Shown here: positions 1 to 64,000 of the stretch, one piece after another
Position numbering within the stretch: position 1 is the stretch's first letter
Layout of the letters: each line of letters begins with the position of its first letter
Source of the DNA: a virus
Direction: 5' to 3' (one strand)
DNA length: 64,000 bases
Virus record (IMG/VR): IMGVR_UViG_3300039208_000195
Location: 351-64,350 of that record
The notes under the pieces: model-generated
Databases searched by the model: none
Told to the model about the DNA's origin: nothing
Seen by the model: the letters and a program-made list of their open reading frames with translations, nothing else
Made by a program: the position numbers and the translations under genes

Positions 1-139
1 GGGTATAAACAATAGACTCCTCACAGAGTGAGGAGACTACTTAAGGGTCCCTAATACACACTTTGGCAGATCTGAAAGTGTTAGGGGACGATCTCATATA
101 TTACCTGGCTCACTTAGAGTAGAGAGGGGAAGATAGTCC

Positions 140-168
140 TTGACAGACTATGAGTGATCCCGTATAGT
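140..168 (+). promoter_or_regulatory. sigma70-type promoter
   Basis: TTGACA(140-145)-17 nt-TATAGT(163-168); the -35 lies in the loop of an ATAGTC/GACTAT inverted repeat; an AGGAGG RBS and ORF 188 follow. Confidence 0.7.
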
Positions 169-187
169 TAGAGTCTAGGAGGAAAGT

Positions 188-373
188 ATGGGATCTGTGG
201 AGAAAGCTATGAGGGACCTGGACCATCTGAACTTGATTAGCTCTGAGGAGCTTACTCAGAACCGAAGGGTGTTTACCAATCTCCTTGGTACTGCTCTCAG
301 TGACCAGGGGAGACAGGTGTACCAAGACGCTATCATTGCTATTGATGAAGAGCTACTGAAAAGGGATATGTAA
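188..373 (+). CDS. hypothetical protein (61 aa)
   Basis: ORF with a strong AGGAGG RBS downstream of a promoter. Confidence 0.7.
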   Translation: MGSVEKAMRDLDHLNLISSEELTQNRRVFTNLLGTALSDQGRQVYQDAIIAIDEELLKRDM

Positions 374-375
374 AT

Positions 376-543
376 ATGTACGAACTACATACTGACAGAG
401 CAGGACGGTCGATCCTGTACTTTAACAAGTTCGCTATCTGGGAGGGCTACGTCTCTTCCCTGGATTTAGAGGGACTGTTCCAAGCGATCCGTCTTAATGT
501 GAGCATTACTAAAGATGATCCTGATGAGGATGTTCCTTTCTAG
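376..543 (+). CDS. 55-aa protein ending in acidic DDPDEDVPF (not in ORF track)
   Basis: Hand translation: MYELHTDRAGRSILYFNKFAIWEGYVSSLDLEGLFQAIRLNVSITKDDPDEDVPF*, directly after ORF 188-373. Confidence 0.6.
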   Translation: MYELHTDRAGRSILYFNKFAIWEGYVSSLDLEGLFQAIRLNVSITKDDPDEDVPF

Positions 544-563
544 GACGGTTGAGAATTTTCGCA

Positions 564-611
564 TTGCGCCCCCAGATTTTTGGTACGTGAGGGTGTTTTT
601 TGCGCCCCCAG
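564..611. repeat. 12-bp direct repeat TTGCGCCCCCAG x2
   Basis: Copies at 564-575 and 600-611 in non-coding DNA upstream of promoter 628. Confidence 0.8.
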
Positions 612-627
612 TTTTATAGGGGTTTTG

Positions 628-656
628 TTGACATTACGTAGGGATCATCGTATTAT
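628..656 (+). promoter_or_regulatory. sigma70-type promoter
   Basis: TTGACA-17 nt-TATTAT. Confidence 0.75.
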
Positions 657-731
657 TGGGTGGACATGCCTCAATGTTGTTGGCAGTTCGCTAGCGTATT
701 AGAAGGTGATGTACCAATTAAAGCCATTTAG

Positions 732-1136
732 ATGGCAGTTTGTGAGGACTTGAGAATTATGGACAATCCGACAGGATCTATTAGTATTGAGCAGGAACCT
801 GTGGCAGAGCAGGAGGAAGTGGCGGTTCCCCTAATTGGCGGAGAGATGGCCGAGCAGGACATCAAGGCTAACTTCAACGCGCTTCTGTACTTGATGACAG
901 AGCAAATGGCAGTTCAGCTGAAGATGATGGACCTTATGATCCGCAAGGAGATGGTCACGCCAGAGGAAATGAACGACGAGGTGCTGTACGTCACGGGAGA
1001 TCAGGAAGGTCTCACCGAGATTTACAATGAGATGTTCACCCGCTTCGTTGGATACTTCGCAGCACTGAAGAAGCTGCACGAGGATGGACGGATTTTCGAA
1101 GCAGAGGTGCAAACCCCTGTTTCTGAAGAGGTTTAA
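732..1136 (+). CDS. hypothetical acidic protein
   Basis: 134-aa ORF in co-oriented gene series; true start may be downstream. Confidence 0.7.
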   Translation: MAVCEDLRIMDNPTGSISIEQEPVAEQEEVAVPLIGGEMAEQDIKANFNALLYLMTEQMAVQLKMMDLMIRKEMVTPEEMNDEVLYVTGDQEGLTEIYNEMFTRFVGYFAALKKLHEDGRIFEAEVQTPVSEEV

Positions 1137-1137
1137 T

Positions 1138-1422
1138 ATGCGGACGTATTACCTGCGTAGTATGACTGGAGCTTGCCAGAAGGTCACCATGACCCCGCAA
1201 GCTACCGGCATTAAAGAGAAATTTGCAGTCTGGGTGTTCAGGAAGCTGGCACCGCGTTTCACCTACATCCTACGAGGGGATGTTCTAGATATCGTAGAGC
1301 GCGCAGCGCTTGAGGAAGAGTGGGAAGAAGTTTTGGCAGCCCGCCCCGAAAATCGTGTCGAGGACATCTACCGAGTCCAGGTTGAGATGGACGAAGAGAC
1401 TGGAGGCATCAGTGGACTTTAA
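1138..1422 (+). CDS. hypothetical protein
   Basis: ATG 1138 directly follows the previous stop. Confidence 0.65.
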   Translation: MRTYYLRSMTGACQKVTMTPQATGIKEKFAVWVFRKLAPRFTYILRGDVLDIVERAALEEEWEEVLAARPENRVEDIYRVQVEMDEETGGISGL

Positions 1423-1429
1423 TAAGCTT

Positions 1430-1681
1430 ATGACAGAGGAGCTGAGTAAAGCTCGGGAGAAGAATATGTTCGTGGCTAAGCCCGAACAATTCCCCGGGCC
1501 GTACCACGCCGAGATTAGTATCGACGAAGAGACTGACTTGAACGAGGAATTTGGACCTCAGCAAGTACAGTCTCTTTTAGGTTTAGTGGTTGATTCTCCC
1601 CTATCGAAGGCTTTGTCCGATGCTGAAGATGATGCAGATGCGGTGCGACACCTGAACCGCTTAAAATATAGGGGTGGTTGA
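1430..1681 (+). CDS. hypothetical protein
   Basis: In-frame ATG at 1430 after the previous stop. Confidence 0.6.
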   Translation: MTEELSKAREKNMFVAKPEQFPGPYHAEISIDEETDLNEEFGPQQVQSLLGLVVDSPLSKALSDAEDDADAVRHLNRLKYRGG

Positions 1682-1717
1682 AAAATAACCTAGAGTTATA
1701 GAGCTTCAGAGGGGAAG

Positions 1718-1891
1718 ATGGGATTCGAGAGACCATCTACGACTGAAGTCCAGAAGAAAGATCTTCGACGTGTCTATGGCCTGAGCGAAAGACTGTCCAA
1801 CTATGTGGACGATCCTTACCTCGACGAGTTACAGGAACTGGTACGCAAGATGCTCCGGATGGACGACAAACGACACGAGCCCATGGATTAG
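1718..1891 (+). CDS. hypothetical protein (57 aa, not in ORF track)
   Basis: AGAGGGGAAG RBS-like motif then MGFERPSTTE...HEPMD*. Confidence 0.5.
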   Translation: MGFERPSTTEVQKKDLRRVYGLSERLSNYVDDPYLDELQELVRKMLRMDDKRHEPMD

Positions 1892-1959
1892 TAGGGGCTG
1901 TCTCCCTTAAAAACCTAAGGATTGGTTTTTGAAGCCTGTGTTGTATCTGGAGGGGGAAA

Positions 1960-2793
1960 ATGACTACAGTACGGCCTTCGGGGCTATCAGGGCTCTTCCC
2001 TGCATCCTCAGGGTCGTACATGGAAGCCAATGCGGGATATTTAGGGGTCACTGAGGCCAACTACCGCTCGGTTTCTCTCTGGGTCAAAGTACCAGTCGCT
2101 TCTGGTATCCCCGAGCAGTCTACCACAGGTGCTCTGGTCTACTGGGGATCAGACAGTGTCTCTGGGGGAACCCACGGACGCGCCTGGAGCATCGAGCTTA
2201 AAAACGGGAAGCCCCGATTGTGGATTCGCGGGGCGCATATGACGGCCGACGCTGTCGCTGATCCAAGGTCCGTTGTAGACGACGGAGAGTGGCATTTAAT
2301 CACCTGGCAGTTCCAGGAAGGTACCAACATCGAGGACGTTGAATTATTCATCGACGACTTCGGTCCAGTGGACACTGTAGTGTTCGGAGTTGGTACTGGG
2401 ATCTTTACAACCAACGCCGCGGCACCATATACCCTCGGCGCAAGAAATTTGGGGGCCGCACCTCACTACTTCATTGAAAGAGATTACCAGCTAGACCACG
2501 TAGCGGTTTGGCGAGGAAAATTAGAAAGTGCGGACGTAGCTTTCCTCTGGAACAGGGGATACGACGGTGGAACTGGTCTAGCGACCACTGGTACGGACGG
2601 ACAACCGGATCAGGGATTTTCACCGGCCGCTCTGAGCGGTACAATTGAGTTAGAGTCCTGGCACACGTTTAATGTCCCCTACGAATGGACGGATGAGATC
2701 TTTGATTCCACCGCCGAGGTTGGAAAGTCCATGGACGTAATTAACGGAGCCACCTGGGTTCACGACACCCCAGCATCAGGTATTTTCGGATGA
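1960..2793 (+). CDS. LamG/concanavalin-A-like domain virion protein
   Basis: SVSLWVK, DDGEWHLIT and LDHVAVW-x-G-L motifs typical of LamG domains. Confidence 0.75.
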   Translation: MTTVRPSGLSGLFPASSGSYMEANAGYLGVTEANYRSVSLWVKVPVASGIPEQSTTGALVYWGSDSVSGGTHGRAWSIELKNGKPRLWIRGAHMTADAVADPRSVVDDGEWHLITWQFQEGTNIEDVELFIDDFGPVDTVVFGVGTGIFTTNAAAPYTLGARNLGAAPHYFIERDYQLDHVAVWRGKLESADVAFLWNRGYDGGTGLATTGTDGQPDQGFSPAALSGTIELESWHTFNVPYEWTDEIFDSTAEVGKSMDVINGATWVHDTPASGIFG

Positions 2794-3560
2794 CAGTAAC
2801 CAACGACAAAGCTTTGGCGATTAACGGGGTCGATGAGCAGCTAGAAACTATTATCACAGACCTGTGGGGGATTGAGAACGTCTATACGTTCTCCTTCTGG
2901 ATTAAACCCTCCCAGTTCTTCCCAGAGCCTCTCTCAGGAGACCACCGGTGCCTCGCACATTTACGAGGCACCACTAGACGCGGTGAGATCTTGGTTTGGG
3001 GCGCAAGAATTGAAGGTGCCAAATACGAAGAGGAGATTTACGTAGAACTCTACGACTCCTTAGGCCAAAGGGCACGCATCTTCCGCTTTAACACAGTGCA
3101 GAAGAGAAATGAGTGGAGACACTTCAGCTTCACTTGGGACGGGACCTCGTTGATAGGATATGATCAGGGGTCTCCCGTCCAAGATGTAGCGGTCGTTTTC
3201 AGCGGCGGCGATAATGTTCTGACCTCACCCGCAGAGGGACGCAGATTCCGCGTAGGAAGCCTCATAGAGGACACAGGACCCTTGCTCGCTGGGTGGTCAG
3301 GCACTATCGGACATACCGCCGTATGGAACACCCCTCTCGCACCAGAGGAGCTTGGTGTAGTTGTTTCTGGAGGATTCGGATTGAATCTCCAGGCGAATTC
3401 CGGAGCTTACGTCAGCAGCGCAAACCTTGCGCATTGGTACAAGCCTGGAGATAATTTCCCTGATGTTGGTCAGGATTACGCTGGAGCCATTTCACTAACC
3501 AGCGGTACCAACGCAACAGCTACGGGTATTAACAACGTAATTACAGACTTCCCGTCTTAA
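2790..3560 (+). CDS. LamG/concanavalin-A-like domain virion protein
   Basis: TFSFWIK, NEWRHFSFTWDG, GTIGHTAVWNTPL; paralogous to 17636-18466. Confidence 0.8.
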   Translation: MTVTNDKALAINGVDEQLETIITDLWGIENVYTFSFWIKPSQFFPEPLSGDHRCLAHLRGTTRRGEILVWGARIEGAKYEEEIYVELYDSLGQRARIFRFNTVQKRNEWRHFSFTWDGTSLIGYDQGSPVQDVAVVFSGGDNVLTSPAEGRRFRVGSLIEDTGPLLAGWSGTIGHTAVWNTPLAPEELGVVVSGGFGLNLQANSGAYVSSANLAHWYKPGDNFPDVGQDYAGAISLTSGTNATATGINNVITDFPS

Positions 3561-3606
3561 TGCGACAATGATTCCCGCAGCACAAACCCAATCAGGAGGA
3601 TGACAA

Positions 3607-3768
3607 ATGGCAAAAGCGGCAGCGGACAGTATTTGTTGGGACTCCTACTACCTAGAGCTTTATGACAACAAGCAGGAAGAGAAGGAGCGTCATCAGCTTC
3701 TCCTAGAAGCAGGTTCAAAGGCACGGGCAGCTATCGAGGAATTTCTAAATGGAGCGGAAGAGGACTAG
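3607..3768 (+). CDS. hypothetical protein (53 aa, not in ORF track)
   Basis: AGGAGG RBS upstream; fills the gap between neighbouring genes. Confidence 0.5.
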   Translation: MAKAAADSICWDSYYLELYDNKQEEKERHQLLLEAGSKARAAIEEFLNGAEED

Positions 3769-4159
3769 TTACTACGACGAGTTTATTAAGGAGACTCGGA
3801 AGATTATTCGCGAACAAGATCAATCTGTGAGTACAGGGGAAATTGTACGCGAAATAGAAAGCCACATTGGTGGCCAAGAGGAAAAGGAAAGAAGAGAAAT
3901 GAGCGATCTAGATTTTGTAGACGAGTATGCTATCGAAGAGATGGACACTCTCGATAAGATCCCCATGGAAGATAAGATCATCATGGCGCGTGAGGAAGAG
4001 TACCCCTCAGCCAGAGAACTTACCCCCGGCGAGATCTCGCGTATTGTGAACAACGCTTTGCGAGATCTCCCGGAATCTCTGGTCGAAGAGAGTGGCTCTG
4101 AAATTAGCGACGCGATGTTTGACGTAGCCTATGCGGTTATGAATGAACTGACGGAGTAG
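3749..4159 (+). CDS. hypothetical acidic protein
   Basis: ORF in co-oriented series. Confidence 0.65.
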   Translation: MERKRTSYYDEFIKETRKIIREQDQSVSTGEIVREIESHIGGQEEKERREMSDLDFVDEYAIEEMDTLDKIPMEDKIIMAREEEYPSARELTPGEISRIVNNALRDLPESLVEESGSEISDAMFDVAYAVMNELTE

Positions 4160-4161
4160 AT

Positions 4162-4344
4162 ATGACTTGGGCAGATAAGGACAGAGTAGTGATTCCCCTA
4201 CTCCCTATCGACGAAGAGGCCGAGCAGCTGGTAGACGAGCTTTTTACCAAAGAGCGACAAGCTCGGGAGCCTGTGACACGACGGGAGCTGAAGCGCGCTT
4301 ATGACGCCTCAATCCTAGACGAAGTGTACGCTCCGAAAAAGTGA
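4162..4344 (+). CDS. hypothetical protein
   Basis: Abuts the previous stop; GGAG RBS. Confidence 0.6.
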   Translation: MTWADKDRVVIPLLPIDEEAEQLVDELFTKERQAREPVTRRELKRAYDASILDEVYAPKK

Positions 4345-4468
4345 CGAGAAGTACCAAAATTATCGCGCGGTAAGAAAACAATAGTGGGGAGTCCCCAGAT
4401 GCTTTTAGAGAGGGAGGAATACCCTATCTGCATCTGTACTCGCTTTCCCAATACAAAGGGATGGCATA

Positions 4469-4777
4469 ATGCAAAGAGAGGATATAGACGAGCACGTAAC
4501 GGAAGCTGTATCTTGTCCTGTATTAGCAAGGAGACTATCTAAGGTAGTGTCCGAGATTGAGGATACGGTCCCAGGGGACAAGACTAGGGAAATGATGTAT
4601 GACCTAGTGGATATAGTTTTACAGATGGGACAACGTGTGAGAGCTTTAGAGACGCGGGTGGCGTATGCGAATGTCCAGGAAGCTTTGAGTGTGAAGGACG
4701 CGCATCAGCCAAAGCGCAAGATTGATTATGGGAAGGATTTTCCTAGTGAGGAGGATCACGCAGAGCACCGTAACTAA
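4469..4777 (+). CDS. hypothetical protein
   Basis: 102-aa ORF with AAAGGGA upstream. Confidence 0.6.
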   Translation: MQREDIDEHVTEAVSCPVLARRLSKVVSEIEDTVPGDKTREMMYDLVDIVLQMGQRVRALETRVAYANVQEALSVKDAHQPKRKIDYGKDFPSEEDHAEHRN

Positions 4778-4888
4778 TCTGATATTGACAAAGAGCAGGA
4801 ATAGTGTTAAAGGGGAAATGGGAACAAAGACCCTCGAAAAAAATTTTTCTAAACCACAGGCAGCTCGCTCAAGGGAAAGAGCCGCGGG

Positions 4889-4917
4889 TTGACATACTCC
4901 CCTAAAACATATATAAT
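4889..4917 (+). promoter_or_regulatory. consensus sigma70 promoter
   Basis: TTGACA(4889-94)-17 nt-TATAAT(4912-17), intergenic. Confidence 0.85.
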
Positions 4918-5093
4918 TGGAACAGGAGAAAGTCCTTGAATGAACGGCCCTTATACCGGTATACCATGGATATACTGATAGACGAGGAATGTAGCCTCTG
5001 GGGACAATCTCTATGGTACAAGGGCGCAAGCGACGGCAACACCTGGATGTCTCAGGTTTGCCACAAAATGATTGAAGCTTACAAGAGGAGTAA

Positions 5094-5402
5094 TTGATGA
5101 ATTTTACAGATCTTTATTTCCCCATGGTAGCGGCGTTTGTAACCGCTAGCATCTTTATGGAGTTCTTGCACTTCCTTCTAGGACTGTGGCTAGCGAAGCG
5201 ACAGGCTAAGCAGCAGGAAGCCTATTACGCTCAAATGGCTGAGAAGCTCGGTGTAAACACCGAGGATTTCATGAAGAGTATGGAGAACAGCATGGCTGGG
5301 GGAATGGGCGGAATGCCCATGATGTTCGATATCCCAGGTGACGCAGGTGCTCAGCTTACCGCCAGCGGGACTGAAGATAAGGGCCACGGACAGTACATTT
5401 AA
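5094..5402 (+). CDS. single-pass membrane protein
   Basis: N-terminal hydrophobic helix; GAGGAG RBS. Confidence 0.7.
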   Translation: MMNFTDLYFPMVAAFVTASIFMEFLHFLLGLWLAKRQAKQQEAYYAQMAEKLGVNTEDFMKSMENSMAGGMGGMPMMFDIPGDAGAQLTASGTEDKGHGQYI

Positions 5403-5755
5403 TGTAATACCCGTCTTACGTATTACGTAACGAAATACGAACGTCAAAAGGCGAGGACACTTATGGCAAAACGGGCGATGCTTAGTTACATGAGGGAAGT
5501 GCTAGACGAGCACACAATTCCCCTAGAAGATATGGGCGCAGGTATGATCGAAGCCGTGTGGCTTATTCTTATGATCAACGAAGCGGAACGGGTCTACAAT
5601 TCGGATGATTCCTAAAGACCAACCGCCAATGTTGGATTATGTAACAAAGATGATGCTCTTAGAGGTAGTACGGGCGATTGTAGAGCAGGACGTTCCTGCT
5701 GCTATGTGGATTGAGGAATACCTGACCCAAGTACACCACAGATGGAGAGAACTAG

Positions 5756-6067
5756 ATGGACTCAACAAATGACCCCATCCACAAGCGACTAGGAGACTTC
5801 TGCGAGGAGCAGGGATTTACCTTCGTCGGTATCAGCGACGAGAAGGAAGTCTTTCTTTCGTTCTCTGACGGTACGCCCCAGGAGAAGATCCTGGCAGCTA
5901 AGGTGGCCGTCAAGGAACAGTTTGGTGAGGAGATCACCACAGTAGCTACTGTCGTGTCAGTTTCCATGGAGGAAGTGACTCAGATGGTAGATGGACTTAA
6001 CGCAGCGCTAGCTGATCTAGAAAAGGAAGAGGAAAAACCACAATTACTTGACATCGGGAGTTTCTAA
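5756..6067 (+). CDS. hypothetical protein
   Basis: ORF coupled to the next gene (TAATG). Confidence 0.7.
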   Translation: MDSTNDPIHKRLGDFCEEQGFTFVGISDEKEVFLSFSDGTPQEKILAAKVAVKEQFGEEITTVATVVSVSMEEVTQMVDGLNAALADLEKEEEKPQLLDIGSF

Positions 6068-6594
6068 TGAAAAAAGCCTTACTCGGACTGGCATTAATCA
6101 TTTCCCTAGCGGCAGCGTTTGCTGCGGGTAACTACAAAGGATATGGTGATGCTTACTCCGCGTGGGAGCTTAAGGTTGAGGAAACTCGCCAGATGCTGAC
6201 AGAGGGAACCTACCACATGGCCTGGACCAATACCAGAGCTTGTGTATTGGCTCTAGACAGCGAGGTAATGAGGTTCCTGTCCGCACCTACCCCAGCTGGA
6301 CTTAAAGAGGTTAGAGCGCGACAGGGAGCGTGTCAGCAGCATTGGGATCTTCTCTTCAAGTACTCCCCAGACGATCCTGAGGAGTACAGGAATATTGACG
6401 AAGCTAGGTTCATGTTCGACAACTGGCAGATGCAGATTGAGCACATCCTAGAACTCCAAGTGACTATGCTCACGGCCTTAAATGCAGGCCGTGAGGGTCA
6501 GGCAGTTCATATCTTTGAAGCACTGCGTGAGGAGCGTGTAGAGTCTGCTAAGTTTAGAGACCACATTGAACGAGAGCTATTTGAGGCCTGGTAA
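6067..6594 (+). CDS. exported/membrane-anchored helical protein
   Basis: Signal-peptide-like N terminus MKKALLGLALIISLAAAFA. Confidence 0.65.
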   Translation: MKKALLGLALIISLAAAFAAGNYKGYGDAYSAWELKVEETRQMLTEGTYHMAWTNTRACVLALDSEVMRFLSAPTPAGLKEVRARQGACQQHWDLLFKYSPDDPEEYRNIDEARFMFDNWQMQIEHILELQVTMLTALNAGREGQAVHIFEALREERVESAKFRDHIERELFEAW

Positions 6595-6851
6595 TGCCAA
6601 CTGTACAAGAACACGAGAGTCTGATTAAAGGGATTGACCGTCTCTTGGTTGAGGAAGGTGAAAACGCCGGACAGTGGCGTGCTGTGACCAAGAGCGCAAA
6701 AGATTTACTTCTCGCTGGCGGACTACCCAACACCGAGAACCACTGGAACTACATTCTTCACGTAATGAAGACAACCTACCCTGACAGTACCTGGGAGAGG
6801 GGCTCCCGGGACGAAGGTTGGGTGGTACGAGTTAGGATACGAACAAAATGA
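6594..6851 (+). CDS. hypothetical protein
   Basis: Translationally coupled on both sides. Confidence 0.65.
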   Translation: MPTVQEHESLIKGIDRLLVEEGENAGQWRAVTKSAKDLLLAGGLPNTENHWNYILHVMKTTYPDSTWERGSRDEGWVVRVRIRTK

Positions 6852-7321
6852 CCGAAGAAGTTAACCATCTCACGTTGGGCATGATTAAGCCCCACATCGT
6901 TAGAGAGCGTAAGGTTGGCGAAATCATTTCCAGAATTGAGGAAGCGGGATTTGCCATTCTCAATGTTAAGTCCGTACAGCTTCGCAAGGAAGGTGCTGAA
7001 ACCTTCTACGCTGAGCACAAGGGTAAGGATTTCTACGACAATCTTTGTAACGTAATGTCATCAGGTCCTGTATGGGCAATGGTGCTTTACAAGCATGATG
7101 CGGCCAATGAATTTCGTAAGTTCATCGGAGCAACCAATCCGGCGGAGGCAGAAGAGGGTACCATCCGGCACGACTTCGGAGATCACTCCAATCTGACCAA
7201 CAACGCTATTCACGGGTCAGCCAACGACGCAGACGCTCCCAGAGAGATTATGTTCTTCTTCGCAAGCGACCTAAACAGATCGAGAGTCATAGATGCACTT
7301 GATAACCAACAAAGAGTATAG
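6848..7321 (+). CDS. ndk: nucleoside diphosphate kinase
   Basis: TLGMIKPH, FYAEHKGK-FY, GATNPAEAEEGTIRHDFG, NAIHGSA (catalytic His). Confidence 0.95.
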   Translation: MTEEVNHLTLGMIKPHIVRERKVGEIISRIEEAGFAILNVKSVQLRKEGAETFYAEHKGKDFYDNLCNVMSSGPVWAMVLYKHDAANEFRKFIGATNPAEAEEGTIRHDFGDHSNLTNNAIHGSANDADAPREIMFFFASDLNRSRVIDALDNQQRV

Positions 7322-7802
7322 TAAAGCAGATTTTGACAAACGGCTCCGTTTTGAAACGGAGCCCGTTGATTCTGTAACACCAGTTTTACAACAGCTAGCA
7401 GTAGACTTGCTCGAGGAGATGTACAATCTCAACGCCATAGGTTTGGCTGCGAATCAGGTGGGACTTCGGATGAGACTGTGTGTAATCGATCCAGCTTACA
7501 TGCAGGGCGAGAAGATGCCCATTGCTATGTTTAATCCTGAAGTTGTTGAACACGGAGAGGAGTTTTTTGTTTCCCCAGAAGGGTGCCTAAGTCTTCCAGA
7601 CATGGGCGTCCGTGTTAACAGGTTTCGAAACACAAAGGTTAAGTTTTTAGGATTAGATGGTAAGGAGTACACTATCCAAGATGATAACAGTCTACTATCC
7701 TCAGTCATTCAGCATGAGATAGATCATCTTGACGGTATTATCATGACAGACAGAGTTCCTGAAGCTGCGGAGGTGCACTACAAAAATACCCCAACGTCAT
7801 GA
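7293..7802 (+). CDS. def: peptide deformylase
   Basis: All three PDF motifs: IGLAANQVG, EGCLS, QHEIDHLDG. Confidence 0.95.
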   Translation: MHLITNKEYSKADFDKRLRFETEPVDSVTPVLQQLAVDLLEEMYNLNAIGLAANQVGLRMRLCVIDPAYMQGEKMPIAMFNPEVVEHGEEFFVSPEGCLSLPDMGVRVNRFRNTKVKFLGLDGKEYTIQDDNSLLSSVIQHEIDHLDGIIMTDRVPEAAEVHYKNTPTS

Positions 7803-7820
7803 AAGTGGGAGTCTAAAAGA

Positions 7821-8186
7821 ATGAGTACCATCCTGTTGTGGAAAGATATGCACGAAGTGGCGGATAAAGTTTGCGCCCACTTTGGTTTATCCTACGGTAA
7901 GATCATGCCAGAGACTAAGAAGCTGGCTAAGTATTACGGTGCGTGTTGGCCGTGCAAGAAATGTATTGACGCAGAACATATTGATGAACGTAATTGTAGT
8001 GAGAAGATTATTTACATCAGGATTCATGTGCTAAATAAACCGAACAAACCTCTTGCTCGGAAAACAATCCTTCAAACGCTTGCACATGAATTGGCCCACT
8101 TGAAAGAGTGGGACCACGGTAGGGCGTTTGATGAGTTCGAGTATGATATCATGGATTATATGAGGCATCTCGGCTACGAGGTATAG
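7821..8186 (+). CDS. zincin-type metallopeptidase-like protein (WLM/SprT-like)
   Basis: TLAHELAHLKEWDHGRAF (HExxH...H) plus a CxxCxxC insert. Confidence 0.7.
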   Translation: MSTILLWKDMHEVADKVCAHFGLSYGKIMPETKKLAKYYGACWPCKKCIDAEHIDERNCSEKIIYIRIHVLNKPNKPLARKTILQTLAHELAHLKEWDHGRAFDEFEYDIMDYMRHLGYEV

Positions 8187-8696
8187 GTGAAAAAAATCGT
8201 GAAGTATTCAGCGATTCTTTTGGCCGTCATTGCTATTGTTTGTATAAGCTGTACCACAGGGGCTACTAGCGTTCAGAAGCTAGGAGGTAATCCTGCGGTA
8301 GTGTCTATGGGCAATACTATCGGAATGAGCATCTCAAAGTTGCGGGAAGCATTGGGCCCTCCAGAGGAGGAGGGTATTTGCAAAACTCCCGCAATGGTAG
8401 AAGGGCGTCGCGCCATGGTTCAGGGTACATCTTTGGCTTGGACCCATGCGGTAGAGTTACCGCAGATTGGTTACATGGGCGAATATGGCATTATGACTTG
8501 CATGGTCAAGGATATTGCCGTAGCGGAGCACCGAGAGTGGCAGGAATTTAGACAAGGTATGCTTTCTAGCGGGGTAACAGACCGCGTAGATACCGGACTA
8601 ACCCAAGCCATTATCGATGGGAGGATTAAGGCGGACGAAGAGCCTGACCCTCTCGACAAATTAATCGATCCGACCGCACCTAAATTTGAAATTTAG
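8187..8696 (+). CDS. putative lipoprotein
   Basis: MKK + hydrophobic stretch + CISC lipobox-like motif. Confidence 0.55.
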   Translation: MKKIVKYSAILLAVIAIVCISCTTGATSVQKLGGNPAVVSMGNTIGMSISKLREALGPPEEEGICKTPAMVEGRRAMVQGTSLAWTHAVELPQIGYMGEYGIMTCMVKDIAVAEHREWQEFRQGMLSSGVTDRVDTGLTQAIIDGRIKADEEPDPLDKLIDPTAPKFEI

Positions 8697-8714
8697 GACG
8701 AGATTGCATATAAT
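8686..8714 (+). promoter_or_regulatory. sigma70-type promoter
   Basis: TTGAAA-17 nt-TATAAT(TG). Confidence 0.6.
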
Positions 8715-8787
8715 TGCATTACGGTGATTTATGACGGCACGCTACTTAACATATTTCAAAGTTGGGGCCAAAGGGCCTTGGCTTTAA

Positions 8788-9096
8788 GTGCATTTGGAGT
8801 TAGATATGGTAGACGAGAAGAAGGGTACCGGGACTTACGTCGAGGGCATTAAACACGACGACGGTACCATCACCACCACTGAACATGGTTTTACTTTCAC
8901 TCAAGAGAATGGCCAGGAATTGGCTTTCGATCTCCACGAGATGGACGGGATCGGCACAGCACTCTTGTTTGGAAACCAGATCTTCTTTCTGAAGTTTTGG
9001 GAGGATGAGCACCTTGACAAGGCGTTAGAGGTATTCACCGCCGCTGTGCAGAAGGAAAAGGATTTACGAAATGACTCTGGAACAAAGGCCGATTAA
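8788..9096 (+). CDS. hypothetical protein
   Basis: ORF in series; start uncertain. Confidence 0.6.
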   Translation: MHLELDMVDEKKGTGTYVEGIKHDDGTITTTEHGFTFTQENGQELAFDLHEMDGIGTALLFGNQIFFLKFWEDEHLDKALEVFTAAVQKEKDLRNDSGTKAD

Positions 9097-9811
9097 TCGG
9101 TACGTAGACCACACTCTACTAAAGCCAGACGCAACACAGGACCAGTTCGAGACTCTGCTTGACGAGGCAATTGAGCATGGGTTTGAGGCAGTATGTGTCT
9201 CTCCCTACATGGCTGTCCCGATCAAGAATGTTCTCAATGCCACCGGGTATCCTCACATTAAGGTATGCACGGTCGTAGGTTTTCCTCTTGGTAACATTCC
9301 TTTGGAACTGAAGGAACAAGAGACTCGTTACTTTGTTTCTCGCGGAATCGACGAGATTGATTTTGTACTTAATTATGGGGAACTCAAGAACCGACAGTAT
9401 GATTATGCCATCAAGGAGTTGCAGACTCTTGGTGATATCTGCCAGAAGGGCGGAGCAGTTTCTAAGTGTATTGTAGAAACCTGCTTCTTGACCAAGGAAG
9501 AAAAGGACATTATCTTCCACTACATCAAGGATTACGCCCCGAGTGTAGACTTCATTAAAACCTCTACAGGATTTGGCACCGCAGGTGCTCAGCTAGAGGA
9601 CGTGGCCCGCTGGGCCGAACTACGAGGGGATGCTCCGCGCCCCCTGATCAAGGCCGCAGGTGGAATCAAGACTCTTGAGGGTGCCGCTGCTATGATTGCA
9701 GCCGGAGCAGATAGACTAGGAATGAGCGCAGGTGTTCAGGTAATGGAGGAGCTTAATGAGCTTCAAAACACTGACACCGGCAGAGAAGAAGAGGCTGGAA
9801 CGGTCTCTTAG
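9071..9811 (+). CDS. deoC: deoxyribose-phosphate aldolase
   Basis: YVDHTLLKPDAT, AVCVSP, CTVVGFPLG, EID, FIKTSTGF (Schiff-base Lys), IKAAGGIKT. Confidence 0.95.
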   Translation: MTLEQRPINRYVDHTLLKPDATQDQFETLLDEAIEHGFEAVCVSPYMAVPIKNVLNATGYPHIKVCTVVGFPLGNIPLELKEQETRYFVSRGIDEIDFVLNYGELKNRQYDYAIKELQTLGDICQKGGAVSKCIVETCFLTKEEKDIIFHYIKDYAPSVDFIKTSTGFGTAGAQLEDVARWAELRGDAPRPLIKAAGGIKTLEGAAAMIAAGADRLGMSAGVQVMEELNELQNTDTGREEEAGTVS

Positions 9812-10019
9812 TATCGTATCCAAGCTAGCAGGGCGGGACAATCTCTCTGAGACTAACGTCTTTATCCTGCGACAGCGGATGCGACACGTTCTTCGACTCC
9901 TGGGTGCCAATCACCCCAACCGGGTTATGGTAGCACAGGGAATTCATATTATGAAGGACGTTTGGCCGTTCAAAGAGCGAAGACTAAGGAAACTTATTGA
10001 TGGACGACGAAGGCAGTAA
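9756..10019 (+). CDS. hypothetical basic protein
   Basis: GGAGGAG RBS inside the deoC 3' end. Confidence 0.55.
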   Translation: MSFKTLTPAEKKRLERSLSIVSKLAGRDNLSETNVFILRQRMRHVLRLLGANHPNRVMVAQGIHIMKDVWPFKERRLRKLIDGRRRQ

Positions 10020-10135
10020 ACCTCAACGTACGAACTTCACAGAAGGCTATAAGTCTACTTCTCTATCGGTGTACCTACATCGAAATACGCTAACTCATAA
10101 CCTGGCTACAAGTATGCCTTTAGGAGGATATTAGA

Positions 10136-10369
10136 ATGGTAGAGGAACGATCCTACGCAGATATGCATTCGCGCTGTTGCGATGTACCTCTCGTGGACTG
10201 TGCCGAGGATTATAGGTACAGGGCGCATAACCCCGATACTCGGTGGTTCCAGTGCCCTGAGTGCGGTGCCCATTGGGGACGTCATAGGATGAAGGGGACC
10301 TGGAAGGTTGATCCTTATGATTACACGAACAACCCGAAGGTTCGAGCAGCATTGGGTCTGGAAGACTAA
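10136..10369 (+). CDS. small zinc-ribbon protein
   Basis: SRCC...CPEC; AGGAGG RBS. Confidence 0.65.
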   Translation: MVEERSYADMHSRCCDVPLVDCAEDYRYRAHNPDTRWFQCPECGAHWGRHRMKGTWKVDPYDYTNNPKVRAALGLED

Positions 10370-10395
10370 GACCCGAAAAAGGGAAAGGAACAGGA

Positions 10396-11361
10396 ATGAG
10401 CGAAGTATTAGCGCTTAAGTATAGACCTCAGGCTTTTGATGAGGTCATTGGACAGGACGAGACAGTTAATCAGCTGTCAAGTGCATTAGACAATCAGTCC
10501 CTTGGACATGCACTTATCTTTGCGGGCACCCGCGGTTGTGGTAAGACCACTTCCGCTCGTATCGTAGCAAGGGTTCTCAACCCAGATTTATCCGACGCTG
10601 AAATGTCAATGGTGGTCACTGAGGTGGACGCCGCTTCCAACACCGGTGTGGATAGCGTCAGGGAGCTTATTGAGAACATTAGGTACTCGACCAAGGGCCA
10701 CAAGGTTATTATCCTGGACGAGGCTCACATGCTTTCTAAGAACGCGTTCAACGCGCTCTTGAAGACTCTAGAGGAGCCGCCGCCCAATACAACCTTTATC
10801 CTATCCACTACTGAGCCTCATAAGCTGATCCCGACCGTTAGGTCGCGCTGCCAGCTCTATGAGTTCAAGGATGTGGACGTAGACGTTCTCGCGGCGTACT
10901 ACAAGGAAGTAGCGGTCAAGGAAAGTCTCGACATTGACGGTGAAGCACTACATGACGTGGCGATTCGCGCAGAGGGCAGTGTCCGGGACGGACTTACTAT
11001 TCTCCAGAAGTATCTTTCTGGGGAGTCGGTAGAGAGCAACGCTTCGATCTATTTTGATCTAGTCAGCGCTCTGTACCAGGCAGACGTCGCTACAGCACTG
11101 GCTCTCGTAGCCGATCTTCGACAGAAGGAAGATGGTCGAGTTATCATCCAAACTCTGGAGAAGTGGTTCTACTGGTGCTCGCTTGAGAACTTTGGAATGA
11201 AGACTCCTGCACGTCAGCATTTCCCCGGAGACGCTCCGGTGTTTGACCTGACGCACTTGCAGAATCTTTTCAACACTTGTCTAGAGGTAGAGCGAAACTT
11301 CGCTGCTACTCCGAACAGCAAGTCCGTTCTTGAGATGGGAATCATTAGACTATGCCTGTAA
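10396..11361 (+). CDS. dnaX: DNA polymerase III clamp-loader gamma/tau-like subunit
   Basis: LALKYRPQ-F-EVIGQ, Walker A GTRGCGKTT, EVDAASNTGVD, ILDEAHMLS, NALLKTLEEPP, SRC; the zinc module is absent. Confidence 0.92.
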   Translation: MSEVLALKYRPQAFDEVIGQDETVNQLSSALDNQSLGHALIFAGTRGCGKTTSARIVARVLNPDLSDAEMSMVVTEVDAASNTGVDSVRELIENIRYSTKGHKVIILDEAHMLSKNAFNALLKTLEEPPPNTTFILSTTEPHKLIPTVRSRCQLYEFKDVDVDVLAAYYKEVAVKESLDIDGEALHDVAIRAEGSVRDGLTILQKYLSGESVESNASIYFDLVSALYQADVATALALVADLRQKEDGRVIIQTLEKWFYWCSLENFGMKTPARQHFPGDAPVFDLTHLQNLFNTCLEVERNFAATPNSKSVLEMGIIRLCL

Positions 11362-12086
11362 AAGGATTCTACTTCGTCTACGGTGACGACGCAGATATGA
11401 TTGAGAAGAAGTACCTCCCCGATCTGGAAAAGCAGTACGGGGACGCTACGTGGCTTCGCTATGATGCCACTATCGATGATATCCGAATCGGACACCTGAC
11501 TACTGAGTATAACGCCAACGATCTGTTCGCAGAGTCCAAGGTGATCCTTATCAGGAATGCGGACGCTAAGTTTGCCCAGGTTGAGGAATTGGCAACTTCT
11601 CTTTTAGAGAATCCGATTCCTGCCAATGCTCTGGTACTTATCTCTAAGTCCTGGAACAAAACAACCAAGCTGGGCAAGCTTGTTAAGAAGAGCTTCACAG
11701 TCAAGGAGTTGAGCAAGCCAGAAATCAAGCCATTTGAACTCCTGGACTCTCTGAACTTTAAGAAGGCATCTAGGGTTATCCAGCAGAGCAATCTGCTGTT
11801 TGAGAACGAATATAACCCACTGGCTTTGTTTTCCCTTATCTCTGGACACATCCTATTGCTGAAGAAGATTAAGCAGCACCAGGGTAAGTCTGCGGAGGTA
11901 ATTGCGAGGGAAATCAAGCAGCACGTGTACCGTGTTAAAAAGACTATGCCTGCTTTACGCGAATGGTCAGAGGAAGATATTGCCAATGCTCTTAAGGAAA
12001 TGCAGGAGTTAGACCGGAGGATCCGGACTTGGCAGTATGATGAGAAAATGTTAATTCAAATGAGCTTGATAAAACTGTGTACATGA
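11352..12086 (+). CDS. holA: DNA polymerase III delta-like subunit
   Basis: YFVYGDD N terminus, DLFAESKVILIRNAD, C-terminal helical collar; adjacent to dnaX. Confidence 0.75.
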   Translation: MPVKGFYFVYGDDADMIEKKYLPDLEKQYGDATWLRYDATIDDIRIGHLTTEYNANDLFAESKVILIRNADAKFAQVEELATSLLENPIPANALVLISKSWNKTTKLGKLVKKSFTVKELSKPEIKPFELLDSLNFKKASRVIQQSNLLFENEYNPLALFSLISGHILLLKKIKQHQGKSAEVIAREIKQHVYRVKKTMPALREWSEEDIANALKEMQELDRRIRTWQYDEKMLIQMSLIKLCT

Positions 12087-12094
12087 GGTATAAT
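12066..12094 (+). promoter_or_regulatory. sigma70-type promoter, possibly giving a leaderless mRNA
   Basis: TTGATA-17 nt-TATAAT ending 4 nt before ATG 12099. Confidence 0.55.
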
Positions 12095-12098
12095 TGCA

Positions 12099-12410
12099 AT
12101 GAACGATATTACTAAGGCACGTTTCTTTTTCCAATCGAAGGGATCTAATCTGAAGGACCTGACTTCTTTTCGACTAATGCTGGCTACAGCCAATGCTAAG
12201 TACCGGGACGTCAGACTCCGAATGAAGAGCGGGATGCCAGGAGACAATGAAGCGCTGGACCCAATCGAGATTGATGCCCTGGTTGATCTAGGAGTTCTAA
12301 AGTACATGGAGAAGTTTAACCGACTTCCTGAAGACGCAGGTCGAGTACTGGAGCAGGGGATCTCCCTAGAGGAAAAGCGCGAGATCGCTATGCGGTGGGC
12401 TCGCTCTTAA
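12099..12410 (+). CDS. hypothetical protein
   Basis: ORF downstream of promoter. Confidence 0.7.
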   Translation: MNDITKARFFFQSKGSNLKDLTSFRLMLATANAKYRDVRLRMKSGMPGDNEALDPIEIDALVDLGVLKYMEKFNRLPEDAGRVLEQGISLEEKREIAMRWARS

Positions 12411-12689
12411 ATGGAACTGTCTCTCCTCAAAGAGCTAGCTAAGCGTAGCATCGAGTGGAGAGATGAAGACAAGGTCTCTTTCTTGTGGGGAGACCTGATA
12501 GTTTTGGCTTACGTTAGGAGTGACTACAAAGTGTGGTACCCCCTGACCGATGTACCCATAGAACACACGTTGGAAATCAACAAGTGGTTGGGTAGTTACC
12601 TACAAACCTTAGAGGTTGAACAAGAAGATGAGCGAGCATTACAATCGCAATTGGCTGACAAAAAGAGAAATCGAACGCCGGCCAGGTGA
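12411..12689 (+). CDS. hypothetical protein
   Basis: Starts directly after the previous stop. Confidence 0.6.
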   Translation: MELSLLKELAKRSIEWRDEDKVSFLWGDLIVLAYVRSDYKVWYPLTDVPIEHTLEINKWLGSYLQTLEVEQEDERALQSQLADKKRNRTPAR

Positions 12690-13062
12690 ACTTTATTTAA
12701 CGCGTTACGTTATCTTCAGATGTAAGTGGTTCGGAATGTACGTCCACAAATTCTGGGTTAGCGATTACGATGTTCCTCACGACCATCCTTGGAATTTTCT
12801 TTCACTCCCACTCACTACGGGATACCGAGAGCATCTTCCAGATGGTACCAGTGTCTGGAGAGGGGCTTTTAGTCCTAAGTTTAGAACAGCAGAAGAATTC
12901 CATTGGGTAGACTTGGAGAAGGGACCGGCTTGGACTTTCTTCATGCACTTTAGGAAGAGACGAGAATGGGGATTCCTGACTAAGGAAGGTTGGGTTGACA
13001 ACGAGACCTACAACAGAATGCTAGGATTTGACATCACTAGCGCTGCAGGAGAAGAGTGTTGA
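12616..13062 (+). CDS. cupin-fold protein (phage type)
   Basis: YLTRY...YVHKF...PHDHPW...GYRE...FHWV; likely start ATG 12628. Confidence 0.65.
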   Translation: MNKKMSEHYNRNWLTKREIERRPGELYLTRYVIFRCKWFGMYVHKFWVSDYDVPHDHPWNFLSLPLTTGYREHLPDGTSVWRGAFSPKFRTAEEFHWVDLEKGPAWTFFMHFRKRREWGFLTKEGWVDNETYNRMLGFDITSAAGEEC

Positions 13063-13667
13063 AAAGAATTGGTATTGATTGTGATGGCGTAGTCGCGGAC
13101 TACATGGCAGGGGCTGTTCCTGCTCTTAAAAAACATTATGGGTTAGAGCCCAACTTCAACACCGAGGCATATACGATTGAAGAAGTCTTTGGTCTAACCG
13201 TAGACACAAGACCCAAGAACATGAGACAAACTCTCTATCTGGAGAATAACCTCTTCGCGAAGTTACCTCCGCTAGAACAAGACATCAGTAGTCTGACCAC
13301 TCAGCTAGTACATGCTTTGGGGCCAGACTTCAAGGTCTATTTTGTTACTGCCCGGGATAATCATCCGATTATTATGGATGATACCCGTCAGTGGCTGAAG
13401 CGCAACATCATTCATTTCGACGATGTATTTCACGTACAGAACAAAGCTGAGTTTTGCCAATTGGCTGGGATTCAGGTTATGATTGAGGACGAGGTTCGTC
13501 AAATCGTTGGGCTTCAAGAAGCAGGAGTTGATGTAATTATGCGGGACCAACCGTGGAATCAACACTTACCTGCAGATCCTCATGGTTTAGAGGACAACAA
13601 AGGGCGACTCACTCGTGTCCATAGCTGGCGCGATTATGTGGAGGTCGCCAAGGAGTATTACGCATGA
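13056..13667 (+). CDS. HAD-family 5'(3')-deoxyribonucleotidase-like
   Basis: IGIDCDGVVAD (DxD), YFVTAR, K, MIEDE. Confidence 0.8.
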   Translation: MLKRIGIDCDGVVADYMAGAVPALKKHYGLEPNFNTEAYTIEEVFGLTVDTRPKNMRQTLYLENNLFAKLPPLEQDISSLTTQLVHALGPDFKVYFVTARDNHPIIMDDTRQWLKRNIIHFDDVFHVQNKAEFCQLAGIQVMIEDEVRQIVGLQEAGVDVIMRDQPWNQHLPADPHGLEDNKGRLTRVHSWRDYVEVAKEYYA

Positions 13668-14200
13668 AGTTTTATCTGTCTGGGGGGATGGAGTATAAGA
13701 AGAATCTCGGTGCCAATTGGCGCGAGTGGATCACAGAGGAACTTGAGAAGCATCGACACGACGCAATCAACCCTGTGAAGTTGGAAATCGCAGAAGAAGA
13801 GACTGACGAAAACGCTCCACCCATTCAAGTTCAACTTACCAATCTTAAGCTTGAAGGTAAGATGGACGAAGTCCGACGTCTGGTCCGGAAGGTACTGTTC
13901 CGCAAGGACATGTATGCTATCCAGGAATCAGATGCAATTATCGTACTATACGATGAGTCCACGCGAAGAGGCGCGGGCACTCTTTCCGAGGCGTGGGAAG
14001 CCTTCCGTGAAGGTCGACCTGTTTATCTGGTCACCGAATTCGACATGGAAGAGGTACCAACGTGGTTGATCGGAGAAACTACTAAGATCTTCGACGACTT
14101 TGAAGACCTACTGGAATATGTAGCGGACCACAGTCATGTTATCCGCGACAAGATGAATGCAGGTCAGATCGCACACGACGTGCTCGGAGGACTCTACTAG
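13664..14200 (+). CDS. nucleoside 2-deoxyribosyltransferase / dNMP N-glycosidase-like
   Basis: FYLSGGM, D-x-x-AI-x-x-SDAII, GTLSEAWEA (catalytic Glu position). Confidence 0.75.
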   Translation: MKFYLSGGMEYKKNLGANWREWITEELEKHRHDAINPVKLEIAEEETDENAPPIQVQLTNLKLEGKMDEVRRLVRKVLFRKDMYAIQESDAIIVLYDESTRRGAGTLSEAWEAFREGRPVYLVTEFDMEEVPTWLIGETTKIFDDFEDLLEYVADHSHVIRDKMNAGQIAHDVLGGLY

Positions 14201-14210
14201 GAGGTAGCCT

Positions 14211-14663
14211 TTGGAGGACTTTGCCCTCTTAGGCAATGCCGCTGCAGTCCCGATCATCATGGGCGCAACTCAGCTCTTGAAGAAGAATCTCTCCTTCAAG
14301 TACAAGGCTGATGTTGTGTCTTTTGTCGTTGCATTAATCATTTGCCCCCTTTGGTGGTTCTACAACACACCGGAGGCGGAAATCCATGATGCTCTCGATG
14401 ACGGAATTGTACCTACAATTAAGTTTATCATGCAGTTGGTGTTGATCTCAATAGCGACATGGCTATCTGCTACCAAATCCTACGATCTTTTTGCCGGTAA
14501 CAAAAAGCGCGAGACGCAACATGATGCCGAGAAAGAAGAACTCCATGAGAAGATTGCCGCTTTGCAGTCCACTCTGGATAACGGAGGGAAGTTAGATGAA
14601 GAGCCTACTGAGGAGACTGACGTCAGCGATAAGCTCCTTGATATCTTGGAAGGGAGAGACTGA
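14211..14663 (+). CDS. multi-pass membrane protein (holin-like) with acidic tail
   Basis: TTG start after a GGAGG RBS; three hydrophobic segments. Confidence 0.6.
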   Translation: MEDFALLGNAAAVPIIMGATQLLKKNLSFKYKADVVSFVVALIICPLWWFYNTPEAEIHDALDDGIVPTIKFIMQLVLISIATWLSATKSYDLFAGNKKRETQHDAEKEELHEKIAALQSTLDNGGKLDEEPTEETDVSDKLLDILEGRD

Positions 14664-14664
14664 T

Positions 14665-15132
14665 ATGCCAGGTGTTGCCGACGCAGAGCGTCGTACCAGA
14701 AATGCACAGAAGCAGCAGGGCCGTAAGAAGGACCGAGAAGAGTTGATGCGTCTCCTCAAGGAGGGAAGACTCCACGAGGCAGACGAGCATCAGGTAGAGC
14801 AGATTAAACTGGCTCTAGAGCTTAAGGAGCTTCTGGATGCAGGGACTAAGGAAGCAGCTCCTGCAGCAATCGATACTGAGGCTCTCCAGGCTGCGATGAG
14901 AGGAGCTGTTGCTGAGGTTATCCAGGCGATGCCCCGGGGCTCGGGCCCGACCGGTTCTAGCATCTCTGATCCCGCTCGTCCTAAGATGAAGCACACCAGC
15001 CTCACCTCCATTAAGCACGAGGACTCTGGACTAGATGTTCAGGGGGCCGACAAGCTTGCGGAGGAGAAGGAGGGTGACGAGAACGCAGCGGATAAGCTGA
15101 AGCGACTGAGAGAGCTTAAAGGCTCCAAGTAA
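14665..15132 (+). CDS. charged helical protein upstream of the actin-like gene
   Basis: ATG 14665 after the previous stop; ends ADKLKRLRELKGSK; coupled to the next gene. Confidence 0.7.
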   Translation: MPGVADAERRTRNAQKQQGRKKDREELMRLLKEGRLHEADEHQVEQIKLALELKELLDAGTKEAAPAAIDTEALQAAMRGAVAEVIQAMPRGSGPTGSSISDPARPKMKHTSLTSIKHEDSGLDVQGADKLAEEKEGDENAADKLKRLRELKGSK

Positions 15133-16472
15133 TGTCCGATAAGAAGATTAAGGAATTAGAAAAGAAGGGAGTTGTCAAAACCGGAGATGATGGTATCCGG
15201 GTAGTTGACGCTTCCAAGTTAGACGCTATGAGTCTTCGTCCTCAGGAAGAGAAGGAAGACAAGCGTAAAGCTGTAGGTAAAAAGCAGCGCAAGAAAAAGA
15301 AGAATAGAAATAGGAATCGACCTAAGCCCCCTCCTCCCGAGCCGGAGGTAGAGGAAGCTGTCGAGGAAGTTCCGGAGGTTAAGAAGCCAGTCTTCCAACC
15401 CCCGGCAGATATTCAGAAGAGAGAAATTCTCAAAGAGAAGGAGTTTACTATGGCTGACGAAGATGTCCCGAAGGGAGTAGGACTCGACGTTGGAACCTCG
15501 TTCCTAGTTGCTGGTCGTTTTGGCAATGACGGAAAGATTGGTTTCAAGAAGATGCGGGACTGCTTTATTGAATTGGAGCCAAAGACCCCAATCAATGCAA
15601 AGTTTATCAAGAAGGGTATCGAAGATCGCGGTGCCCCGTACATTGAGAAGGACGGTAGCTTCTACGTCCTAGGAGAGGAAGCCTTCATCATGGCGAACGA
15701 GCGGCACATCACCACTCGACGACCGATGCACCGTGGTGTTCTTGCACCGCAGGAGAGCGAGGCATTCCCCATCCTTCAGGAGCTAGTGAAGAGACTGGTC
15801 GGAGACCCCCGAGAGCAGGGTGAGAAGTTGGTCTTCTCTGTACCAGCTAAGCCGATCGACGCAGAGTTTGATCAGCTTTTCCACCAGGACATGATTAAAT
15901 CCTTTATTGACGGTCTGGGTTATGATGCCCAGCCAATGAACGAAGCCGAGGCCCTTGCGTACTCTGAGCTTCTAGAAGAGGGTCTTACCGGCGTCGCAGT
16001 GTCCTGCGGTGCGGGTATGATGAACGTAGCAGTACTTTCTGCTGGTGACCCCGTGGTTACCTTCAGTACCTCCCGCTCGGGAGACTGGGTTGATTCCCAG
16101 GCAGCTACTGCTACCAACATGACCCCCAGCATTGTGCAGCAGGAGAAGGAGGATCCGGATCTAGATCTGATGAATCCCGACCCCAGCAATCCTGTACAGG
16201 CTGCTATTTCCATCTACTACGGTAACCTTCTGGTTTACACCCTGGAGAACATTGCACACGACCTTGCAGCTTCTCCTGCCCTTCCTAAGTTCAAGGAGGG
16301 TGTTCCTTTGGTAGTAGCAGGGGGTACTTCTCTACCGCGCGGATTCATTCAGAAGTTCGAGCAGGCCCTACAGGCAGTAGAGATGCCTATTCAGATTTCG
16401 GAGGTACGACACGCAGCTGATCCACTTCATGCTGTAAGTAACGGTCTAACTCTCGCAGCATCCATGGAGTAA
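15132..16472 (+). CDS. actin-superfamily ATPase (volactin/MamK-like), with Lys/Pro-rich N-terminal extension
   Basis: Phosphate-1 GLDVGTS, connect-1 MNEAEALAYSEL, phosphate-2 SCGAGMMNV, adenosine VVAGGTSLP, connect-2 HAVSNG. Confidence 0.85.
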   Translation: MSDKKIKELEKKGVVKTGDDGIRVVDASKLDAMSLRPQEEKEDKRKAVGKKQRKKKKNRNRNRPKPPPPEPEVEEAVEEVPEVKKPVFQPPADIQKREILKEKEFTMADEDVPKGVGLDVGTSFLVAGRFGNDGKIGFKKMRDCFIELEPKTPINAKFIKKGIEDRGAPYIEKDGSFYVLGEEAFIMANERHITTRRPMHRGVLAPQESEAFPILQELVKRLVGDPREQGEKLVFSVPAKPIDAEFDQLFHQDMIKSFIDGLGYDAQPMNEAEALAYSELLEEGLTGVAVSCGAGMMNVAVLSAGDPVVTFSTSRSGDWVDSQAATATNMTPSIVQQEKEDPDLDLMNPDPSNPVQAAISIYYGNLLVYTLENIAHDLAASPALPKFKEGVPLVVAGGTSLPRGFIQKFEQALQAVEMPIQISEVRHAADPLHAVSNGLTLAASME

Positions 16473-16475
16473 AGC

Positions 16476-17636
16476 TTGGCAGACAATACCCCGATCCTTG
16501 GACTTAAAAAGCCTGTTCCGAACGTGGAGGTCAACTGGGCCTTCCGGCTAAACGAGTCCCTGGACATTCTCGACCAGAGTCTTCTGGTTGGTAATGCTTC
16601 TTCTACTGCAAACGTTACTACGTACAACAGTGGGACGGGGTTGCTGCTAATTAGTGGTAGTACAAATCCTATCTTTGAGCACGTAGAGGCCATTACCTAC
16701 AACAGTGATTTTGTCACAGTAGGAAGTGGTACCTTCTACGATGTGGACAGTACCTATGTCACGGCCACTTCTGGATCTTTTGATGAGGTAGTGGTCAATG
16801 GAGTTGAGCTTAGTTTAGCCAGTCCTGTAGACAACAGCTTTAAGCGTCTATTCCACGTGGCGGATAGAAAGCCCAACGACACTGACGGCGGTACTTTCTC
16901 TAGCGGGGCTTGGAGAGTTCGTACCCTTAATTCCGTAGAGAATGACTCTATGGAGGGGGACGCATCGTTAAGCTCCAATACCATCACCCTGATTCCAGGA
17001 ACCTACTTTATTGAGTGGCGTTGTCCTGCGTATAGGGTACTCAGACACCAGTCTATCCTATACAACCTGACCGGCGGATATACGCAAATTCAGGGAACTT
17101 CTGAATACAGCCACAACAGCTACAATACCCAGACCGTAAGTTTCGGTACGGGTGTTTTCACTGTAACGGAAACCACCGACTTCCAGATCTGGCACCGATG
17201 TGAGACTTCGTCTACGACTTTCGGTTTTGGTGTAGGTGCTAACTTCGGGATTGATGAAATCTACACCGAGGTTAAGATTTGGCCATACGCGGCCTACGTT
17301 ACTGCTTTAGATACTCTGGTAGCCACGAGCGGTACCTTCAGCCAAGGACTCACCTTATCGGGGGTCCCTGTCTCTACAGGAACCCATACCGTAATTCCTG
17401 ACCACCTGACAACCTTATCGGGTACTTTCGTAGACGAGCTTACTGTTTCGGGGGTTCCTGTCACTACAGGGATTGCAGATCCTCTCACAGTGCAATCCGG
17501 AACTTTCACACAAGGCCTGACCGTTCCTGTAACTTCCGGAACCGACAATCAGGTCTGGATCGACCCCACCACAAGCGGGCTGCGCTGGCAGTTCAACGGT
17601 GTGGTTTTCGAGGCGACGGGCGTTGAGGTAGCGTAA
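16476..17636 (+). CDS. fibre-like virion protein
   Basis: T-x-SG-T repeats and a GGTFSSGAWRVRTLN...ITLIPGTYFIEW beta domain. Confidence 0.65.
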   Translation: MADNTPILGLKKPVPNVEVNWAFRLNESLDILDQSLLVGNASSTANVTTYNSGTGLLLISGSTNPIFEHVEAITYNSDFVTVGSGTFYDVDSTYVTATSGSFDEVVVNGVELSLASPVDNSFKRLFHVADRKPNDTDGGTFSSGAWRVRTLNSVENDSMEGDASLSSNTITLIPGTYFIEWRCPAYRVLRHQSILYNLTGGYTQIQGTSEYSHNSYNTQTVSFGTGVFTVTETTDFQIWHRCETSSTTFGFGVGANFGIDEIYTEVKIWPYAAYVTALDTLVATSGTFSQGLTLSGVPVSTGTHTVIPDHLTTLSGTFVDELTVSGVPVTTGIADPLTVQSGTFTQGLTVPVTSGTDNQVWIDPTTSGLRWQFNGVVFEATGVEVA

Positions 17637-18466
17637 TGGCTACACTCAGTGTTTACAACGAGGGTAAATATAACGACGGTATCTACAACCTGTCCGCATC
17701 CGGGACAGGGTTCTTTTCCGTCACCATGAACGGGCAGACTCAGTACTTTGCGAAGTCTGATATGCCGCAAGCACTAGGTCTTTACGACGAATGGACTATC
17801 GCCTTTTGGATTAAGTTCCAGCAAACTCCAGAAGCTAGGACCATCTTCAGCACCAGTGGACCTGCAGGTGAGAATCTTATTCAACTCACGATGGATCCTA
17901 TTTCTCAGACCATCGATAATACTTTCACAGAACCTCGCTTTTCTAGCATAGCTACCTTGCTTAAAGGGCCTGACGGAAGTATAATTAAGCACGTAAAGTG
18001 GGGACCATTTGCTAGAGAAGACGAATGGACTCACGGAGCGATTACCTACAGCGGTGGTGATCTGACAGTATACGCTTCAGGGATCTCGGTCCCCTCCGGA
18101 ACAAGCTTTGTAAACGTTTCGGGAACAAGCATGACAGACGACCCTCCGCGAGCTATCTATTACGGGACTGATCCTGCTGGTAACGTAGCAACGATCAGTG
18201 GTAACATTGGACATCTCGGAACCTGGAGCACAGCTTTGAGCCAGGAAGAGGTTGCCGCAATCGCAGATTTAGGATTCCCCCTGGATCTGACAACTACTTC
18301 CGGAGGTTATGCCTCCAACGCTTCTCTGAGAATGTACTATCGTCCTGGAGAAGATGAGACGGATTTCGGTAGAGATTATAGCGGAAACAACCAAGACCTA
18401 GACAAGATCCGAGATACGGATCTAGACGACCTTGATTTTGACGTACCAGACCAAGGGGGCCTGTAA
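17636..18466 (+). CDS. LamG-domain virion protein
   Basis: WTIAFWIK, EWTHGAITY, GNIGHLGTWSTAL; paralogue of 2790. Confidence 0.8.
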   Translation: MATLSVYNEGKYNDGIYNLSASGTGFFSVTMNGQTQYFAKSDMPQALGLYDEWTIAFWIKFQQTPEARTIFSTSGPAGENLIQLTMDPISQTIDNTFTEPRFSSIATLLKGPDGSIIKHVKWGPFAREDEWTHGAITYSGGDLTVYASGISVPSGTSFVNVSGTSMTDDPPRAIYYGTDPAGNVATISGNIGHLGTWSTALSQEEVAAIADLGFPLDLTTTSGGYASNASLRMYYRPGEDETDFGRDYSGNNQDLDKIRDTDLDDLDFDVPDQGGL

Positions 18467-18828
18467 TGGAAGAACCCATTGTCGATGAACGACCCTGGGG
18501 CAAGTTTGTTCAGTTTTGTCTAAACGAGAAAGCAACAGTTAAGATTATTCAGGTAGAGCCCGGACAACAGCTGTCCGTGCAGAAGCACCAGAACCGAGAT
18601 GAGATGTGGATCGCTTTAGATCCGGGCCTTGTGGCCCTGATCGGAGATGATACGATTTTCATGAAAGACATCGAGATTGCTGAAGAGCCTGTCTGGATTC
18701 CCAGAGACACAGTGCACTCGATCAAAAATGCAAATGTAGGGCTTACCGCCCGCTTCCTGGAGATTTCCTTTGGAGAATTTGATGAGGATGATATCGAACG
18801 TCTCCAGGATCAATATGGGAGAGTATAA
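18466..18828 (+). CDS. mannose-6-phosphate isomerase type II C-terminal cupin
   Basis: ERPWG, LSVQKHQNRDEMW, HSIKN, EISFGEFDEDDIERL-D-YGR. Confidence 0.85.
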   Translation: MEEPIVDERPWGKFVQFCLNEKATVKIIQVEPGQQLSVQKHQNRDEMWIALDPGLVALIGDDTIFMKDIEIAEEPVWIPRDTVHSIKNANVGLTARFLEISFGEFDEDDIERLQDQYGRV

Positions 18829-19019
18829 TGTCTGAGCACAAGATGCCTGTCCACGCTGACAAGAAAGACCGCGAGCGCTTCGCCAAGCAGTGGCGAGATG
18901 ATCGCGACCACAAAGAGAAGCTGAAGAATGAGCGCTTCGCGGCGATCCAGGAACGCCGTAAGAATAACAAGCCTGGTGGTAGCGGGGGCGGAATTAACAT
19001 TGAAGTTTCTGGCGATTGA
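18828..19019 (+). CDS. small basic protein
   Basis: Coupled ORF. Confidence 0.55.
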   Translation: MSEHKMPVHADKKDRERFAKQWRDDRDHKEKLKNERFAAIQERRKNNKPGGSGGGINIEVSGD

Positions 19020-19071
19020 TCGTATTATTTAACTGGTGGCAGCAAGCGCTTCCATCAGACTAGGAGTAGTA

Positions 19072-20109
19072 ATGGATTTTGGATTAACCTTTGACGACGT
19101 GTGTCTCGTCCCGCAGTTTAACAACGTACCGAGCCGGACAGAGCCGGACACACATACTTGGATGACGAAGGATCTCGAAGTAGGGATGCCTCTTATTCCT
19201 GCCAACATGGACACCGTTATGGGAGTTGATTTGGCAAGAGTGATTATTGCAAATGGTGGATACCCGATCTTCCACAGATTCGCTTCTGTGGTAGACCAGA
19301 TTAAGTGGGTTGAGGAGCTGGAAGGTCGGCTTTTCGTTTCTTGCGGGATCAACGAGAATAGCGATATTCTCAATATCCTAGATTCGAAGCCCACGGGTGT
19401 CTGCATTGATGTGGCCCATGGACACTCTGAGAAAATGTTCGATATGATCAAGAGGCTCAAGGACCACAACCCCAACATCCAGGTGGTTGCAGGTAACGTC
19501 TGTACTCCCATGGCTTACCAGGATCTGGTAAATGCAGGGGCGGACGCTGTAAAGGTAGGTATTGGCCCAGGCGCAGCTTGCACCACACGTGTCGTCACTG
19601 GCTTTGGCGTTCCCCAGTTCACCGCTATTCAGCAGTGTGCTGAGATTGCCAACAAGTTGAGGGTCCCCATCATTGCCGACGGTGGTATTCGTAACAGTAG
19701 AGATGTCGTTCTGGCCCTCGCAGCAGGTGCTTCTACGGTAATGATGGGTAAGATGTTTGCTTTGACGGAAGAGAGCGCAGCTGAAAAGCAGCGAACCATT
19801 ATTGGTGCTGACGTAGTAGACCACAGTCCTAAGTACGGTGAGCTACGCGCCAAGTACCGAGGTCAGGCAAGCGCAGATTTCCAGAATGAATTCTACGGCG
19901 GGCTCAAGTCTAAGACTGTTGCCGAAGGAACCGACTTCTGGGCACCCGTTACTGGTACTGCTCAGGATCTTATTGACGAGATTCTGGGAGGTCTCCGGAG
20001 CGGGCTGACATACGGAGGAGCCCGAAACATTAAGGAGCTTCAGCGCAAAGCAGAGTTCATGCAGGTCTCTGCAAGCTATAGCGCGGAGAGTAATCCACGG
20101 AGGAAGTAA
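19072..20109 (+). CDS. IMP dehydrogenase / GMP reductase family, no CBS domain
   Basis: [35 protein letters not shown] (catalytic Cys), IADGGI, YRGQAS; ATG 19072 has an AGGAG RBS. Confidence 0.9.
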
Positions 20110-20885
20110 TGTCTGTACGAATCGCACGTGACTGCAGAGAACGAGAGGAAGAGGTACGTCCTTATATTGAAGAGCACGCTTCTACTTTCGAACTCGACCC
20201 AAATCTGGTACGAGCCCTGATCACTCAGGAGTCTCGGTTTAAGGCAGAGGCAGTAAGCCCCACGGGAGCTTATGGTCTAGGTCAGTTTACTGGGATTGGT
20301 GCACGTCAGGTGCAGAACATTGCAGATATGCCAGATTGCCCCAGCCCTGAGGGGCTAGAAACCTTTACCAAGCAGGACGCGTCTGATCCTGATATCGGCA
20401 TTAAAGCGATCTGTGCTACCTTATGGTGGCTCTTCAACAAGAAGTACACCTCTGTTAAGGTTCCCGATAAGAAGGTTCAGTTAGAGGCTGTCCTTACCTT
20501 TTACAATTCTGGGGGACGACCGGCGGCCCTAGTGGTTAAGCACGGGGGACACGAGAAGGCCCTTCCTTACATTGAGAAGATGCCTGACCGATACAAGTCC
20601 CAGTCTGAGAAATATGCCCCAGAAGTAGCTCTGTGGTATGTTGCTTGGCATGAGCTTCTAAAGCCCCAGACTACCCCAATTAGAACTGAACTTCCTGAGC
20701 AGAAGGATCCCTTCGATAGAGCAGGTCGTCAGTCTTTGGATGTCCGTTACCGAGCATTGGTAGAGTCCCTACGATTGCTGGGTGAGGGAGATGATGACGT
20801 TGATGTAATGATTGATGTCAGAGAAGGACTTACTGAGGTTACCCTCATTGTTCCTGGAGAATTTCTGAATAATGTCCGTCGTTAA
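20109..20885 (+). CDS. SLT-type lytic transglycosylase
   Basis: LVRALITQESRF (catalytic Glu), AVSPTGAYGLGQF, TFYNSG. Confidence 0.85.
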   Translation: MSVRIARDCREREEEVRPYIEEHASTFELDPNLVRALITQESRFKAEAVSPTGAYGLGQFTGIGARQVQNIADMPDCPSPEGLETFTKQDASDPDIGIKAICATLWWLFNKKYTSVKVPDKKVQLEAVLTFYNSGGRPAALVVKHGGHEKALPYIEKMPDRYKSQSEKYAPEVALWYVAWHELLKPQTTPIRTELPEQKDPFDRAGRQSLDVRYRALVESLRLLGEGDDDVDVMIDVREGLTEVTLIVPGEFLNNVRR

Positions 20886-21633
20886 AACCCCAGAAGAAGT
20901 AGAGAAGATGCGGGAATCTGCCCGCCTCCTCTCGGAGTGTTTGGATGCGCTCGTTTCCCACGCGTATCCTGGGGTCACAGGAAAAGAGTTAGATCGCTTG
21001 GCAGAAAGTTTCATTAGAGATAATGGGGCTATTCCTGCTTTCAAGGGATACACTACTGTTCCTGGACTCCCTGGTTTTCCTGCGAGTATCTGCTACTCTA
21101 AGAACCATGTCCTTGTCCACGGTATTCCGGATGACGAGCCCCTCGAAGAGGGGGATATGCTCTCCATCGACTGTGGACTGAGCCTGGACGGTTGGTTTGC
21201 GGATTTTGCTAGACTCTTCATTGTAGGTGAGGGGTCAGAGGAAGATCAAAAGATTGTAGATGCGACCCGAGCAGCATTAGATGCCGGGATCGACAAGTGC
21301 CGTGTTGGCAATAAGCTTGGCGACGTTAGCCATGCTATTCAAGCTTCTGTCCATAATAGTGGATATGAAAACGTGCTGCAGTTCTGTGGTCATGCCATAG
21401 GACGACAAATGCACGAGTCTCCCCAGGTCCCTAACTTCGGACCTTCAGGTGTAGGAATAGACCTGGAGGTTGGAATGGTTTTCTGCCTTGAGCCTATGCT
21501 CCTGAAGCATAAAGTCGGGTTAGGGGTATTACCTGATAAGTGGACCATTATCACCGCGGATCATTCCCGTGCTACTCATATTGAGCACATGGTGCATGTT
21601 TCTGAGGAAGGTCCCGAAATTTTATCCCTTTAA
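20872..21633 (+). CDS. map: methionine aminopeptidase type I
   Basis: VHGIP, SIDCG, FADFA, GHAIG, HESP, LEPM, HIEH metal ligands. Confidence 0.95.
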   Translation: MSVVKTPEEVEKMRESARLLSECLDALVSHAYPGVTGKELDRLAESFIRDNGAIPAFKGYTTVPGLPGFPASICYSKNHVLVHGIPDDEPLEEGDMLSIDCGLSLDGWFADFARLFIVGEGSEEDQKIVDATRAALDAGIDKCRVGNKLGDVSHAIQASVHNSGYENVLQFCGHAIGRQMHESPQVPNFGPSGVGIDLEVGMVFCLEPMLLKHKVGLGVLPDKWTIITADHSRATHIEHMVHVSEEGPEILSL

Positions 21634-21709
21634 TCTGGGAAAAGACATATAATTGAAAAGTTGCGGGTGAGAATCCCGCGAATCCATTTTTGGAATTAGG
21701 AGTATAGCT

Positions 21710-21952
21710 ATGCAAGGTGTTTGCAAGTGGTTTGATGCGAAGAAGGGGTATGGTTTCTTAATCAACCCTGAAGTAGTAGATGAGGAAGGTAAGGCCCGAG
21801 ACATCTTTGTCCACTGGACCAAGATCACTATGGAGGGCTTCAAGAAGCTAGAGCAGGGGGAGACCGTAGAGTTCGATCTCATCTTTGCTGAGGATACAGG
21901 AAAGCCTCAGGCTGAGAATGTTACTCGTGGCGGAGCCTCACCGGAGAACTAA
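21710..21952 (+). CDS. cold-shock domain protein
   Basis: RNP1 KWFDAKKGYGF, RNP2 DIFVHW, GFKKL-QGE-VEF. Confidence 0.92.
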   Translation: MQGVCKWFDAKKGYGFLINPEVVDEEGKARDIFVHWTKITMEGFKKLEQGETVEFDLIFAEDTGKPQAENVTRGGASPEN

Positions 21953-21959
21953 TCGGTAT

Positions 21960-21988
21960 TTGACAAATTAGCCCAAAAGACTTATAAT
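21960..21988 (+). promoter_or_regulatory. consensus sigma70 promoter
   Basis: TTGACA-17 nt-TATAAT(TGG). Confidence 0.85.
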
Positions 21989-22032
21989 TGGTCTGAGAGG
22001 ATTAGTTCCTCACAAGGAAAAGGAGAATTACC

Positions 22033-22296
22033 ATGGGCGAAGCTGTTTACGTGGACCTAGAGGTCCTCGCCAGTATCGAAGACGACGACTATCTAGTCAG
22101 AGTCAGTAAGAAGGATTTGAATGCCCTCGTCACTTTTGATGAGTATTTGGTACTTAGACATTGGGACGGCGAGAAGCCGGTCTCCCTCGTGGCTTACGGA
22201 TCGGACTCTGTCCGAACAGAGGGAGACGCAAACGAGGAGAATAACCTGGCAAACCTACCTGAACTGGCAGGGCTGACAGGAATTATTGCAAAGTGA
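22033..22296 (+). CDS. hypothetical protein
   Basis: AAGGAG RBS downstream of promoter. Confidence 0.7.
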   Translation: MGEAVYVDLEVLASIEDDDYLVRVSKKDLNALVTFDEYLVLRHWDGEKPVSLVAYGSDSVRTEGDANEENNLANLPELAGLTGIIAK

Positions 22297-22300
22297 ACGC

Positions 22301-22428
22301 GTCTTGGGTTCCCCTCCATTAAGTGGTGGTCGTCCCCTCGGGACTTGATCATTTGCTTAACCGGTCCTTCTCACCGGCGACTCATAGACCCCAAGACCGT
22401 ATAAACAAAACAAAACTATAACGGAGGG
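22301..22428 (+). ncRNA. candidate structured cis-regulatory RNA leader
   Basis: Outer stem GTCTTGGG/CCCAAGAC, internal hairpins, and an anti-SD TTCCCCTCC; see findings. Confidence 0.4.
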
Positions 22429-22435
22429 AATAACA

Positions 22436-22732
22436 ATGGGTGTACTAAACCATGACGGAACCGTCACTAACCTAGACGCACTTGACCCGATTTTCGACAC
22501 GAACGCCAATGGCTTCGGTCCCGAGACCACTCGGAACCCTGACATGGCTGGCCCGGTACTCGGTGCACAGCATGGTATGGCATGGAACCGCGGATACTTC
22601 CAGAACCAGGATATCCGATCCAGCTCTACCGGCAACGCAACCGTTTCCACTGGTCGATCCGGCAAGCTGCCTGCAGGTAACGCCACTCTACCTGGCGTCA
22701 CCACGAGCAACAACCCTGGTCGGGGTGCGTAA
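22436..22732 (+). CDS. Gly/Asn/Thr-rich small protein
   Basis: GGAGGG RBS; followed by a terminator. Confidence 0.7.
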   Translation: MGVLNHDGTVTNLDALDPIFDTNANGFGPETTRNPDMAGPVLGAQHGMAWNRGYFQNQDIRSSSTGNATVSTGRSGKLPAGNATLPGVTTSNNPGRGA

Positions 22733-22743
22733 ACAAGTATTTC

Positions 22744-22774
22744 AAACCGTCTGGGGCTTCGGCCCCAGCGGTTT
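22744..22774 (+). terminator. intrinsic terminator-like hairpin
   Basis: AAACCG-t-CTGGGGC-TTCG-GCCCCAG-CGGTTT (C-UUCG-G tetraloop). Confidence 0.75.
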
Positions 22775-22786
22775 ACAAGGTGTATT

Positions 22787-23233
22787 ATGAACTTAGGATT
22801 TCACAACAAAAAGGGCGACCCGCCGAGAGTCGAGGACAATATTTTAACCTTCGAATGTGCTAAGCCTATGATTGTCCAGTCTAATGAGATCAAGAGGGTC
22901 CTCACGGACGTAACGCTTGATATTGAGCCTGGGTACATTTTAACCATCTTCACCGAGCCCGGTCTGTATGAGCGGGCCGCTGAAGTGTTTCCTGGGCCCT
23001 ATGTTCTGGATAGTTCCTCCCCCAACAAGGTGCTGGAGATTCCTATCCGAAACCACGCAGGGTCCCCTCTCCATCTAATGGACGGTCAGGTAATTGCTAA
23101 GGGCTACCTGACACAAGTAGCAGAGGTTCAGATCAGGGAGATCGAGCCTGAGCAAGAAGAGCGCAGACCAATGCAACGCACTCAGCCTGCCAAGAAGAAT
23201 CCGGACATTAAGTTCGAGATTAAGGGTAAATAA
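22787..23233 (+). CDS. degenerate dUTPase-fold protein
   Basis: dUTPase-like beta pattern (TDVTLDIEPGY...IPIRNH...GQVIAKG) lacking RSG and GxIDxDYRG. Confidence 0.55.
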   Translation: MNLGFHNKKGDPPRVEDNILTFECAKPMIVQSNEIKRVLTDVTLDIEPGYILTIFTEPGLYERAAEVFPGPYVLDSSSPNKVLEIPIRNHAGSPLHLMDGQVIAKGYLTQVAEVQIREIEPEQEERRPMQRTQPAKKNPDIKFEIKGK

Positions 23234-23670
23234 TGTCTAATCTAATTAAATTTGTTAAGCTGCACCCGGATGCCAAACCCCCTATTTACCAAACGGACCA
23301 GTCCGTAGGGGCGGATCTTACATCCATAGAAGACTACAATCTTCTAACCGGAGAGTTCAAGCTGATTAAGACAGGTATTGCAGTAGAACTACCCCGGGCG
23401 GTAGAAATGCAGATCCGTCCCCGCAGCGGACTTGCTTACAAGCACGGCGTTACAGTCCTTAATGCCCCTGGTACCATTGACTCGGATTATCGGGGAGAGA
23501 TCGGCGTCATCCTAATCAACCACGGTCCTGAAGATTTTCAGATCAACAAGGGGGATCGGATCGCCCAGGCTGTGCTGAGCAAGGCAGTCCTGGCCAACTA
23601 CAAGCAGGTTAAGGAATTGTCCAGCACCGAGCGGGGTGCTGGTGGTTTCGGGTCTACAGGGAGGAATTAA
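23233..23670 (+). CDS. dut: trimeric dUTPase
   Basis: GADL, RPRSGLA, APGTIDSDYRGE, GDRIAQ, RGAGGFGSTG. Confidence 0.97.
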   Translation: MSNLIKFVKLHPDAKPPIYQTDQSVGADLTSIEDYNLLTGEFKLIKTGIAVELPRAVEMQIRPRSGLAYKHGVTVLNAPGTIDSDYRGEIGVILINHGPEDFQINKGDRIAQAVLSKAVLANYKQVKELSSTERGAGGFGSTGRN

Positions 23671-23671
23671 C

Positions 23672-23926
23672 ATGCATGATCCCATTACATTAAATTTAGA
23701 AGTCCGAGTTGAAGTTGATGGGGAGGTGGCCACAGTCCACTGCCCTGAGGAACTTCGTATTACTGAACGAGCAGCAACTGTGCTGCATCAAGCGTTAGAA
23801 GCTCGCGGACTGCGTCTTAAGAAGTGGGTGCTGTCTGAAGACCAGCAGAAGGACCTGGAAGGACTAACGAATGTTAAAGTGGAGGGACATCAGGAAGCCC
23901 CGGAAAACGAGTCCGAAGGAGATTGA
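23672..23926 (+). CDS. hypothetical protein
   Basis: ATG after the dut stop with GGAGG RBS. Confidence 0.6.
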   Translation: MHDPITLNLEVRVEVDGEVATVHCPEELRITERAATVLHQALEARGLRLKKWVLSEDQQKDLEGLTNVKVEGHQEAPENESEGD

Positions 23927-24737
23927 TCTCGTTCTAGGGTCTTCCGGTACCCGAGCCCCTTGCTTTGTAGGAGCAATAGATGCTATCCTAGAGAAGGGTT
24001 ACCATATTCGGAGAATTGCAGGTTTCTCCGGAGGGGCCATTATTGCCGCAGGTTACGCACTAGGCATGTCCATTGAGGATCTCAAGGAAGCAGCAGAACG
24101 GACCCCCTACAAAGACTTTAGGGATTTCAGAATCAAGAACCTATTCAGTCTAAGTAATCCCAGCGTCTACACTGGGGAGCCCTTAGATGCATTCTACCAA
24201 AGACTCTTTGGGGATGCAACCCTAAAGGATTTCAAGATCGACTGCCGAATCGGGGTAGTCACAATTATTGGCAGGAAGCGGGTAATCCTGACCAAGGAAA
24301 CTCATCCGGATTTACCGGTTTGGAAGGCCGTTCGAATGTCTTCCACAATCCCTTTCATTTTTCCCTATATGGAACTAGACGGAGTGGCCGTCACTGACGG
24401 TGCGCTAGTCACCAACATGTTTGACATCTTCCCGGAGGGAGAACGAACTATGGTGACTCTCTGTCCTAGGGCCGATCAAGGTCTTAGAAAGGTTGTTCAG
24501 AGCGTTAAAGCTAATCATCTTTTCCTGTGGAACTATCTGAAGATCCTGGCAGAGTATTTCCTGGATGCTGTCGATAACCGACACATTCCACAAGAGGAGT
24601 GGGGTAGGACTATTCTCATTCCCACTTTCGAACTTGGTGGTTTTAACTTCGAAATAGGGCCACAAGACATCACGAGACTTATCCAGTATGGCTACAACGC
24701 TGTGATAATCTCCGACGTACTACCCTCGGTAGATTAG
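23871..24737 (+). CDS. patatin-like phospholipase
   Basis: LVLGSSGTR, nucleophile GFSGG, AVRMSSTIPFIFP, TDGA. Confidence 0.85.
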   Translation: MLKWRDIRKPRKTSPKEIDLVLGSSGTRAPCFVGAIDAILEKGYHIRRIAGFSGGAIIAAGYALGMSIEDLKEAAERTPYKDFRDFRIKNLFSLSNPSVYTGEPLDAFYQRLFGDATLKDFKIDCRIGVVTIIGRKRVILTKETHPDLPVWKAVRMSSTIPFIFPYMELDGVAVTDGALVTNMFDIFPEGERTMVTLCPRADQGLRKVVQSVKANHLFLWNYLKILAEYFLDAVDNRHIPQEEWGRTILIPTFELGGFNFEIGPQDITRLIQYGYNAVIISDVLPSVD

Positions 24738-24808
24738 GTAGGGCTTTCCAGTTTTTTAAACGGGTAGGGAAGTTCCTCCCTACACGTTTGTTCGCAGTTA
24801 GATTTTGA

Positions 24809-25099
24809 TTGGAGGTTGACATGCCGGTTGTTTTAACGGATTATACTAATAGGGTCTGGTGCGTAGAGCAACCAGACGACGGACTACTTCATGTGGGCTT
24901 TACGGGAGAAGCAGGGCCCCAGTTACAAGACGCTCTGGACTTTATCCGTACCAGACAGAAGCAGTTCGACAAGTTTGTAGAGAAGCGGAGGGAGAAAGAG
25001 AATGCAGACAAGCGACGTATTCGACGTCAACGCCGCAACACACGGAATGCAGAAAGTGGAGGGGATTCTAGCACTGGAGCAGTCCAGGATCATCCTTGA
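24809..25099 (+). CDS. hypothetical protein
   Basis: Likely start ATG about 24821 after GGAGG. Confidence 0.55.
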   Translation: MEVDMPVVLTDYTNRVWCVEQPDDGLLHVGFTGEAGPQLQDALDFIRTRQKQFDKFVEKRREKENADKRRIRRQRRNTRNAESGGDSSTGAVQDHP

Positions 25100-25250
25100 G
25101 GAAGAGGTTGAAGTCGGGGACACCATTACATGGTTTGAACTCCCCGATGGAAAACTCCTAATCTCCAAGGACCCGGATGGGGTCCCAATAGAAAAGATAT
25201 CTCCGTCTTATATTCAACTAGAGGCGGAGGTGACACTGGAGGAAAAGTAA
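25002..25250 (+). CDS. hypothetical protein (possible AbrB-like barrel)
   Basis: VEVGDTITWFELPDGKLLI pattern. Confidence 0.5.
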   Translation: MQTSDVFDVNAATHGMQKVEGILALEQSRIILEEEVEVGDTITWFELPDGKLLISKDPDGVPIEKISPSYIQLEAEVTLEEK

Positions 25251-25251
25251 T

Positions 25252-25650
25252 ATGTTCAAGAAGATCAAAGAGTTCTTTGAGCAGGCATGGAAGTGGATTC
25301 AGGCTGTCTGGGACAAGCACGACGAGCATCTCGAAGAGATGGTGCAGTCGCTGCTCCCAATGGTTATCGATGTAGCTTTCAGGAACGATCTTTCTGGTGA
25401 GGAGAAGAAGCGGGCCATCGTCGACGCTGTCATTGACAACGCCGAGGCTGCCGCCGATGACATCTCCGAGGGTCTCCTAAACGAGGCCATTGAAATCGCT
25501 GCTAATAAGTACAACATCCAGATTGGTAAGACCACGGTCGACAAGATGGATGCTGCTCGCGAAGCTGCCCTCAAGGCCGGTCGCGACTTCTCTAACAAGA
25601 AGCTAAAGATTGCGGGTAATGAGGCAGAAGATGCGGGGATTTCTAGCTAA
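25252..25650 (+). CDS. hypothetical helical protein
   Basis: GGAGG RBS; LSGEEKKRA motif seen in holin-associated proteins (recollection, unverified). Confidence 0.65.
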   Translation: MFKKIKEFFEQAWKWIQAVWDKHDEHLEEMVQSLLPMVIDVAFRNDLSGEEKKRAIVDAVIDNAEAAADDISEGLLNEAIEIAANKYNIQIGKTTVDKMDAAREAALKAGRDFSNKKLKIAGNEAEDAGISS

Positions 25651-26368
25651 AGTAGGTAATCTCACGAAGCGCATCTGGAGGCGGCTTATGTATGTGGACT
25701 GGTCAGGAGCCATCCTGGCTATTTTGAGAGTCCTTAAAAAGGAAAAGCATAAGGTAGACCCAAAGTATATCGTGATTAAACCGCGTATGCTTTCGGACGA
25801 CAACATCTTGAAGGGTGTCGCAGCCTTAAGGGCTGTCCTTGCATTCGTCCCTCCAGCAGCCATTGCAGTTCCAGTGCTCAGCCTAGGTGAGATGGGCTTT
25901 CAGATCTGGAAGAGAATCGCATTGGCCAAAGATTACGATCAGATTAAATTCCCGCCAATCGATCCCAACATCATGCGCTTACATTTCCAGATGGATGAAG
26001 AGCTGAATAAGCATTACGGTCACCTTTGTGCTGAGCACAACTGGAACGCTGAGACCATCAATGAATTAGAGGCAGTGTTTAACGACCTGTCTTATATCAC
26101 TAGTTTAGAGTTCATGCAAGGGAAGTATCCGCACATGGACGGAGAATATCTTAAGAACCGCTGTGTGCGGAACAAAGAAATTCTTCAGGCCAATCTCTAC
26201 GAAATCGAGCAGGAAATTCAGAAGGTGTCACATCGACCTGAGATTAAGGCCAATCTAAGAGAAGGTCTTGAAGCACTCAAGTCTCTGTTTCCTGCAATGA
26301 GAGACTGGTCCCTTTTCAATTCCGAGGGGTTTGACGAGATACTAGATATCATCGACACCGTATTCTAG
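25610..26368 (+). CDS. hypothetical protein
   Basis: Long ORF; likely start ATG 25631. Confidence 0.65.
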   Translation: MRVMRQKMRGFLAKVGNLTKRIWRRLMYVDWSGAILAILRVLKKEKHKVDPKYIVIKPRMLSDDNILKGVAALRAVLAFVPPAAIAVPVLSLGEMGFQIWKRIALAKDYDQIKFPPIDPNIMRLHFQMDEELNKHYGHLCAEHNWNAETINELEAVFNDLSYITSLEFMQGKYPHMDGEYLKNRCVRNKEILQANLYEIEQEIQKVSHRPEIKANLREGLEALKSLFPAMRDWSLFNSEGFDEILDIIDTVF

Positions 26369-26376
26369 GAGTTACC

Positions 26377-26997
26377 ATGAAGTGGTTAGCACCAATCTTA
26401 CTATCTTTGGCAATGTTCCTTTCCGCTTGCCAGACCACAGCACCCACTCCCATTCTGATCCACGGATTGGTAGACCGAAACGACGAGGTGGTTGCTCTTT
26501 ACGCAGCGTGTACCGATGGTGCAAACTACGTACCAACCAAGGAAGGGTGTGATCCTGAGCTGCTCCAGACTAAGGTCGATGAGACCATGGAGTTCGCGAA
26601 GATCTTTATCAGCGGGGATATCAAACAGCCCCAAGGTTACGATGTTTATCTAGCAACTGCGATGATTCATTTCCGCATCGCGCAGCGGACCGAGAACGAT
26701 TACTCAGAAGCTGAGAGAATTGCCCGTCAGTTCTTTGAGATTCAGAAAGCAAGTTCCGGACGCTCACTCCCGCCCGCTAGGTTTTACTGGGCCGCAATGG
26801 CCGCAGGTCACGCCTCATGGCAGTGGCAATACGATAAGCTGGCATTAGATGTAGACCGCAAGACCGAATTGATCGAATGCCTTGCCCAAGCACGTGTGGG
26901 CCTTACGGACACAGAGTGGTTGGACGGACCTAGACGAGTTCGACTCGTACAATACATAGAAATCCTAACATTGATTACTAACTCAATTGAGGGATAG
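26377..26997 (+). CDS. lipoprotein
   Basis: MKWLAPILLSLAMFLSAC lipobox; AGGAG RBS. Confidence 0.75.
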   Translation: MKWLAPILLSLAMFLSACQTTAPTPILIHGLVDRNDEVVALYAACTDGANYVPTKEGCDPELLQTKVDETMEFAKIFISGDIKQPQGYDVYLATAMIHFRIAQRTENDYSEAERIARQFFEIQKASSGRSLPPARFYWAAMAAGHASWQWQYDKLALDVDRKTELIECLAQARVGLTDTEWLDGPRRVRLVQYIEILTLITNSIEG

Positions 26998-27194
26998 CGC
27001 GTAGTCTTACCCCGCGCAAAGGGGGAGCGACACGTGATTAGATTAATGGACTCCGTGATAGCCGATTGGGGTTATTACGATTGGGTTTGTGATGACGTAC
27101 CAGTTAGACAAGTAATGGTACACTTATTTAACGGAATGACCTTCATTATGGACGAAGATGATTTCCTTGCTATCACAGATTACGAGGCAATGTA

Positions 27195-27401
27195 ATGGTC
27201 AAGATGATTACGAATTTCAACAAAGAAGACTGTAAGCACTTTAATTGGACCTACTCTCGCGCTTGCTGTGGGAGAGGTACCACAAAGAGTGGGGCGTGTA
27301 CTATCCCACTAGACAACCAGGGAGCAGAATTGGTGGTCCCTAATAAAGTATGCAGTACTCAAATGAAGTATTGTAACTACGAAAAAAGGGAGGAAGAGTA
27401 A
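27195..27401 (+). CDS. small Cys-rich protein
   Basis: Six Cys in 68 aa; coupled ORF. Confidence 0.55.
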   Translation: MVKMITNFNKEDCKHFNWTYSRACCGRGTTKSGACTIPLDNQGAELVVPNKVCSTQMKYCNYEKREEE

Positions 27402-27540
27402 TGGTCTTCATTCTCAGAAACTACCAGATTGTCGTTGGGCGAGATCGCAAGCAGCCTGTAGAGGGAGATGCTCCTAAGGTGGCTAATGTCACCAGCACTG
27501 CCTCCAATAAGCAGGATGATAAGACGGATATTCGATAATC

Positions 27541-27912
27541 ATGGCAGAATTAGGTATCACCTGTCCTCGATCTACCGCTAGTTCGGGGTCAGGTACAATT
27601 GAGCTGGATAAGCGTATCCTTGTACGGACCGGGGGGTGTTTCGAGAAAGACACCCCCTTGAGCCTTGATAGTCCTGGTCCAGGCTGGGCTGTGAGTGGGG
27701 ACTTAGTGACCTACTCCGGAGGTAACGAATTTACCGGTACCTCACAAGTATTCCATAACGGAGATCTACAGCAAACCGCTGCTACTTCCGGAACTGGATG
27801 TGATGTTTACTTTGTTAGTGCTAGTGGAAGCACAATTGCTTTTGGGTTTAATATCGATAAAAACGACGCGATACAAGTGTGGAAGTTTGCTTCGGCGAGC
27901 GGAACCGCTTAA
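27541..27912 (+). CDS. virion structural protein, QVFHNG-family domain
   Basis: Paralogous to the C-termini of 29814 and 30314. Confidence 0.7.
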   Translation: MAELGITCPRSTASSGSGTIELDKRILVRTGGCFEKDTPLSLDSPGPGWAVSGDLVTYSGGNEFTGTSQVFHNGDLQQTAATSGTGCDVYFVSASGSTIAFGFNIDKNDAIQVWKFASASGTA

Positions 27913-27924
27913 AGGATAAAACAC

Positions 27925-29814
27925 ATGGGCAGAACACTACAAAGACAAAACTTTATCAGATCGACTGCTTCGGGTACAGAGTTCAATGACGAACTCCCGC
28001 TGGGTCCCGTAGCTGAGGAGATTCTAAATCCCGCTCAGCTTGGAGACCCAGAGGTTTCTGGTACCATTATTCATGACCTTAACTACCTCCGCTCAGTAGA
28101 ACGAGACATTAAGGGTGGGGGTTATAGATGGTACACACCCGTTGATCCAGACACTACGCTCTCAGGTCTAGACGAGAGAATTACCAACCTGAGTGTTACC
28201 GCAGGTGTGGATCGACAGGGTTGGATTTATGTTACTGATCTTGACGGTCAGGGTGCGGGTATCGTTTCGGACAAGGTTTGGCAGGATTCTGGAAATACTG
28301 TTATCCAGTCCGGTACGTCCGACACCACGGACATTGAGCTAGACGTTAAAGCAAGCTACCCACTAATTGAAATCGCAACTCTCTCGGGAGTAGATGAGTT
28401 CAACGTGATTAGCGCAACTCTACCCAGAGCGGGAGACGGCAGTCACTATACAGGAACTGTAAACTATTCTCTAGTTAGTGATGCTCCTTATATCATTAAG
28501 GCAGAGGTCATTACTCCGGACAACAACGATCCCGATTGTGGGATCGGTGCTTGTGACACCGTTGAGGTGGATTTTGATTCTCCGCCGGAACTCCTAACGC
28601 TCTCCTTCACTGGGGGCTATCCGGGGTCTCAGACCGAGCTTAAAGCAGGAGATACCTTCCAGATTACCGGAACCACGGATAAACCCGCCAATGCGGTGTT
28701 TGTTCAGAATAGCGATGCGGGTACGGGACAGCTGCTTACATTCACAGAGGGTACCAGCTTCACCGTGACTATGACCATCGCTAACCGAGGAACTTCCACT
28801 CAGGCTCTCCACGCTACTGTGAGAGCCAGAAATTCTTCGGGAGGTTTTGGGTCCTACCGAGACACCGATGAGTTAGGGGGTACCGTAGACGGTACAGATC
28901 TAGTTAACCTGAACAACACCTACCCCAGTTTTGTAGATAACGGAACTACCTTCCCGGGAGGACAGACCGCGTTTAAGGGCTCTGAGGTAGGTTCCCAGAG
29001 CACCACCGTAAACAACGCAGACACCGCTGCGTATACTTCTCCGCACGGTGACTTCACTATTACTGATCCTGGTGTTCTGGCAACGGTTAAAACAATTACC
29101 TGTACTAACCCTGGGGATTACAATGATTCCGCAACCAACTTCCGGATCGTGGCTAACCGAGCAGCTAACGACGCAGACGCTACCTTTAATAAGACTATTG
29201 AGGTTGCAGACACGGCACCCAGCATCACGGTAACGCAGCCACAAACTAGACTAAGGGCTGACTCTCCAGCAGCACAGTACACTATTACTGCTACAGCAGA
29301 TCAGAACCTAGTGGCGGCCCCCGACATCGGAATCCCTGTCAGTGGTAACTTTACTGGCGGCGGGTTCGTAGGAGGCCCTAAGGTCTGGACTAGAACTATT
29401 GAAATTGAAGATGGAGATGCTACGGGCATCGGGGCTTGGACCCTGAACGCTTCAATTGAGAATAATGCGGGAACCACCAGCAATACTATTAGCGGTGATG
29501 AGAACGTGGGAGGTTTTGTTTCTCGTCAGCTAGTCGTGGCCGCCTGGCCTGTCCGTCAAACAGAGATCGGACACAGCGTGGTGGATACCGGAAAACTTCT
29601 CTGTGAGAACCTCTCTAAGGGAGGAGATGGGACCAACGGAGGAACAGACTTTTCTTACCTGAACTCCTTAACCGATACCCTAGACTCCTTTACCATTACT
29701 CAACCTTCGGGGGTTCTAAATTCAACCGGTAACCTCTGGTATAATCTAGACTTGGCAAATGCTGTTTCCAATACCACAGGCTCCGCAATCATCATCCTGG
29801 AGGAAACAGTATAA
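27925..29814 (+). CDS. large beta-rich (Ig-like) virion protein
   Basis: 629 aa, Thr/Gly/Ser-rich; N terminus paralogous to that of 30314. Confidence 0.7.
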   Translation: MGRTLQRQNFIRSTASGTEFNDELPLGPVAEEILNPAQLGDPEVSGTIIHDLNYLRSVERDIKGGGYRWYTPVDPDTTLSGLDERITNLSVTAGVDRQGWIYVTDLDGQGAGIVSDKVWQDSGNTVIQSGTSDTTDIELDVKASYPLIEIATLSGVDEFNVISATLPRAGDGSHYTGTVNYSLVSDAPYIIKAEVITPDNNDPDCGIGACDTVEVDFDSPPELLTLSFTGGYPGSQTELKAGDTFQITGTTDKPANAVFVQNSDAGTGQLLTFTEGTSFTVTMTIANRGTSTQALHATVRARNSSGGFGSYRDTDELGGTVDGTDLVNLNNTYPSFVDNGTTFPGGQTAFKGSEVGSQSTTVNNADTAAYTSPHGDFTITDPGVLATVKTITCTNPGDYNDSATNFRIVANRAANDADATFNKTIEVADTAPSITVTQPQTRLRADSPAAQYTITATADQNLVAAPDIGIPVSGNFTGGGFVGGPKVWTRTIEIEDGDATGIGAWTLNASIENNAGTTSNTISGDENVGGFVSRQLVVAAWPVRQTEIGHSVVDTGKLLCENLSKGGDGTNGGTDFSYLNSLTDTLDSFTITQPSGVLNSTGNLWYNLDLANAVSNTTGSAIIILEETV

Positions 29815-30284
29815 TGGGCGCATTCGAAGACTTCGTCAATCTCGAACTTCCAAAGCGTATTGCTACCAATGAGCACCTGGATAATGGTACAGGTAACCTT
29901 CTTCCAGGAAAATATCTCCGAACTACAGGTGTAGGTATTCTAGTAGAAACAGTAGATCCTTCCACCGTAGCAGGAGGGGGCGGGCAACCCTTAAGGAGGG
30001 TGTTAGTCCGCACAGGGGGACAAGTTTCCAAAAACACAACAATTGATATTAACGCCCCCGGTCCTGGCTGGACAACAGCCGGGGTCGACGTTTTTTGGGC
30101 GGATGGTACAGAGTTTGTTGAAAAGATTCAAGTCTTTCATAATGGAGTGTTAGAACTTTCTGGTGAGGACGCTGTGAGCGATAATGACGTCTATTTCGTA
30201 GCGTCCTCCGGATCGTTAGCATTCGAGCATAGAATTAAAAAGAACGACGTCGTGCAAGTTTGGGGTGTAACAGCCTCAGGATAA
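29814..30284 (+). CDS. virion structural protein, QVFHNG-family domain
   Basis: RRVLVRTGG...PGPGW...QVFHNG...DVYFV...KKNDVVQVW. Confidence 0.7.
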   Translation: MGAFEDFVNLELPKRIATNEHLDNGTGNLLPGKYLRTTGVGILVETVDPSTVAGGGGQPLRRVLVRTGGQVSKNTTIDINAPGPGWTTAGVDVFWADGTEFVEKIQVFHNGVLELSGEDAVSDNDVYFVASSGSLAFEHRIKKNDVVQVWGVTASG

Positions 30285-30313
30285 CAAACTCAAATATATA
30301 GGAGGTCATCTAC

Positions 30314-31060
30314 ATGAGTAGACGAACTATGGTTCTTCAGGATCAGATTCGTTCCACGACTTCCGGTATCGAATATATCGATACTCTCGATCTGTCCCAG
30401 GCGGAGGTTATTGTCGACGAGAGCCCTACCGGTGATCCGGTTACTTCTGGTACTCTTATTTCCGACATGAACTTTCTCCGAACCGCAGTTAGAGATATCA
30501 AGGGTAGCGCTGTAGAGGTAGATTGGTTTGGACAGGTTGTAGACAACCCAGCCTTTACCACTCTTTCCGGTGCCCGAGGCTCTCTGAATAACATTCACAC
30601 TTACATCGGCTCTACCGATGACTTTGACACCACTCCCGATTACGATACTCTAGGAGGCCCAGCCCCCGTATTCGTTAACCAGGGTGATCCTGTCAACGTT
30701 GCAATTGAGAAGCTGGACGAGGCCCTTGCCACGGTCAGTGGTTCCGCAGCGGGTGAGATTCAGAAGCAGAGACATATTCGAGACGGCGGTAACGTTGCTA
30801 AGAACACCACCCTTGACCTTTCCGACCTTATTGCCGGTCAGGCAGGATGGACTTCCGAAGGCGATACCATTATTTGGTCCGACGCGACCGACTTTGTCGA
30901 AAACGTTTCTGTGTTCCATAACGGTGTGCTTATGCTCCCCGGTGTTGATGCAAACGCGGACCGGGATGTTTATCACGTAGCTACTCCAGATCAGTTGGCG
31001 TTCGAGTTTAGAATTAAGAAGAACGACATTATCCAAATCTGGAAGTTCCCACCGGCTTAA
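30314..31060 (+). CDS. virion structural protein (chimera of two paralogous domains)
   Basis: N terminus like 27925, C terminus like 27541/29814. Confidence 0.7.
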   Translation: MSRRTMVLQDQIRSTTSGIEYIDTLDLSQAEVIVDESPTGDPVTSGTLISDMNFLRTAVRDIKGSAVEVDWFGQVVDNPAFTTLSGARGSLNNIHTYIGSTDDFDTTPDYDTLGGPAPVFVNQGDPVNVAIEKLDEALATVSGSAAGEIQKQRHIRDGGNVAKNTTLDLSDLIAGQAGWTSEGDTIIWSDATDFVENVSVFHNGVLMLPGVDANADRDVYHVATPDQLAFEFRIKKNDIIQIWKFPPA

Positions 31061-31079
31061 TCATTATAAACCATCACCT

Positions 31080-31379
31080 TTGCGGGTGGTGGTTTACAAG
31101 AGGATGAATATGTCTAATCTAGAATTGAGAACAGAAGAACTTAACAAGATGATTTCCAAGCTGCGACTGTTTAGTGAGAAGCTCCGAGATGAGATCTCCT
31201 TTAAACAGGGACAGAGGGATCTGGTTAAGGACATGATAAAACAAATGGAAGAGACCGTTGTGTGTATCCAAGAAGAGGAACAATCCCTCTCTGAGGAGAA
31301 GGAGAGGAGAAAGAAGGACGCTGAGAATCTTAGAGGCGTAAAGACTCCCAAGGGAAGGAGAAAGAACACCGATGGATAG
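31080..31379 (+). CDS. coiled-coil protein
   Basis: Heptad pattern; likely start about 31101-31107. Confidence 0.6.
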   Translation: MRVVVYKRMNMSNLELRTEELNKMISKLRLFSEKLRDEISFKQGQRDLVKDMIKQMEETVVCIQEEEQSLSEEKERRKKDAENLRGVKTPKGRRKNTDG

Positions 31380-31758
31380 AGGTAAAGAAAGAGCGGGATT
31401 ACGTTCTGCGGGGCTACGAAGACTCATGTTGGAGCTTGAGAATAAGAGAGACCGTCTCCTAGACGAAGTGGCTCATAAGCAGGGAGAGGCGGAAGCTGCT
31501 GAGCAAACCATTCGAAGAATCCATGAGATGATCCTAGACATTAACAAGGAAGAACAATCTGCGGTGGATTTGGAGAACGCCATTAGGGAGCGGGAAAAGG
31601 AGGAGAAAGAAGCTAAGAAAAAGAATGCCCCTCGCAAGAAGAAGGTGGAGAAGACCCTGGACGGGAAAAAGAACTCTACCAAGGCCAAAGAGACTGTGGA
31701 ACGGGCTAAGCGTGCCAGGGCTACAGCCAGAAAGAAGAAGGAGAAGAAGGAAGACTAA
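31372..31758 (+). CDS. coiled-coil protein with basic tail
   Basis: Shares the L-x-DE-x-x-x-KQG motif with 31080. Confidence 0.65.
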   Translation: MDRGKERAGLRSAGLRRLMLELENKRDRLLDEVAHKQGEAEAAEQTIRRIHEMILDINKEEQSAVDLENAIREREKEEKEAKKKNAPRKKKVEKTLDGKKNSTKAKETVERAKRARATARKKKEKKED

Positions 31759-32312
31759 TGTCACCCAGACGAACTAGGATCACAGAAGATTCCGTAGAGG
31801 ATCAGTCGTTTGTAAGCGAGTTCGAATTCAACACGTTCTTCGGCGATGTTGTGATCACGGGCACGACTGGGATTGACGATACTGATGTAACTACAACTTT
31901 TGATGGCTACTTCCCCAATCGCGGGTTGATTACCGCGGGATCTGGTATTATAGTTACTACAGGGACTAATTTCGTTCAGATCACTAATACGGGTGCCGCG
32001 GGAGTGCCCGGCTCTGGTATCTCCTTAGAAGAGCACGAGACTATTGATAGCCTGGTACACAACCTGGCTGAGACCCAGACCACAGAAATCATCCGAGGCG
32101 GTCCTGGAAACAAGGTAACAAACGTAGAGGTTAGAACCGTGCCCGTTACTGGTACTCTAATCCGGAGTACGGCTATCACTCGAAGTGGTGGCAAAGTAAC
32201 ACAGGTGGTGGAAAACCAACACGACGAGGCCGGAGTTGTAATACAAACCCTGACCTCAACAATTAACCGAGTCGGCGGTAAAGTCATCTCGGTAGATGTG
32301 GTGGAGACGTAA
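31758..32312 (+). CDS. virion structural protein
   Basis: GLITAGSGIIVT fibre-like segment plus a beta-hairpin C terminus. Confidence 0.65.
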   Translation: MSPRRTRITEDSVEDQSFVSEFEFNTFFGDVVITGTTGIDDTDVTTTFDGYFPNRGLITAGSGIIVTTGTNFVQITNTGAAGVPGSGISLEEHETIDSLVHNLAETQTTEIIRGGPGNKVTNVEVRTVPVTGTLIRSTAITRSGGKVTQVVENQHDEAGVVIQTLTSTINRVGGKVISVDVVET

Positions 32313-34123
32313 TGACAGTACGAATTGTAGAAGGTGAAGTACTTACATTAGGATCGGTTAGTGGTACAGACGGAACTCCCTTTGGTATCTGGGAGCCGAC
32401 TAGAGCTGCCCGTGTCTATCTTGAAAACCCAATTGTAATTGACGACACTCACGAGCAGACTGTTATTAACACTACGGCCTCTGGTGCGGGTGTGGTTATT
32501 CAGGGCGGGGGTATTGTTTCCGTAGAAACCGGTGGTCAAATTATTACCGTCTCCGGCCCTGAGTTCACAGAACTAGAAGGCGATGATGTAGATTCCATCA
32601 ATACTCTAACTGGCACAGTGACTATTGATGGCCAGAACAACGCTAACGTAATTACTAACGTACCAAGCAATACAATCTTTATCGACGTTCCTTTTGATGA
32701 GGACGACGTAGATTCTATCAACACTCTTACGGGAACCGTAACTCTTAACGGGAGCGACGGTAACACTGTTCTGCCTCCGGCAGGGCAAACCATTACTGTT
32801 CAGGGCTTCCGTCCCGAGTTTGTTGCTGCTTCTGGATTCCTTCAGACGCAAATTGACAATCCTCCCGCAAGCGTAGATTCGGTAAACACTCTTACCGGCG
32901 ATGTTAATATTGCCGCAGGTAACAATATCGTTGTGTCCGATAACGGACTAGACACCATTACCATCGACTCCTTCACGGACGATGACGTGGACTCCATTAC
33001 TGTTAGTGGTACCACTGTTACGGGGAGTGTCGACATTGGGGGTCTGGGGTCTGTATCCTTACAGGTATCGGGACAGCAGATTACCATCTCTGGTTCTGAC
33101 TCTGTGGGTACTACAGGGGGTGCGGGCCTTCTCTCCGGTGTTTGGAAGTTTGACGATAGCACTAATGTTGCTGGAAATCCAGGAAGTGGACAGTTCCGAG
33201 TAGATAGCGGAGTACCCGCGCTTATTACTGAGATCTCCATCAGCGATGAGACTGAGGAAGGTTTTGACGCTACCAACATTCTAGGGGCTGTTAGTATTGG
33301 AGATAGAATCTACGTCCAGCGAATTGAGGATGCTAGTGAGTTCTTCCTATTAGATGTTACCGGTACCCCGGTAGACAACGGTAATAGGTGGAACTATCCC
33401 GTAACGGTAGTGGCCAACGGAGATCTAATCGACGATGGTAAGGAATCTACTATTACCATCGCTTTCGGCGGGGCAACCACTACTCAGGTAGACTCTCTAA
33501 ACTCTCTGACCGGTAATCTCAGCTTAGTCGGCGGTACAAACGTATCCATCACCGACAATGGCTCCGACACCATCACTGTCAATGCGGATGCCGGAGTAGA
33601 AAGCCTTAACACTCTGGACGGGGATCTAACCCTAGTGGGTCAGAATACCGTGTCCATCTCTACTGCAGATCCTAACATTACAATTTCCGGTTCGGGAATT
33701 GCTTCCCTAGGATTCGAAGATGACGGTATCCCTTACATTGACGATCCTACCCGAGCCGGTAAGAGATTAAGCGTACATCGCCAGCACTTTGGATTTGGTA
33801 GAAATGGTAACGCAGACAATACCTACCTACGCGTAGGGGATGCTCTTAACAACGAATCTGGTTGGGTGATGCCCCGAGATGCTACTATTACTGCGTGGTC
33901 TGTGTTCTATCCCGGAGGAGCTGCCTCCAAGGGGTTTGAGATTAGAATTAACAACGTAGCTGTGGCTTTAGCCTCAGCCACCGTAACCCAGGATGTGGTT
34001 ACCCTTCAGAAAAATTTGAATATTGATATTGACGAGGGGGACCGCTTGCAGGTCTTTGTCGTAGCAGCCGGTGGAAATGCAAACGATGCTAACTCTTCCA
34101 TCGAAGTAGCTTGGAGAAGGTAA
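32312..34123 (+). CDS. tail/head fibre protein with VDS(I/L)NTLTG repeats
   Basis: Six V-x-S-(I/L/V)-x-x-(L/V)-x-G repeat units. Confidence 0.75.
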   Translation: MTVRIVEGEVLTLGSVSGTDGTPFGIWEPTRAARVYLENPIVIDDTHEQTVINTTASGAGVVIQGGGIVSVETGGQIITVSGPEFTELEGDDVDSINTLTGTVTIDGQNNANVITNVPSNTIFIDVPFDEDDVDSINTLTGTVTLNGSDGNTVLPPAGQTITVQGFRPEFVAASGFLQTQIDNPPASVDSVNTLTGDVNIAAGNNIVVSDNGLDTITIDSFTDDDVDSITVSGTTVTGSVDIGGLGSVSLQVSGQQITISGSDSVGTTGGAGLLSGVWKFDDSTNVAGNPGSGQFRVDSGVPALITEISISDETEEGFDATNILGAVSIGDRIYVQRIEDASEFFLLDVTGTPVDNGNRWNYPVTVVANGDLIDDGKESTITIAFGGATTTQVDSLNSLTGNLSLVGGTNVSITDNGSDTITVNADAGVESLNTLDGDLTLVGQNTVSISTADPNITISGSGIASLGFEDDGIPYIDDPTRAGKRLSVHRQHFGFGRNGNADNTYLRVGDALNNESGWVMPRDATITAWSVFYPGGAASKGFEIRINNVAVALASATVTQDVVTLQKNLNIDIDEGDRLQVFVVAAGGNANDANSSIEVAWRR

Positions 34124-35950
34124 ATGGGACAGCCAGTAATTCTAGTTAATCAAACAGCAGGCGCGATCGCGCTGGACGATCTAGCCATTACGGTACCTGC
34201 CGGGGTAGGAGTAACTTTTGATACTACCGATCTCCTGCAGCCTGAAGAAGTCAGAGCTTCTACTGATTTACAGGTCAGAGTTAATGCAGGAGACATCATT
34301 ATCAATGATGGTACTACGGATTTAGATCAGAGTGAGAGTCAGGGTTTTATGGATGGTGGCGGTATTGGTGCCGTTGTCCCCAACTCTCAGGCAGAAGTCT
34401 CTGTTCAGCAGACGGTAATTAACGAGGGAGATACAATTCTCTCTTTGACCGATGCCATTGTCTCTACCCAGCCCGACCTTATCGTAGTTTCAGGAACCAA
34501 CGAGGTACAGCTATCCTTACTCGCACCTCCGGATGTTTCCTCGGCGGTTCAGACCAGAAATACCGCCGGTATTACCAATGTTCCTCTCACGTGGACCGAC
34601 ATTACTATGGACACCACGGACGTGGAAACAAACGATACAGTCATCGAACACGACGATGTTGATCGAGACAGAATTCAAATTAAGGCCGACGGCCTTTACC
34701 AACTAACCTATGCTGGAGATATTGATGATGAAGGTCAGATTAGGGTTAGAGTAAACGATGCCACTGTTCTTCCTGGCTCTACCAGGGTGTACGGTAATCC
34801 TGCGGACGCTGTAGATCTACAAGGGCCGTTAGTGAATGTATTCTACGCCCAACTTTCTGCAGGGGATTTTGTTACTCCTCAGATCCAGGCCCTTTCTACT
34901 AATGAGAACTTGAGCTCAGACTTCATTTTCTGTGTTGGTAGATTTGACGGAGCAGAAGGTCCCCAAGGACCGACAGGCCCAGCAGGTTCTCAAGGCAAGA
35001 ACATGTTCTTTGCTACGGCGGGTTCGGATACTTCTATTAGTAATACCTTTACCGCCGTAAATCTAGGAACTCAAGTTGTAGCGTCCGGCTTCACTCATAC
35101 TCCAGGTACCTCTGACGTCACTGTAGACGCCACGGGTATCTATGAAATTGAGTACTACATTAACTCAGACAACAATGCGTCTAATACCCGATCTGAAAGT
35201 GAGGCCCGATTAGAGCTGAATACTGGTAGTGGTTTTGTTGTGATTCCAGATACCCAGTCAGCTATGTATCATCGCAACACCGCCCAGAACAGGAATTCTG
35301 GATCGGCCTCCACAATTACCCTACTATCTGCAGGGGACGTAGTAAGATTAGTTGCAAGAATGGAATCTGGCTCTTCGGTGGGCAGAGCCTTAGGTTTTGG
35401 AACAGGCCTAAAGATTATTGACGCAGAGTCCTCCGGGGCGCAAGGAGAGACCGGACCGCAGGGACCAATTGGTCCCCAAGGACCACAAGGACAGCCTGGT
35501 AATCCGGAACCTGCTCTTATTGGAAACTTCCCAATTACTGTAGCTTCTGGAGTTGATACTATCACTCTTAGCAGCGTAGGTCTGGGGGGTACGGAGTTTG
35601 CCGCCTCTGAAGGGGACAGTTCTACTTCTAGTAATACCCCCGTAAATAAGGTAACTTTAACTACCTCTAGCTTACCTGCCGGTACTTATAGAATTGGTTG
35701 GTATTATGAGTGGTCGCATTCCTCAACTGCCTCAGACTTCCGAGCTCGGGTGTTTGTGGATGGCACAACTACTCTTATGGAACAATCCCAGGAACCCCAG
35801 GATGCGAGAACAGATCAAAGAATTCCCGCTGGGGGACATGGTTATCTAGCGCTAGGTTCAGGCGTGCATACAGTTGCCTTGGATTTCTGGGCAGAGGGCG
35901 GCACTGCTACCATTAGGCGCGCAAGATTAGAAATTTGGAGAACAGCATAA
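34124..35950 (+). CDS. collagen-repeat fibre protein
   Basis: GAEGPQGPTGPAGSQG and GAQGETGPQGPIGPQGPQGQPG (G-x-y) stretches separating beta domains. Confidence 0.8.
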   Translation: MGQPVILVNQTAGAIALDDLAITVPAGVGVTFDTTDLLQPEEVRASTDLQVRVNAGDIIINDGTTDLDQSESQGFMDGGGIGAVVPNSQAEVSVQQTVINEGDTILSLTDAIVSTQPDLIVVSGTNEVQLSLLAPPDVSSAVQTRNTAGITNVPLTWTDITMDTTDVETNDTVIEHDDVDRDRIQIKADGLYQLTYAGDIDDEGQIRVRVNDATVLPGSTRVYGNPADAVDLQGPLVNVFYAQLSAGDFVTPQIQALSTNENLSSDFIFCVGRFDGAEGPQGPTGPAGSQGKNMFFATAGSDTSISNTFTAVNLGTQVVASGFTHTPGTSDVTVDATGIYEIEYYINSDNNASNTRSESEARLELNTGSGFVVIPDTQSAMYHRNTAQNRNSGSASTITLLSAGDVVRLVARMESGSSVGRALGFGTGLKIIDAESSGAQGETGPQGPIGPQGPQGQPGNPEPALIGNFPITVASGVDTITLSSVGLGGTEFAASEGDSSTSSNTPVNKVTLTTSSLPAGTYRIGWYYEWSHSSTASDFRARVFVDGTTTLMEQSQEPQDARTDQRIPAGGHGYLALGSGVHTVALDFWAEGGTATIRRARLEIWRTA

Positions 35951-36957
35951 TGTCACACCCTTACGTCTACGAGAAAGAGCCAGTAAACGCAGAGCAGTTG
36001 GCTGAAGAAATTAGACAATCAAGTATCACCGTCGCTCTAGACAGCGTTAGCACTAATGGGGCTATCGAGGGTATGGGCGCAACTGTTACTGCTACGTTTA
36101 AAGCAGAGCTTAGCGACCCTGAGGAGACTACTTTAGAATCTCTAGTCACAGCCCACGAAGCGGACTTCACACCCCCGCCGAATGTATCGGTACACGGCTA
36201 CATTGGGGAGGGCGGAGCAACCCTAACTGCTCCGATTACAAGAGACGGTAAGTTAAGAGTTCTATCTAGCCACAAGCCTCTGTTTAAGGATGGCAGAGGG
36301 TCTTACAACTATTTTGCAGGTAGAGGAGATTTGGTATCTTCTGGTACCGTTGGGGCAGGCCAGCCTATAATGCTTACCGCCGCTTCCGGAGTTACTGATA
36401 CTTACATTGACGTAGAGTTCATGAACTGCCAGTACCCTCCAAGTGAGGAGATTTGGATCTTCGGAGGAAGCGTTATGTGGCAGGGTGCTACTTTTGGAGA
36501 CCATTTCTCCCTTCAAATCCGTGCTAAGGCCTCTCCTGTGGTACCAGCAGTGATTGCTTCCGGAATCCCACTCCCTTGCGATTACGATCTAGAGGGAACT
36601 AAGATCAAGTACGCAGGTCCGGGTATGGGAGGCTATGCGCTAGGAGGAATGCCTGTGTTTGTTCCTAATTGGAACAACACAGGATGGTGGGATCTGGACG
36701 AGCAGGCCATGCAGCCCGTCCCCAACATGACCCAGACCGGAGTCTTCGACTGGCACACAGTTGATACTGAAGTCGGTGACTACATGCACGAACTTCCTAT
36801 TCTAGGTGATAACTTCGCACCGAACCCTATTGACGCTACCGAAGCGGCCCCTGTTCCGTTTGGACATTACCTTAGAGTCTGTTTGCATTCTGAGGACGGG
36901 GACGCTAACCCACAACTAGCAGGTTATTTGAGAATTTATCGAGAGAGATTGGCCTAA
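35950..36957 (+). CDS. virion structural protein
   Basis: ATG 35950 coupled to the previous stop (track start 35935). Confidence 0.65.
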   Translation: MSHPYVYEKEPVNAEQLAEEIRQSSITVALDSVSTNGAIEGMGATVTATFKAELSDPEETTLESLVTAHEADFTPPPNVSVHGYIGEGGATLTAPITRDGKLRVLSSHKPLFKDGRGSYNYFAGRGDLVSSGTVGAGQPIMLTAASGVTDTYIDVEFMNCQYPPSEEIWIFGGSVMWQGATFGDHFSLQIRAKASPVVPAVIASGIPLPCDYDLEGTKIKYAGPGMGGYALGGMPVFVPNWNNTGWWDLDEQAMQPVPNMTQTGVFDWHTVDTEVGDYMHELPILGDNFAPNPIDATEAAPVPFGHYLRVCLHSEDGDANPQLAGYLRIYRERLA

Positions 36958-37316
36958 TGGCAGAACTTAAGCATAATGGTGGAATCGTAGACGCAGTTCT
37001 TGAACTAGGGTTCGACCAAGTAAAGTACTTTGAAGGAGATATTGGCTCGACGGCTACCGGTTTTACTATCGACCCGCCCGCCCGTAGACTTCAACTTACT
37101 AACCGAAGCGAGAGCGAGGACGTATATTTCAGAGTTAATGGCGGTACAGCCACAACAGATGTAGGATTTGTACCTGGAGATAACATTAAACTCGGTCCCG
37201 GTTGTAGCTTCACAATGGACTATGATATTTTAACGGAAATCTCCCTGGTTACAGCAGGAGCGACCGTACCAGTAGAGGGACTACTCGGTTGGAAGGGAAC
37301 AAGAGGTAATTGTTAA
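36957..37316 (+). CDS. small beta-sandwich virion protein
   Basis: Coupled ORF ending the structural cluster. Confidence 0.65.
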   Translation: MAELKHNGGIVDAVLELGFDQVKYFEGDIGSTATGFTIDPPARRLQLTNRSESEDVYFRVNGGTATTDVGFVPGDNIKLGPGCSFTMDYDILTEISLVTAGATVPVEGLLGWKGTRGNC

Positions 37317-37317
37317 T

Positions 37318-37346
37318 TTGACGATACATAGATAATATCTTATAGT
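37318..37346 (+). promoter_or_regulatory. sigma70-type promoter
   Basis: TTGACG-17 nt-TATAGT. Confidence 0.65.
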
Positions 37347-37370
37347 TGTAACACAAAGGAGACTAGACTC

Positions 37371-38003
37371 GTGAATAAGCTGAATGGAAATACTCTGGTA
37401 CTAAACCGGAGTTGGATGGCTGTACAGGTATGTTCCGTTAAACGGGCCATAAACCTACTGTACCAAGGACATGCCAAAGCAATTGACCCTGATAGCTATC
37501 AGGCATATGACTTTGAAGACTGGAAGGATGTATCTCAGCAGATGGTTGAGGTGGATGCTGGAGAAGTAATTAGTTCCCCAACAGTGAACATCCGTATTCC
37601 TCGCGTCATCGTCCTTATGTTTTACGACAAGCTACCAAAGAGACAGGTTCGATTCAGCCGAAAGAACATTTTCGAGCGAGACGGTTGGCAGTGCCAGTAT
37701 TGTGGGGTGAAGCCTGCAAAAAACGACTTGAACCTAGATCACGTAGTACCACGGGCTAAAGGCGGTAAGACTACTTGGGACAACATCGTTGCCTCCTGCT
37801 TCTCCTGTAATGGAAAGAAGGGCTCTAAGACCCTGAAGCAGATGGGCTGGAAGCTGAAGCGTGAGCCTCAGAAGCCAAAGTGGCACCCGACGGTAAGTAT
37901 TCCGCTGGGGCTAGTTCCTCACAAGGAGTGGGTGAACTTCCTAGATGTTGCTTATTACAATGTGGAATTAGAAAATGACAACGAGCGCGACTCAGATCTT
38001 TAA
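37371..38003 (+). CDS. HNH endonuclease (stand-alone, McrA-like family)
   Basis: TLVLNRSW, FSRKNIFERDGWQCQYCG, LNLDHVVPRAKGGKTTWDNIVASCFSCNGKKG. Confidence 0.92.
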   Translation: MNKLNGNTLVLNRSWMAVQVCSVKRAINLLYQGHAKAIDPDSYQAYDFEDWKDVSQQMVEVDAGEVISSPTVNIRIPRVIVLMFYDKLPKRQVRFSRKNIFERDGWQCQYCGVKPAKNDLNLDHVVPRAKGGKTTWDNIVASCFSCNGKKGSKTLKQMGWKLKREPQKPKWHPTVSIPLGLVPHKEWVNFLDVAYYNVELENDNERDSDL

Positions 38004-38358
38004 CTTTCTTAGAGGGGCGGTCCGTAGTGCTTTCGGTATTGAGGATTTCCGAGGCAAGAGGATCATCCTGGTAGGGATGGACGAGAGAGGCCAGGAGCTT
38101 CTTTCTATGCTGTGCCTAGATGATGTTAAGTTGTTCTTTTTCGACAAGAGCATTGTTAATTACAGTCAGGCCCATTTGGTCTGTGGTGGTGTCGAGCCTA
38201 TGGTTCCGGGCAAAGCCCTGGACGATATCGACATCTTCGTAGACCTAGGGGAGGGCCTGCTGAGTGTAGATGGTAATGTCTCCAAGGATTTCCGAATCGA
38301 GGATATCGATGGAGAAGATGCCTATAATCATGGGATCCATGAATACTACTTTCAATAG
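37975..38358 (+). CDS. Rossmann-like hypothetical protein
   Basis: GKRIILVGMDERG resembles a degenerate dinucleotide-binding strand-helix. Confidence 0.55.
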   Translation: MTTSATQIFNFLRGAVRSAFGIEDFRGKRIILVGMDERGQELLSMLCLDDVKLFFFDKSIVNYSQAHLVCGGVEPMVPGKALDDIDIFVDLGEGLLSVDGNVSKDFRIEDIDGEDAYNHGIHEYYFQ

Positions 38359-38381
38359 AAGCGGGGAGACGGGGAGTATGT

Positions 38382-38660
38382 GTGGTACACTTACTACCAC
38401 CCGTCCATCAACTGCAGATGCGCCAAGAGTTCATGCAGGGAATTTTAGAGATTGGACTGCTGTGCAACTTTACTAAGGAACAGCTAGAAGAAGTTCAAGA
38501 TATCCTCTTGGAAGAGCTACCTTATATCGATAACCTCATGTATGAGGTATACGAAAGGACTGGTGATCGGGACATAGCAGTAGCAGTCTGGAACGCCAGT
38601 ATGGAAAAACTGAGACGCTGGTTGAGTTTGATCACCGGAGTCAAGATCAAATACATTTAG
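38382..38660 (+). CDS. hypothetical protein
   Basis: ORF in series. Confidence 0.6.
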   Translation: MVHLLPPVHQLQMRQEFMQGILEIGLLCNFTKEQLEEVQDILLEELPYIDNLMYEVYERTGDRDIAVAVWNASMEKLRRWLSLITGVKIKYI

Positions 38661-38669
38661 GAGATTATC

Positions 38670-38909
38670 ATGAGACTATTTCTAGCCACTTGTCTCACAA
38701 GTCTGTTCATTGCAGGTGCTGCCCTTGCTGGGGGCGGCAACTTTGACGACCAGCAGCAGGAGCAGTACGCTATGACCCAGACCAAGGTCGTAGTTGTCCC
38801 TGCAGACAATGGCGGCAACGACAGCACAGCCCTGATCTGGGTAGCTGTTGTAGGCGCGGTCGGTACGCTGGGAGCAGCGGTTATTACTACACGGAATAGA
38901 AAGGGGTAA
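38670..38909 (+). CDS. small protein with signal peptide and C-terminal TM anchor
   Basis: N-terminal signal-like peptide; hydrophobic helix followed by RNRK. Confidence 0.65.
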   Translation: MRLFLATCLTSLFIAGAALAGGGNFDDQQQEQYAMTQTKVVVVPADNGGNDSTALIWVAVVGAVGTLGAAVITTRNRKG

Positions 38910-38911
38910 GC

Positions 38912-40075
38912 ATGTCTGTATCTTACTGGCAGGACACTGTCGGACTGACTTTAGATTTAGACGCGGATGTTACAATCATCGGCGGTGGATTGGCTGGTCT
39001 ATCAACAGCCTACTGGTTAAGTAAGAAGGATCCCAATCTCTCCATCATCGTGGTGGAGAAGGGACAATTAGGACATGGTGTCTCTGGTAGAAACGCAGGG
39101 TTCATTACATGCGGTTCCACCGAGCACTTCTCTCGTATGACAGCCGCATACGGGGAAGGCAAGGCAGAAGAGATTTGGAAGTTTACTGAATACAATCACA
39201 ACCTGATGAGGGAAGAGTTCGGGGTTGAAAAACTCGAAGAGCTTTGTGAGTATCGTAATCTGGGAAGCTGGACACTGGCAGCCACAGAGCACGAGATTGA
39301 GGTAACCAAGGCTACCGTAGCCGCGTTACAGGAAAAGGGAGTTAACGTCGAGTGGAAAGACGAAGCCTACCCGGGAACCGAAGGTTTCCACGGTGGTGCT
39401 TTCTACGCAGATGATGGTGAGATTCACCCAGCCAAATATCTATGGCATCTCGGTCTTAGGACAGGAGACGCTGTAAGCATTATGGAGAATGCAGAAGTTT
39501 TCGGGATTGATGAGGAGGAAGGCAGTCTAGTTGTTAGGACCAATAAGAAGAGAATTAAGACAGAAGCTATCGTGGTTTGCACGAACGCTTGGTCCGGACA
39601 GCTGTTCCCCTGGTTCCAGGACAAGATCGCACCTACGCGTGGCCAGATCATCGTTACTGAACCGGTTGACCACTTTCTACAGCCATCCTACTGCAGCTTC
39701 GTACTTGACTACTTTCGGCAGCTTGTCGATGGCCGGGTTCTCATTGGTGGTTTCAGAAACGCCGATGTGGAAAGGGAGGTTGGATTCTCAGATGAAGTCA
39801 ATCCTATCATTCACGAGAAGTTGGAAGGTTTTCTTAACGACCACTTTCCCGCTCTCCGCGGGAAGCGAATCGATTATCGCTGGTCTGGGGTTATGGGCTT
39901 TGCTGCTGATGGATACCCATTGGTAGGATCGCTCCCGGAAGACCCCAGGATTTTCTACAACGTAGGATTTACAGCACACGGATTGGGTTTCACGTTTGCT
40001 ACAGGAGAGTTAACAGCAGACCTGATACTCGCGGGACAGGACCCTGGAATTTTCTCAGGGAGGAGGTTTCAGTAA
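38912..40075 (+). CDS. FAD-dependent oxidoreductase (DAO/PuuB-like)
   Basis: IIGGGLAGLSTA, GVSGRNAG, WSGVMGFAADGYP, GFTAHGLG. Confidence 0.9.
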   Translation: MSVSYWQDTVGLTLDLDADVTIIGGGLAGLSTAYWLSKKDPNLSIIVVEKGQLGHGVSGRNAGFITCGSTEHFSRMTAAYGEGKAEEIWKFTEYNHNLMREEFGVEKLEELCEYRNLGSWTLAATEHEIEVTKATVAALQEKGVNVEWKDEAYPGTEGFHGGAFYADDGEIHPAKYLWHLGLRTGDAVSIMENAEVFGIDEEEGSLVVRTNKKRIKTEAIVVCTNAWSGQLFPWFQDKIAPTRGQIIVTEPVDHFLQPSYCSFVLDYFRQLVDGRVLIGGFRNADVEREVGFSDEVNPIIHEKLEGFLNDHFPALRGKRIDYRWSGVMGFAADGYPLVGSLPEDPRIFYNVGFTAHGLGFTFATGELTADLILAGQDPGIFSGRRFQ

Positions 40076-40102
40076 GTCCTAAATAGAATCCCCGATACCA
40101 AA

Positions 40103-40153
40103 ATGCCTACTCAAATATGAAGCGGGTTCTGTAGGCGTCCCGTTTGTAGGAGG
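40103..40153 (+). promoter_or_regulatory. candidate RBS-overlapping RNA switch
   Basis: ATGCCTAC/GTAGGCGT stem, AAGCGGG/CCCGTTT stem, and a duplicate TGTAGG overlapping the SD. Confidence 0.4.
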
Positions 40154-40158
40154 ACGAA

Positions 40159-40941
40159 ATGATGTATGAGAAGCAGTTCGTAATTGCGGTGCTGCACGAC
40201 GGTTCCCCAGTAAGGGAAATCGATGGCAAGGTAACCTTACCGTTCGGTTCTGAATATAAGGTTAGACTTAAGAACAAGAACAATGTTAGAGCAAAAGCTC
40301 GCGTATGGATTGACGGAAGGAAGGCTTCTAATCTAGGAGACTTTATCCTTAACCCTGGTGAGACTCTAGATCTAGAGCGATTCCTGGACGAAAGCATGTC
40401 GGAGGGACGTCGCTTTAAGTTTGTACGGGCTTCGGATAGACGTGTAAACGACCCCACTGATCCTGATAATGGCACCATTAAGGTGGAGTTCTATAAGGAG
40501 CAGACTTTCAAGATTGATTGGAATCCCCCTGTAAGACCTATCAAGCCCCTACCAAAGGGTAACGGTCCTGATTGGTGGTATACTACTAACACCAACACAA
40601 CGGGAGGAAACCCCCGAAGAGGAATGGCGACCACTACTTGCTATGCCTCTAACAGCATTAGCAGCAGTACGCTTTGCAGTTCTGAACAAGCAGGAGCTAC
40701 TGTAGAGGGCGGACACTCTAGTCAGAATTTCGTCATTGGTGACGATTTCGATACAGAGGTTTTCCCCATCACCCTGACACTGAAGGTACAGGGACCTCGT
40801 AAAGGTGCTGAGATTTCACCCCCACGTAGGCCACAACCTCGTGTTAAGTACTGCGGAAGCTGTGGAAAGAGACGCATGAGGAGAGACAGATTCTGTCCCC
40901 ATTGCGGAACTAAGTTCCCTAGCAAAAGACGTAGAGAATAA
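40159..40941 (+). CDS. conserved phage-type hypothetical protein with C-terminal double zinc ribbon
   Basis: LPFGSEYKVRLKN...IDG...LERF...FKF; CGSC...CPHC. Confidence 0.75.
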   Translation: MMYEKQFVIAVLHDGSPVREIDGKVTLPFGSEYKVRLKNKNNVRAKARVWIDGRKASNLGDFILNPGETLDLERFLDESMSEGRRFKFVRASDRRVNDPTDPDNGTIKVEFYKEQTFKIDWNPPVRPIKPLPKGNGPDWWYTTNTNTTGGNPRRGMATTTCYASNSISSSTLCSSEQAGATVEGGHSSQNFVIGDDFDTEVFPITLTLKVQGPRKGAEISPPRRPQPRVKYCGSCGKRRMRRDRFCPHCGTKFPSKRRRE

Positions 40942-41017
40942 TTAAACCTTCCCTCTCCCAGCTTCTAGCCTGATGGTTAGCGGCGGATGAGGAGAGGGCG
41001 GGTACCAGGAGAATTCG

Positions 41018-41263
41018 ATGGAAGAATGGAAATCCATTATCTGTGATTCAGACCAGTGCATGAGTGAGATGTTTGTGCCTGAGAATATGAGAGCTGCGGA
41101 TAACAGTTTAAACGATGCAGCGTTACAGAAGTACAAGATCTACCCAGATGTAGACAATAACACAGTAACTCAATTCACATGTCCGAGGTGCGGCAAAGTT
41201 ACGACTTGGGGAGTTACCCGAAGGAATATTGCCAAACAGCTATACGAAAGATATAACCAATGA
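41018..41263 (+). CDS. zinc-ribbon protein
   Basis: CDSDQC...CPRC. Confidence 0.6.
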   Translation: MEEWKSIICDSDQCMSEMFVPENMRAADNSLNDAALQKYKIYPDVDNNTVTQFTCPRCGKVTTWGVTRRNIAKQLYERYNQ

Positions 41264-41550
41264 TTGAAGACGCAATGAAATGGTTGATGACTGAAGGTTC
41301 AATTCAGCACAGCATTTGGTTTGTTTATGTGACATTCCACGACTTGATACAGTGGGGAATAATGGCTATAATTGGATTAACCGCTTATGGGCAACGAAGA
41401 CACAAGAAGGAACTTCAAGAACTCGTTGAGGAACTAAAGAATGAATTGGAACACGTCCACGACGAAATCCATATCCACTTGGGAGAACCCTATGGTGAAG
41501 AAAATGAGCACCGACGAGTTTATCGCTTGGCGGAATCTGTACACGAATAG
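41260..41550 (+). CDS. small membrane protein with coiled-coil tail
   Basis: Hydrophobic segment followed by heptads. Confidence 0.55.
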   Translation: MIEDAMKWLMTEGSIQHSIWFVYVTFHDLIQWGIMAIIGLTAYGQRRHKKELQELVEELKNELEHVHDEIHIHLGEPYGEENEHRRVYRLAESVHE

Positions 41551-41713
41551 ATTAGATACGCTAAAAGCTATCGTGATCCAGGCTACGTTTGACGCCAAAC
41601 AGGGCGTCATCAGCGAAGAAGAAAGAGATGAGACCATTGAAACGGTCAACGAGGAGATCAAGGGAATCATCGAGTGTGGTAAGATCTTAAACCATTTGAA
41701 GAAAGGTGATTAA
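41441..41713 (+). CDS. hypothetical protein
   Basis: Likely start ATG 41504. Confidence 0.5.
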   Translation: MNWNTSTTKSISTWENPMVKKMSTDEFIAWRNLYTNRLDTLKAIVIQATFDAKQGVISEEERDETIETVNEEIKGIIECGKILNHLKKGD

Positions 41714-42338
41714 TGTGAGCATTATGAATCGGACTTACAACGTGCGCTTTCTCCGTGAGAAAGAGTTTGACGGAATTATCGAATTAGGAAATCGAGTGTT
41801 CGGAGATAACTACCTGAACCAAGAGCTTCTGGAAGAGTATCTAAAGAGAAGTACAAAAGACGGTATTAACTGCAGCTTCTCCTTAACTCTGAATGAGGGA
41901 GACGAGGTTCCTGAGCGCGTCATTGGTTTTAGAATTACCTGGGCTCCCGGTTCCTGGATTGATTCTTATGAAATGGAACTCCACCCGGAAGAGTGGGGAT
42001 TCGATCCTGAGAAGGTAGCTTATATGAAGTCCAACTGCCTGGACGAAGAGTTCAGAGGTAGTGGTTTTGGACGGATGCTTTTGGATCGTGCAATTGCAGA
42101 GACCAAGAGACAAGGGGCGGAGGCCGCCCTGGCCCATATCTGGATGCACAGTCCAGGTAACAGCGCATTTCGTTACTTCTCCCGAGCAGGCGGTAAGCTT
42201 GTCCGGGAGTACCCAGGTTATTGGGTAGATTTTCATGGGGAGGATTCTCCCTGTGTGAGGTGTGGTGCGGGGTGTCAGTGCACCTGCGCTGAAATGATTT
42301 TAGATTTTGCGAACCACGAGGAGTTAGGTAATGTCTAA
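41706..42338 (+). CDS. GNAT-family acetyltransferase
   Basis: Motif A CLDEEFRGSGFG; SPGNSAFRYF; Cys-rich C terminus. Confidence 0.85.
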   Translation: MINVSIMNRTYNVRFLREKEFDGIIELGNRVFGDNYLNQELLEEYLKRSTKDGINCSFSLTLNEGDEVPERVIGFRITWAPGSWIDSYEMELHPEEWGFDPEKVAYMKSNCLDEEFRGSGFGRMLLDRAIAETKRQGAEAALAHIWMHSPGNSAFRYFSRAGGKLVREYPGYWVDFHGEDSPCVRCGAGCQCTCAEMILDFANHEELGNV

Positions 42339-42669
42339 GAAGTTAGAAGGGGGCGTCTGGGTAGTCGTTTGTGATTTCGCGGATGACGAAGGTAAGCCCT
42401 GCGATCTGGGACACGAAGGTGATCCAGCAATGTTTGTAGACCCCGACGGAGGCAAGAACCCCGAGATGCATTTCCAGTGTGGTAGGCATCACGGTATTGT
42501 AAAGCAGTCCGAGAAGGAAGAGTACCAACTCCCCGAGGGAGTAGAGACTCATGAGCCACAAGGATTACACACGGCCGACAAGATTGGCGTAACCCTGGAT
42601 GGATTTGAGCCGGACCTGGGCGGAAAGGTCTGGGATGGAAAGGAGAAGCCAAGTGACGGACGAGACTAA
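42331..42669 (+). CDS. hypothetical protein (Cys/His zinc site)
   Basis: C...C...CGRH. Confidence 0.55.
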   Translation: MSKKLEGGVWVVVCDFADDEGKPCDLGHEGDPAMFVDPDGGKNPEMHFQCGRHHGIVKQSEKEEYQLPEGVETHEPQGLHTADKIGVTLDGFEPDLGGKVWDGKEKPSDGRD

Positions 42670-42901
42670 CGAGAACGAGAACGCCACCCTACGAACGGGT
42701 AATTATGTTATCGAGCTTTCTAATGGCCCAAGTGTGGTCTCTCGGATCGAAGAGCAGAGCGGAGCCAAGCAATGGATCTGCACCTGTCCTGATCCGGAAG
42801 CAGCAATGACAGTAGTCGAGGGATTGATCCTGGTAGAGAACAAGAGATTCTACTACCCAGACTCCAAGCCCACGATGAACTTTGAAGAAAAGACTGATTA
42901 A
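42653..42901 (+). CDS. hypothetical protein
   Basis: GTG start; coupled ORF. Confidence 0.55.
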   Translation: MTDETNENENATLRTGNYVIELSNGPSVVSRIEEQSGAKQWICTCPDPEAAMTVVEGLILVENKRFYYPDSKPTMNFEEKTD

Positions 42902-43308
42902 TGAAGATCGGTGAAGCTTTACTGGAGAGAGACCATCTCAATGGTCGCTTAGACGCTCTAGAATCGCGCCTGCGGGACGATGCAGAGTCGGGTCGACCCC
43001 TGACTCACATTCTCGAAGAAATGCAGGTAGCAGCTAACAGAGTGCTTGATCTTCAGAATTGTATTGACTGGACGCTGCAGCACTTGACAGTTGAGGGCAA
43101 AGCTCTTGGTACATACGTAAACAAGTCAGACCATATGCAAAGATTGGCTGACTTACTAGAAACTTCCGCTTCTCCTGAAATGAGGGAGAAAGCGGATGAC
43201 CTTCATGAAGCCAAAAAATCAACCGATGTGTTGATTCAAACTATATACTGGGCTTATGATTTGCAGATACCCGCAACGGTATCCGAAGAGCCCGAGGAGG
43301 ATGACTAA
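42901..43308 (+). CDS. coiled-coil hypothetical protein
   Basis: MKIGEALLER N terminus; helical. Confidence 0.7.
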   Translation: MKIGEALLERDHLNGRLDALESRLRDDAESGRPLTHILEEMQVAANRVLDLQNCIDWTLQHLTVEGKALGTYVNKSDHMQRLADLLETSASPEMREKADDLHEAKKSTDVLIQTIYWAYDLQIPATVSEEPEEDD

Positions 43309-43514
43309 TGGGATTCTTCATTCGGCCTAAGGACTCTACTCGTGACGACGAGAAGGGACTTAATCATGTTGAAGCCATTGGCGTAGTACAGTCCTACGAG
43401 GACGAGTACATGGAAGTCACCGGTCACACCCCTGAGAATGTAAACTCGGGAGCGATTCACAGACGCGGTGGTGGACGACGACCAGGCCCCGGTAATCTAC
43501 CAGGAGTTAAGTAA
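43308..43514 (+). CDS. hypothetical protein
   Basis: Coupled ORF. Confidence 0.55.
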   Translation: MGFFIRPKDSTRDDEKGLNHVEAIGVVQSYEDEYMEVTGHTPENVNSGAIHRRGGGRRPGPGNLPGVK

Positions 43515-43516
43515 GC

Positions 43517-43792
43517 ATGTCTGACCACAGAATTGTACAATGTTTTGGCACTAAGAGACGACCGCACAAGGAAGACAAGCCTTGCAGGCGAAGATTCCTT
43601 TGGACAGCAAGAGGCAATGGCAAGACTCAGTTTGGTAGAAAGGGTACACAAGCTTGTCCTCATTGTGGCACTATGCCCGATTTCAAGCACCCATTCAACC
43701 GATATCTCGCTGGCGAAATTGAGGAAGATGAAGCAAAGGCAATGATGCCAGATTTCATCGAGAATTTAAAAAAAGCGCAGGGAGAAAAATAA
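43517..43792 (+). CDS. zinc-ribbon protein
   Basis: C...C...CPHC. Confidence 0.6.
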   Translation: MSDHRIVQCFGTKRRPHKEDKPCRRRFLWTARGNGKTQFGRKGTQACPHCGTMPDFKHPFNRYLAGEIEEDEAKAMMPDFIENLKKAQGEK

Positions 43793-43795
43793 TAC

Positions 43796-43824
43796 TTGAC
43801 AAATGCTGATTTCTGTCTTATTAT
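43796..43824 (+). promoter_or_regulatory. sigma70-type promoter of thyA operon
   Basis: TTGACA-17 nt-TATTAT. Confidence 0.8.
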
Positions 43825-43932
43825 CACAGGGACCGAAGGCGAAAGGATAAGATAGTTATTAGTATAGTATAGGTACGGTCCTATAGTATAGATATTGTAA
43901 TACAGGCGGCCAATTTTAGGAGCTATTTTTAG

Positions 43933-44724
43933 ATGCAGGAATACTTAGATTTACTATCTTTTGTAAGAGATAATGGTACCAACAAGGAAGACCGAACAGG
44001 TACCGGAACACGCAGTCATTTTGGCTACCAGATGAGGTTCGACCTCGCAAGAGGCTTCCCGCTGGTAACCACAAAGAAAGTTCATTTCAAATCTGTTGTA
44101 CATGAACTCCTTTGGTTTATCTCAGGCGACACGAACATCAAGTACCTCAAGGAAAACGGAGTTCGGATCTGGGATGAGTGGGCTGATGAGAACGGAGACC
44201 TCGGTCCTGTCTACGGCAAACAGTGGAGGTCGTTTGACGCTAAGGGCCTCTACGTGGATCAGCTGACGGACGTGATCCGGCAGATCAAGGATAACCCCAC
44301 GTCGAGACGCCACATTGTCTCCGCTTGGAATCCTGCTGAGGTCGATGACATGGCTCTCCCGCCGTGCCACATGATGTTCCAGTTTTATGTTAACGACGGA
44401 CTGCTGAGCTGTCAGATGTACCAGAGAAGCGCTGACGTTTTTCTAGGAGTACCATTCAACATTGCCAGCTACGCACTGCTGACGCATATGGTTGCTCAGG
44501 TTTGTGACCTCGGAGTTGGAGATTTTGTACACACGTTTGGCGATGTACATATCTACAACAACCATATGGATCAGGTCAATCTTCAGCTGGGCAGAGAGCC
44601 TCTGCCCCTTCCGAGATTGGCACTTAATCCTGATGTAAAGAACATCGAGGATTTCAAGTATGAGGATATTCTTCTGCTTGATTATGAATACCACCCAGCT
44701 ATTAAGGCGGAGGTAGCAGTATGA
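43933..44724 (+). CDS. thyA: thymidylate synthase
   Basis: [52 protein letters not shown]. Confidence 0.98.
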
Positions 44725-45284
44725 TTTTGTCAATGATCGTAGCGTATGCCAAAGATTCTGAGGACCGTCAGGTTATCGGCAAGGATAACGAGCTTCCTTG
44801 GAAGATCAAGCAGGATATGGTTTGGTTTAGGGAGCAGACTTCTGGCAACGCGATTGTCATGGGACGTAAGACCTACGAATCTATTGGTCGAGTTCTTCCG
44901 AAGCGTCTCAATATTATCGTAACCAAGGACCCCAACTACAAGGTAGAGGGTGCGCACGTTTTTACAGACCTCGATGAGGCTCTTAAGTTTGCTTGTGATA
45001 GTGGACTAGAGGTATTCATCATTGGCGGTCAGAGTATCTACGAGCAGTGCATTAACCGGATCGATAGACTCTATGTAACCTTTGTCAAAGACAAGAAGTT
45101 TGAGGGCGATGCTTTCTTTCCTAAGTGGACTAAGACAGACTTCAAGGAGATCCAGAAAGAGACCTCCAAGGACGACACTGTCGGGGATGTAAACTACAGC
45201 ATCTTCCAGCGTATTAAATTTACTGGAAAGAAGGTTGACCCGCTCCCAAATTCCACGTATAATATTACTGGGATGGGAATGTAA
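44721..45284 (+). CDS. folA: dihydrofolate reductase
   Basis: [10 protein letters not shown]-x-x-[28 protein letters not shown]. Confidence 0.97.
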
Positions 45285-45586
45285 TGTCCTCATTCCGAGC
45301 AATCGTTAATCTGGACGAGGACGGAGACGTTACTTGTTTCTGTCCTTATGAGAATTACCTGAAGGGTAACTGCAGCTGTCGTGATAAGTTCGATTGTCCA
45401 GAAGCTATGATTGACATTACAGTTTTGCCAAACTCTCGCCCGTCAGAGCAGGCGCGGACCGAGATCAAGAAAGTTACCAAGAGCTTGAAGGATTCTGAGC
45501 GCGAAGTTAAGAAGGCTAGCGACAGAATCAAGCAAGGTCTTAGTCATTTAGAAAAAGCCACTAAAGGCAACCGTTGGAGGATTTAA
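45284..45586 (+). CDS. hypothetical protein (Cys cluster + coiled coil)
   Basis: Coupled ORF. Confidence 0.6.
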   Translation: MSSFRAIVNLDEDGDVTCFCPYENYLKGNCSCRDKFDCPEAMIDITVLPNSRPSEQARTEIKKVTKSLKDSEREVKKASDRIKQGLSHLEKATKGNRWRI

Positions 45587-46197
45587 ACGTGGTCGAGATT
45601 TTAGGTTTAGGGGTTACAGCCCAGGTAGGTAAAGATACTGCTGCGGATTATATCGAAGAGAATTATCCTGGGGCGAAGCGAGTGGCTTTCGCTGATAAGG
45701 TTAAGGATGTAGGCATGATGCTTTTCGGACTTAGCTGGGAACAGTGTTACGGAGAGGTAGATATCAAGGAGAAAGTAGATCCTCGATATGGTATTACTCC
45801 CCGAGAAATCTTGCAGGGAATTGGTGAGAAGATGCGGGAGATTTATCCCGACATCTGGGTAGACACTGTGTTCTACACCACCGTTCCGGAATTGCAGGAA
45901 CAAGGGTTTGATAAGTTTGTAGTATCGGACGTCCGATATCCGAATGAAGCGGACAAAATCCAAGAACGCAACGGCGAGGTAGTTAAGGTCCAGCGCGCAG
46001 CAGGCGGTGTTTCTGTAGGAGCTAATCACTCTAGTGAAACCGCGATGCGCGAGTATGCTGAGGACAAGTACTTCGCAATTGTGAACAATGACGGTACACT
46101 GGAAGAGTTTTTTGCCAGCATCGATACCCTCGCGCAGGAGCTAGGATGGCAAAAATCGAACGCAGAGAAGGGACAGACACTGACGGAAGAGGCCTAG
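45574..46197 (+). CDS. deoxynucleoside monophosphate kinase
   Basis: P-loop GVTAQVGKDT, AFADKVK, PREILQGIG, SDVRYPNEA, HSSE; likely start GTG 45589. Confidence 0.9.
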   Translation: MEDLNVVEILGLGVTAQVGKDTAADYIEENYPGAKRVAFADKVKDVGMMLFGLSWEQCYGEVDIKEKVDPRYGITPREILQGIGEKMREIYPDIWVDTVFYTTVPELQEQGFDKFVVSDVRYPNEADKIQERNGEVVKVQRAAGGVSVGANHSSETAMREYAEDKYFAIVNNDGTLEEFFASIDTLAQELGWQKSNAEKGQTLTEEA

Positions 46198-47000
46198 GCC
46201 ATTCTTTCGCAGCTGACAATGTAGAACGAGGCACCCCTGAGGGTAATCAGTTCATTAAGCGTAGACCTACCTACCCGCTTGGTGACAACCCCCGTGGTAG
46301 AGAGATTCGCTGGAATGACCAAGAAGCAGCGGATCAGAAGGGTGACATCTTTAGAGCTTACCAGGGTCTAGTACCTATTGAAGGTCAGGATCCTTTCGCG
46401 CCTAAGCGCGTGATTCGTGTAGGAAGTACTAAGGAGCTTCGTCCTGAATCTCCACCCCGATCCATTGATCAGGCAGCTATCGAGTCCGCTCAGAATTCCA
46501 TGCGCGTGCAGCTGGGCAACTCTGACTTTGGGGCACTGTTTCCCACAGCCACAGTGACCGAGCCTGCACCAGGAGCTTCCGTGTCCCGAGGTTCTCGTAT
46601 TACCGTTAGGGTTACGGGTACCCACATTCTTTCTGTTATGGCCGCTACCCTCTATGTAGACGGTAAGCCTGTGGAGAGAAAAGAACTCCCTCGCGGAGAA
46701 CAGGGAAGTACACCGAACGCAGAGTTTATATTCTTGTATGATATCCCAGCGGACAGAGCGCTGGGTACTATGTCTATTGAGGCAAGAGTTTTTAGTATCG
46801 AGACTTCCCCGCAAGGACCAATTCTCGATGATGCACAGAACGATTTCGAAGGGCAGTTTAGAGGCGCAGTGGGTTCTCAAGACGGACGACTCCGACAAGT
46901 CGGGGGAACGTCTAAGACTGCACCTCAGTTGGAAGTTTATCCCAACCAGTTCCTCCGAACTCCCGAAGGCATCTCAGCAATCGACGTCACCGTCATCTAA
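46146..47000 (+). CDS. Ig-like domain protein
   Basis: VTEPAPGASVSRGSRITVRV...LYVDG Big-type beta sandwich. Confidence 0.65.
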   Translation: MAKIERREGTDTDGRGLGHSFAADNVERGTPEGNQFIKRRPTYPLGDNPRGREIRWNDQEAADQKGDIFRAYQGLVPIEGQDPFAPKRVIRVGSTKELRPESPPRSIDQAAIESAQNSMRVQLGNSDFGALFPTATVTEPAPGASVSRGSRITVRVTGTHILSVMAATLYVDGKPVERKELPRGEQGSTPNAEFIFLYDIPADRALGTMSIEARVFSIETSPQGPILDDAQNDFEGQFRGAVGSQDGRLRQVGGTSKTAPQLEVYPNQFLRTPEGISAIDVTVI

Positions 47001-47010
47001 GGAGCATTAA

Positions 47011-47523
47011 GTGCCTAAGAAGAAGAATAGCCCGAAGACCACTCTGAATGTGGACGCGATTAAGCGCGATTCAAAGAAGGTCGGAGATCAGATTTCTAAA
47101 GCTAACCCCGAGCTGTTTGGTAGGGAGTTAGATCCGGGAACTTCCCGGCGCGAATCAGCACTTGAGCAGGAGATGGGTTCTGCCAAGTACAAGAATATGA
47201 TTCACGAGCACAACGATAAGAACAAGCACATTCTAGACAGACTACCCTTCACCTTCCCTAAGAAGAGCGTAGTGCGTTCTCACCGAAGCGATGTACTCGT
47301 TGAGTGTGTAGAGTGTGGTTACCAGAGCTATGGATCAGAACACACCTATATGAAGATGTGTGACCAATGTAAGAAGTCCACTAAGGTTATCAATCCTGAA
47401 GCAGAAGCAAGAGGGGAAGACAGAGACTTTACTCCCGGGTTCTTAGCAACCGCGTCAGATATCCTTGAGATGCGCGAGAAGCGTAGGAAAGAACGAGAGG
47501 AGCAGGACAAGAAAAAGGACTGA
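47011..47523 (+). CDS. zinc-ribbon protein
   Basis: CVEC...CDQC. Confidence 0.65.
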   Translation: MPKKKNSPKTTLNVDAIKRDSKKVGDQISKANPELFGRELDPGTSRRESALEQEMGSAKYKNMIHEHNDKNKHILDRLPFTFPKKSVVRSHRSDVLVECVECGYQSYGSEHTYMKMCDQCKKSTKVINPEAEARGEDRDFTPGFLATASDILEMREKRRKEREEQDKKKD

Positions 47524-47528
47524 TTGTC

Positions 47529-47557
47529 TTGCATAATTTGTAAATTCCTGTTATAAT
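47529..47557 (+). promoter_or_regulatory. sigma70-type promoter
   Basis: TTGCAT-17 nt-TATAAT(TGG). Confidence 0.7.
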
Positions 47558-47581
47558 TGGGTTGAAAGGCAGGAGGATGTA

Positions 47582-48112
47582 ATGAGCGATAAGAAACAAT
47601 GGCACTCTTGGGTAATCAAGAGGAACAGATATGAGAATGTTATCGGGCACATAAGAGAGAACGTCCCCGAAATCGACAAGTATTTTTACCCTCTCGTCAA
47701 GAAAGAGTACCAAACGAAGAGAGGTGTTCGTGTGAAGGATAGACCCCTATACGAGGGATATCTCTTTGTTCGTTACGACAACCATGACGAAGTATTTCAC
47801 AAGATGAGCCAGTATCCCTTCGTAACTACATACGCAGGGCTTGTTTCAGATGACGAGATTGCCCACATGCAGGAAGCGCAGGGCAAGCTCCTGACGGAGA
47901 TTAAAACCAGTAGGTTTACTCCTGACGAGACTGTGGTACTTCTCGACGGTCCTTTCAAGGACTTCGAGGGTAAGGTCACAGCCGTTGAAGGGGACGTCGT
48001 AAAAGTGCAGGTGGACGCTCAGCTGCTCGGCAAAGCTGTCGAGATGGTTTTCCAGGAGGATTCTCTGGAGCGAAAGAGCGAACTGCAAAACACTGAAGTA
48101 CAGGACATCTAA
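47582..48112 (+). CDS. nusG: NusG/RfaH-family transcription elongation factor
   Basis: NGN domain (PLYEGYLFV) plus KOW motif (DETVVLLDGPFKDFEGKV). Confidence 0.88.
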   Translation: MSDKKQWHSWVIKRNRYENVIGHIRENVPEIDKYFYPLVKKEYQTKRGVRVKDRPLYEGYLFVRYDNHDEVFHKMSQYPFVTTYAGLVSDDEIAHMQEAQGKLLTEIKTSRFTPDETVVLLDGPFKDFEGKVTAVEGDVVKVQVDAQLLGKAVEMVFQEDSLERKSELQNTEVQDI

Positions 48113-48113
48113 A

Positions 48114-48557
48114 ATGCCAAGAGGACGCAAACCCGGATATAAGCATTCCGATGAGACCAAGGCTAAGATGCGAGAGGCCAAACTCGGTAAGACTCGTTCT
48201 GAAGAGGATAAGGCTGCTATCTCGCAGGCTCGTCGGCACTCCGATCTAGAAGCCCGCTGTATGCAGCGGTTTCTGGAGATGAGAGCGGAGTATCCTGGCT
48301 GTGAGGATTTTTTCGATTCGAATAAAGCCAAACTTCTTTTTGCGATGCGTGACATCAAATCCGAGAAAGAATTACGAGACATCAGAAAGTATATTGAAAC
48401 CACACACTTAGAAGATGTCCCACAAGTATGCTTGCAGTACCAATACGACAGCACGTCGATCTACGAGCAAGAAAGAGCTATGGTAGACCTAATTGATGCC
48501 GCAAATTTCCTCAGGAAGACTCTCAGTACCAAAGACGAAAACCTTCTACTTCACTGA
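48114..48557 (+). CDS. NUMOD3-motif DNA-binding protein
   Basis: GYKHSDETKAKMREAKLGKTRSEEDKAAIS; no nuclease motif recognised. Confidence 0.7.
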   Translation: MPRGRKPGYKHSDETKAKMREAKLGKTRSEEDKAAISQARRHSDLEARCMQRFLEMRAEYPGCEDFFDSNKAKLLFAMRDIKSEKELRDIRKYIETTHLEDVPQVCLQYQYDSTSIYEQERAMVDLIDAANFLRKTLSTKDENLLLH

Positions 48558-48575
48558 AATACTTAGACAAACTGC

Positions 48576-48604
48576 TTGTCTATTTAATTAACTGCCTTTA
48601 TAAT
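48576..48604 (+). promoter_or_regulatory. sigma70-type promoter upstream of terS
   Basis: TTGTCT-17 nt-TATAAT. Confidence 0.65.
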
Positions 48605-48644
48605 GAGGGGTGAACTGTCTACAGTTGACCTCCTCTTTATCTTT
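48605..48644 (+). terminator. terminator-like hairpin/palindrome overlapping the terS transcription start
   Basis: GAGGGGT-g-AACTG-tcta-CAGTT-g-ACC-t-CCTC followed by TTTATCTTT. Confidence 0.5.
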
Positions 48645-48658
48645 GTACGGGAGGATTC

Positions 48659-49312
48659 ATGGCAAAGAAACCAGAGATCGATTCTGAGGAACTGGATAAG
48701 AAAGCCCAGGAAGACCCCGGCAGCAAGGGGTATAATAACCCTAACAGCCGCAAGAACTTAAGACAGTATCGAGAGCCTGTCGTCCCTGAAGTCCTTGATT
48801 CAGATGGGGAGGACGACGCACAGGCACAAGAGATTACAGCAGGGCGGAAGCTAAGTCCGGCTATGATCAAGAAGTTGATTCCTCAACGGGGAGTATTCAC
48901 ACCTGCAGAGAAAAAACGATTCACAGGAATCGTGGTTCAGTATCTGACAGACTTTAAGAACGAGGAACCTACAGCAGCTGACGTAGACGACATCTTTGAA
49001 ATTGCTAAGAGCGATATTCTCGAAATGAGACTGCTCCAATCTACAAAGAGCGATCCACAAGGCCATATTGCCGTAGCGCAATCACTAGAGAAGATTTACA
49101 AGAGAAAGCAAACTGCTAAGGAAAATCTTTCTAACCGCAGAGTAGACCGAAAAGACTCCAGAGCCAGTTCGGACGTCAACATCGTAGACCTAATCGTGCA
49201 ACACGACAGGCTATTGAAGAGCCAGCAGCAAGAAAAGGTACAAGCCCTTCTAGCTGAGGAAGAAGAGACTGCCGCACAATTAAATAAGGTTCTGGACGAT
49301 GACGGATACTAA
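48659..49312 (+). CDS. putative terminase small subunit
   Basis: Directly upstream of and coupled to terL; NPNSRKNL motif. Confidence 0.65.
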   Translation: MAKKPEIDSEELDKKAQEDPGSKGYNNPNSRKNLRQYREPVVPEVLDSDGEDDAQAQEITAGRKLSPAMIKKLIPQRGVFTPAEKKRFTGIVVQYLTDFKNEEPTAADVDDIFEIAKSDILEMRLLQSTKSDPQGHIAVAQSLEKIYKRKQTAKENLSNRRVDRKDSRASSDVNIVDLIVQHDRLLKSQQQEKVQALLAEEEETAAQLNKVLDDDGY

Positions 49313-51135
49313 TGCTGACAGAAGACGATCCCCAATTTCAATCAGCCGCATCTGATCTGATTGAGTTCTACAGACAATACCCCGAGATAGCCGCAGAGGA
49401 CCTACTGAATATCAAATTATCAGGGATTCAGAAGGTAGTCTTGCGGTCTATGTGGTTCAAGAATTACGTGATGGCGATCATGTGTCGTGGTGCCGGTAAG
49501 ACGTTTCTCCAGGCTGTGCTCGCTTGCTTGAAAGCCATGTTGTTCCCGGGACATCGTGTAGGACTCATCGCCCCTACCTTCCGTCAGTCTAAACTGATCT
49601 TCGAAGAATGCAATCGTTTGTACCAGAGGTCCCCGATTCTACGCGCGGCCTGCGAACGAAAGCCCACCCAACAATCAGACAACTGTTATATCAAGTTTAA
49701 GTCAGTAGCTGGACAGCCTGGTTCATTGGTTCAAGCTATCCCCCTGGGAGACGGACATAAGATTCGTGGTTCCCGCTTCTTTACCATTGTCTGCGATGAG
49801 TTTCCTCACATCCCTGAGGAGATCTTTAACATGGTCATCCGTCCGATGGCCGCTACCGTTTCTGATCCGATGGAAAACGTCGAACGTCTTGAGCGACAGC
49901 AGGTACTTCTTGAGAAAGGATTAATTACTCAGGAGGAAATTGATGCTGAGGGTAGTGCGAACCAAATCATAATCACGTCGTCCGGCTATTTTACGTTTAA
50001 CCATATGTACGAATTGTACAAGGTATACCGGGATGAGATGAGAGCTGGGAACGAGAAGTACGCAGCGTTCCGAGTCCCTTACAGACTCCTCCCACCAGGC
50101 TTCTTGGATAAAGATAATATCGCATCCGCGAAGCGAGAAATGTCGAGCCTCGAATTCCGTATGGAGTACGAGGCTGCGTTCATTCCTGATACAGACGCCT
50201 TCTATAAGGCTTCCCTCTTGGAAGCTTGCAGCAACACAAGTTTCTCAACTCAGGTTGCGGGAGAACATGGAAAGTCTTATTGTTTAGGTATAGACCCTGC
50301 GAGAAGTGAAGACTCCTTCGCTATCTGCGTAGTGGAGATTGGACAACCGGCTAAGATCGTCCACGCGTTGGAGATCCAGAAAATGCCGTTTCCTGAGATG
50401 GCCCGCACCATCGAGAATCTCTGCTCCGCATTCAATGTGACGCATATCTATATGGATTCCCAAGGTGGTGGTATGGCCATCAAGGATATGCTTGCAGAGA
50501 ACCCCACGAGTCACGAAGCTGGTCCGATTTTAGATCCAGATGATGAAGTTCATATGTTGAAGCCCGGTCGTAAGATCCTTACGCTGTGTAATTTCAGCAC
50601 TGATTTCATTTCAGAATCTAACTTTGCCGCTTTGCGATTACTAGAACATCGAGATCTACTATTCCCTAGCGTTCCTAAGGATTACGAACCTAGCCAAACT
50701 CAGGAAGAGTCCTGGCAGACGATCCGAGACATGAAGACTCAGATGCAGACAATCGAGCTGACTGAGACCCCTACAGGAAAACACCACTTCGATGTGCCGA
50801 AGGGTGGCGGACATGGAAAGCAGAAGAAGGACTTGTATACTGCTTTCATGTTGGCCGCTAGGTGCATCTATGATATTATTTGGACTGAGGGATTGCCCGA
50901 CAGCATCCTTCACCAAGGTGGAGTATTTAAAGGTCGCACACGCGACAAGGCACAGGCAGCGGTGGAAGACGCTCTTGGGGGAGACATCCCGCAGGTACTC
51001 AAGGACAAGATTGAAATTGCCCAAGATCCCGAGGGATTCAAGAGACGTATGGTTCAATCTATGTCCCATCACCGTCACGTGCGAACTAGTGGTGCTGCGG
51101 TTTTGACGCCGAAGCCTAAGAAGAAGGGGAGATAA
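49312..51135 (+). CDS. terL: terminase large subunit
   Basis: Walker A CRGAGKT, APTFRQS, Walker B VCDE, TSSG, nuclease LGIDPAR and KKDLYTA. Confidence 0.92.
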   Translation: MLTEDDPQFQSAASDLIEFYRQYPEIAAEDLLNIKLSGIQKVVLRSMWFKNYVMAIMCRGAGKTFLQAVLACLKAMLFPGHRVGLIAPTFRQSKLIFEECNRLYQRSPILRAACERKPTQQSDNCYIKFKSVAGQPGSLVQAIPLGDGHKIRGSRFFTIVCDEFPHIPEEIFNMVIRPMAATVSDPMENVERLERQQVLLEKGLITQEEIDAEGSANQIIITSSGYFTFNHMYELYKVYRDEMRAGNEKYAAFRVPYRLLPPGFLDKDNIASAKREMSSLEFRMEYEAAFIPDTDAFYKASLLEACSNTSFSTQVAGEHGKSYCLGIDPARSEDSFAICVVEIGQPAKIVHALEIQKMPFPEMARTIENLCSAFNVTHIYMDSQGGGMAIKDMLAENPTSHEAGPILDPDDEVHMLKPGRKILTLCNFSTDFISESNFAALRLLEHRDLLFPSVPKDYEPSQTQEESWQTIRDMKTQMQTIELTETPTGKHHFDVPKGGGHGKQKKDLYTAFMLAARCIYDIIWTEGLPDSILHQGGVFKGRTRDKAQAAVEDALGGDIPQVLKDKIEIAQDPEGFKRRMVQSMSHHRHVRTSGAAVLTPKPKKKGR

Positions 51136-53013
51136 ATGTCGAAGGACGTTAAGGACAGCTTGAATGCGAATTTAGAGAATGCCTCCGTCCTCTCACACGA
51201 GGAGGTTGCCCCTGGGCAGCACTCCCTTGAAATTGAGGTAGGCCCTAACGGCAGACCCGCTAAGGAGCTAGCATTTCTGACAGGAGACGGTGCTGAGCCG
51301 AATCCGATGAAGTTCTGGGAGGGTGGTCGTAATATCTCCCGAGACTGGCTACGAAGAGTTGATCTTGATCTACTTATTGGTAAGCCACAAGTTACCCAGG
51401 CACGACCTGAACAGCTTTACGACACAGCAATTAATACGTATCATTCTCAAGGACAGATCGGTACGATTATCGACACCTTGACAAACTTTGCTGCCAAGGG
51501 ATTTAAGAACGACATTGATGATCCTAGCATTAAGCTGTTTTACGATACGTGGGCCCGTGAGATTAATTTTCATGAGACCGTGGAAAAAATCTTTTTTGAC
51601 TTCTTTCGCGTAGGCATGGTACGCACCTTTAAGATTGCAGGAAAATTTGATCCTAAACTAAAGCCAGAAGACTTCGACAAGACAATCAAGAACACCGCTA
51701 AAGCAAATCAGTTTAAGACTACATCTGATATGCAAGAGCTACAAGCACATACAGAGTGGGCTGCTGCTAAGAAAATTTGGTCTAAGTCTTTTGTTCCCCT
51801 TCAATATACAATTCTAGATCCGAGACTAGTTCTCATCCAAGGACCTCTGCTATTTGATCAGACTGAGACGTTCCTTAAGCCTGAAGCTTTCAAAGAGCTT
51901 CGTAAGATGCTTAAGAACCCCTCTAAGCTGACCAAGGAGCAGAGGTCTTTTCTTAACAGCCTACCGAAAGAGCTTAAGGATCAGGTTGCGAAGAACAAGC
52001 CTGTTAAGCTACCTCCGGAGTTGGTAGGTAAGTGCGATTACCGCAGACAGGACTACGAGCGGTACCCAAAGCCCAAGCTTGCTAGGGCTCTGGACGACAT
52101 CCGCTACAAGGAAGAGTTGAAGAAGGCAGATTACTCGACTCTTGATGGTATCACCAACTACATTCTCAAGATTACCATTGGTAATGATGAGCATCCGGTG
52201 ACTGACCAGTCCCAGCTAGAAGCAATCGCTAAGCTGTTTGATACTTCTAGCAAGAGTTTCGACATCGTCTGGAACCACACCCTAGATGTCGAGAAGATCA
52301 CATTCCCTGAGATCGATAACATTCTTGGACAAGGTAAGTTCGAGCAGGTTAACGATGATCTTAGCACGGCGATGGGTGTTACCCGTGCGCTTCTAGATGG
52401 GCAAGTCGCAGGTAATGCTAAGGCAATTGAAGCTGCAACCAAGGCTTTTGCAGAGGAGATTAATTACGCGCGCCGCTGCGTAACGCGGTGGATCGATAAC
52501 GAATATGAAGAAGTCGCTCTTGCTATGGGCTTCACCCGTTATCCCAAGGTTCGATTCGACGAGAATACTCTCAAGGATGAGATTATGCTGATGAGCGTAA
52601 TCCAGGGTATGATTGATCGACGCATCATTTCTTACGAGACTGGTATCGAGAAGCTAGGATTCGATTTCGCAAACGAGTATGCAAACATGATGCAGGAGTC
52701 GCCCGCAGTTCAGGCAGGTGTACTTGGTATCATCGGTTCTCCGTACAACCCCAAGGTCGTACCTGGAGAGGCAGCACCTACAGGAGATGGAACGCCTGGT
52801 GGTAAGCCCACTACCGTTACTGAGAAGGATCTTACTGACTTCCAAAAGAAGATGGATGAATCCATTCAGGGTCTTACGGATCAGATTCAGCAGATTCAGA
52901 GAACACCTAAGGGAACACCGAGCGAGGGTCGCCCCCGAAAGGGACGCGGCAAGCCTCGCGCGAAATCCACAACACCAAACACAAGGCCTAATAAGCCAAA
53001 GAAATCTACGTAA
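51136..53013 (+). CDS. portal protein
   Basis: 625 aa directly after terL; helical; GVTRALLDG and IISYET patterns. Confidence 0.8.
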   Translation: MSKDVKDSLNANLENASVLSHEEVAPGQHSLEIEVGPNGRPAKELAFLTGDGAEPNPMKFWEGGRNISRDWLRRVDLDLLIGKPQVTQARPEQLYDTAINTYHSQGQIGTIIDTLTNFAAKGFKNDIDDPSIKLFYDTWAREINFHETVEKIFFDFFRVGMVRTFKIAGKFDPKLKPEDFDKTIKNTAKANQFKTTSDMQELQAHTEWAAAKKIWSKSFVPLQYTILDPRLVLIQGPLLFDQTETFLKPEAFKELRKMLKNPSKLTKEQRSFLNSLPKELKDQVAKNKPVKLPPELVGKCDYRRQDYERYPKPKLARALDDIRYKEELKKADYSTLDGITNYILKITIGNDEHPVTDQSQLEAIAKLFDTSSKSFDIVWNHTLDVEKITFPEIDNILGQGKFEQVNDDLSTAMGVTRALLDGQVAGNAKAIEAATKAFAEEINYARRCVTRWIDNEYEEVALAMGFTRYPKVRFDENTLKDEIMLMSVIQGMIDRRIISYETGIEKLGFDFANEYANMMQESPAVQAGVLGIIGSPYNPKVVPGEAAPTGDGTPGGKPTTVTEKDLTDFQKKMDESIQGLTDQIQQIQRTPKGTPSEGRPRKGRGKPRAKSTTPNTRPNKPKKST

Positions 53014-53028
53014 GGAGGATAGCAATCC

Positions 53029-55437
53029 ATGGCTGATAAGAATAGCGTAGAAGAGGGTAACACCCCTCTGGACTTCCTCAAGGAACTGAGGGAGTTCGCG
53101 ATTGATTTGAACGAAGATTGTCCTGAAGGACATCGAAAGGACCCCGCAAGTGGGAGATGTCTACCGATGGGTAGTATCGACCACACCGCTGAGAGCCGGA
53201 GCGTCAATGTTGACCACGGCCCAGAGTGGCGCGGTGAGAAGGATAAGACGGAGACTACTACCGTAGTTCCGCGATCCGAGGTCGCGATCGATGCATCTGA
53301 GATGGACGAACCGGAGTCGTGCGCAGCTGGCACGACTTTTTCTTTTATCCAGCGACGCTGCGTAACGTTTGAGGAGGCTGAGGCCGAGACAAACGACGAG
53401 TTCGCTATGACTGAAGACAACGAATACATCGAGGAAGAGGCCGCAGCTCCGGGTGTCGGCGGTCACCAGGAGATCGTTAACATCGATCCTTCCGGACGCC
53501 GAGACACCATCAATTTCCGCTGCCCGCCTAACCAGATGTTCGACTTCAAGCGGAGAGAGTGCATTCCGCTGAACAAGGACACTGTTATGGCTGCAGAGGC
53601 TTCTGAGCTGACTGAAGAGGAGAGGAGTGAGCTTGCTCGTTACCTGCACGGTAAGGTTGCAATGACTTCCCCAGATCCTATTGACGGCCACACTCACCTC
53701 GCCACTCTAGACGCTGAGGGTAACGGTAAGACCTCCCTCTGCGGTTATGGTGATGAGGCTCATTCCCATGATGTATCTGACTATGTTGTCCAGGACCACA
53801 AGGGTAAGGAGTATACTTCCCGACACTTTGGTCACGCAGTACCCCAGGAGGTTTACGAGTACGGCGAGGACGATGTAGCAGTAGAGGCTGTAGCAGAGGA
53901 GGCTGAGGTCGAGACCGCAGCACCGATTACCTCTAAGCAGCGAAATGCTCTACCTGATAGCGCGTTTGGTGTTCCTGGAAAGAGAAAGTTCCCACTAGAT
54001 ACATGTGCACGTGTAAGAAACGCAATGGCTCGATTTAACCAGGCAAAGGATCTTACTTCTGGGGAGAAGGCTTCCCTTCGAAGAAAGATTCTCGCCCGCG
54101 CCAATGCTTGTGATATCGAAGTAACCAATTTTGCAAAGGCTGAGACTGCAGATGAATTTGCCGCAGTCGTTCGTGAAATGATTCAGCCCATCCGAGAGGA
54201 GGCATCCGCAGCGCGCATGGCTTCCTACGAGAGTGAGCAGGCCTCAGGGGGAAACCAGGGTCCTTGCCCACCAGGAATGGAGTGGAGTGCTGAGTCTAAG
54301 CGATGTTCCAAGATGCGCGGATTCTATGACGCTATCAAGGACGAGGCCAACCATGCCGACATTGTAAAGAACCAGCCTGCTGGACGACGTGATACTGTTA
54401 ACCACGACTGTCCTCCGGGCCAGGTATTTGACTTTGGTAATCGCACCTGCATTCCTATGGATACGAATGCTCACCCGGGTCGCCCGGGAGCAACCGCTTC
54501 TGACGAGGATGCAGCACAGCGTGATCTCGCACCGTCCCCAGAGGGACAGCCTGTTCGACTTCCAGTTGACTGCCCTGCGGGCACCATCTGGAGCCGACGT
54601 CGAAAGGAGTGCATTCCTCTAGACAGCAGCAAGAAGACCAAGTCTGCTGAAGAAGAGGCCGCCCTGCCTGAGTTCATGAAGAAGATCATGGAAAAGAAGA
54701 AGAAGGGCAAGGACGGAGATAAGAAGAAGGAAGAGAAGAGCGAAGAAGTAGACGAAGCACAGACTACCCCGAATGGTAACGGTGGCAAGTCGGGTCCAGG
54801 TTGTCCTGAGGGACAGTTCATGAACCCAGTTACCAAGAAGTGCATGCCCCGAAAGGGAGCCTTCAAGGGTAAGTCGGAGACCGAGGAAGCTGATGCCAAG
54901 CCGGGAAACAGAGAAGGACTAACTCCCGCGCCGGCAGGAAAGGTTCAGCACCAGAGCGATTGTCCCCCGGACACCGCTTGGGATGCTAAGAGCAAGACCT
55001 GCCGACCGCTAAGTGAGATGGACAAGAGTCGCCCCAGCGGTAGCAGCCCTCAGAATCCGAAGAGCGTAGCATCTGTAGAGGATGTTGTAGAGAACATGTC
55101 TCTAGCTAAGATCATCGCCGCCCTTGATGAGATCATTGCAGCAGAACTTGCAGAAGGACGAACCGAGAAGGCAGGAATGAAGGTGGCCGCGAAGGATCTT
55201 CCTAACGAAGCGTTCCCACCCTCTCTTGTTAGCACTACTCGCCGAAGCCTGATGCATCACAGCCCAGACGTAACCGATCCTTACGATACCGCGTCCGTGG
55301 ACACTGCGCGACTGCGCAATGCCCTGGCCCGGTCATCTAAGATCGATGGCTTCGCTGAAAAGGCCGTCGCCGACGCACAGGAGCATCTCCTGTGGCACGC
55401 GCGCCAGCTCGTATCGGCTCACCTGGGAAAAGCGTAA
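53029..55437 (+). CDS. head-module protein with eight C-x12-C repeats, HxH cluster and two RNA(M/L)AR domains
   Basis: CPEGHRKDPASGRC-type repeats x8; GHTH/HSH/HFGH; LPDSAFG...RVRNAMARFNQ and LPNEAF...RLRNALAR. Confidence 0.85.
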   Translation: MADKNSVEEGNTPLDFLKELREFAIDLNEDCPEGHRKDPASGRCLPMGSIDHTAESRSVNVDHGPEWRGEKDKTETTTVVPRSEVAIDASEMDEPESCAAGTTFSFIQRRCVTFEEAEAETNDEFAMTEDNEYIEEEAAAPGVGGHQEIVNIDPSGRRDTINFRCPPNQMFDFKRRECIPLNKDTVMAAEASELTEEERSELARYLHGKVAMTSPDPIDGHTHLATLDAEGNGKTSLCGYGDEAHSHDVSDYVVQDHKGKEYTSRHFGHAVPQEVYEYGEDDVAVEAVAEEAEVETAAPITSKQRNALPDSAFGVPGKRKFPLDTCARVRNAMARFNQAKDLTSGEKASLRRKILARANACDIEVTNFAKAETADEFAAVVREMIQPIREEASAARMASYESEQASGGNQGPCPPGMEWSAESKRCSKMRGFYDAIKDEANHADIVKNQPAGRRDTVNHDCPPGQVFDFGNRTCIPMDTNAHPGRPGATASDEDAAQRDLAPSPEGQPVRLPVDCPAGTIWSRRRKECIPLDSSKKTKSAEEEAALPEFMKKIMEKKKKGKDGDKKKEEKSEEVDEAQTTPNGNGGKSGPGCPEGQFMNPVTKKCMPRKGAFKGKSETEEADAKPGNREGLTPAPAGKVQHQSDCPPDTAWDAKSKTCRPLSEMDKSRPSGSSPQNPKSVASVEDVVENMSLAKIIAALDEIIAAELAEGRTEKAGMKVAAKDLPNEAFPPSLVSTTRRSLMHHSPDVTDPYDTASVDTARLRNALARSSKIDGFAEKAVADAQEHLLWHARQLVSAHLGKA

Positions 55438-56312
55438 ACGGATGGTCTGACAAAAGTCAGATTACAAACCCTCAGGAGTTCCATCCACAGTGCAGACCTG
55501 AGGAAATCTTTGATCCCAAATCCGGCTCCTGCATCCCTCTGACTAACGTCGAGGGTGCAGCGCCGGTGGGAACGCTTGAATGTCCAGAAGGTTTCGTTCT
55601 GGACGAGAACATGGGACTTTGTGTTCCTGAGAGTCCTACTGCACAGGCCCGCGAGATTCCTTTCGCGCCTAGGATTAAGGACATTCCTAAGAAGAACCGC
55701 CCGAAGGATAAGAAAGCTCTTGAGCCTATCAAGGACCATGCTGGTGGACTTAACCCCAAGGGTAAGTATAAGAAGAAGTGGAAGAAAAACATCACAGCAA
55801 CTGAGCTTCTAGGACAGATTAAGGGCACCGCCTCTAGTCTTTCCCCGGAGAATTCCAAGCTGCTGGCAAACGCTCTGTTTCACTTAGTGGCAGACAACTT
55901 TGCCATGGCAATCAAGGGTTACAACTTCCATTGGAACGTAGTCGCCCCTACTTTTGAAGATTTGCATGAGATGTTCGGAGACGATTACGAGACTCTGCTC
56001 GCTGATGCCGACGTTATTGCTGAGCGGATTAGAGCCCTAGGGTTCTCTACTGCAGGTAGTCTCGCTGCTTTCTCCCGAGAGACTTCTATTGAGGATCAGG
56101 AAAGAGTTCCTTCTTGGAGAGAGATGGTTTCTGAATGGGTAAGGGATCACGAGCATATGGCGCGTGAGGCCCGAGAAGCTCAGAGAGTAGCGGAGCACGT
56201 GGGGGATAACAACACACTTGCAATGCTAGACAGCATCATCCTTTGTCACGAGAAGCGGGCGTGGATGTTTAAGAGCATGTTGGGTGAAAGCCCCGACCAG
56301 TTCCCTCGATAG
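55392..56312 (+). CDS. dps: Dps (ferritin-like) domain preceded by two more C-x12-C repeats; probably expressed by -1 frameshift
   Basis: NFHWNV-x-x-x-F-x-x-LHEMF...D-x-IAERIRALG; HEKRAWM. Confidence 0.88.
   Translation: MARAPARIGSPGKSVNGWSDKSQITNPQEFHPQCRPEEIFDPKSGSCIPLTNVEGAAPVGTLECPEGFVLDENMGLCVPESPTAQAREIPFAPRIKDIPKKNRPKDKKALEPIKDHAGGLNPKGKYKKKWKKNITATELLGQIKGTASSLSPENSKLLANALFHLVADNFAMAIKGYNFHWNVVAPTFEDLHEMFGDDYETLLADADVIAERIRALGFSTAGSLAAFSRETSIEDQERVPSWREMVSEWVRDHEHMAREAREAQRVAEHVGDNNTLAMLDSIILCHEKRAWMFKSMLGESPDQFPR
55425..55486 (+). other. candidate -1 programmed ribosomal frameshift signal
   Basis: G_GGA_AAA in the zero frame, 8-nt spacer, GGATGG/CCATCC stem enclosing the TCTGAC-AAAA-GTCAGA hairpin. 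Confidence 0.75.
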
Positions 56313-56344
56313 GAGGGTAATAAGCCGAGGAGGGCAGCAGCCTT

Positions 56345-56590
56345 ATGTGGGATATACTAAGCGCAGTTTTCCAAGCACATGGACTATTCGCCCTTTTCTC
56401 CGCATTAGAATTAGCTGCCCTGGTTTATTTGTATAAGCAAAACCAGAAGAAGCAGGAGCAGCTGTTATCTCTCTACCGCGAGAGGGTTAAGGATGTGACC
56501 GAGAGCAAGGAGCGTTACGAAGAACTCGCTCACAAACTTGACGATTCTATTGACCTTCTGATTAAGGTCTTTAAGCGGAATTCAGATTAA
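56345..56590 (+). CDS. small membrane/coiled-coil protein (holin-like)
   Basis: One TM segment followed by heptads. Confidence 0.6.
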   Translation: MWDILSAVFQAHGLFALFSALELAALVYLYKQNQKKQEQLLSLYRERVKDVTESKERYEELAHKLDDSIDLLIKVFKRNSD

Positions 56591-56591
56591 A

Positions 56592-56789
56592 GTGGAGGAT
56601 AGAAATCCAATGCAGAACATCGAAGCTATGGAAGCAGAAGTGGTAGAGATTAAACGAGCTGCTAAGTCTTGCAGGGATAAGACCCTTACCAAGCTAGACG
56701 AACTATACAAAGTTCTTACAGAGGACGAAGAAAACTCAGAAGAGAACACCGCCTCGGCGACCGCCGAAGCCGAGTTGGGAGGACAATAA
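56592..56789 (+). CDS. small acidic protein
   Basis: Coupled ORF. Confidence 0.55.
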   Translation: MEDRNPMQNIEAMEAEVVEIKRAAKSCRDKTLTKLDELYKVLTEDEENSEENTASATAEAELGGQ

Positions 56790-58204
56790 TGGTCGAAGAA
56801 AATAAGATCAGAGTATACGCGCCAATTGAGGTGCAGGAAGAGGTCGAGAAGGCCGCTATCGAGAAGGCATCTTTCCTTGCTTTCCCTGATGAAAAGCAGC
56901 AGGACCTCCAGTACATGCGATCCGTTTTGGTTTCTGCAGGAACCAACAAGAATGGAGCGCACTTCTTGCCATCGGAGATGATGAAGGCCCACAACACTGT
57001 CGTGCACAAGGCCATCGACATCGAGCATGAGGAGGAGAGAGTAATCGGTCATATCTATGACTGTGCATATCTCTACAAGGACGGAACTACTTTCGATCCT
57101 CTCAAGGTAATGGCAGACTATGAGGAAACAGCTCGTGATCTAGACGAGGTGGATATGGACATCGCAGTAGCTGGTGTTATCCACAAGATGCGCTTTCCAG
57201 AGTACGCGGAGGAGATCTCCGGAGGAGAATGGAAGGTCAGCATGGAGTGTTTCTTCAAGGACTTCGACATTAAGATCGGCGATACCATTATTACACGAGA
57301 CGAGGCGTCGGCCCTGGGTTACAGCGCAGACGATCTCATCGGCGGTTTCGTAAAGGTAGTGGCAGGTCACAAGGAGATGGGTGTCCGTCAGGTAGCCCGT
57401 GTTCTTCGACACATTACCTTTAGTGGAATGGGAATTGTTAAGAATCCCGCTAACCCACATTCCATCATCATGGAGACAGCAGCTCACCGTGAGTTGATGG
57501 AGAAGGGTGAGCAGGTTGTAGACCTGGAGGCAATTGATAACCTCCGAGGTAACAACAAAATTGTACTATCTGAAAAGGCTGGGGAAACCCAGGTTGACAA
57601 GGAGGACGAAGTGGCAGATAATTTAGTAGAGATCTCTACCGCTTCGGCAGATGAGGAGACTCCCAAGCTATTTGTTGAGCTTGACGAGGAGACCGGAGGA
57701 ATCAGCAGAGTACTTACGGTTAGCCCCAACAAGGAAGTTGCAGCCCGCTGGAGCGGTGGTGGACTTCCTGGACCGGGTCGCGTTGGGAGCAATCTCGACG
57801 GTACCTGTGTCAGCTTCAAGAAGAGACTGACTAAGTTCAACGCACTAGATCAGTCTGAGGGCGCAGTCGTAGAGGAGCATTATTGTGCTCTCTTCGAGGA
57901 GCGCTGTCCTGTTATTGGAGCGACCGCTAAGGCCCCTGAGTGCCTCCGCAATCAGAGAAATTCCGTAACCAAGAATCCAGAAGAGACAACTATCACCAAG
58001 ACTGTACGGGAGCATGTCAATGATGCGCCTGGTAATTCCTTTACCACTACCCTCATTACCCCGTATGTTAATTCTGATGAGAAGGCTTCTACTGAACCTC
58101 TTGCAGCTCGCGCAGAGCAGATTTCTCGCCTTCGAGAGGAAGCACAGTCCCTACGTAACTCTCTCCGAGAGTTCGAGATTGATACTGAAAAAAAAAATTC
58201 GTAG
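56789..58204 (+). CDS. putative prohead (maturation) protease
   Basis: Position between portal and scaffold; NKNG, IDIEH...VIGHI, VSMEC and FSGMGIVKNPAN resemble the HK97/herpes protease fold. Confidence 0.6.
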   Translation: MVEENKIRVYAPIEVQEEVEKAAIEKASFLAFPDEKQQDLQYMRSVLVSAGTNKNGAHFLPSEMMKAHNTVVHKAIDIEHEEERVIGHIYDCAYLYKDGTTFDPLKVMADYEETARDLDEVDMDIAVAGVIHKMRFPEYAEEISGGEWKVSMECFFKDFDIKIGDTIITRDEASALGYSADDLIGGFVKVVAGHKEMGVRQVARVLRHITFSGMGIVKNPANPHSIIMETAAHRELMEKGEQVVDLEAIDNLRGNNKIVLSEKAGETQVDKEDEVADNLVEISTASADEETPKLFVELDEETGGISRVLTVSPNKEVAARWSGGGLPGPGRVGSNLDGTCVSFKKRLTKFNALDQSEGAVVEEHYCALFEERCPVIGATAKAPECLRNQRNSVTKNPEETTITKTVREHVNDAPGNSFTTTLITPYVNSDEKASTEPLAARAEQISRLREEAQSLRNSLREFEIDTEKKNS

Positions 58205-58524
58205 TCAGTAGTCAATCGATTGATGCTTCTTCCGTAGTTTCCGACAATTCTGTCGAACGTTTCAGACACAAAATAGACGCATTTCAGAAAGCCCAGGAGC
58301 TAAATCCTCAAGCTGATCGCCAGAAGGCTTCGGGTTTTCTTTTGTTCGTCGGCTCCGGCCCTACTATAGTGGAAGCCGGCGACGATAGAGAAAAAGCAAT
58401 TGAGAAGGCCGTGAGCATTCTCAATGAGCAAGATACTATTGTCTTCCTAGCGAAGACAGTAGCGAATATTGGCCAAATTAAAATCACAAAAGATCAGCTG
58501 ATTCTTACAAGAAAGTCTGAATAA
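58189..58524 (+). CDS. start-less -1 frame extension of 56789 ORF (via A10 slip)
   Basis: Frame opens exactly at the A10 run (TGA at 58186-88 precedes it), has no ATG, and stays open for 111 sense codons. Confidence 0.65.
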   Translation, partial: KKKFVVSSQSIDASSVVSDNSVERFRHKIDAFQKAQELNPQADRQKASGFLLFVGSGPTIVEAGDDREKAIEKAVSILNEQDTIVFLAKTVANIGQIKITKDQLILTRKSE

Positions 58525-58536
58525 GGAGGAAGAAAA

Positions 58537-58743
58537 ATGGCAAAGCCAGATCTTCAGGACGTATATGTTGATCCTGCATCCGGTGATCTTCGCCGACTCG
58601 CAGGTAAGCTGGGACTCGAAGTAGCCCTAGGCAACCTACCCTCCGCTACCGATAACTCTTCTGCAGCAACTGCAGGTGTTCCGGTTGGAGGTCTATACGT
58701 AGACACCAGCGCTGACAACGTAGTTAAGCAGCGCACCGCGTAA
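58537..58743 (+). CDS. small head-decoration/fibre-like protein
   Basis: AAGGAGG RBS; LPSATDNSSAATAGVPVGGLY motif. Confidence 0.65.
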   Translation: MAKPDLQDVYVDPASGDLRRLAGKLGLEVALGNLPSATDNSSAATAGVPVGGLYVDTSADNVVKQRTA

Positions 58744-58917
58744 TCATTCGGATTTAGGAATTAGGTTTTTGATTTACCGGATTAAAATCAAGGAATAGGA
58801 CACGGAGTAGATGAGAGGAAGCGTGACACAAAGCGCACGCCAAGGCATATAACAAGTTACGTTGGGGGACGAAACTTTAAAAGCCAATAAAACTCTATTA
58901 AAGGAGGAAGAGCGACC

Positions 58918-59820
58918 ATGAATAAAGTATTGGAAATGACTCCTGAAGAGTTCAACACAGCAGTTCAGGCAAAGGTCGACGAGGCACTATCTTCTAAGGA
59001 AGAAGCACTCGCACGGCAAGAAGCCGAGGACGCTCTCACCGAAGCAAAGGCAACTTTCGAAACGCTACGCGCGGCCCTTGAGGCAAAGGACGCGAAGATC
59101 GCGGAGTACGAAGAAGCACTCGCTAAGCTGGACACCGACGCCCCTTCGGAGGCAGAGGTTGCGGCTAATGAGAGAACCGTTGAACTTGAGGCGCAGATTG
59201 CTGAGCTATCGCGCCGAGCTGAGGTAGCCGAGGCTGCCCTGGAGACGCTCGCTCGTGAGGAGACTGCTGCCGGACGCATGTCCGAGCTTGAAGAAGCAGG
59301 TGTCGCTCTAGAGGGCGATGAAGCTGAGCGTCAGTATGCTAAGATTCGCGCGTTTGATGACGACGAATTCGCAGCGTACCGAAATGAACTAGTTGCTCTT
59401 AAGAGCAAGTATGCATCCTCTTCCGAAGAAGCAGGAGAAGACTCCGAGGACATTGAGCTAGCAGAGGCAGAGATTGCTTCTATCGCTGAATCCCTTGGTT
59501 GTGATCCGCAAGACGACAAGTGCGTATCTCTAGTACGCGACGTCGCTGAGAAGATGGCGCAGGTAACCCGCGACCGCAAGGCCGCCCCGGCTGCTGAAGA
59601 GGCAGGCGAGGAGGCTCCTGAGGCCGAGGGTACCGAGGTTGCTGATGAAGTAACCGAGGAGCCTCAGAAGGAGACCGCTTCTGCGAAGATGTCTCTGGGC
59701 GAGGCTGTTGCAAAGTCTATGGATCAGGAGATTGTGGCTAACCCCACACTTAAGAATGAGCTTGCCCAAGCATGGGAAGAGCGCTACGCTGAAAAGCGTG
59801 GTGAAAACAAATCCGAGTAA
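58918..59820 (+). CDS. capsid scaffolding protein
   Basis: Very Glu/Ala-rich coiled coil upstream of decoration and MCP; strong RBS. Confidence 0.8.
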   Translation: MNKVLEMTPEEFNTAVQAKVDEALSSKEEALARQEAEDALTEAKATFETLRAALEAKDAKIAEYEEALAKLDTDAPSEAEVAANERTVELEAQIAELSRRAEVAEAALETLAREETAAGRMSELEEAGVALEGDEAERQYAKIRAFDDDEFAAYRNELVALKSKYASSSEEAGEDSEDIELAEAEIASIAESLGCDPQDDKCVSLVRDVAEKMAQVTRDRKAAPAAEEAGEEAPEAEGTEVADEVTEEPQKETASAKMSLGEAVAKSMDQEIVANPTLKNELAQAWEERYAEKRGENKSE

Positions 59821-59834
59821 GGAGGAAATGAGAC

Positions 59835-60305
59835 ATGGTATTCATTCCACGTGACCCAGTTATGCAGAACCAGTTCCTTGTTCATGATTCGAGCAAGGGC
59901 ACCACTGCGACCGCTGGTGCGGTTGTCTCCCTCTCTGCTAGTGAAAAGGTTGAGGTCGTTTCGGGCACTAATACTGCCCCTTATGGTTTCCTCATGCAGA
60001 ACGTGAAGGCTGAGTCTTCCGCTCACCCCACCGGGTTTAGACTTCCTGGTGATCTGGGTAGCTCTGACGCGTTTACCGGTGATCCGGTAGGCGTTGCTCA
60101 CCTTGGTCTGTATGACACCACTTTCTACGACACTTCCGAAACTTATACGGCAGGCGCTGAGCTTGGCGTAACAGCAGAGGGAAAGGTTACCCCGTCTGGT
60201 TCGGGTAACGATCTTGGCATCGGCAATGTAGCCGTTGCGCAGAATTCTCTGGATTCCACAGCAGTTGCTGCTGGTTCCAGCCTACGAGTCAAGCTACTCG
60301 TATAA
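59835..60305 (+). CDS. capsid decoration/stabilising protein
   Basis: Small beta protein between scaffold and MCP (GDPVGVAHLGLYDT...YTAG). Confidence 0.75.
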   Translation: MVFIPRDPVMQNQFLVHDSSKGTTATAGAVVSLSASEKVEVVSGTNTAPYGFLMQNVKAESSAHPTGFRLPGDLGSSDAFTGDPVGVAHLGLYDTTFYDTSETYTAGAELGVTAEGKVTPSGSGNDLGIGNVAVAQNSLDSTAVAAGSSLRVKLLV

Positions 60306-60329
60306 ATCAACCCAAAGGAGGCTTCTATC

Positions 60330-61397
60330 ATGGATAGAACAAAGCTACAGGAAATGTTCCAAGCAACTGCAGCTATCGACACTCCCGAGGGTGTTGAGGC
60401 GTATAAGGCATTTGCACAGGCACTGACCGTTCCGATTCTCCAGGAGATTCGCGACGCGTCGATCATGCGACAGCTCTTCGCTGTCGAGCGACTCGCCCCC
60501 GGTGCACAGGCCGTTTACCCAGTTGCTGACGACTTCGACGTTCCGGTATTCGTACTTCCGGGACTCGGATACATCGCACAGAACTTCATTGAGGGCGTTG
60601 GTGAGGAAGTCTACGTGCCTACCTTCTCCATCTCCGTTTCGGCGGACTGGAAGGTCACTTATGCACGTGACTCTCGCATCGACATCCCCGAGCGTGCAGC
60701 TCGAAACGCAGCACGAGCAATTGCAGACTACGAGGAGGAGTCCGGTTGGCGAGTAATCGTTCCCGGTGCTACCACCAACTTCGCAGGTCAGGGTCTTCTC
60801 GGCCCACGCAATGCTCCAATTTTCCAGGTTCCCGGTGGTTCCACCGGTGAGAAGTTCCTCTCCAAGGAACTACTTAACCTGATGATGGTCGGAATGAAGC
60901 GCACCCGCCGCTCCCTAACCGACCTCTACATCTCCCCTGAGGACGCCGCTGACATTCGTGAGTGGACCGATACTCAGGTAGATCCGATCACTCGCCGAGA
61001 GATTTTCCAGGCGGCTGGAATGGGTCGTATCTGGAACGTCAACATGCACGAGGTATTCCAGCTAGGTGCCACTGGTCGATTCAACATCAACCAGAACGGC
61101 GCTCAGTATGGTGTCTTCCAGGTTGACGGCTCTGGCGACTTCAATGACTACACCCCGACGAACGTTAACACCGTTGATGCCAACGGTGCGGTAACTTCCG
61201 CTGGTGAGACTCAGATCTACGGATTCGATCTCTCCGTTAACGACTCGCTCGTAATGCCTGTTCGCAAGGAGTTTGAGGCTCATGATGACCCGACTCTCCT
61301 TCGACAGCAGAAGCAGGGATTCTTCGGCTGGGAAGAGGTTGGCTTCGCCCTCCTCGACTCTCGAATGGTCCAGCTTGGTGTTATCGACCGAAGCTAA
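60330..61397 (+). CDS. major capsid protein (HK97 fold)
   Basis: 355 aa, position, strong RBS, QGFFGWEEVGFALLD C-terminal P-domain pattern. Confidence 0.85.
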   Translation: MDRTKLQEMFQATAAIDTPEGVEAYKAFAQALTVPILQEIRDASIMRQLFAVERLAPGAQAVYPVADDFDVPVFVLPGLGYIAQNFIEGVGEEVYVPTFSISVSADWKVTYARDSRIDIPERAARNAARAIADYEEESGWRVIVPGATTNFAGQGLLGPRNAPIFQVPGGSTGEKFLSKELLNLMMVGMKRTRRSLTDLYISPEDAADIREWTDTQVDPITRREIFQAAGMGRIWNVNMHEVFQLGATGRFNINQNGAQYGVFQVDGSGDFNDYTPTNVNTVDANGAVTSAGETQIYGFDLSVNDSLVMPVRKEFEAHDDPTLLRQQKQGFFGWEEVGFALLDSRMVQLGVIDRS

Positions 61398-61410
61398 GCA
61401 TTCATCCCTT

Positions 61411-61438
61411 GGGAGGAGGGGGTTTGCCCTCTCCTCCC
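61411..61438 (+). other. 12-bp hairpin after MCP stop (mRNA-stabilising/processing)
   Basis: GGGAGGAGGGGG-TTTG-CCCTCTCCTCCC, no U tract. Confidence 0.7.
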
Positions 61439-61469
61439 TCTGGGAGCAAGATTATCATGGGGACCAATA

Positions 61470-61513
61470 GCCGGTAGGGATTCACAACAGCTATGTCCCG
61501 GACCGGTTTTTTT
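61470..61513 (+). terminator. intrinsic terminator with alternative antiterminator pairing
   Basis: CCGGT/ACCGG plus GGGAT/GTCCC stem directly followed by T7. Confidence 0.6.
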
Positions 61514-61606
61514 GTATCCGGTTATCGCCAGGGGGCGGTTCGTCCTAGGTAAAGTTGAAGTCTCCCCGCTTCATACCGTCCTCTGGCCCAAGAATAGGAG
61601 AATTAA

Positions 61607-61966
61607 ATGGACTTTCATCTTTATCTTTTGTTGATCCTCGGTATGTCTTTTGCTACCGAGGCGGTGGTAGAATTACTCGTTAAGTCGGTCGTTTTCGAAC
61701 CGGTTAGAAAGTTTGTATCCAGAGTTAATTGGTTTAAGCAGCTTTTCAGCTGCGGTTACTGCATGTCCGTATGGGTAGCAGCCGCAGCCGTCGCTTGCGT
61801 CCCCGTAGCGGTGATGCCCCTCTCTGACTTTGTTCTTGTTAACATTCTAGCCACTACATTGGTGGTACATCGGTTGTCTAACGTCATGCATAATGTGATT
61901 GACAAGTGGACCGACAAGTACTACGATATGAGATTCGTTAATACCGACAAGGGAGAGGAGAATTAG
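61607..61966 (+). CDS. membrane protein, DUF1360-like
   Basis: TM helices with FSCGYCMSVWV. Confidence 0.65.
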   Translation: MDFHLYLLLILGMSFATEAVVELLVKSVVFEPVRKFVSRVNWFKQLFSCGYCMSVWVAAAAVACVPVAVMPLSDFVLVNILATTLVVHRLSNVMHNVIDKWTDKYYDMRFVNTDKGEEN

Positions 61967-62515
61967 ATGAAGGGTTTTGTTAAAAACAACAGCGACCGTG
62001 CTATCTTCAGAGCACAGCGTCAGTTCACTATGGGCGGCAAGGTTAGCTTTGATGCCTTGTATGCTTCCTTCGGGGAGGCTAGTGAGTTGGGAGAGGGTGC
62101 TAAGTTTGTTGAGTATCTTCGGGATAGGTTCTTCAAGGAGCCGATCTGGGGATTCTACAATGAGGACGGTTCTCCTTATTTCAAGGAGAAGAAGTCCGCA
62201 GCCCCTAAGGCTCCGGAAGAGGCTCCTAAGAAGAAGGTCGCTCGAAAGAAGACCGCAGCAAAGAAGAAGGCAGCCAAGAAGGCCCCTGCTAAGGGCGCGG
62301 GCCGGAGATTGAAGAAGGACACCGATAGAGTAACGGCGTCCCAGATCGACGCGGGCGCTATCATTAACGCGGAATTGACTCAGGCGAAAGCCATGATTGA
62401 GCAGACAAACGACAGGGGCATCTTGAAGAGAGCACTTACTCTGTCCAATCACCTGTCACAAAAAGAAGACCATAGACGCCTCATTCAGCGGAGGTTGGAA
62501 CAAGTCTACAACTAA
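61967..62515 (+). CDS. protein with Lys/Ala-rich histone-like segment
   Basis: KKKVARKKTAAKKKAAKKAPAK. Confidence 0.7.
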   Translation: MKGFVKNNSDRAIFRAQRQFTMGGKVSFDALYASFGEASELGEGAKFVEYLRDRFFKEPIWGFYNEDGSPYFKEKKSAAPKAPEEAPKKKVARKKTAAKKKAAKKAPAKGAGRRLKKDTDRVTASQIDAGAIINAELTQAKAMIEQTNDRGILKRALTLSNHLSQKEDHRRLIQRRLEQVYN

Positions 62516-62531
62516 GGGGGAATCCTAAAAC

Positions 62532-63488
62532 ATGTCAGTCCTCAAGCCAGTTATTGAAAGTATTGTTCAAGGTACTCTAACAATAACCGCGACCTCGACG
62601 GAAGCAGTGGGGACGCTTTTTGATAAGATTCGCATCTTTAGGGCTACCGCTGTAAGCGGACCCTATTCCATGATCGCTGAGATTGATATCGCATCTCCGG
62701 CGGTCTATTGTGATCTAACCAGTACACCACATCTGTACTACAAGGCTCAGTATTACAACAGTACCACAATGGTTTCGAGTGTGTTCTCGGAAGTGGCTCA
62801 GGAGACGGGAATCTTCTCCGAGTACACTGTACCCGAGAGTACTGCTACATATCCCCCTGAGATCGCGCTGAGCGACGATGACAGGGAGATTGTAGAGTCT
62901 ATCCGTCTGACCCTAGGGGACAGCGGACTTATCGAGAGAGACCTCTACGACGTCTCTGATCCCCAGTCTGTAGTATCGTGCGGAGCACAGATTGATCCGG
63001 ACGGTTGCACTTGGGAGATGAGCGAGTGGAAGGGATGGCCTCAGAGGGTTCTACTTAATGGAATCGAAAAGACCGATATCAATGACCCTCAGGTTATTGG
63101 CTATCGGTATTTGTCTTTTAGTGGTACTGGGCCGTGCATTACAGGCTCTCTAGACGTTTACTACAACCACTTCAGGTTCTCTGATCGAGAAATCCTGATG
63201 GCGTATGACCGAGCACGAAATCTACTAGTCTCCTGCGGACTCACCGAGGATAGAATTACTACCGAGATGAGGATCATGCAGGCGTCTATTCTTTTGCTTG
63301 AGGGTGAAATTAGAGAAATTTCCCAGGGCGCATTCAAGATTGTTGATGGTGACACTACCTACGACAACAGCGCTATGATTCGTTCCCGCACCGAGGATCT
63401 CTCTGATCTAAAGCGTAAGATCGATCATTTAGTCGAATGCGCTCGGTATGCTGCGGCTTACGACATCACTGGTTGTAGGATCGACTAA
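62532..63488 (+). CDS. putative head-tail adaptor/neck protein
   Basis: Post-MCP position; beta N-domain and adaptor-like helical C terminus (FSDREILMAY...DGDTTYDNS). Confidence 0.6.
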   Translation: MSVLKPVIESIVQGTLTITATSTEAVGTLFDKIRIFRATAVSGPYSMIAEIDIASPAVYCDLTSTPHLYYKAQYYNSTTMVSSVFSEVAQETGIFSEYTVPESTATYPPEIALSDDDREIVESIRLTLGDSGLIERDLYDVSDPQSVVSCGAQIDPDGCTWEMSEWKGWPQRVLLNGIEKTDINDPQVIGYRYLSFSGTGPCITGSLDVYYNHFRFSDREILMAYDRARNLLVSCGLTEDRITTEMRIMQASILLLEGEIREISQGAFKIVDGDTTYDNSAMIRSRTEDLSDLKRKIDHLVECARYAAAYDITGCRID

Positions 63489-64000
63489 TGCCACGTAAAC
63501 TAGTCACAAAGCGAATGAAGCAGGACTATAAGAAGAAGATCCAGCAACTGGTACTAGACTTGTCCCAGGAGCTGATCATTGTACAGGAAAGTCCGATGTT
63601 CGTGGACTGTCCTAACTGCGTTTGGGATTCCATTAACAAGAAGTCTTCTAACATCCATGATGCTACTTTCGTGGCTCCTATCATCATCTTCTCTGGTACT
63701 AGCGAGGAGCGGACCATTTCCCCGATCCCTTTCACCGAGGGTCGGTGCCCCGTCTGCATCGGAGAAGGCCAGATCTTTACCCCCAAGGAAGTTTGTATTC
63801 CTGCTATGATCAACTTCTTCTCGGAGACGGGAAGACGAGGATCTTTCATGTCCACAGCAGCTGGTAAGGAAGGTGTTAGCTTGGTGACTGTCAAGACCCT
63901 AGCTTGCCATTACGACCTGCTGTACAATAACGAAGTCTTCTTCATGCACAGCAATGTTAAGCTGGGCAAGTTCAAGCCCCCTTTCCTGAGAGGACTGGGT
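63488..64000 (+). CDS. putative neck/head-closure protein, truncated by window end (not in ORF track)
   Basis: ATG 63488 overlaps the previous TAA; MPRKLVTKR...CPNC...CPVC; open to the end of the window. Confidence 0.65.
   Translation, partial: MPRKLVTKRMKQDYKKKIQQLVLDLSQELIIVQESPMFVDCPNCVWDSINKKSSNIHDATFVAPIIIFSGTSEERTISPIPFTEGRCPVCIGEGQIFTPKEVCIPAMINFFSETGRRGSFMSTAAGKEGVSLVTVKTLACHYDLLYNNEVFFMHSNVKLGKFKPPFLRGLG

Follow-up and report, generated by a model that had tools for sequence, protein, structure and literature searches.

A predicted volactin-family actin of a tailed phage with a conserved second in-frame start and candidate membrane and soluble partners

The cytoskeletons that phages are known to build so far are PhuZ, which forms the tubulin spindle in jumbo phages that build a nucleus (PMC8314001), and a single prophage actin, AlpC. 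AlpC of the Corynebacterium prophage CGP3 is reported to be an actin-like protein that works via an adaptor, AlpA, which binds DNA sites named alpS (PMC4446434, PMC5539076). Outside phages, volactin (VolA, HVO_2015) of Haloferax volcanii forms dynamic filaments in vivo that span the cytoplasm with their tips touching the membrane, and its known role is disk-shape formation in this haloarchaeon (PMC10869688). The locus analysed here belongs to an uncultured bacterial-type tailed phage of ∼300 kb (IMG/VR record IMGVR_UViG_3300039208_000195), from which a window of 64,000 nt (the whole stretch of DNA studied) was available. It resembles PhuZ in possible role only, as a large phage with its own cytoskeletal polymer, and the folds differ (tubulin in PhuZ, actin here). 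It shares with AlpC/AlpA a phage-encoded actin and a candidate adaptor, a likeness for which AlpC was compared by description rather than by sequence. However, a membrane protein is here the best-conserved type of partner, and a search for repeats found none.

A first-pass annotation, made from the letters alone, had described a co-oriented gene trio ending in an actin-like ATPase with a second in-frame start. An ORF and sequence check found all of its features, including the starts, at the coordinates given between 14211 and 16472:

14211–14663, plus strand: ORF of a 150-aa membrane protein, with a TTG start 6 nt past AGGAGG
14665–15132, plus strand: ORF of a 155-aa soluble, largely low-complexity protein, with an ATG start after GGGAG
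15130–15134, plus strand: TAATG stop/start overlap of the 155-aa gene and the actin gene, coupling the long-isoform start to upstream translation
15132–16472, plus strand: long-isoform ORF of 446 aa, N-terminal extension plus volactin-family actin core
15132–15224, plus strand: N-terminal head, aa 1–31, predicted as a helix (3–12) and a beta-hairpin (15–17/23–25)
15225–15404, plus strand: predicted disordered, Lys/Arg/Pro/Glu-rich tether, aa 32–91 (pLDDT 38–59)
15438–15443, plus strand: internal Shine–Dalgarno (SD) sequence AAGGAG, codons K103 (AAG) and E104 (GAG)
15450–16472, plus strand: predicted short isoform (340 aa) that starts at Met107 and comprises just the actin core, beginning MADEDVPKGVGLDVGT
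16002–16025, plus strand: divergent phosphate-2 loop S-C-G-A-G-M-M-N

A longer ORF is also listed for the 155-aa protein, from 14596, which would overlap the preceding gene. Between 11000 and 19500, promoter- and terminator-like sites were not clearly above shuffled sequences, and none lay inside the trio. The first-pass annotation had proposed a look at synteny in related phages, and the trio indeed recurs in ∼40 loci of relatives whose actin has the same long form. Synteny in this clade extends to the flanking genes for nucleotide metabolism and replication, so that linkage alone is unspecific within it.

By sequence and predicted fold, the gene at 15132–16472 codes for a volactin-family actin carried by a phage. 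The Pfam model Volactin (PF25216; curated cut-off 35 bits) matched aa 116–443 with 221.5 bits (E = 2.6e-65) over positions 3–321 of its 321-position profile, which is far beyond chance, and the match was also recovered on genome coordinates. The MreB models were not matched over their full length: MreB_Mbl (PF06723) reached 30 bits at aa 173–323 only, and NCBIfam MreB (NF010539) gave 21.6 bits, below its cut-off of 293. The NCBIfam MamK model likewise stayed below its cut-off (19 bits against 400), and no ParM-type match was listed in the Pfam search. PHROGs held no family for the actin, and a PADLOC search of the locus returned nothing meaningful. A single-sequence phmmer search of the PDB gave no match at E ≤ 1; a profile search of the PDB returned MamK as best match (E = 2.8e-5) and also found MreB. 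In a quick maximum-likelihood tree, unrooted within the family, the window's actin grouped with haloarchaeal and bacterial proteins of the Volactin model, all of them apart from three MreBs (support 100), with the actin of the window in a phage-only clade of long forms (support 99). In bacteria with a volactin-family gene, a true MreB (∼490 bits) is present as well.

The AlphaFold2 model (pLDDT 85 overall, >90 in the core) points to the same placement. With VIA-align, aa 112–446 matched the MamK filament (PDB 5ljv) best (Z 28.2, rmsd 2.9, 294 aligned residues, 22% identity), followed by BeeR (Z 26.6) and by MreB and actin (Z ∼25). Foldseek gave TM scores of 0.69–0.73 for MreB and MamK vs 0.44 for Hsp70, whose first entry came at rank 30; we therefore rejected an Hsp70 or sugar-kinase identity, since the structure is closer to filament-forming actins. 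The BFVD library of viral structures held no close model (best TM 0.55–0.59, identity 12–13%). Together, the full-length Volactin match and the structural rank of MamK bear out the earlier recognition of a volactin/MamK-like rather than an MreB- or ParM-like protein. MamK is thus the closest solved structure as well as the best sequence-profile match in the PDB, but it has the canonical loop DIGAGTTD, and the window's actin lacks a magnetosome context.

Relatives of the gene were found on at least 334 viral contigs, and despite this number volactin-family actins are unmentioned in two jumbo-phage reviews; our literature search found no paper on phage volactins. Most viral relatives consist of the core only and have a single-pass membrane protein encoded just before them, a pair that is kept while the other neighbours differ. 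Among GenBank phages, relatives were found only in two unannotated huge phages (33–34% identity). Haloarchaeal members, of which megaplasmid homologues served as proxies for H. volcanii VolA in our comparisons, are 38–41% identical to the window's actin and directly follow a gene for a DUF7139 protein with four transmembrane (TM) segments. The likeness to volactin therefore lies in a family model matched over the whole length, and in a phosphate-2 loop and a membrane protein directly upstream that are seen in the haloarchaeal homologues. In contrast to these, the phage protein falls in a separate clade, has an N-terminal extension and a second start, is encoded by a bacterial-type tailed phage, and its partners have no detectable homology to DUF7139. 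In an Acidobacteriota cluster, HU is fused to a volactin core, and the upstream partner encoded on a Parcubacteria-binned contig has a winged-helix-like start (by eye; it has no Pfam family) and ends KTLRTLKKLKK.

The first-pass annotation had counted all five actin-fold motifs, of which only four are canonical. The exception is phosphate-2, where the window's actin has S-C-G-A-G-M-M-N vs D-x-G-x-G-T-T-D in MamK and MreB; the PDB profile search aligned this loop to VDIGAGTTD of MamK. S291, G293, A294, G295, M296 and N298 are invariant across 72 relatives, and the pattern S.G[AG]GM.N is common to bacterial and haloarchaeal members, making it a family-wide trait. Because the loop lacks the Asp and Thr that other actins have, ATP hydrolysis may differ from theirs, although the loop is of this kind in the haloarchaeal homologues too. 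The same loop could be taken as the mark of a non-polymerising actin-fold ATPase of a chaperone-, kinase- or FtsA/PilM-like kind, and one ESM Atlas cluster bears the automatic name 'putative Competence protein A'. We regard this as highly improbable, since the best structural matches are filament formers (MamK, BeeR, MreB and actin) with Hsp70 much lower, the same loop is found in the haloarchaeal megaplasmid homologues (437–466 bits with the Volactin model), and the founding member of the family forms filaments in vivo (PMC10869688).

Our strongest result concerns the second in-frame start. ATG 15450, the codon of Met107, follows AAGGAG after a 6-nt spacer, and AAGGAG, spacer and ATG are kept in all 49 related loci for which DNA was available. 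Across 189 columns of conserved residues in 41 different genes, K103 and E104 are the only ones to use a single codon (background use: AAG 61%, GAG 48%), and Met107 is present in 41 of the 41 genes. At the protein level, 103 of 105 long-form clusters have M at −10 together with KE at −14/−13, one more has them with a shift of one residue, and one (P0060) lacks the internal Met. The region of the internal start is among the two least-structured mRNA windows, and its position coincides with the start of the core-only relatives, which begin 3–6 residues before GLDVGT. The start of the long isoform has only a weak SD, AAAGG, ∼10 nt upstream, in addition to the TAATG overlap, an arrangement also present in most long-form loci. 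In the head of the extension, the conserved residues L9, G13, G21, R23, D26, A27 and L30 each use 2–6 different codons, which argues for selection at the protein level.

Since the internal start is conserved and the extension is under protein-level selection, both the 446-aa and the 340-aa product are expected, and the gene almost certainly yields a long and a short actin form. The second start suspected from the sequence of one phage thus gains backing from the 49 loci and from the fixed codons of K103 and E104. A look-up of RNA runs listed none that contains this sequence. In-frame internal initiation with co-assembling isoforms is known, for example, from phage T7 gene 4A/4B and from CheA-L/S, which likewise have a second start with its own SD and a short form without the N-terminal module. 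To our knowledge, there is no description of an actin-family protein whose isoforms arise through internal initiation. A single product is quite unlikely, be it the long form, in whose gene AAGGAG would signal a pause or folding, or the short form, for which the upstream frame would be a leader. P0060 manages without the internal Met, and it has been suggested, though this is disputed, that SD-like sequences within genes slow ribosomes. Yet a pause signal leaves unexplained why an invariant in-frame ATG lies exactly 6 nt downstream in 49 of 49 loci and why it matches the start of core-only relatives, and a mere leader would not retain an open frame, residues conserved via 2–6 synonymous codons and a confidently folded head.

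Modelling suggests that the 106-aa extension is a self-folding head of 30 aa on a variable, Pro-rich tether. Head pLDDT was 83–90 in the full model and 84–89 when the extension was folded alone, and the head (consensus ELxxxGVVxTxxxGIRVIDASKL) is conserved in the clade, unlike the length of the linker (21–50 aa) and the net charge of the whole extension (−4 to +9). Structural searches with the head gave no significant match (best E = 1.9, to wing-like fragments). The Lys/Arg/Pro-rich composition initially described for the extension stood as far as its 22 K, 8 R and 11 P are concerned, but it also has 22 D+E, leaving a net charge of +8. Because neither this charge nor the linker length is conserved in the clade, DNA binding by the extension is unsupported, and we dropped the idea of a basic tail that binds nucleic acid.

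Of the two proteins encoded upstream, the 150-aa protein has three predicted TM segments followed by a charged or coiled cytoplasmic tail ending DKLLDILEGRD, and ∼40 long-form loci keep its gene ∼915 nt before that of the actin (32–70% identity), with a conserved C-terminal tail [DA][KR]L..IL[EG]. It is a candidate membrane anchor of the filament. The 155-aa protein is a candidate filament adaptor that searches of Pfam, PHROGs, NCBIfam and PADLOC assigned to no family. Every long-form locus whose flank was long enough has it ∼540 nt before the actin gene; it combines a basic N-terminus (MPGVADAERRTRNAQKQQGRKK), a conserved helix (EGRLHEADE.Q.E), the motif RPKMKHTSL and a C-terminal tail (DKLKRLRELKGSK). 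The tails of both proteins resemble the C-terminal KL..LK tail of the membrane partner of core-only phage actins. This similarity is statistically weak (hhalign P = 0.0024, with the 155-aa tail aligned to the C-terminus of that partner, and 0.017), and part of it may be nucleotide constraint because the terminal [EK]-G codons also serve as SD of the next gene. No similarity was found by hhalign between the extension and the partners, or between the 3-TM protein and either the short-form partner or DUF7139 proteins (E range for these null comparisons 0.07–0.4).

That the upstream proteins might anchor filaments, as first suggested from this sequence alone, is made plausible by the membrane partners that are also coupled to core-only phage relatives and to haloarchaeal volactins. 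We consider it rather unlikely that the 3-TM protein is merely a holin, or some membrane protein with no link to the actin, placed beside it by the collinearity of a phage clade. Its shape, with three TM segments and a charged tail, is that of a class I holin, it has a weak PHROG holin match (phrog_1299, E = 0.004), an SLT transglycosylase is encoded 5.4 kb downstream (20109–20885), and the flanking genes are syntenic too. However, Pfam listed neither a family nor a holin for this protein, and its gene is not adjacent to a lysin. Its tail moreover resembles those of the adjacent adaptor and of the core-only actins' membrane partner, and two other lineages likewise pair the actin with a membrane protein, in each case with an unrelated membrane domain.

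A different use of the trio would be a ParMRS- or AlpAC-like module for DNA partition or transport, in which the 155-aa protein binds phage DNA by its basic N-terminus and hands it to the filament. Besides this N-terminus, the HU fusion of Acidobacteriota, the winged-helix-like partner on the Parcubacteria-binned contig and the prophage precedent AlpC/AlpA (PMC4446434, PMC5539076) favour such a module. Against it, the region 12000–17000 has no iterated centromere-like repeats beyond pairs of chance size and no intergenic space, Pfam and NCBIfam place no DNA-binding family in the adjacent proteins, and the core-only actins, which form a much larger clade, have a membrane protein rather than a DNA binder as partner. 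We would give this reading a minor chance.

From sequence and structure prediction, we consider it probable that the locus encodes a membrane-linked phage actin filament system of two isoforms, with the tails of the two upstream proteins docking on the actin. The 340-aa core, initiated at ATG 15450 behind the perfect AAGGAG, would form the bulk of an ATP-dependent filament and be the equivalent of the stand-alone actin of most phage relatives. The 446-aa form would be present in smaller amounts, co-assemble with the core and link the filament to something else via the head on its tether. Because their tails resemble that of the core-only partner, both upstream proteins would dock on the actin by their amphipathic DKL..L tails; the 3-TM protein would tie filaments to the cell membrane, the 155-aa soluble protein would act as a second adaptor, and the whole may serve to organise the infected cell. 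The first-pass annotation had thought of a cytoskeleton that would position DNA or capsids, which may be part of such a role. RodZ contacts MreB via an N-terminal helix-turn-helix. The MreB–RodZ pair (PDB 2wus) is similar to the proposed system in that a bacterial actin is bound by a membrane protein, with MreB among the top structural matches of the phage actin, but the partner is here predicted to bind by its C-terminal tail. The disk-shape role of volactin cannot be transferred to the phage actin.

More tentatively, hundreds of uncultured tailed phages could have membrane-tethered volactin filaments whose small partners dock by a short C-terminal KL..LK helix, a mode perhaps shared with haloarchaeal volactin and DUF7139; in a single clade of jumbo phages, two isoforms that one gene supplies through internal initiation would co-polymerise, with the long form as a built-in adaptor. 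A family studied so far only as a haloarchaeal cell-shape filament is here found in phages. Its conserved internal start offers a bench-testable new regulation of a bacterial-type actin, in which a plain subunit and a tethered one would come from the same gene. The recurring membrane partner is a candidate for the factors that anchor the tips of volactin filaments, and the small, portable pair of filament and anchor lends itself to study in E. coli.

The actin gene of the window closes a run of three adjacent ORFs and contains a second in-frame start. Trio, N-terminal extension, internal AAGGAG and ATG all lie where the first-pass annotation had placed them:

14211-14663, plus strand: protein with three transmembrane segments (3-TM protein), 150 aa; AGGAGG-6 nt-TTG start, three hydrophobic segments, then a charged tail
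14665-15132, plus strand: soluble 155-aa protein, starting one base past the stop of the preceding ORF
15132-16472, plus strand: long actin ORF, 446 aa; its ATG overlaps the stop of the ORF upstream (TAATG)
15438-15443, plus strand: internal Shine-Dalgarno sequence AAGGAG, then 6 nt and the ATG at 15450 (Met107)
from ATG 15450, plus strand: predicted short actin product, 340 aa

Homologues of the 3-TM protein start at the same ME[DE] as the ORF at 14211-14663. Most phage relatives of the actin (∼47% identical) are core-only proteins of ∼333 aa that start 3-6 residues ahead of a GLDVGT motif, and an extension of 80-125 aa is limited to the window's own, long-form clade (60-83% identical). Within this clade, AAGGAG-6 nt-ATG was kept in 49 out of 49 loci with DNA, the ATG lying ten codons ahead of GLDVGT. 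We aligned the codons of 41 non-identical long-form genes and counted a column as conserved if one amino acid occupied it in ≥90% of sequences. Only two of the 189 conserved columns used a single codon throughout, namely K103 (AAG, 39/39) and E104 (GAG, 39/39), and together these codons spell the internal Shine-Dalgarno sequence; elsewhere in the same genes, AAG accounts for 61% of Lys codons and GAG for 48% of Glu codons. Shared ancestry was controlled for internally by the remaining 187 conserved columns. Met107 was ATG in 41/41 genes, and at the protein level a Met at −10 with K-E at −14/−13 was present in 103 of 105 long-form clusters; one further cluster had the same arrangement shifted by one residue, and one (P0060) was without it. 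As supporting evidence only, when a 900-nt span of the mRNA was scanned in windows of 42 nt, the internal start fell in one of the two with the least structure (mean ΔG −3.3 versus −6.5 overall).

The extension itself is translated, judging by seven of its residues (L9, G13, G21, R23, D26, A27 and L30), each of which is conserved through 2-6 different codons. Given this and the conserved internal Shine-Dalgarno sequence and ATG, both a long and a short product are expected, and it is quite unlikely that the gene makes only one. The long isoform starts on a conserved TAATG overlap preceded by only a weak AAAGG, and the sequences suggest that the short product is initiated more efficiently. The second start, as predicted in the first reading, is the best-supported new result of this comparative analysis. 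Separately, one core-only sub-lineage (L017:4235-5311, L021 and L023) is extended N-terminally by 22-24 aa (MGFK...), and an AAGGAG or GAGGAG inside the gene lies 6-7 nt ahead of the ATG normally used. Gain or retention of a second start may thus have happened on at least two occasions.

The extension (22 K, 8 R, 11 P and 22 D+E) divides into three. It begins with a conserved head of 30 aa (consensus ELxxxGVVxTxxxGIRVIDASKL, in many cases with GPxRLR behind it); a Pro-rich tether that varies among relatives comes next, and then a conserved LLPxDxxKRExLNxxFKKEFxM that reaches into the internal start. In the model of the full protein, the head forms a helix and a beta-hairpin (pLDDT 83-90) and residues 33-90 are disordered. 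When the extension was folded by itself, the pLDDT of the head stayed at 84-89, so that in these models the head folds as an independent mini-domain with no need of the core. It had no significant match among solved structures. Across the long-form clade the tether varies from 21 to 50 aa and the net charge of the extension from −4 to +9. The basic run of the window's extension is not conserved there, which leaves the earlier suggestion of a nucleic-acid-binding basic tail without a basis.

The proposed resemblance to volactin and MamK was borne out. Pfam Volactin (PF25216, cut-off 35 bits) matched residues 116-443 over essentially its full profile (3-321 of 321; 221.5 bits, E 2.6e-65); the Pfam MreB_Mbl match was partial (30 bits), and scores on the NCBIfam MreB and MamK models were far under their cut-offs. 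An AlphaFold2 model built with 72 sequences (mean pLDDT 85, core >90) had the MamK filament as its top VIA-align match (Z 28.2, rmsd 2.9, 294 residues, 22% identity), followed by BeeR (26.6) and then MreB and eukaryotic actin (∼25). In sequence profile searches, MamK was found at E 2.8e-5 and MreB near 1e-3. The alternative set in advance, a greater structural likeness to Hsp70 or sugar kinases, was rejected: the first Hsp70 entry in Foldseek ranked 30th with a TM of 0.44, versus 0.69-0.73 for MreB/MamK. Of the five actin-fold motifs listed in the first reading, four are canonical; phosphate-2 is not, and reads S-C-G-A-G-M-M-N versus D-I-G-A-G-T-T-D in MamK. A loop of the form S.G[AG]GM.N is invariant among 72 relatives and also present in bacterial and haloarchaeal members; on these alignments, the divergence is a family trait and no defect of the window's gene.

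When 1.84 billion representatives were searched exhaustively with HMMER, 987 clusters scored E ≤ 1e-3, of which 309 reached E ≤ 1e-30. In many of them the protein is lengthened N-terminally by 50-575 aa or contains two stretches of actin; P0121, P0128, P0136 and others are such representatives, and many representatives of ∼700 aa are of the two-stretch kind. Some Uroviricota clusters are already auto-annotated as 'Volactin domain-containing protein'. Relatives are encoded on at least 334 IMG/VR contigs, and among GenBank phages only in two unannotated huge phages (33-34% identity). Among species-representative genomes, bacterial copies (Terriglobia, Binatia, Deltaproteobacteria) are 33-36% identical and lie on contigs or chromosomes of 0.1-4.5 Mb; all three whole bacterial genomes with a family copy that we searched also encode a true MreB. 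Copies on haloarchaeal megaplasmids share 38-41% identity with the window's actin and score 437-466 bits on the Volactin model. A quick maximum-likelihood tree, which gives no root inside the family, split the family from MreB (support 100) and resolved three groups, namely the long-form phage clade (99), a clade of core-only phage proteins (100) and a group of cellular sequences (100) that takes in bacteria, haloarchaea, a single CPR-binned contig and a single huge phage; L009, a core-only locus (53% identical), fell outside the core-only clade. Given the separate phage clade, we place the window's actin by sequence within the volactin family but do not consider it orthologous to the shape protein of archaea. 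One 30-kb contig from a 'Candidatus Altiarchaeales' MAG bin (L134, WJJK01000141.1) has a long-form gene that shares 75% identity with the window's gene as well as its internal start, and is probably a mis-binned phage contig; a partial copy (P0104) bears the label Nitrososphaera in the same way.

The window covers 64,000 of the 71,456 bases of its IMG/VR record, whose CheckV completeness of 24% implies a whole genome of ∼300 kb; close relatives are carried on contigs of 296-298 kb. All sizeable ORFs are on the plus strand. Because they encode a tail sheath, a large terminase, a major-head-like protein, a bacterial-type clamp loader and a holA-like gene, the source is a large tailed phage of a bacterium. 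Auxiliary-metabolism-like genes (19036-20109, 20872-21633, 38912-40075, 18466-18828 and 13056-14200) include an IMPDH/GMP reductase (E 1.6e-89), an M24 metallopeptidase (E 1.7e-48), an FAD-dependent DAO oxidoreductase (E 1.5e-64), a mannose-6-phosphate-isomerase-type cupin, an NT5C 5′-nucleotidase and, as a weak match, a protein like nucleoside deoxyribosyltransferase. At 34124-35950, collagen repeats together with a BclA C-terminal-like domain mark a likely fibre, and a protein of the head module (53029-55437) is rich in Cys and combines chitin-binding peritrophin-A (CBM_14) repeats with DUF6582.

Order and spacing of the trio (−915, −540, 0) are kept in ∼40 long-form loci, with identities of 32-70% for the 3-TM protein, 34-66% for the 155-aa protein and 60-83% for the actin. 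The flanking nucleotide-metabolism and replication genes are syntenic too, so linkage alone proves little here. We consider it improbable that the 3-TM protein is a holin unrelated to the actin. The core-only clade is more telling. In 72 of its 75 loci an ORF ends just ahead of the actin gene, and ∼49 of 52 distinct upstream sequences form one family of ∼100 aa (L010, L014, L020, L025, L026, L033, L040, L057, L058, L071, L078 and ∼40 more loci) whose members share an N-terminal TM helix, the motif I.IDD.KFVT and, at the C-terminus, the tail DDI.SA..KLAQLKK.KG; the family matched none in Pfam. This pair is constant amid differing neighbours (dUTPase-like, AAA+, IMPDH-like or epimerase-like). 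The C-terminus of the 155-aa protein, DENAADKLKRLRELKGSK, was aligned with that of the core-only partner by hhalign (P 0.0024), and the 3-TM protein ends in DVSDKLLDILEGRD (family consensus [DA][KR]L..IL[EG]); these tail likenesses involve short motifs and are statistically weak. In the partners, the codons for the terminal [EK]-G (GAAGG, AAAGG) also provide the Shine-Dalgarno sequence for the gene that follows. Since core-only partners still end in KL..LKK.K where an intergenic spacer intervenes, the KL..LK tail helix itself looks like a protein feature.

Similar tails occur beyond these clades. On a Parcubacteria-binned contig (L137:3197-7078), a 167-aa protein upstream of the actin, winged-helix-like at its start by eye and matching no Pfam family, ends in KTLRTLKKLKK. 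The volactin-family gene of this contig has a basic 30-aa N-extension, and two GvpL/GvpF gas-vesicle genes, one fused to DnaJ, lie downstream. In three haloarchaeal loci (L145:1971-4026, L146:1791-4179 and L147:1917-4020, on Natrinema, Halogeometricum and Haloarcula megaplasmids), a 4-TM DUF7139 protein precedes the actin; its acidic tail contains VD..V.GLKGLKGG, aligns weakly with the phage partner tail (P 0.017) and terminates in an L..RSL motif. The DUF7139 protein could be a membrane anchor of volactin filament tips.

We propose that the core isoform would polymerise, as volactin, the founder of the family, does in vivo (PMC10869688); an actin-fold ATPase that does not polymerise is very unlikely. 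The long isoform would co-assemble with the core and expose its head on a flexible tether, and the tails of both upstream proteins would serve for docking, one of these proteins sitting in the membrane and the other being soluble. The picture is similar to that of volactin, whose filaments cross the cytoplasm and contact the membrane only at their tips (PMC10869688). A DNA system resembling ParMRS or AlpAC would agree with the basic N-terminus of the 155-aa adaptor, with an Acidobacteriota cluster in the ESM Atlas in which a volactin core is joined to an HU-type DNA-binding domain (PF00216), and with the precedent of AlpC. However, no centromere-like repeats lie within 12000-17000 and the commonest partner is a membrane protein, and we regard such a system as unlikely.

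Neither cytoskeletal filaments encoded by phages nor the volactin family are new in themselves. Our literature search for phage actins found AlpC, from the Corynebacterium prophage CGP3, alone; a jumbo-phage comparative study (2021) and a review (2026) mention no phage actin. The founding volactin paper (PMC10869688) mentions neither virus nor phage, and the volactin literature consulted draws no link to a virus. New here are the selection on the internal start at the nucleotide level, the dissection of the actin N-extension, the single-pass membrane partner of the core-only majority and the pairing of DUF7139 with volactin in haloarchaea.
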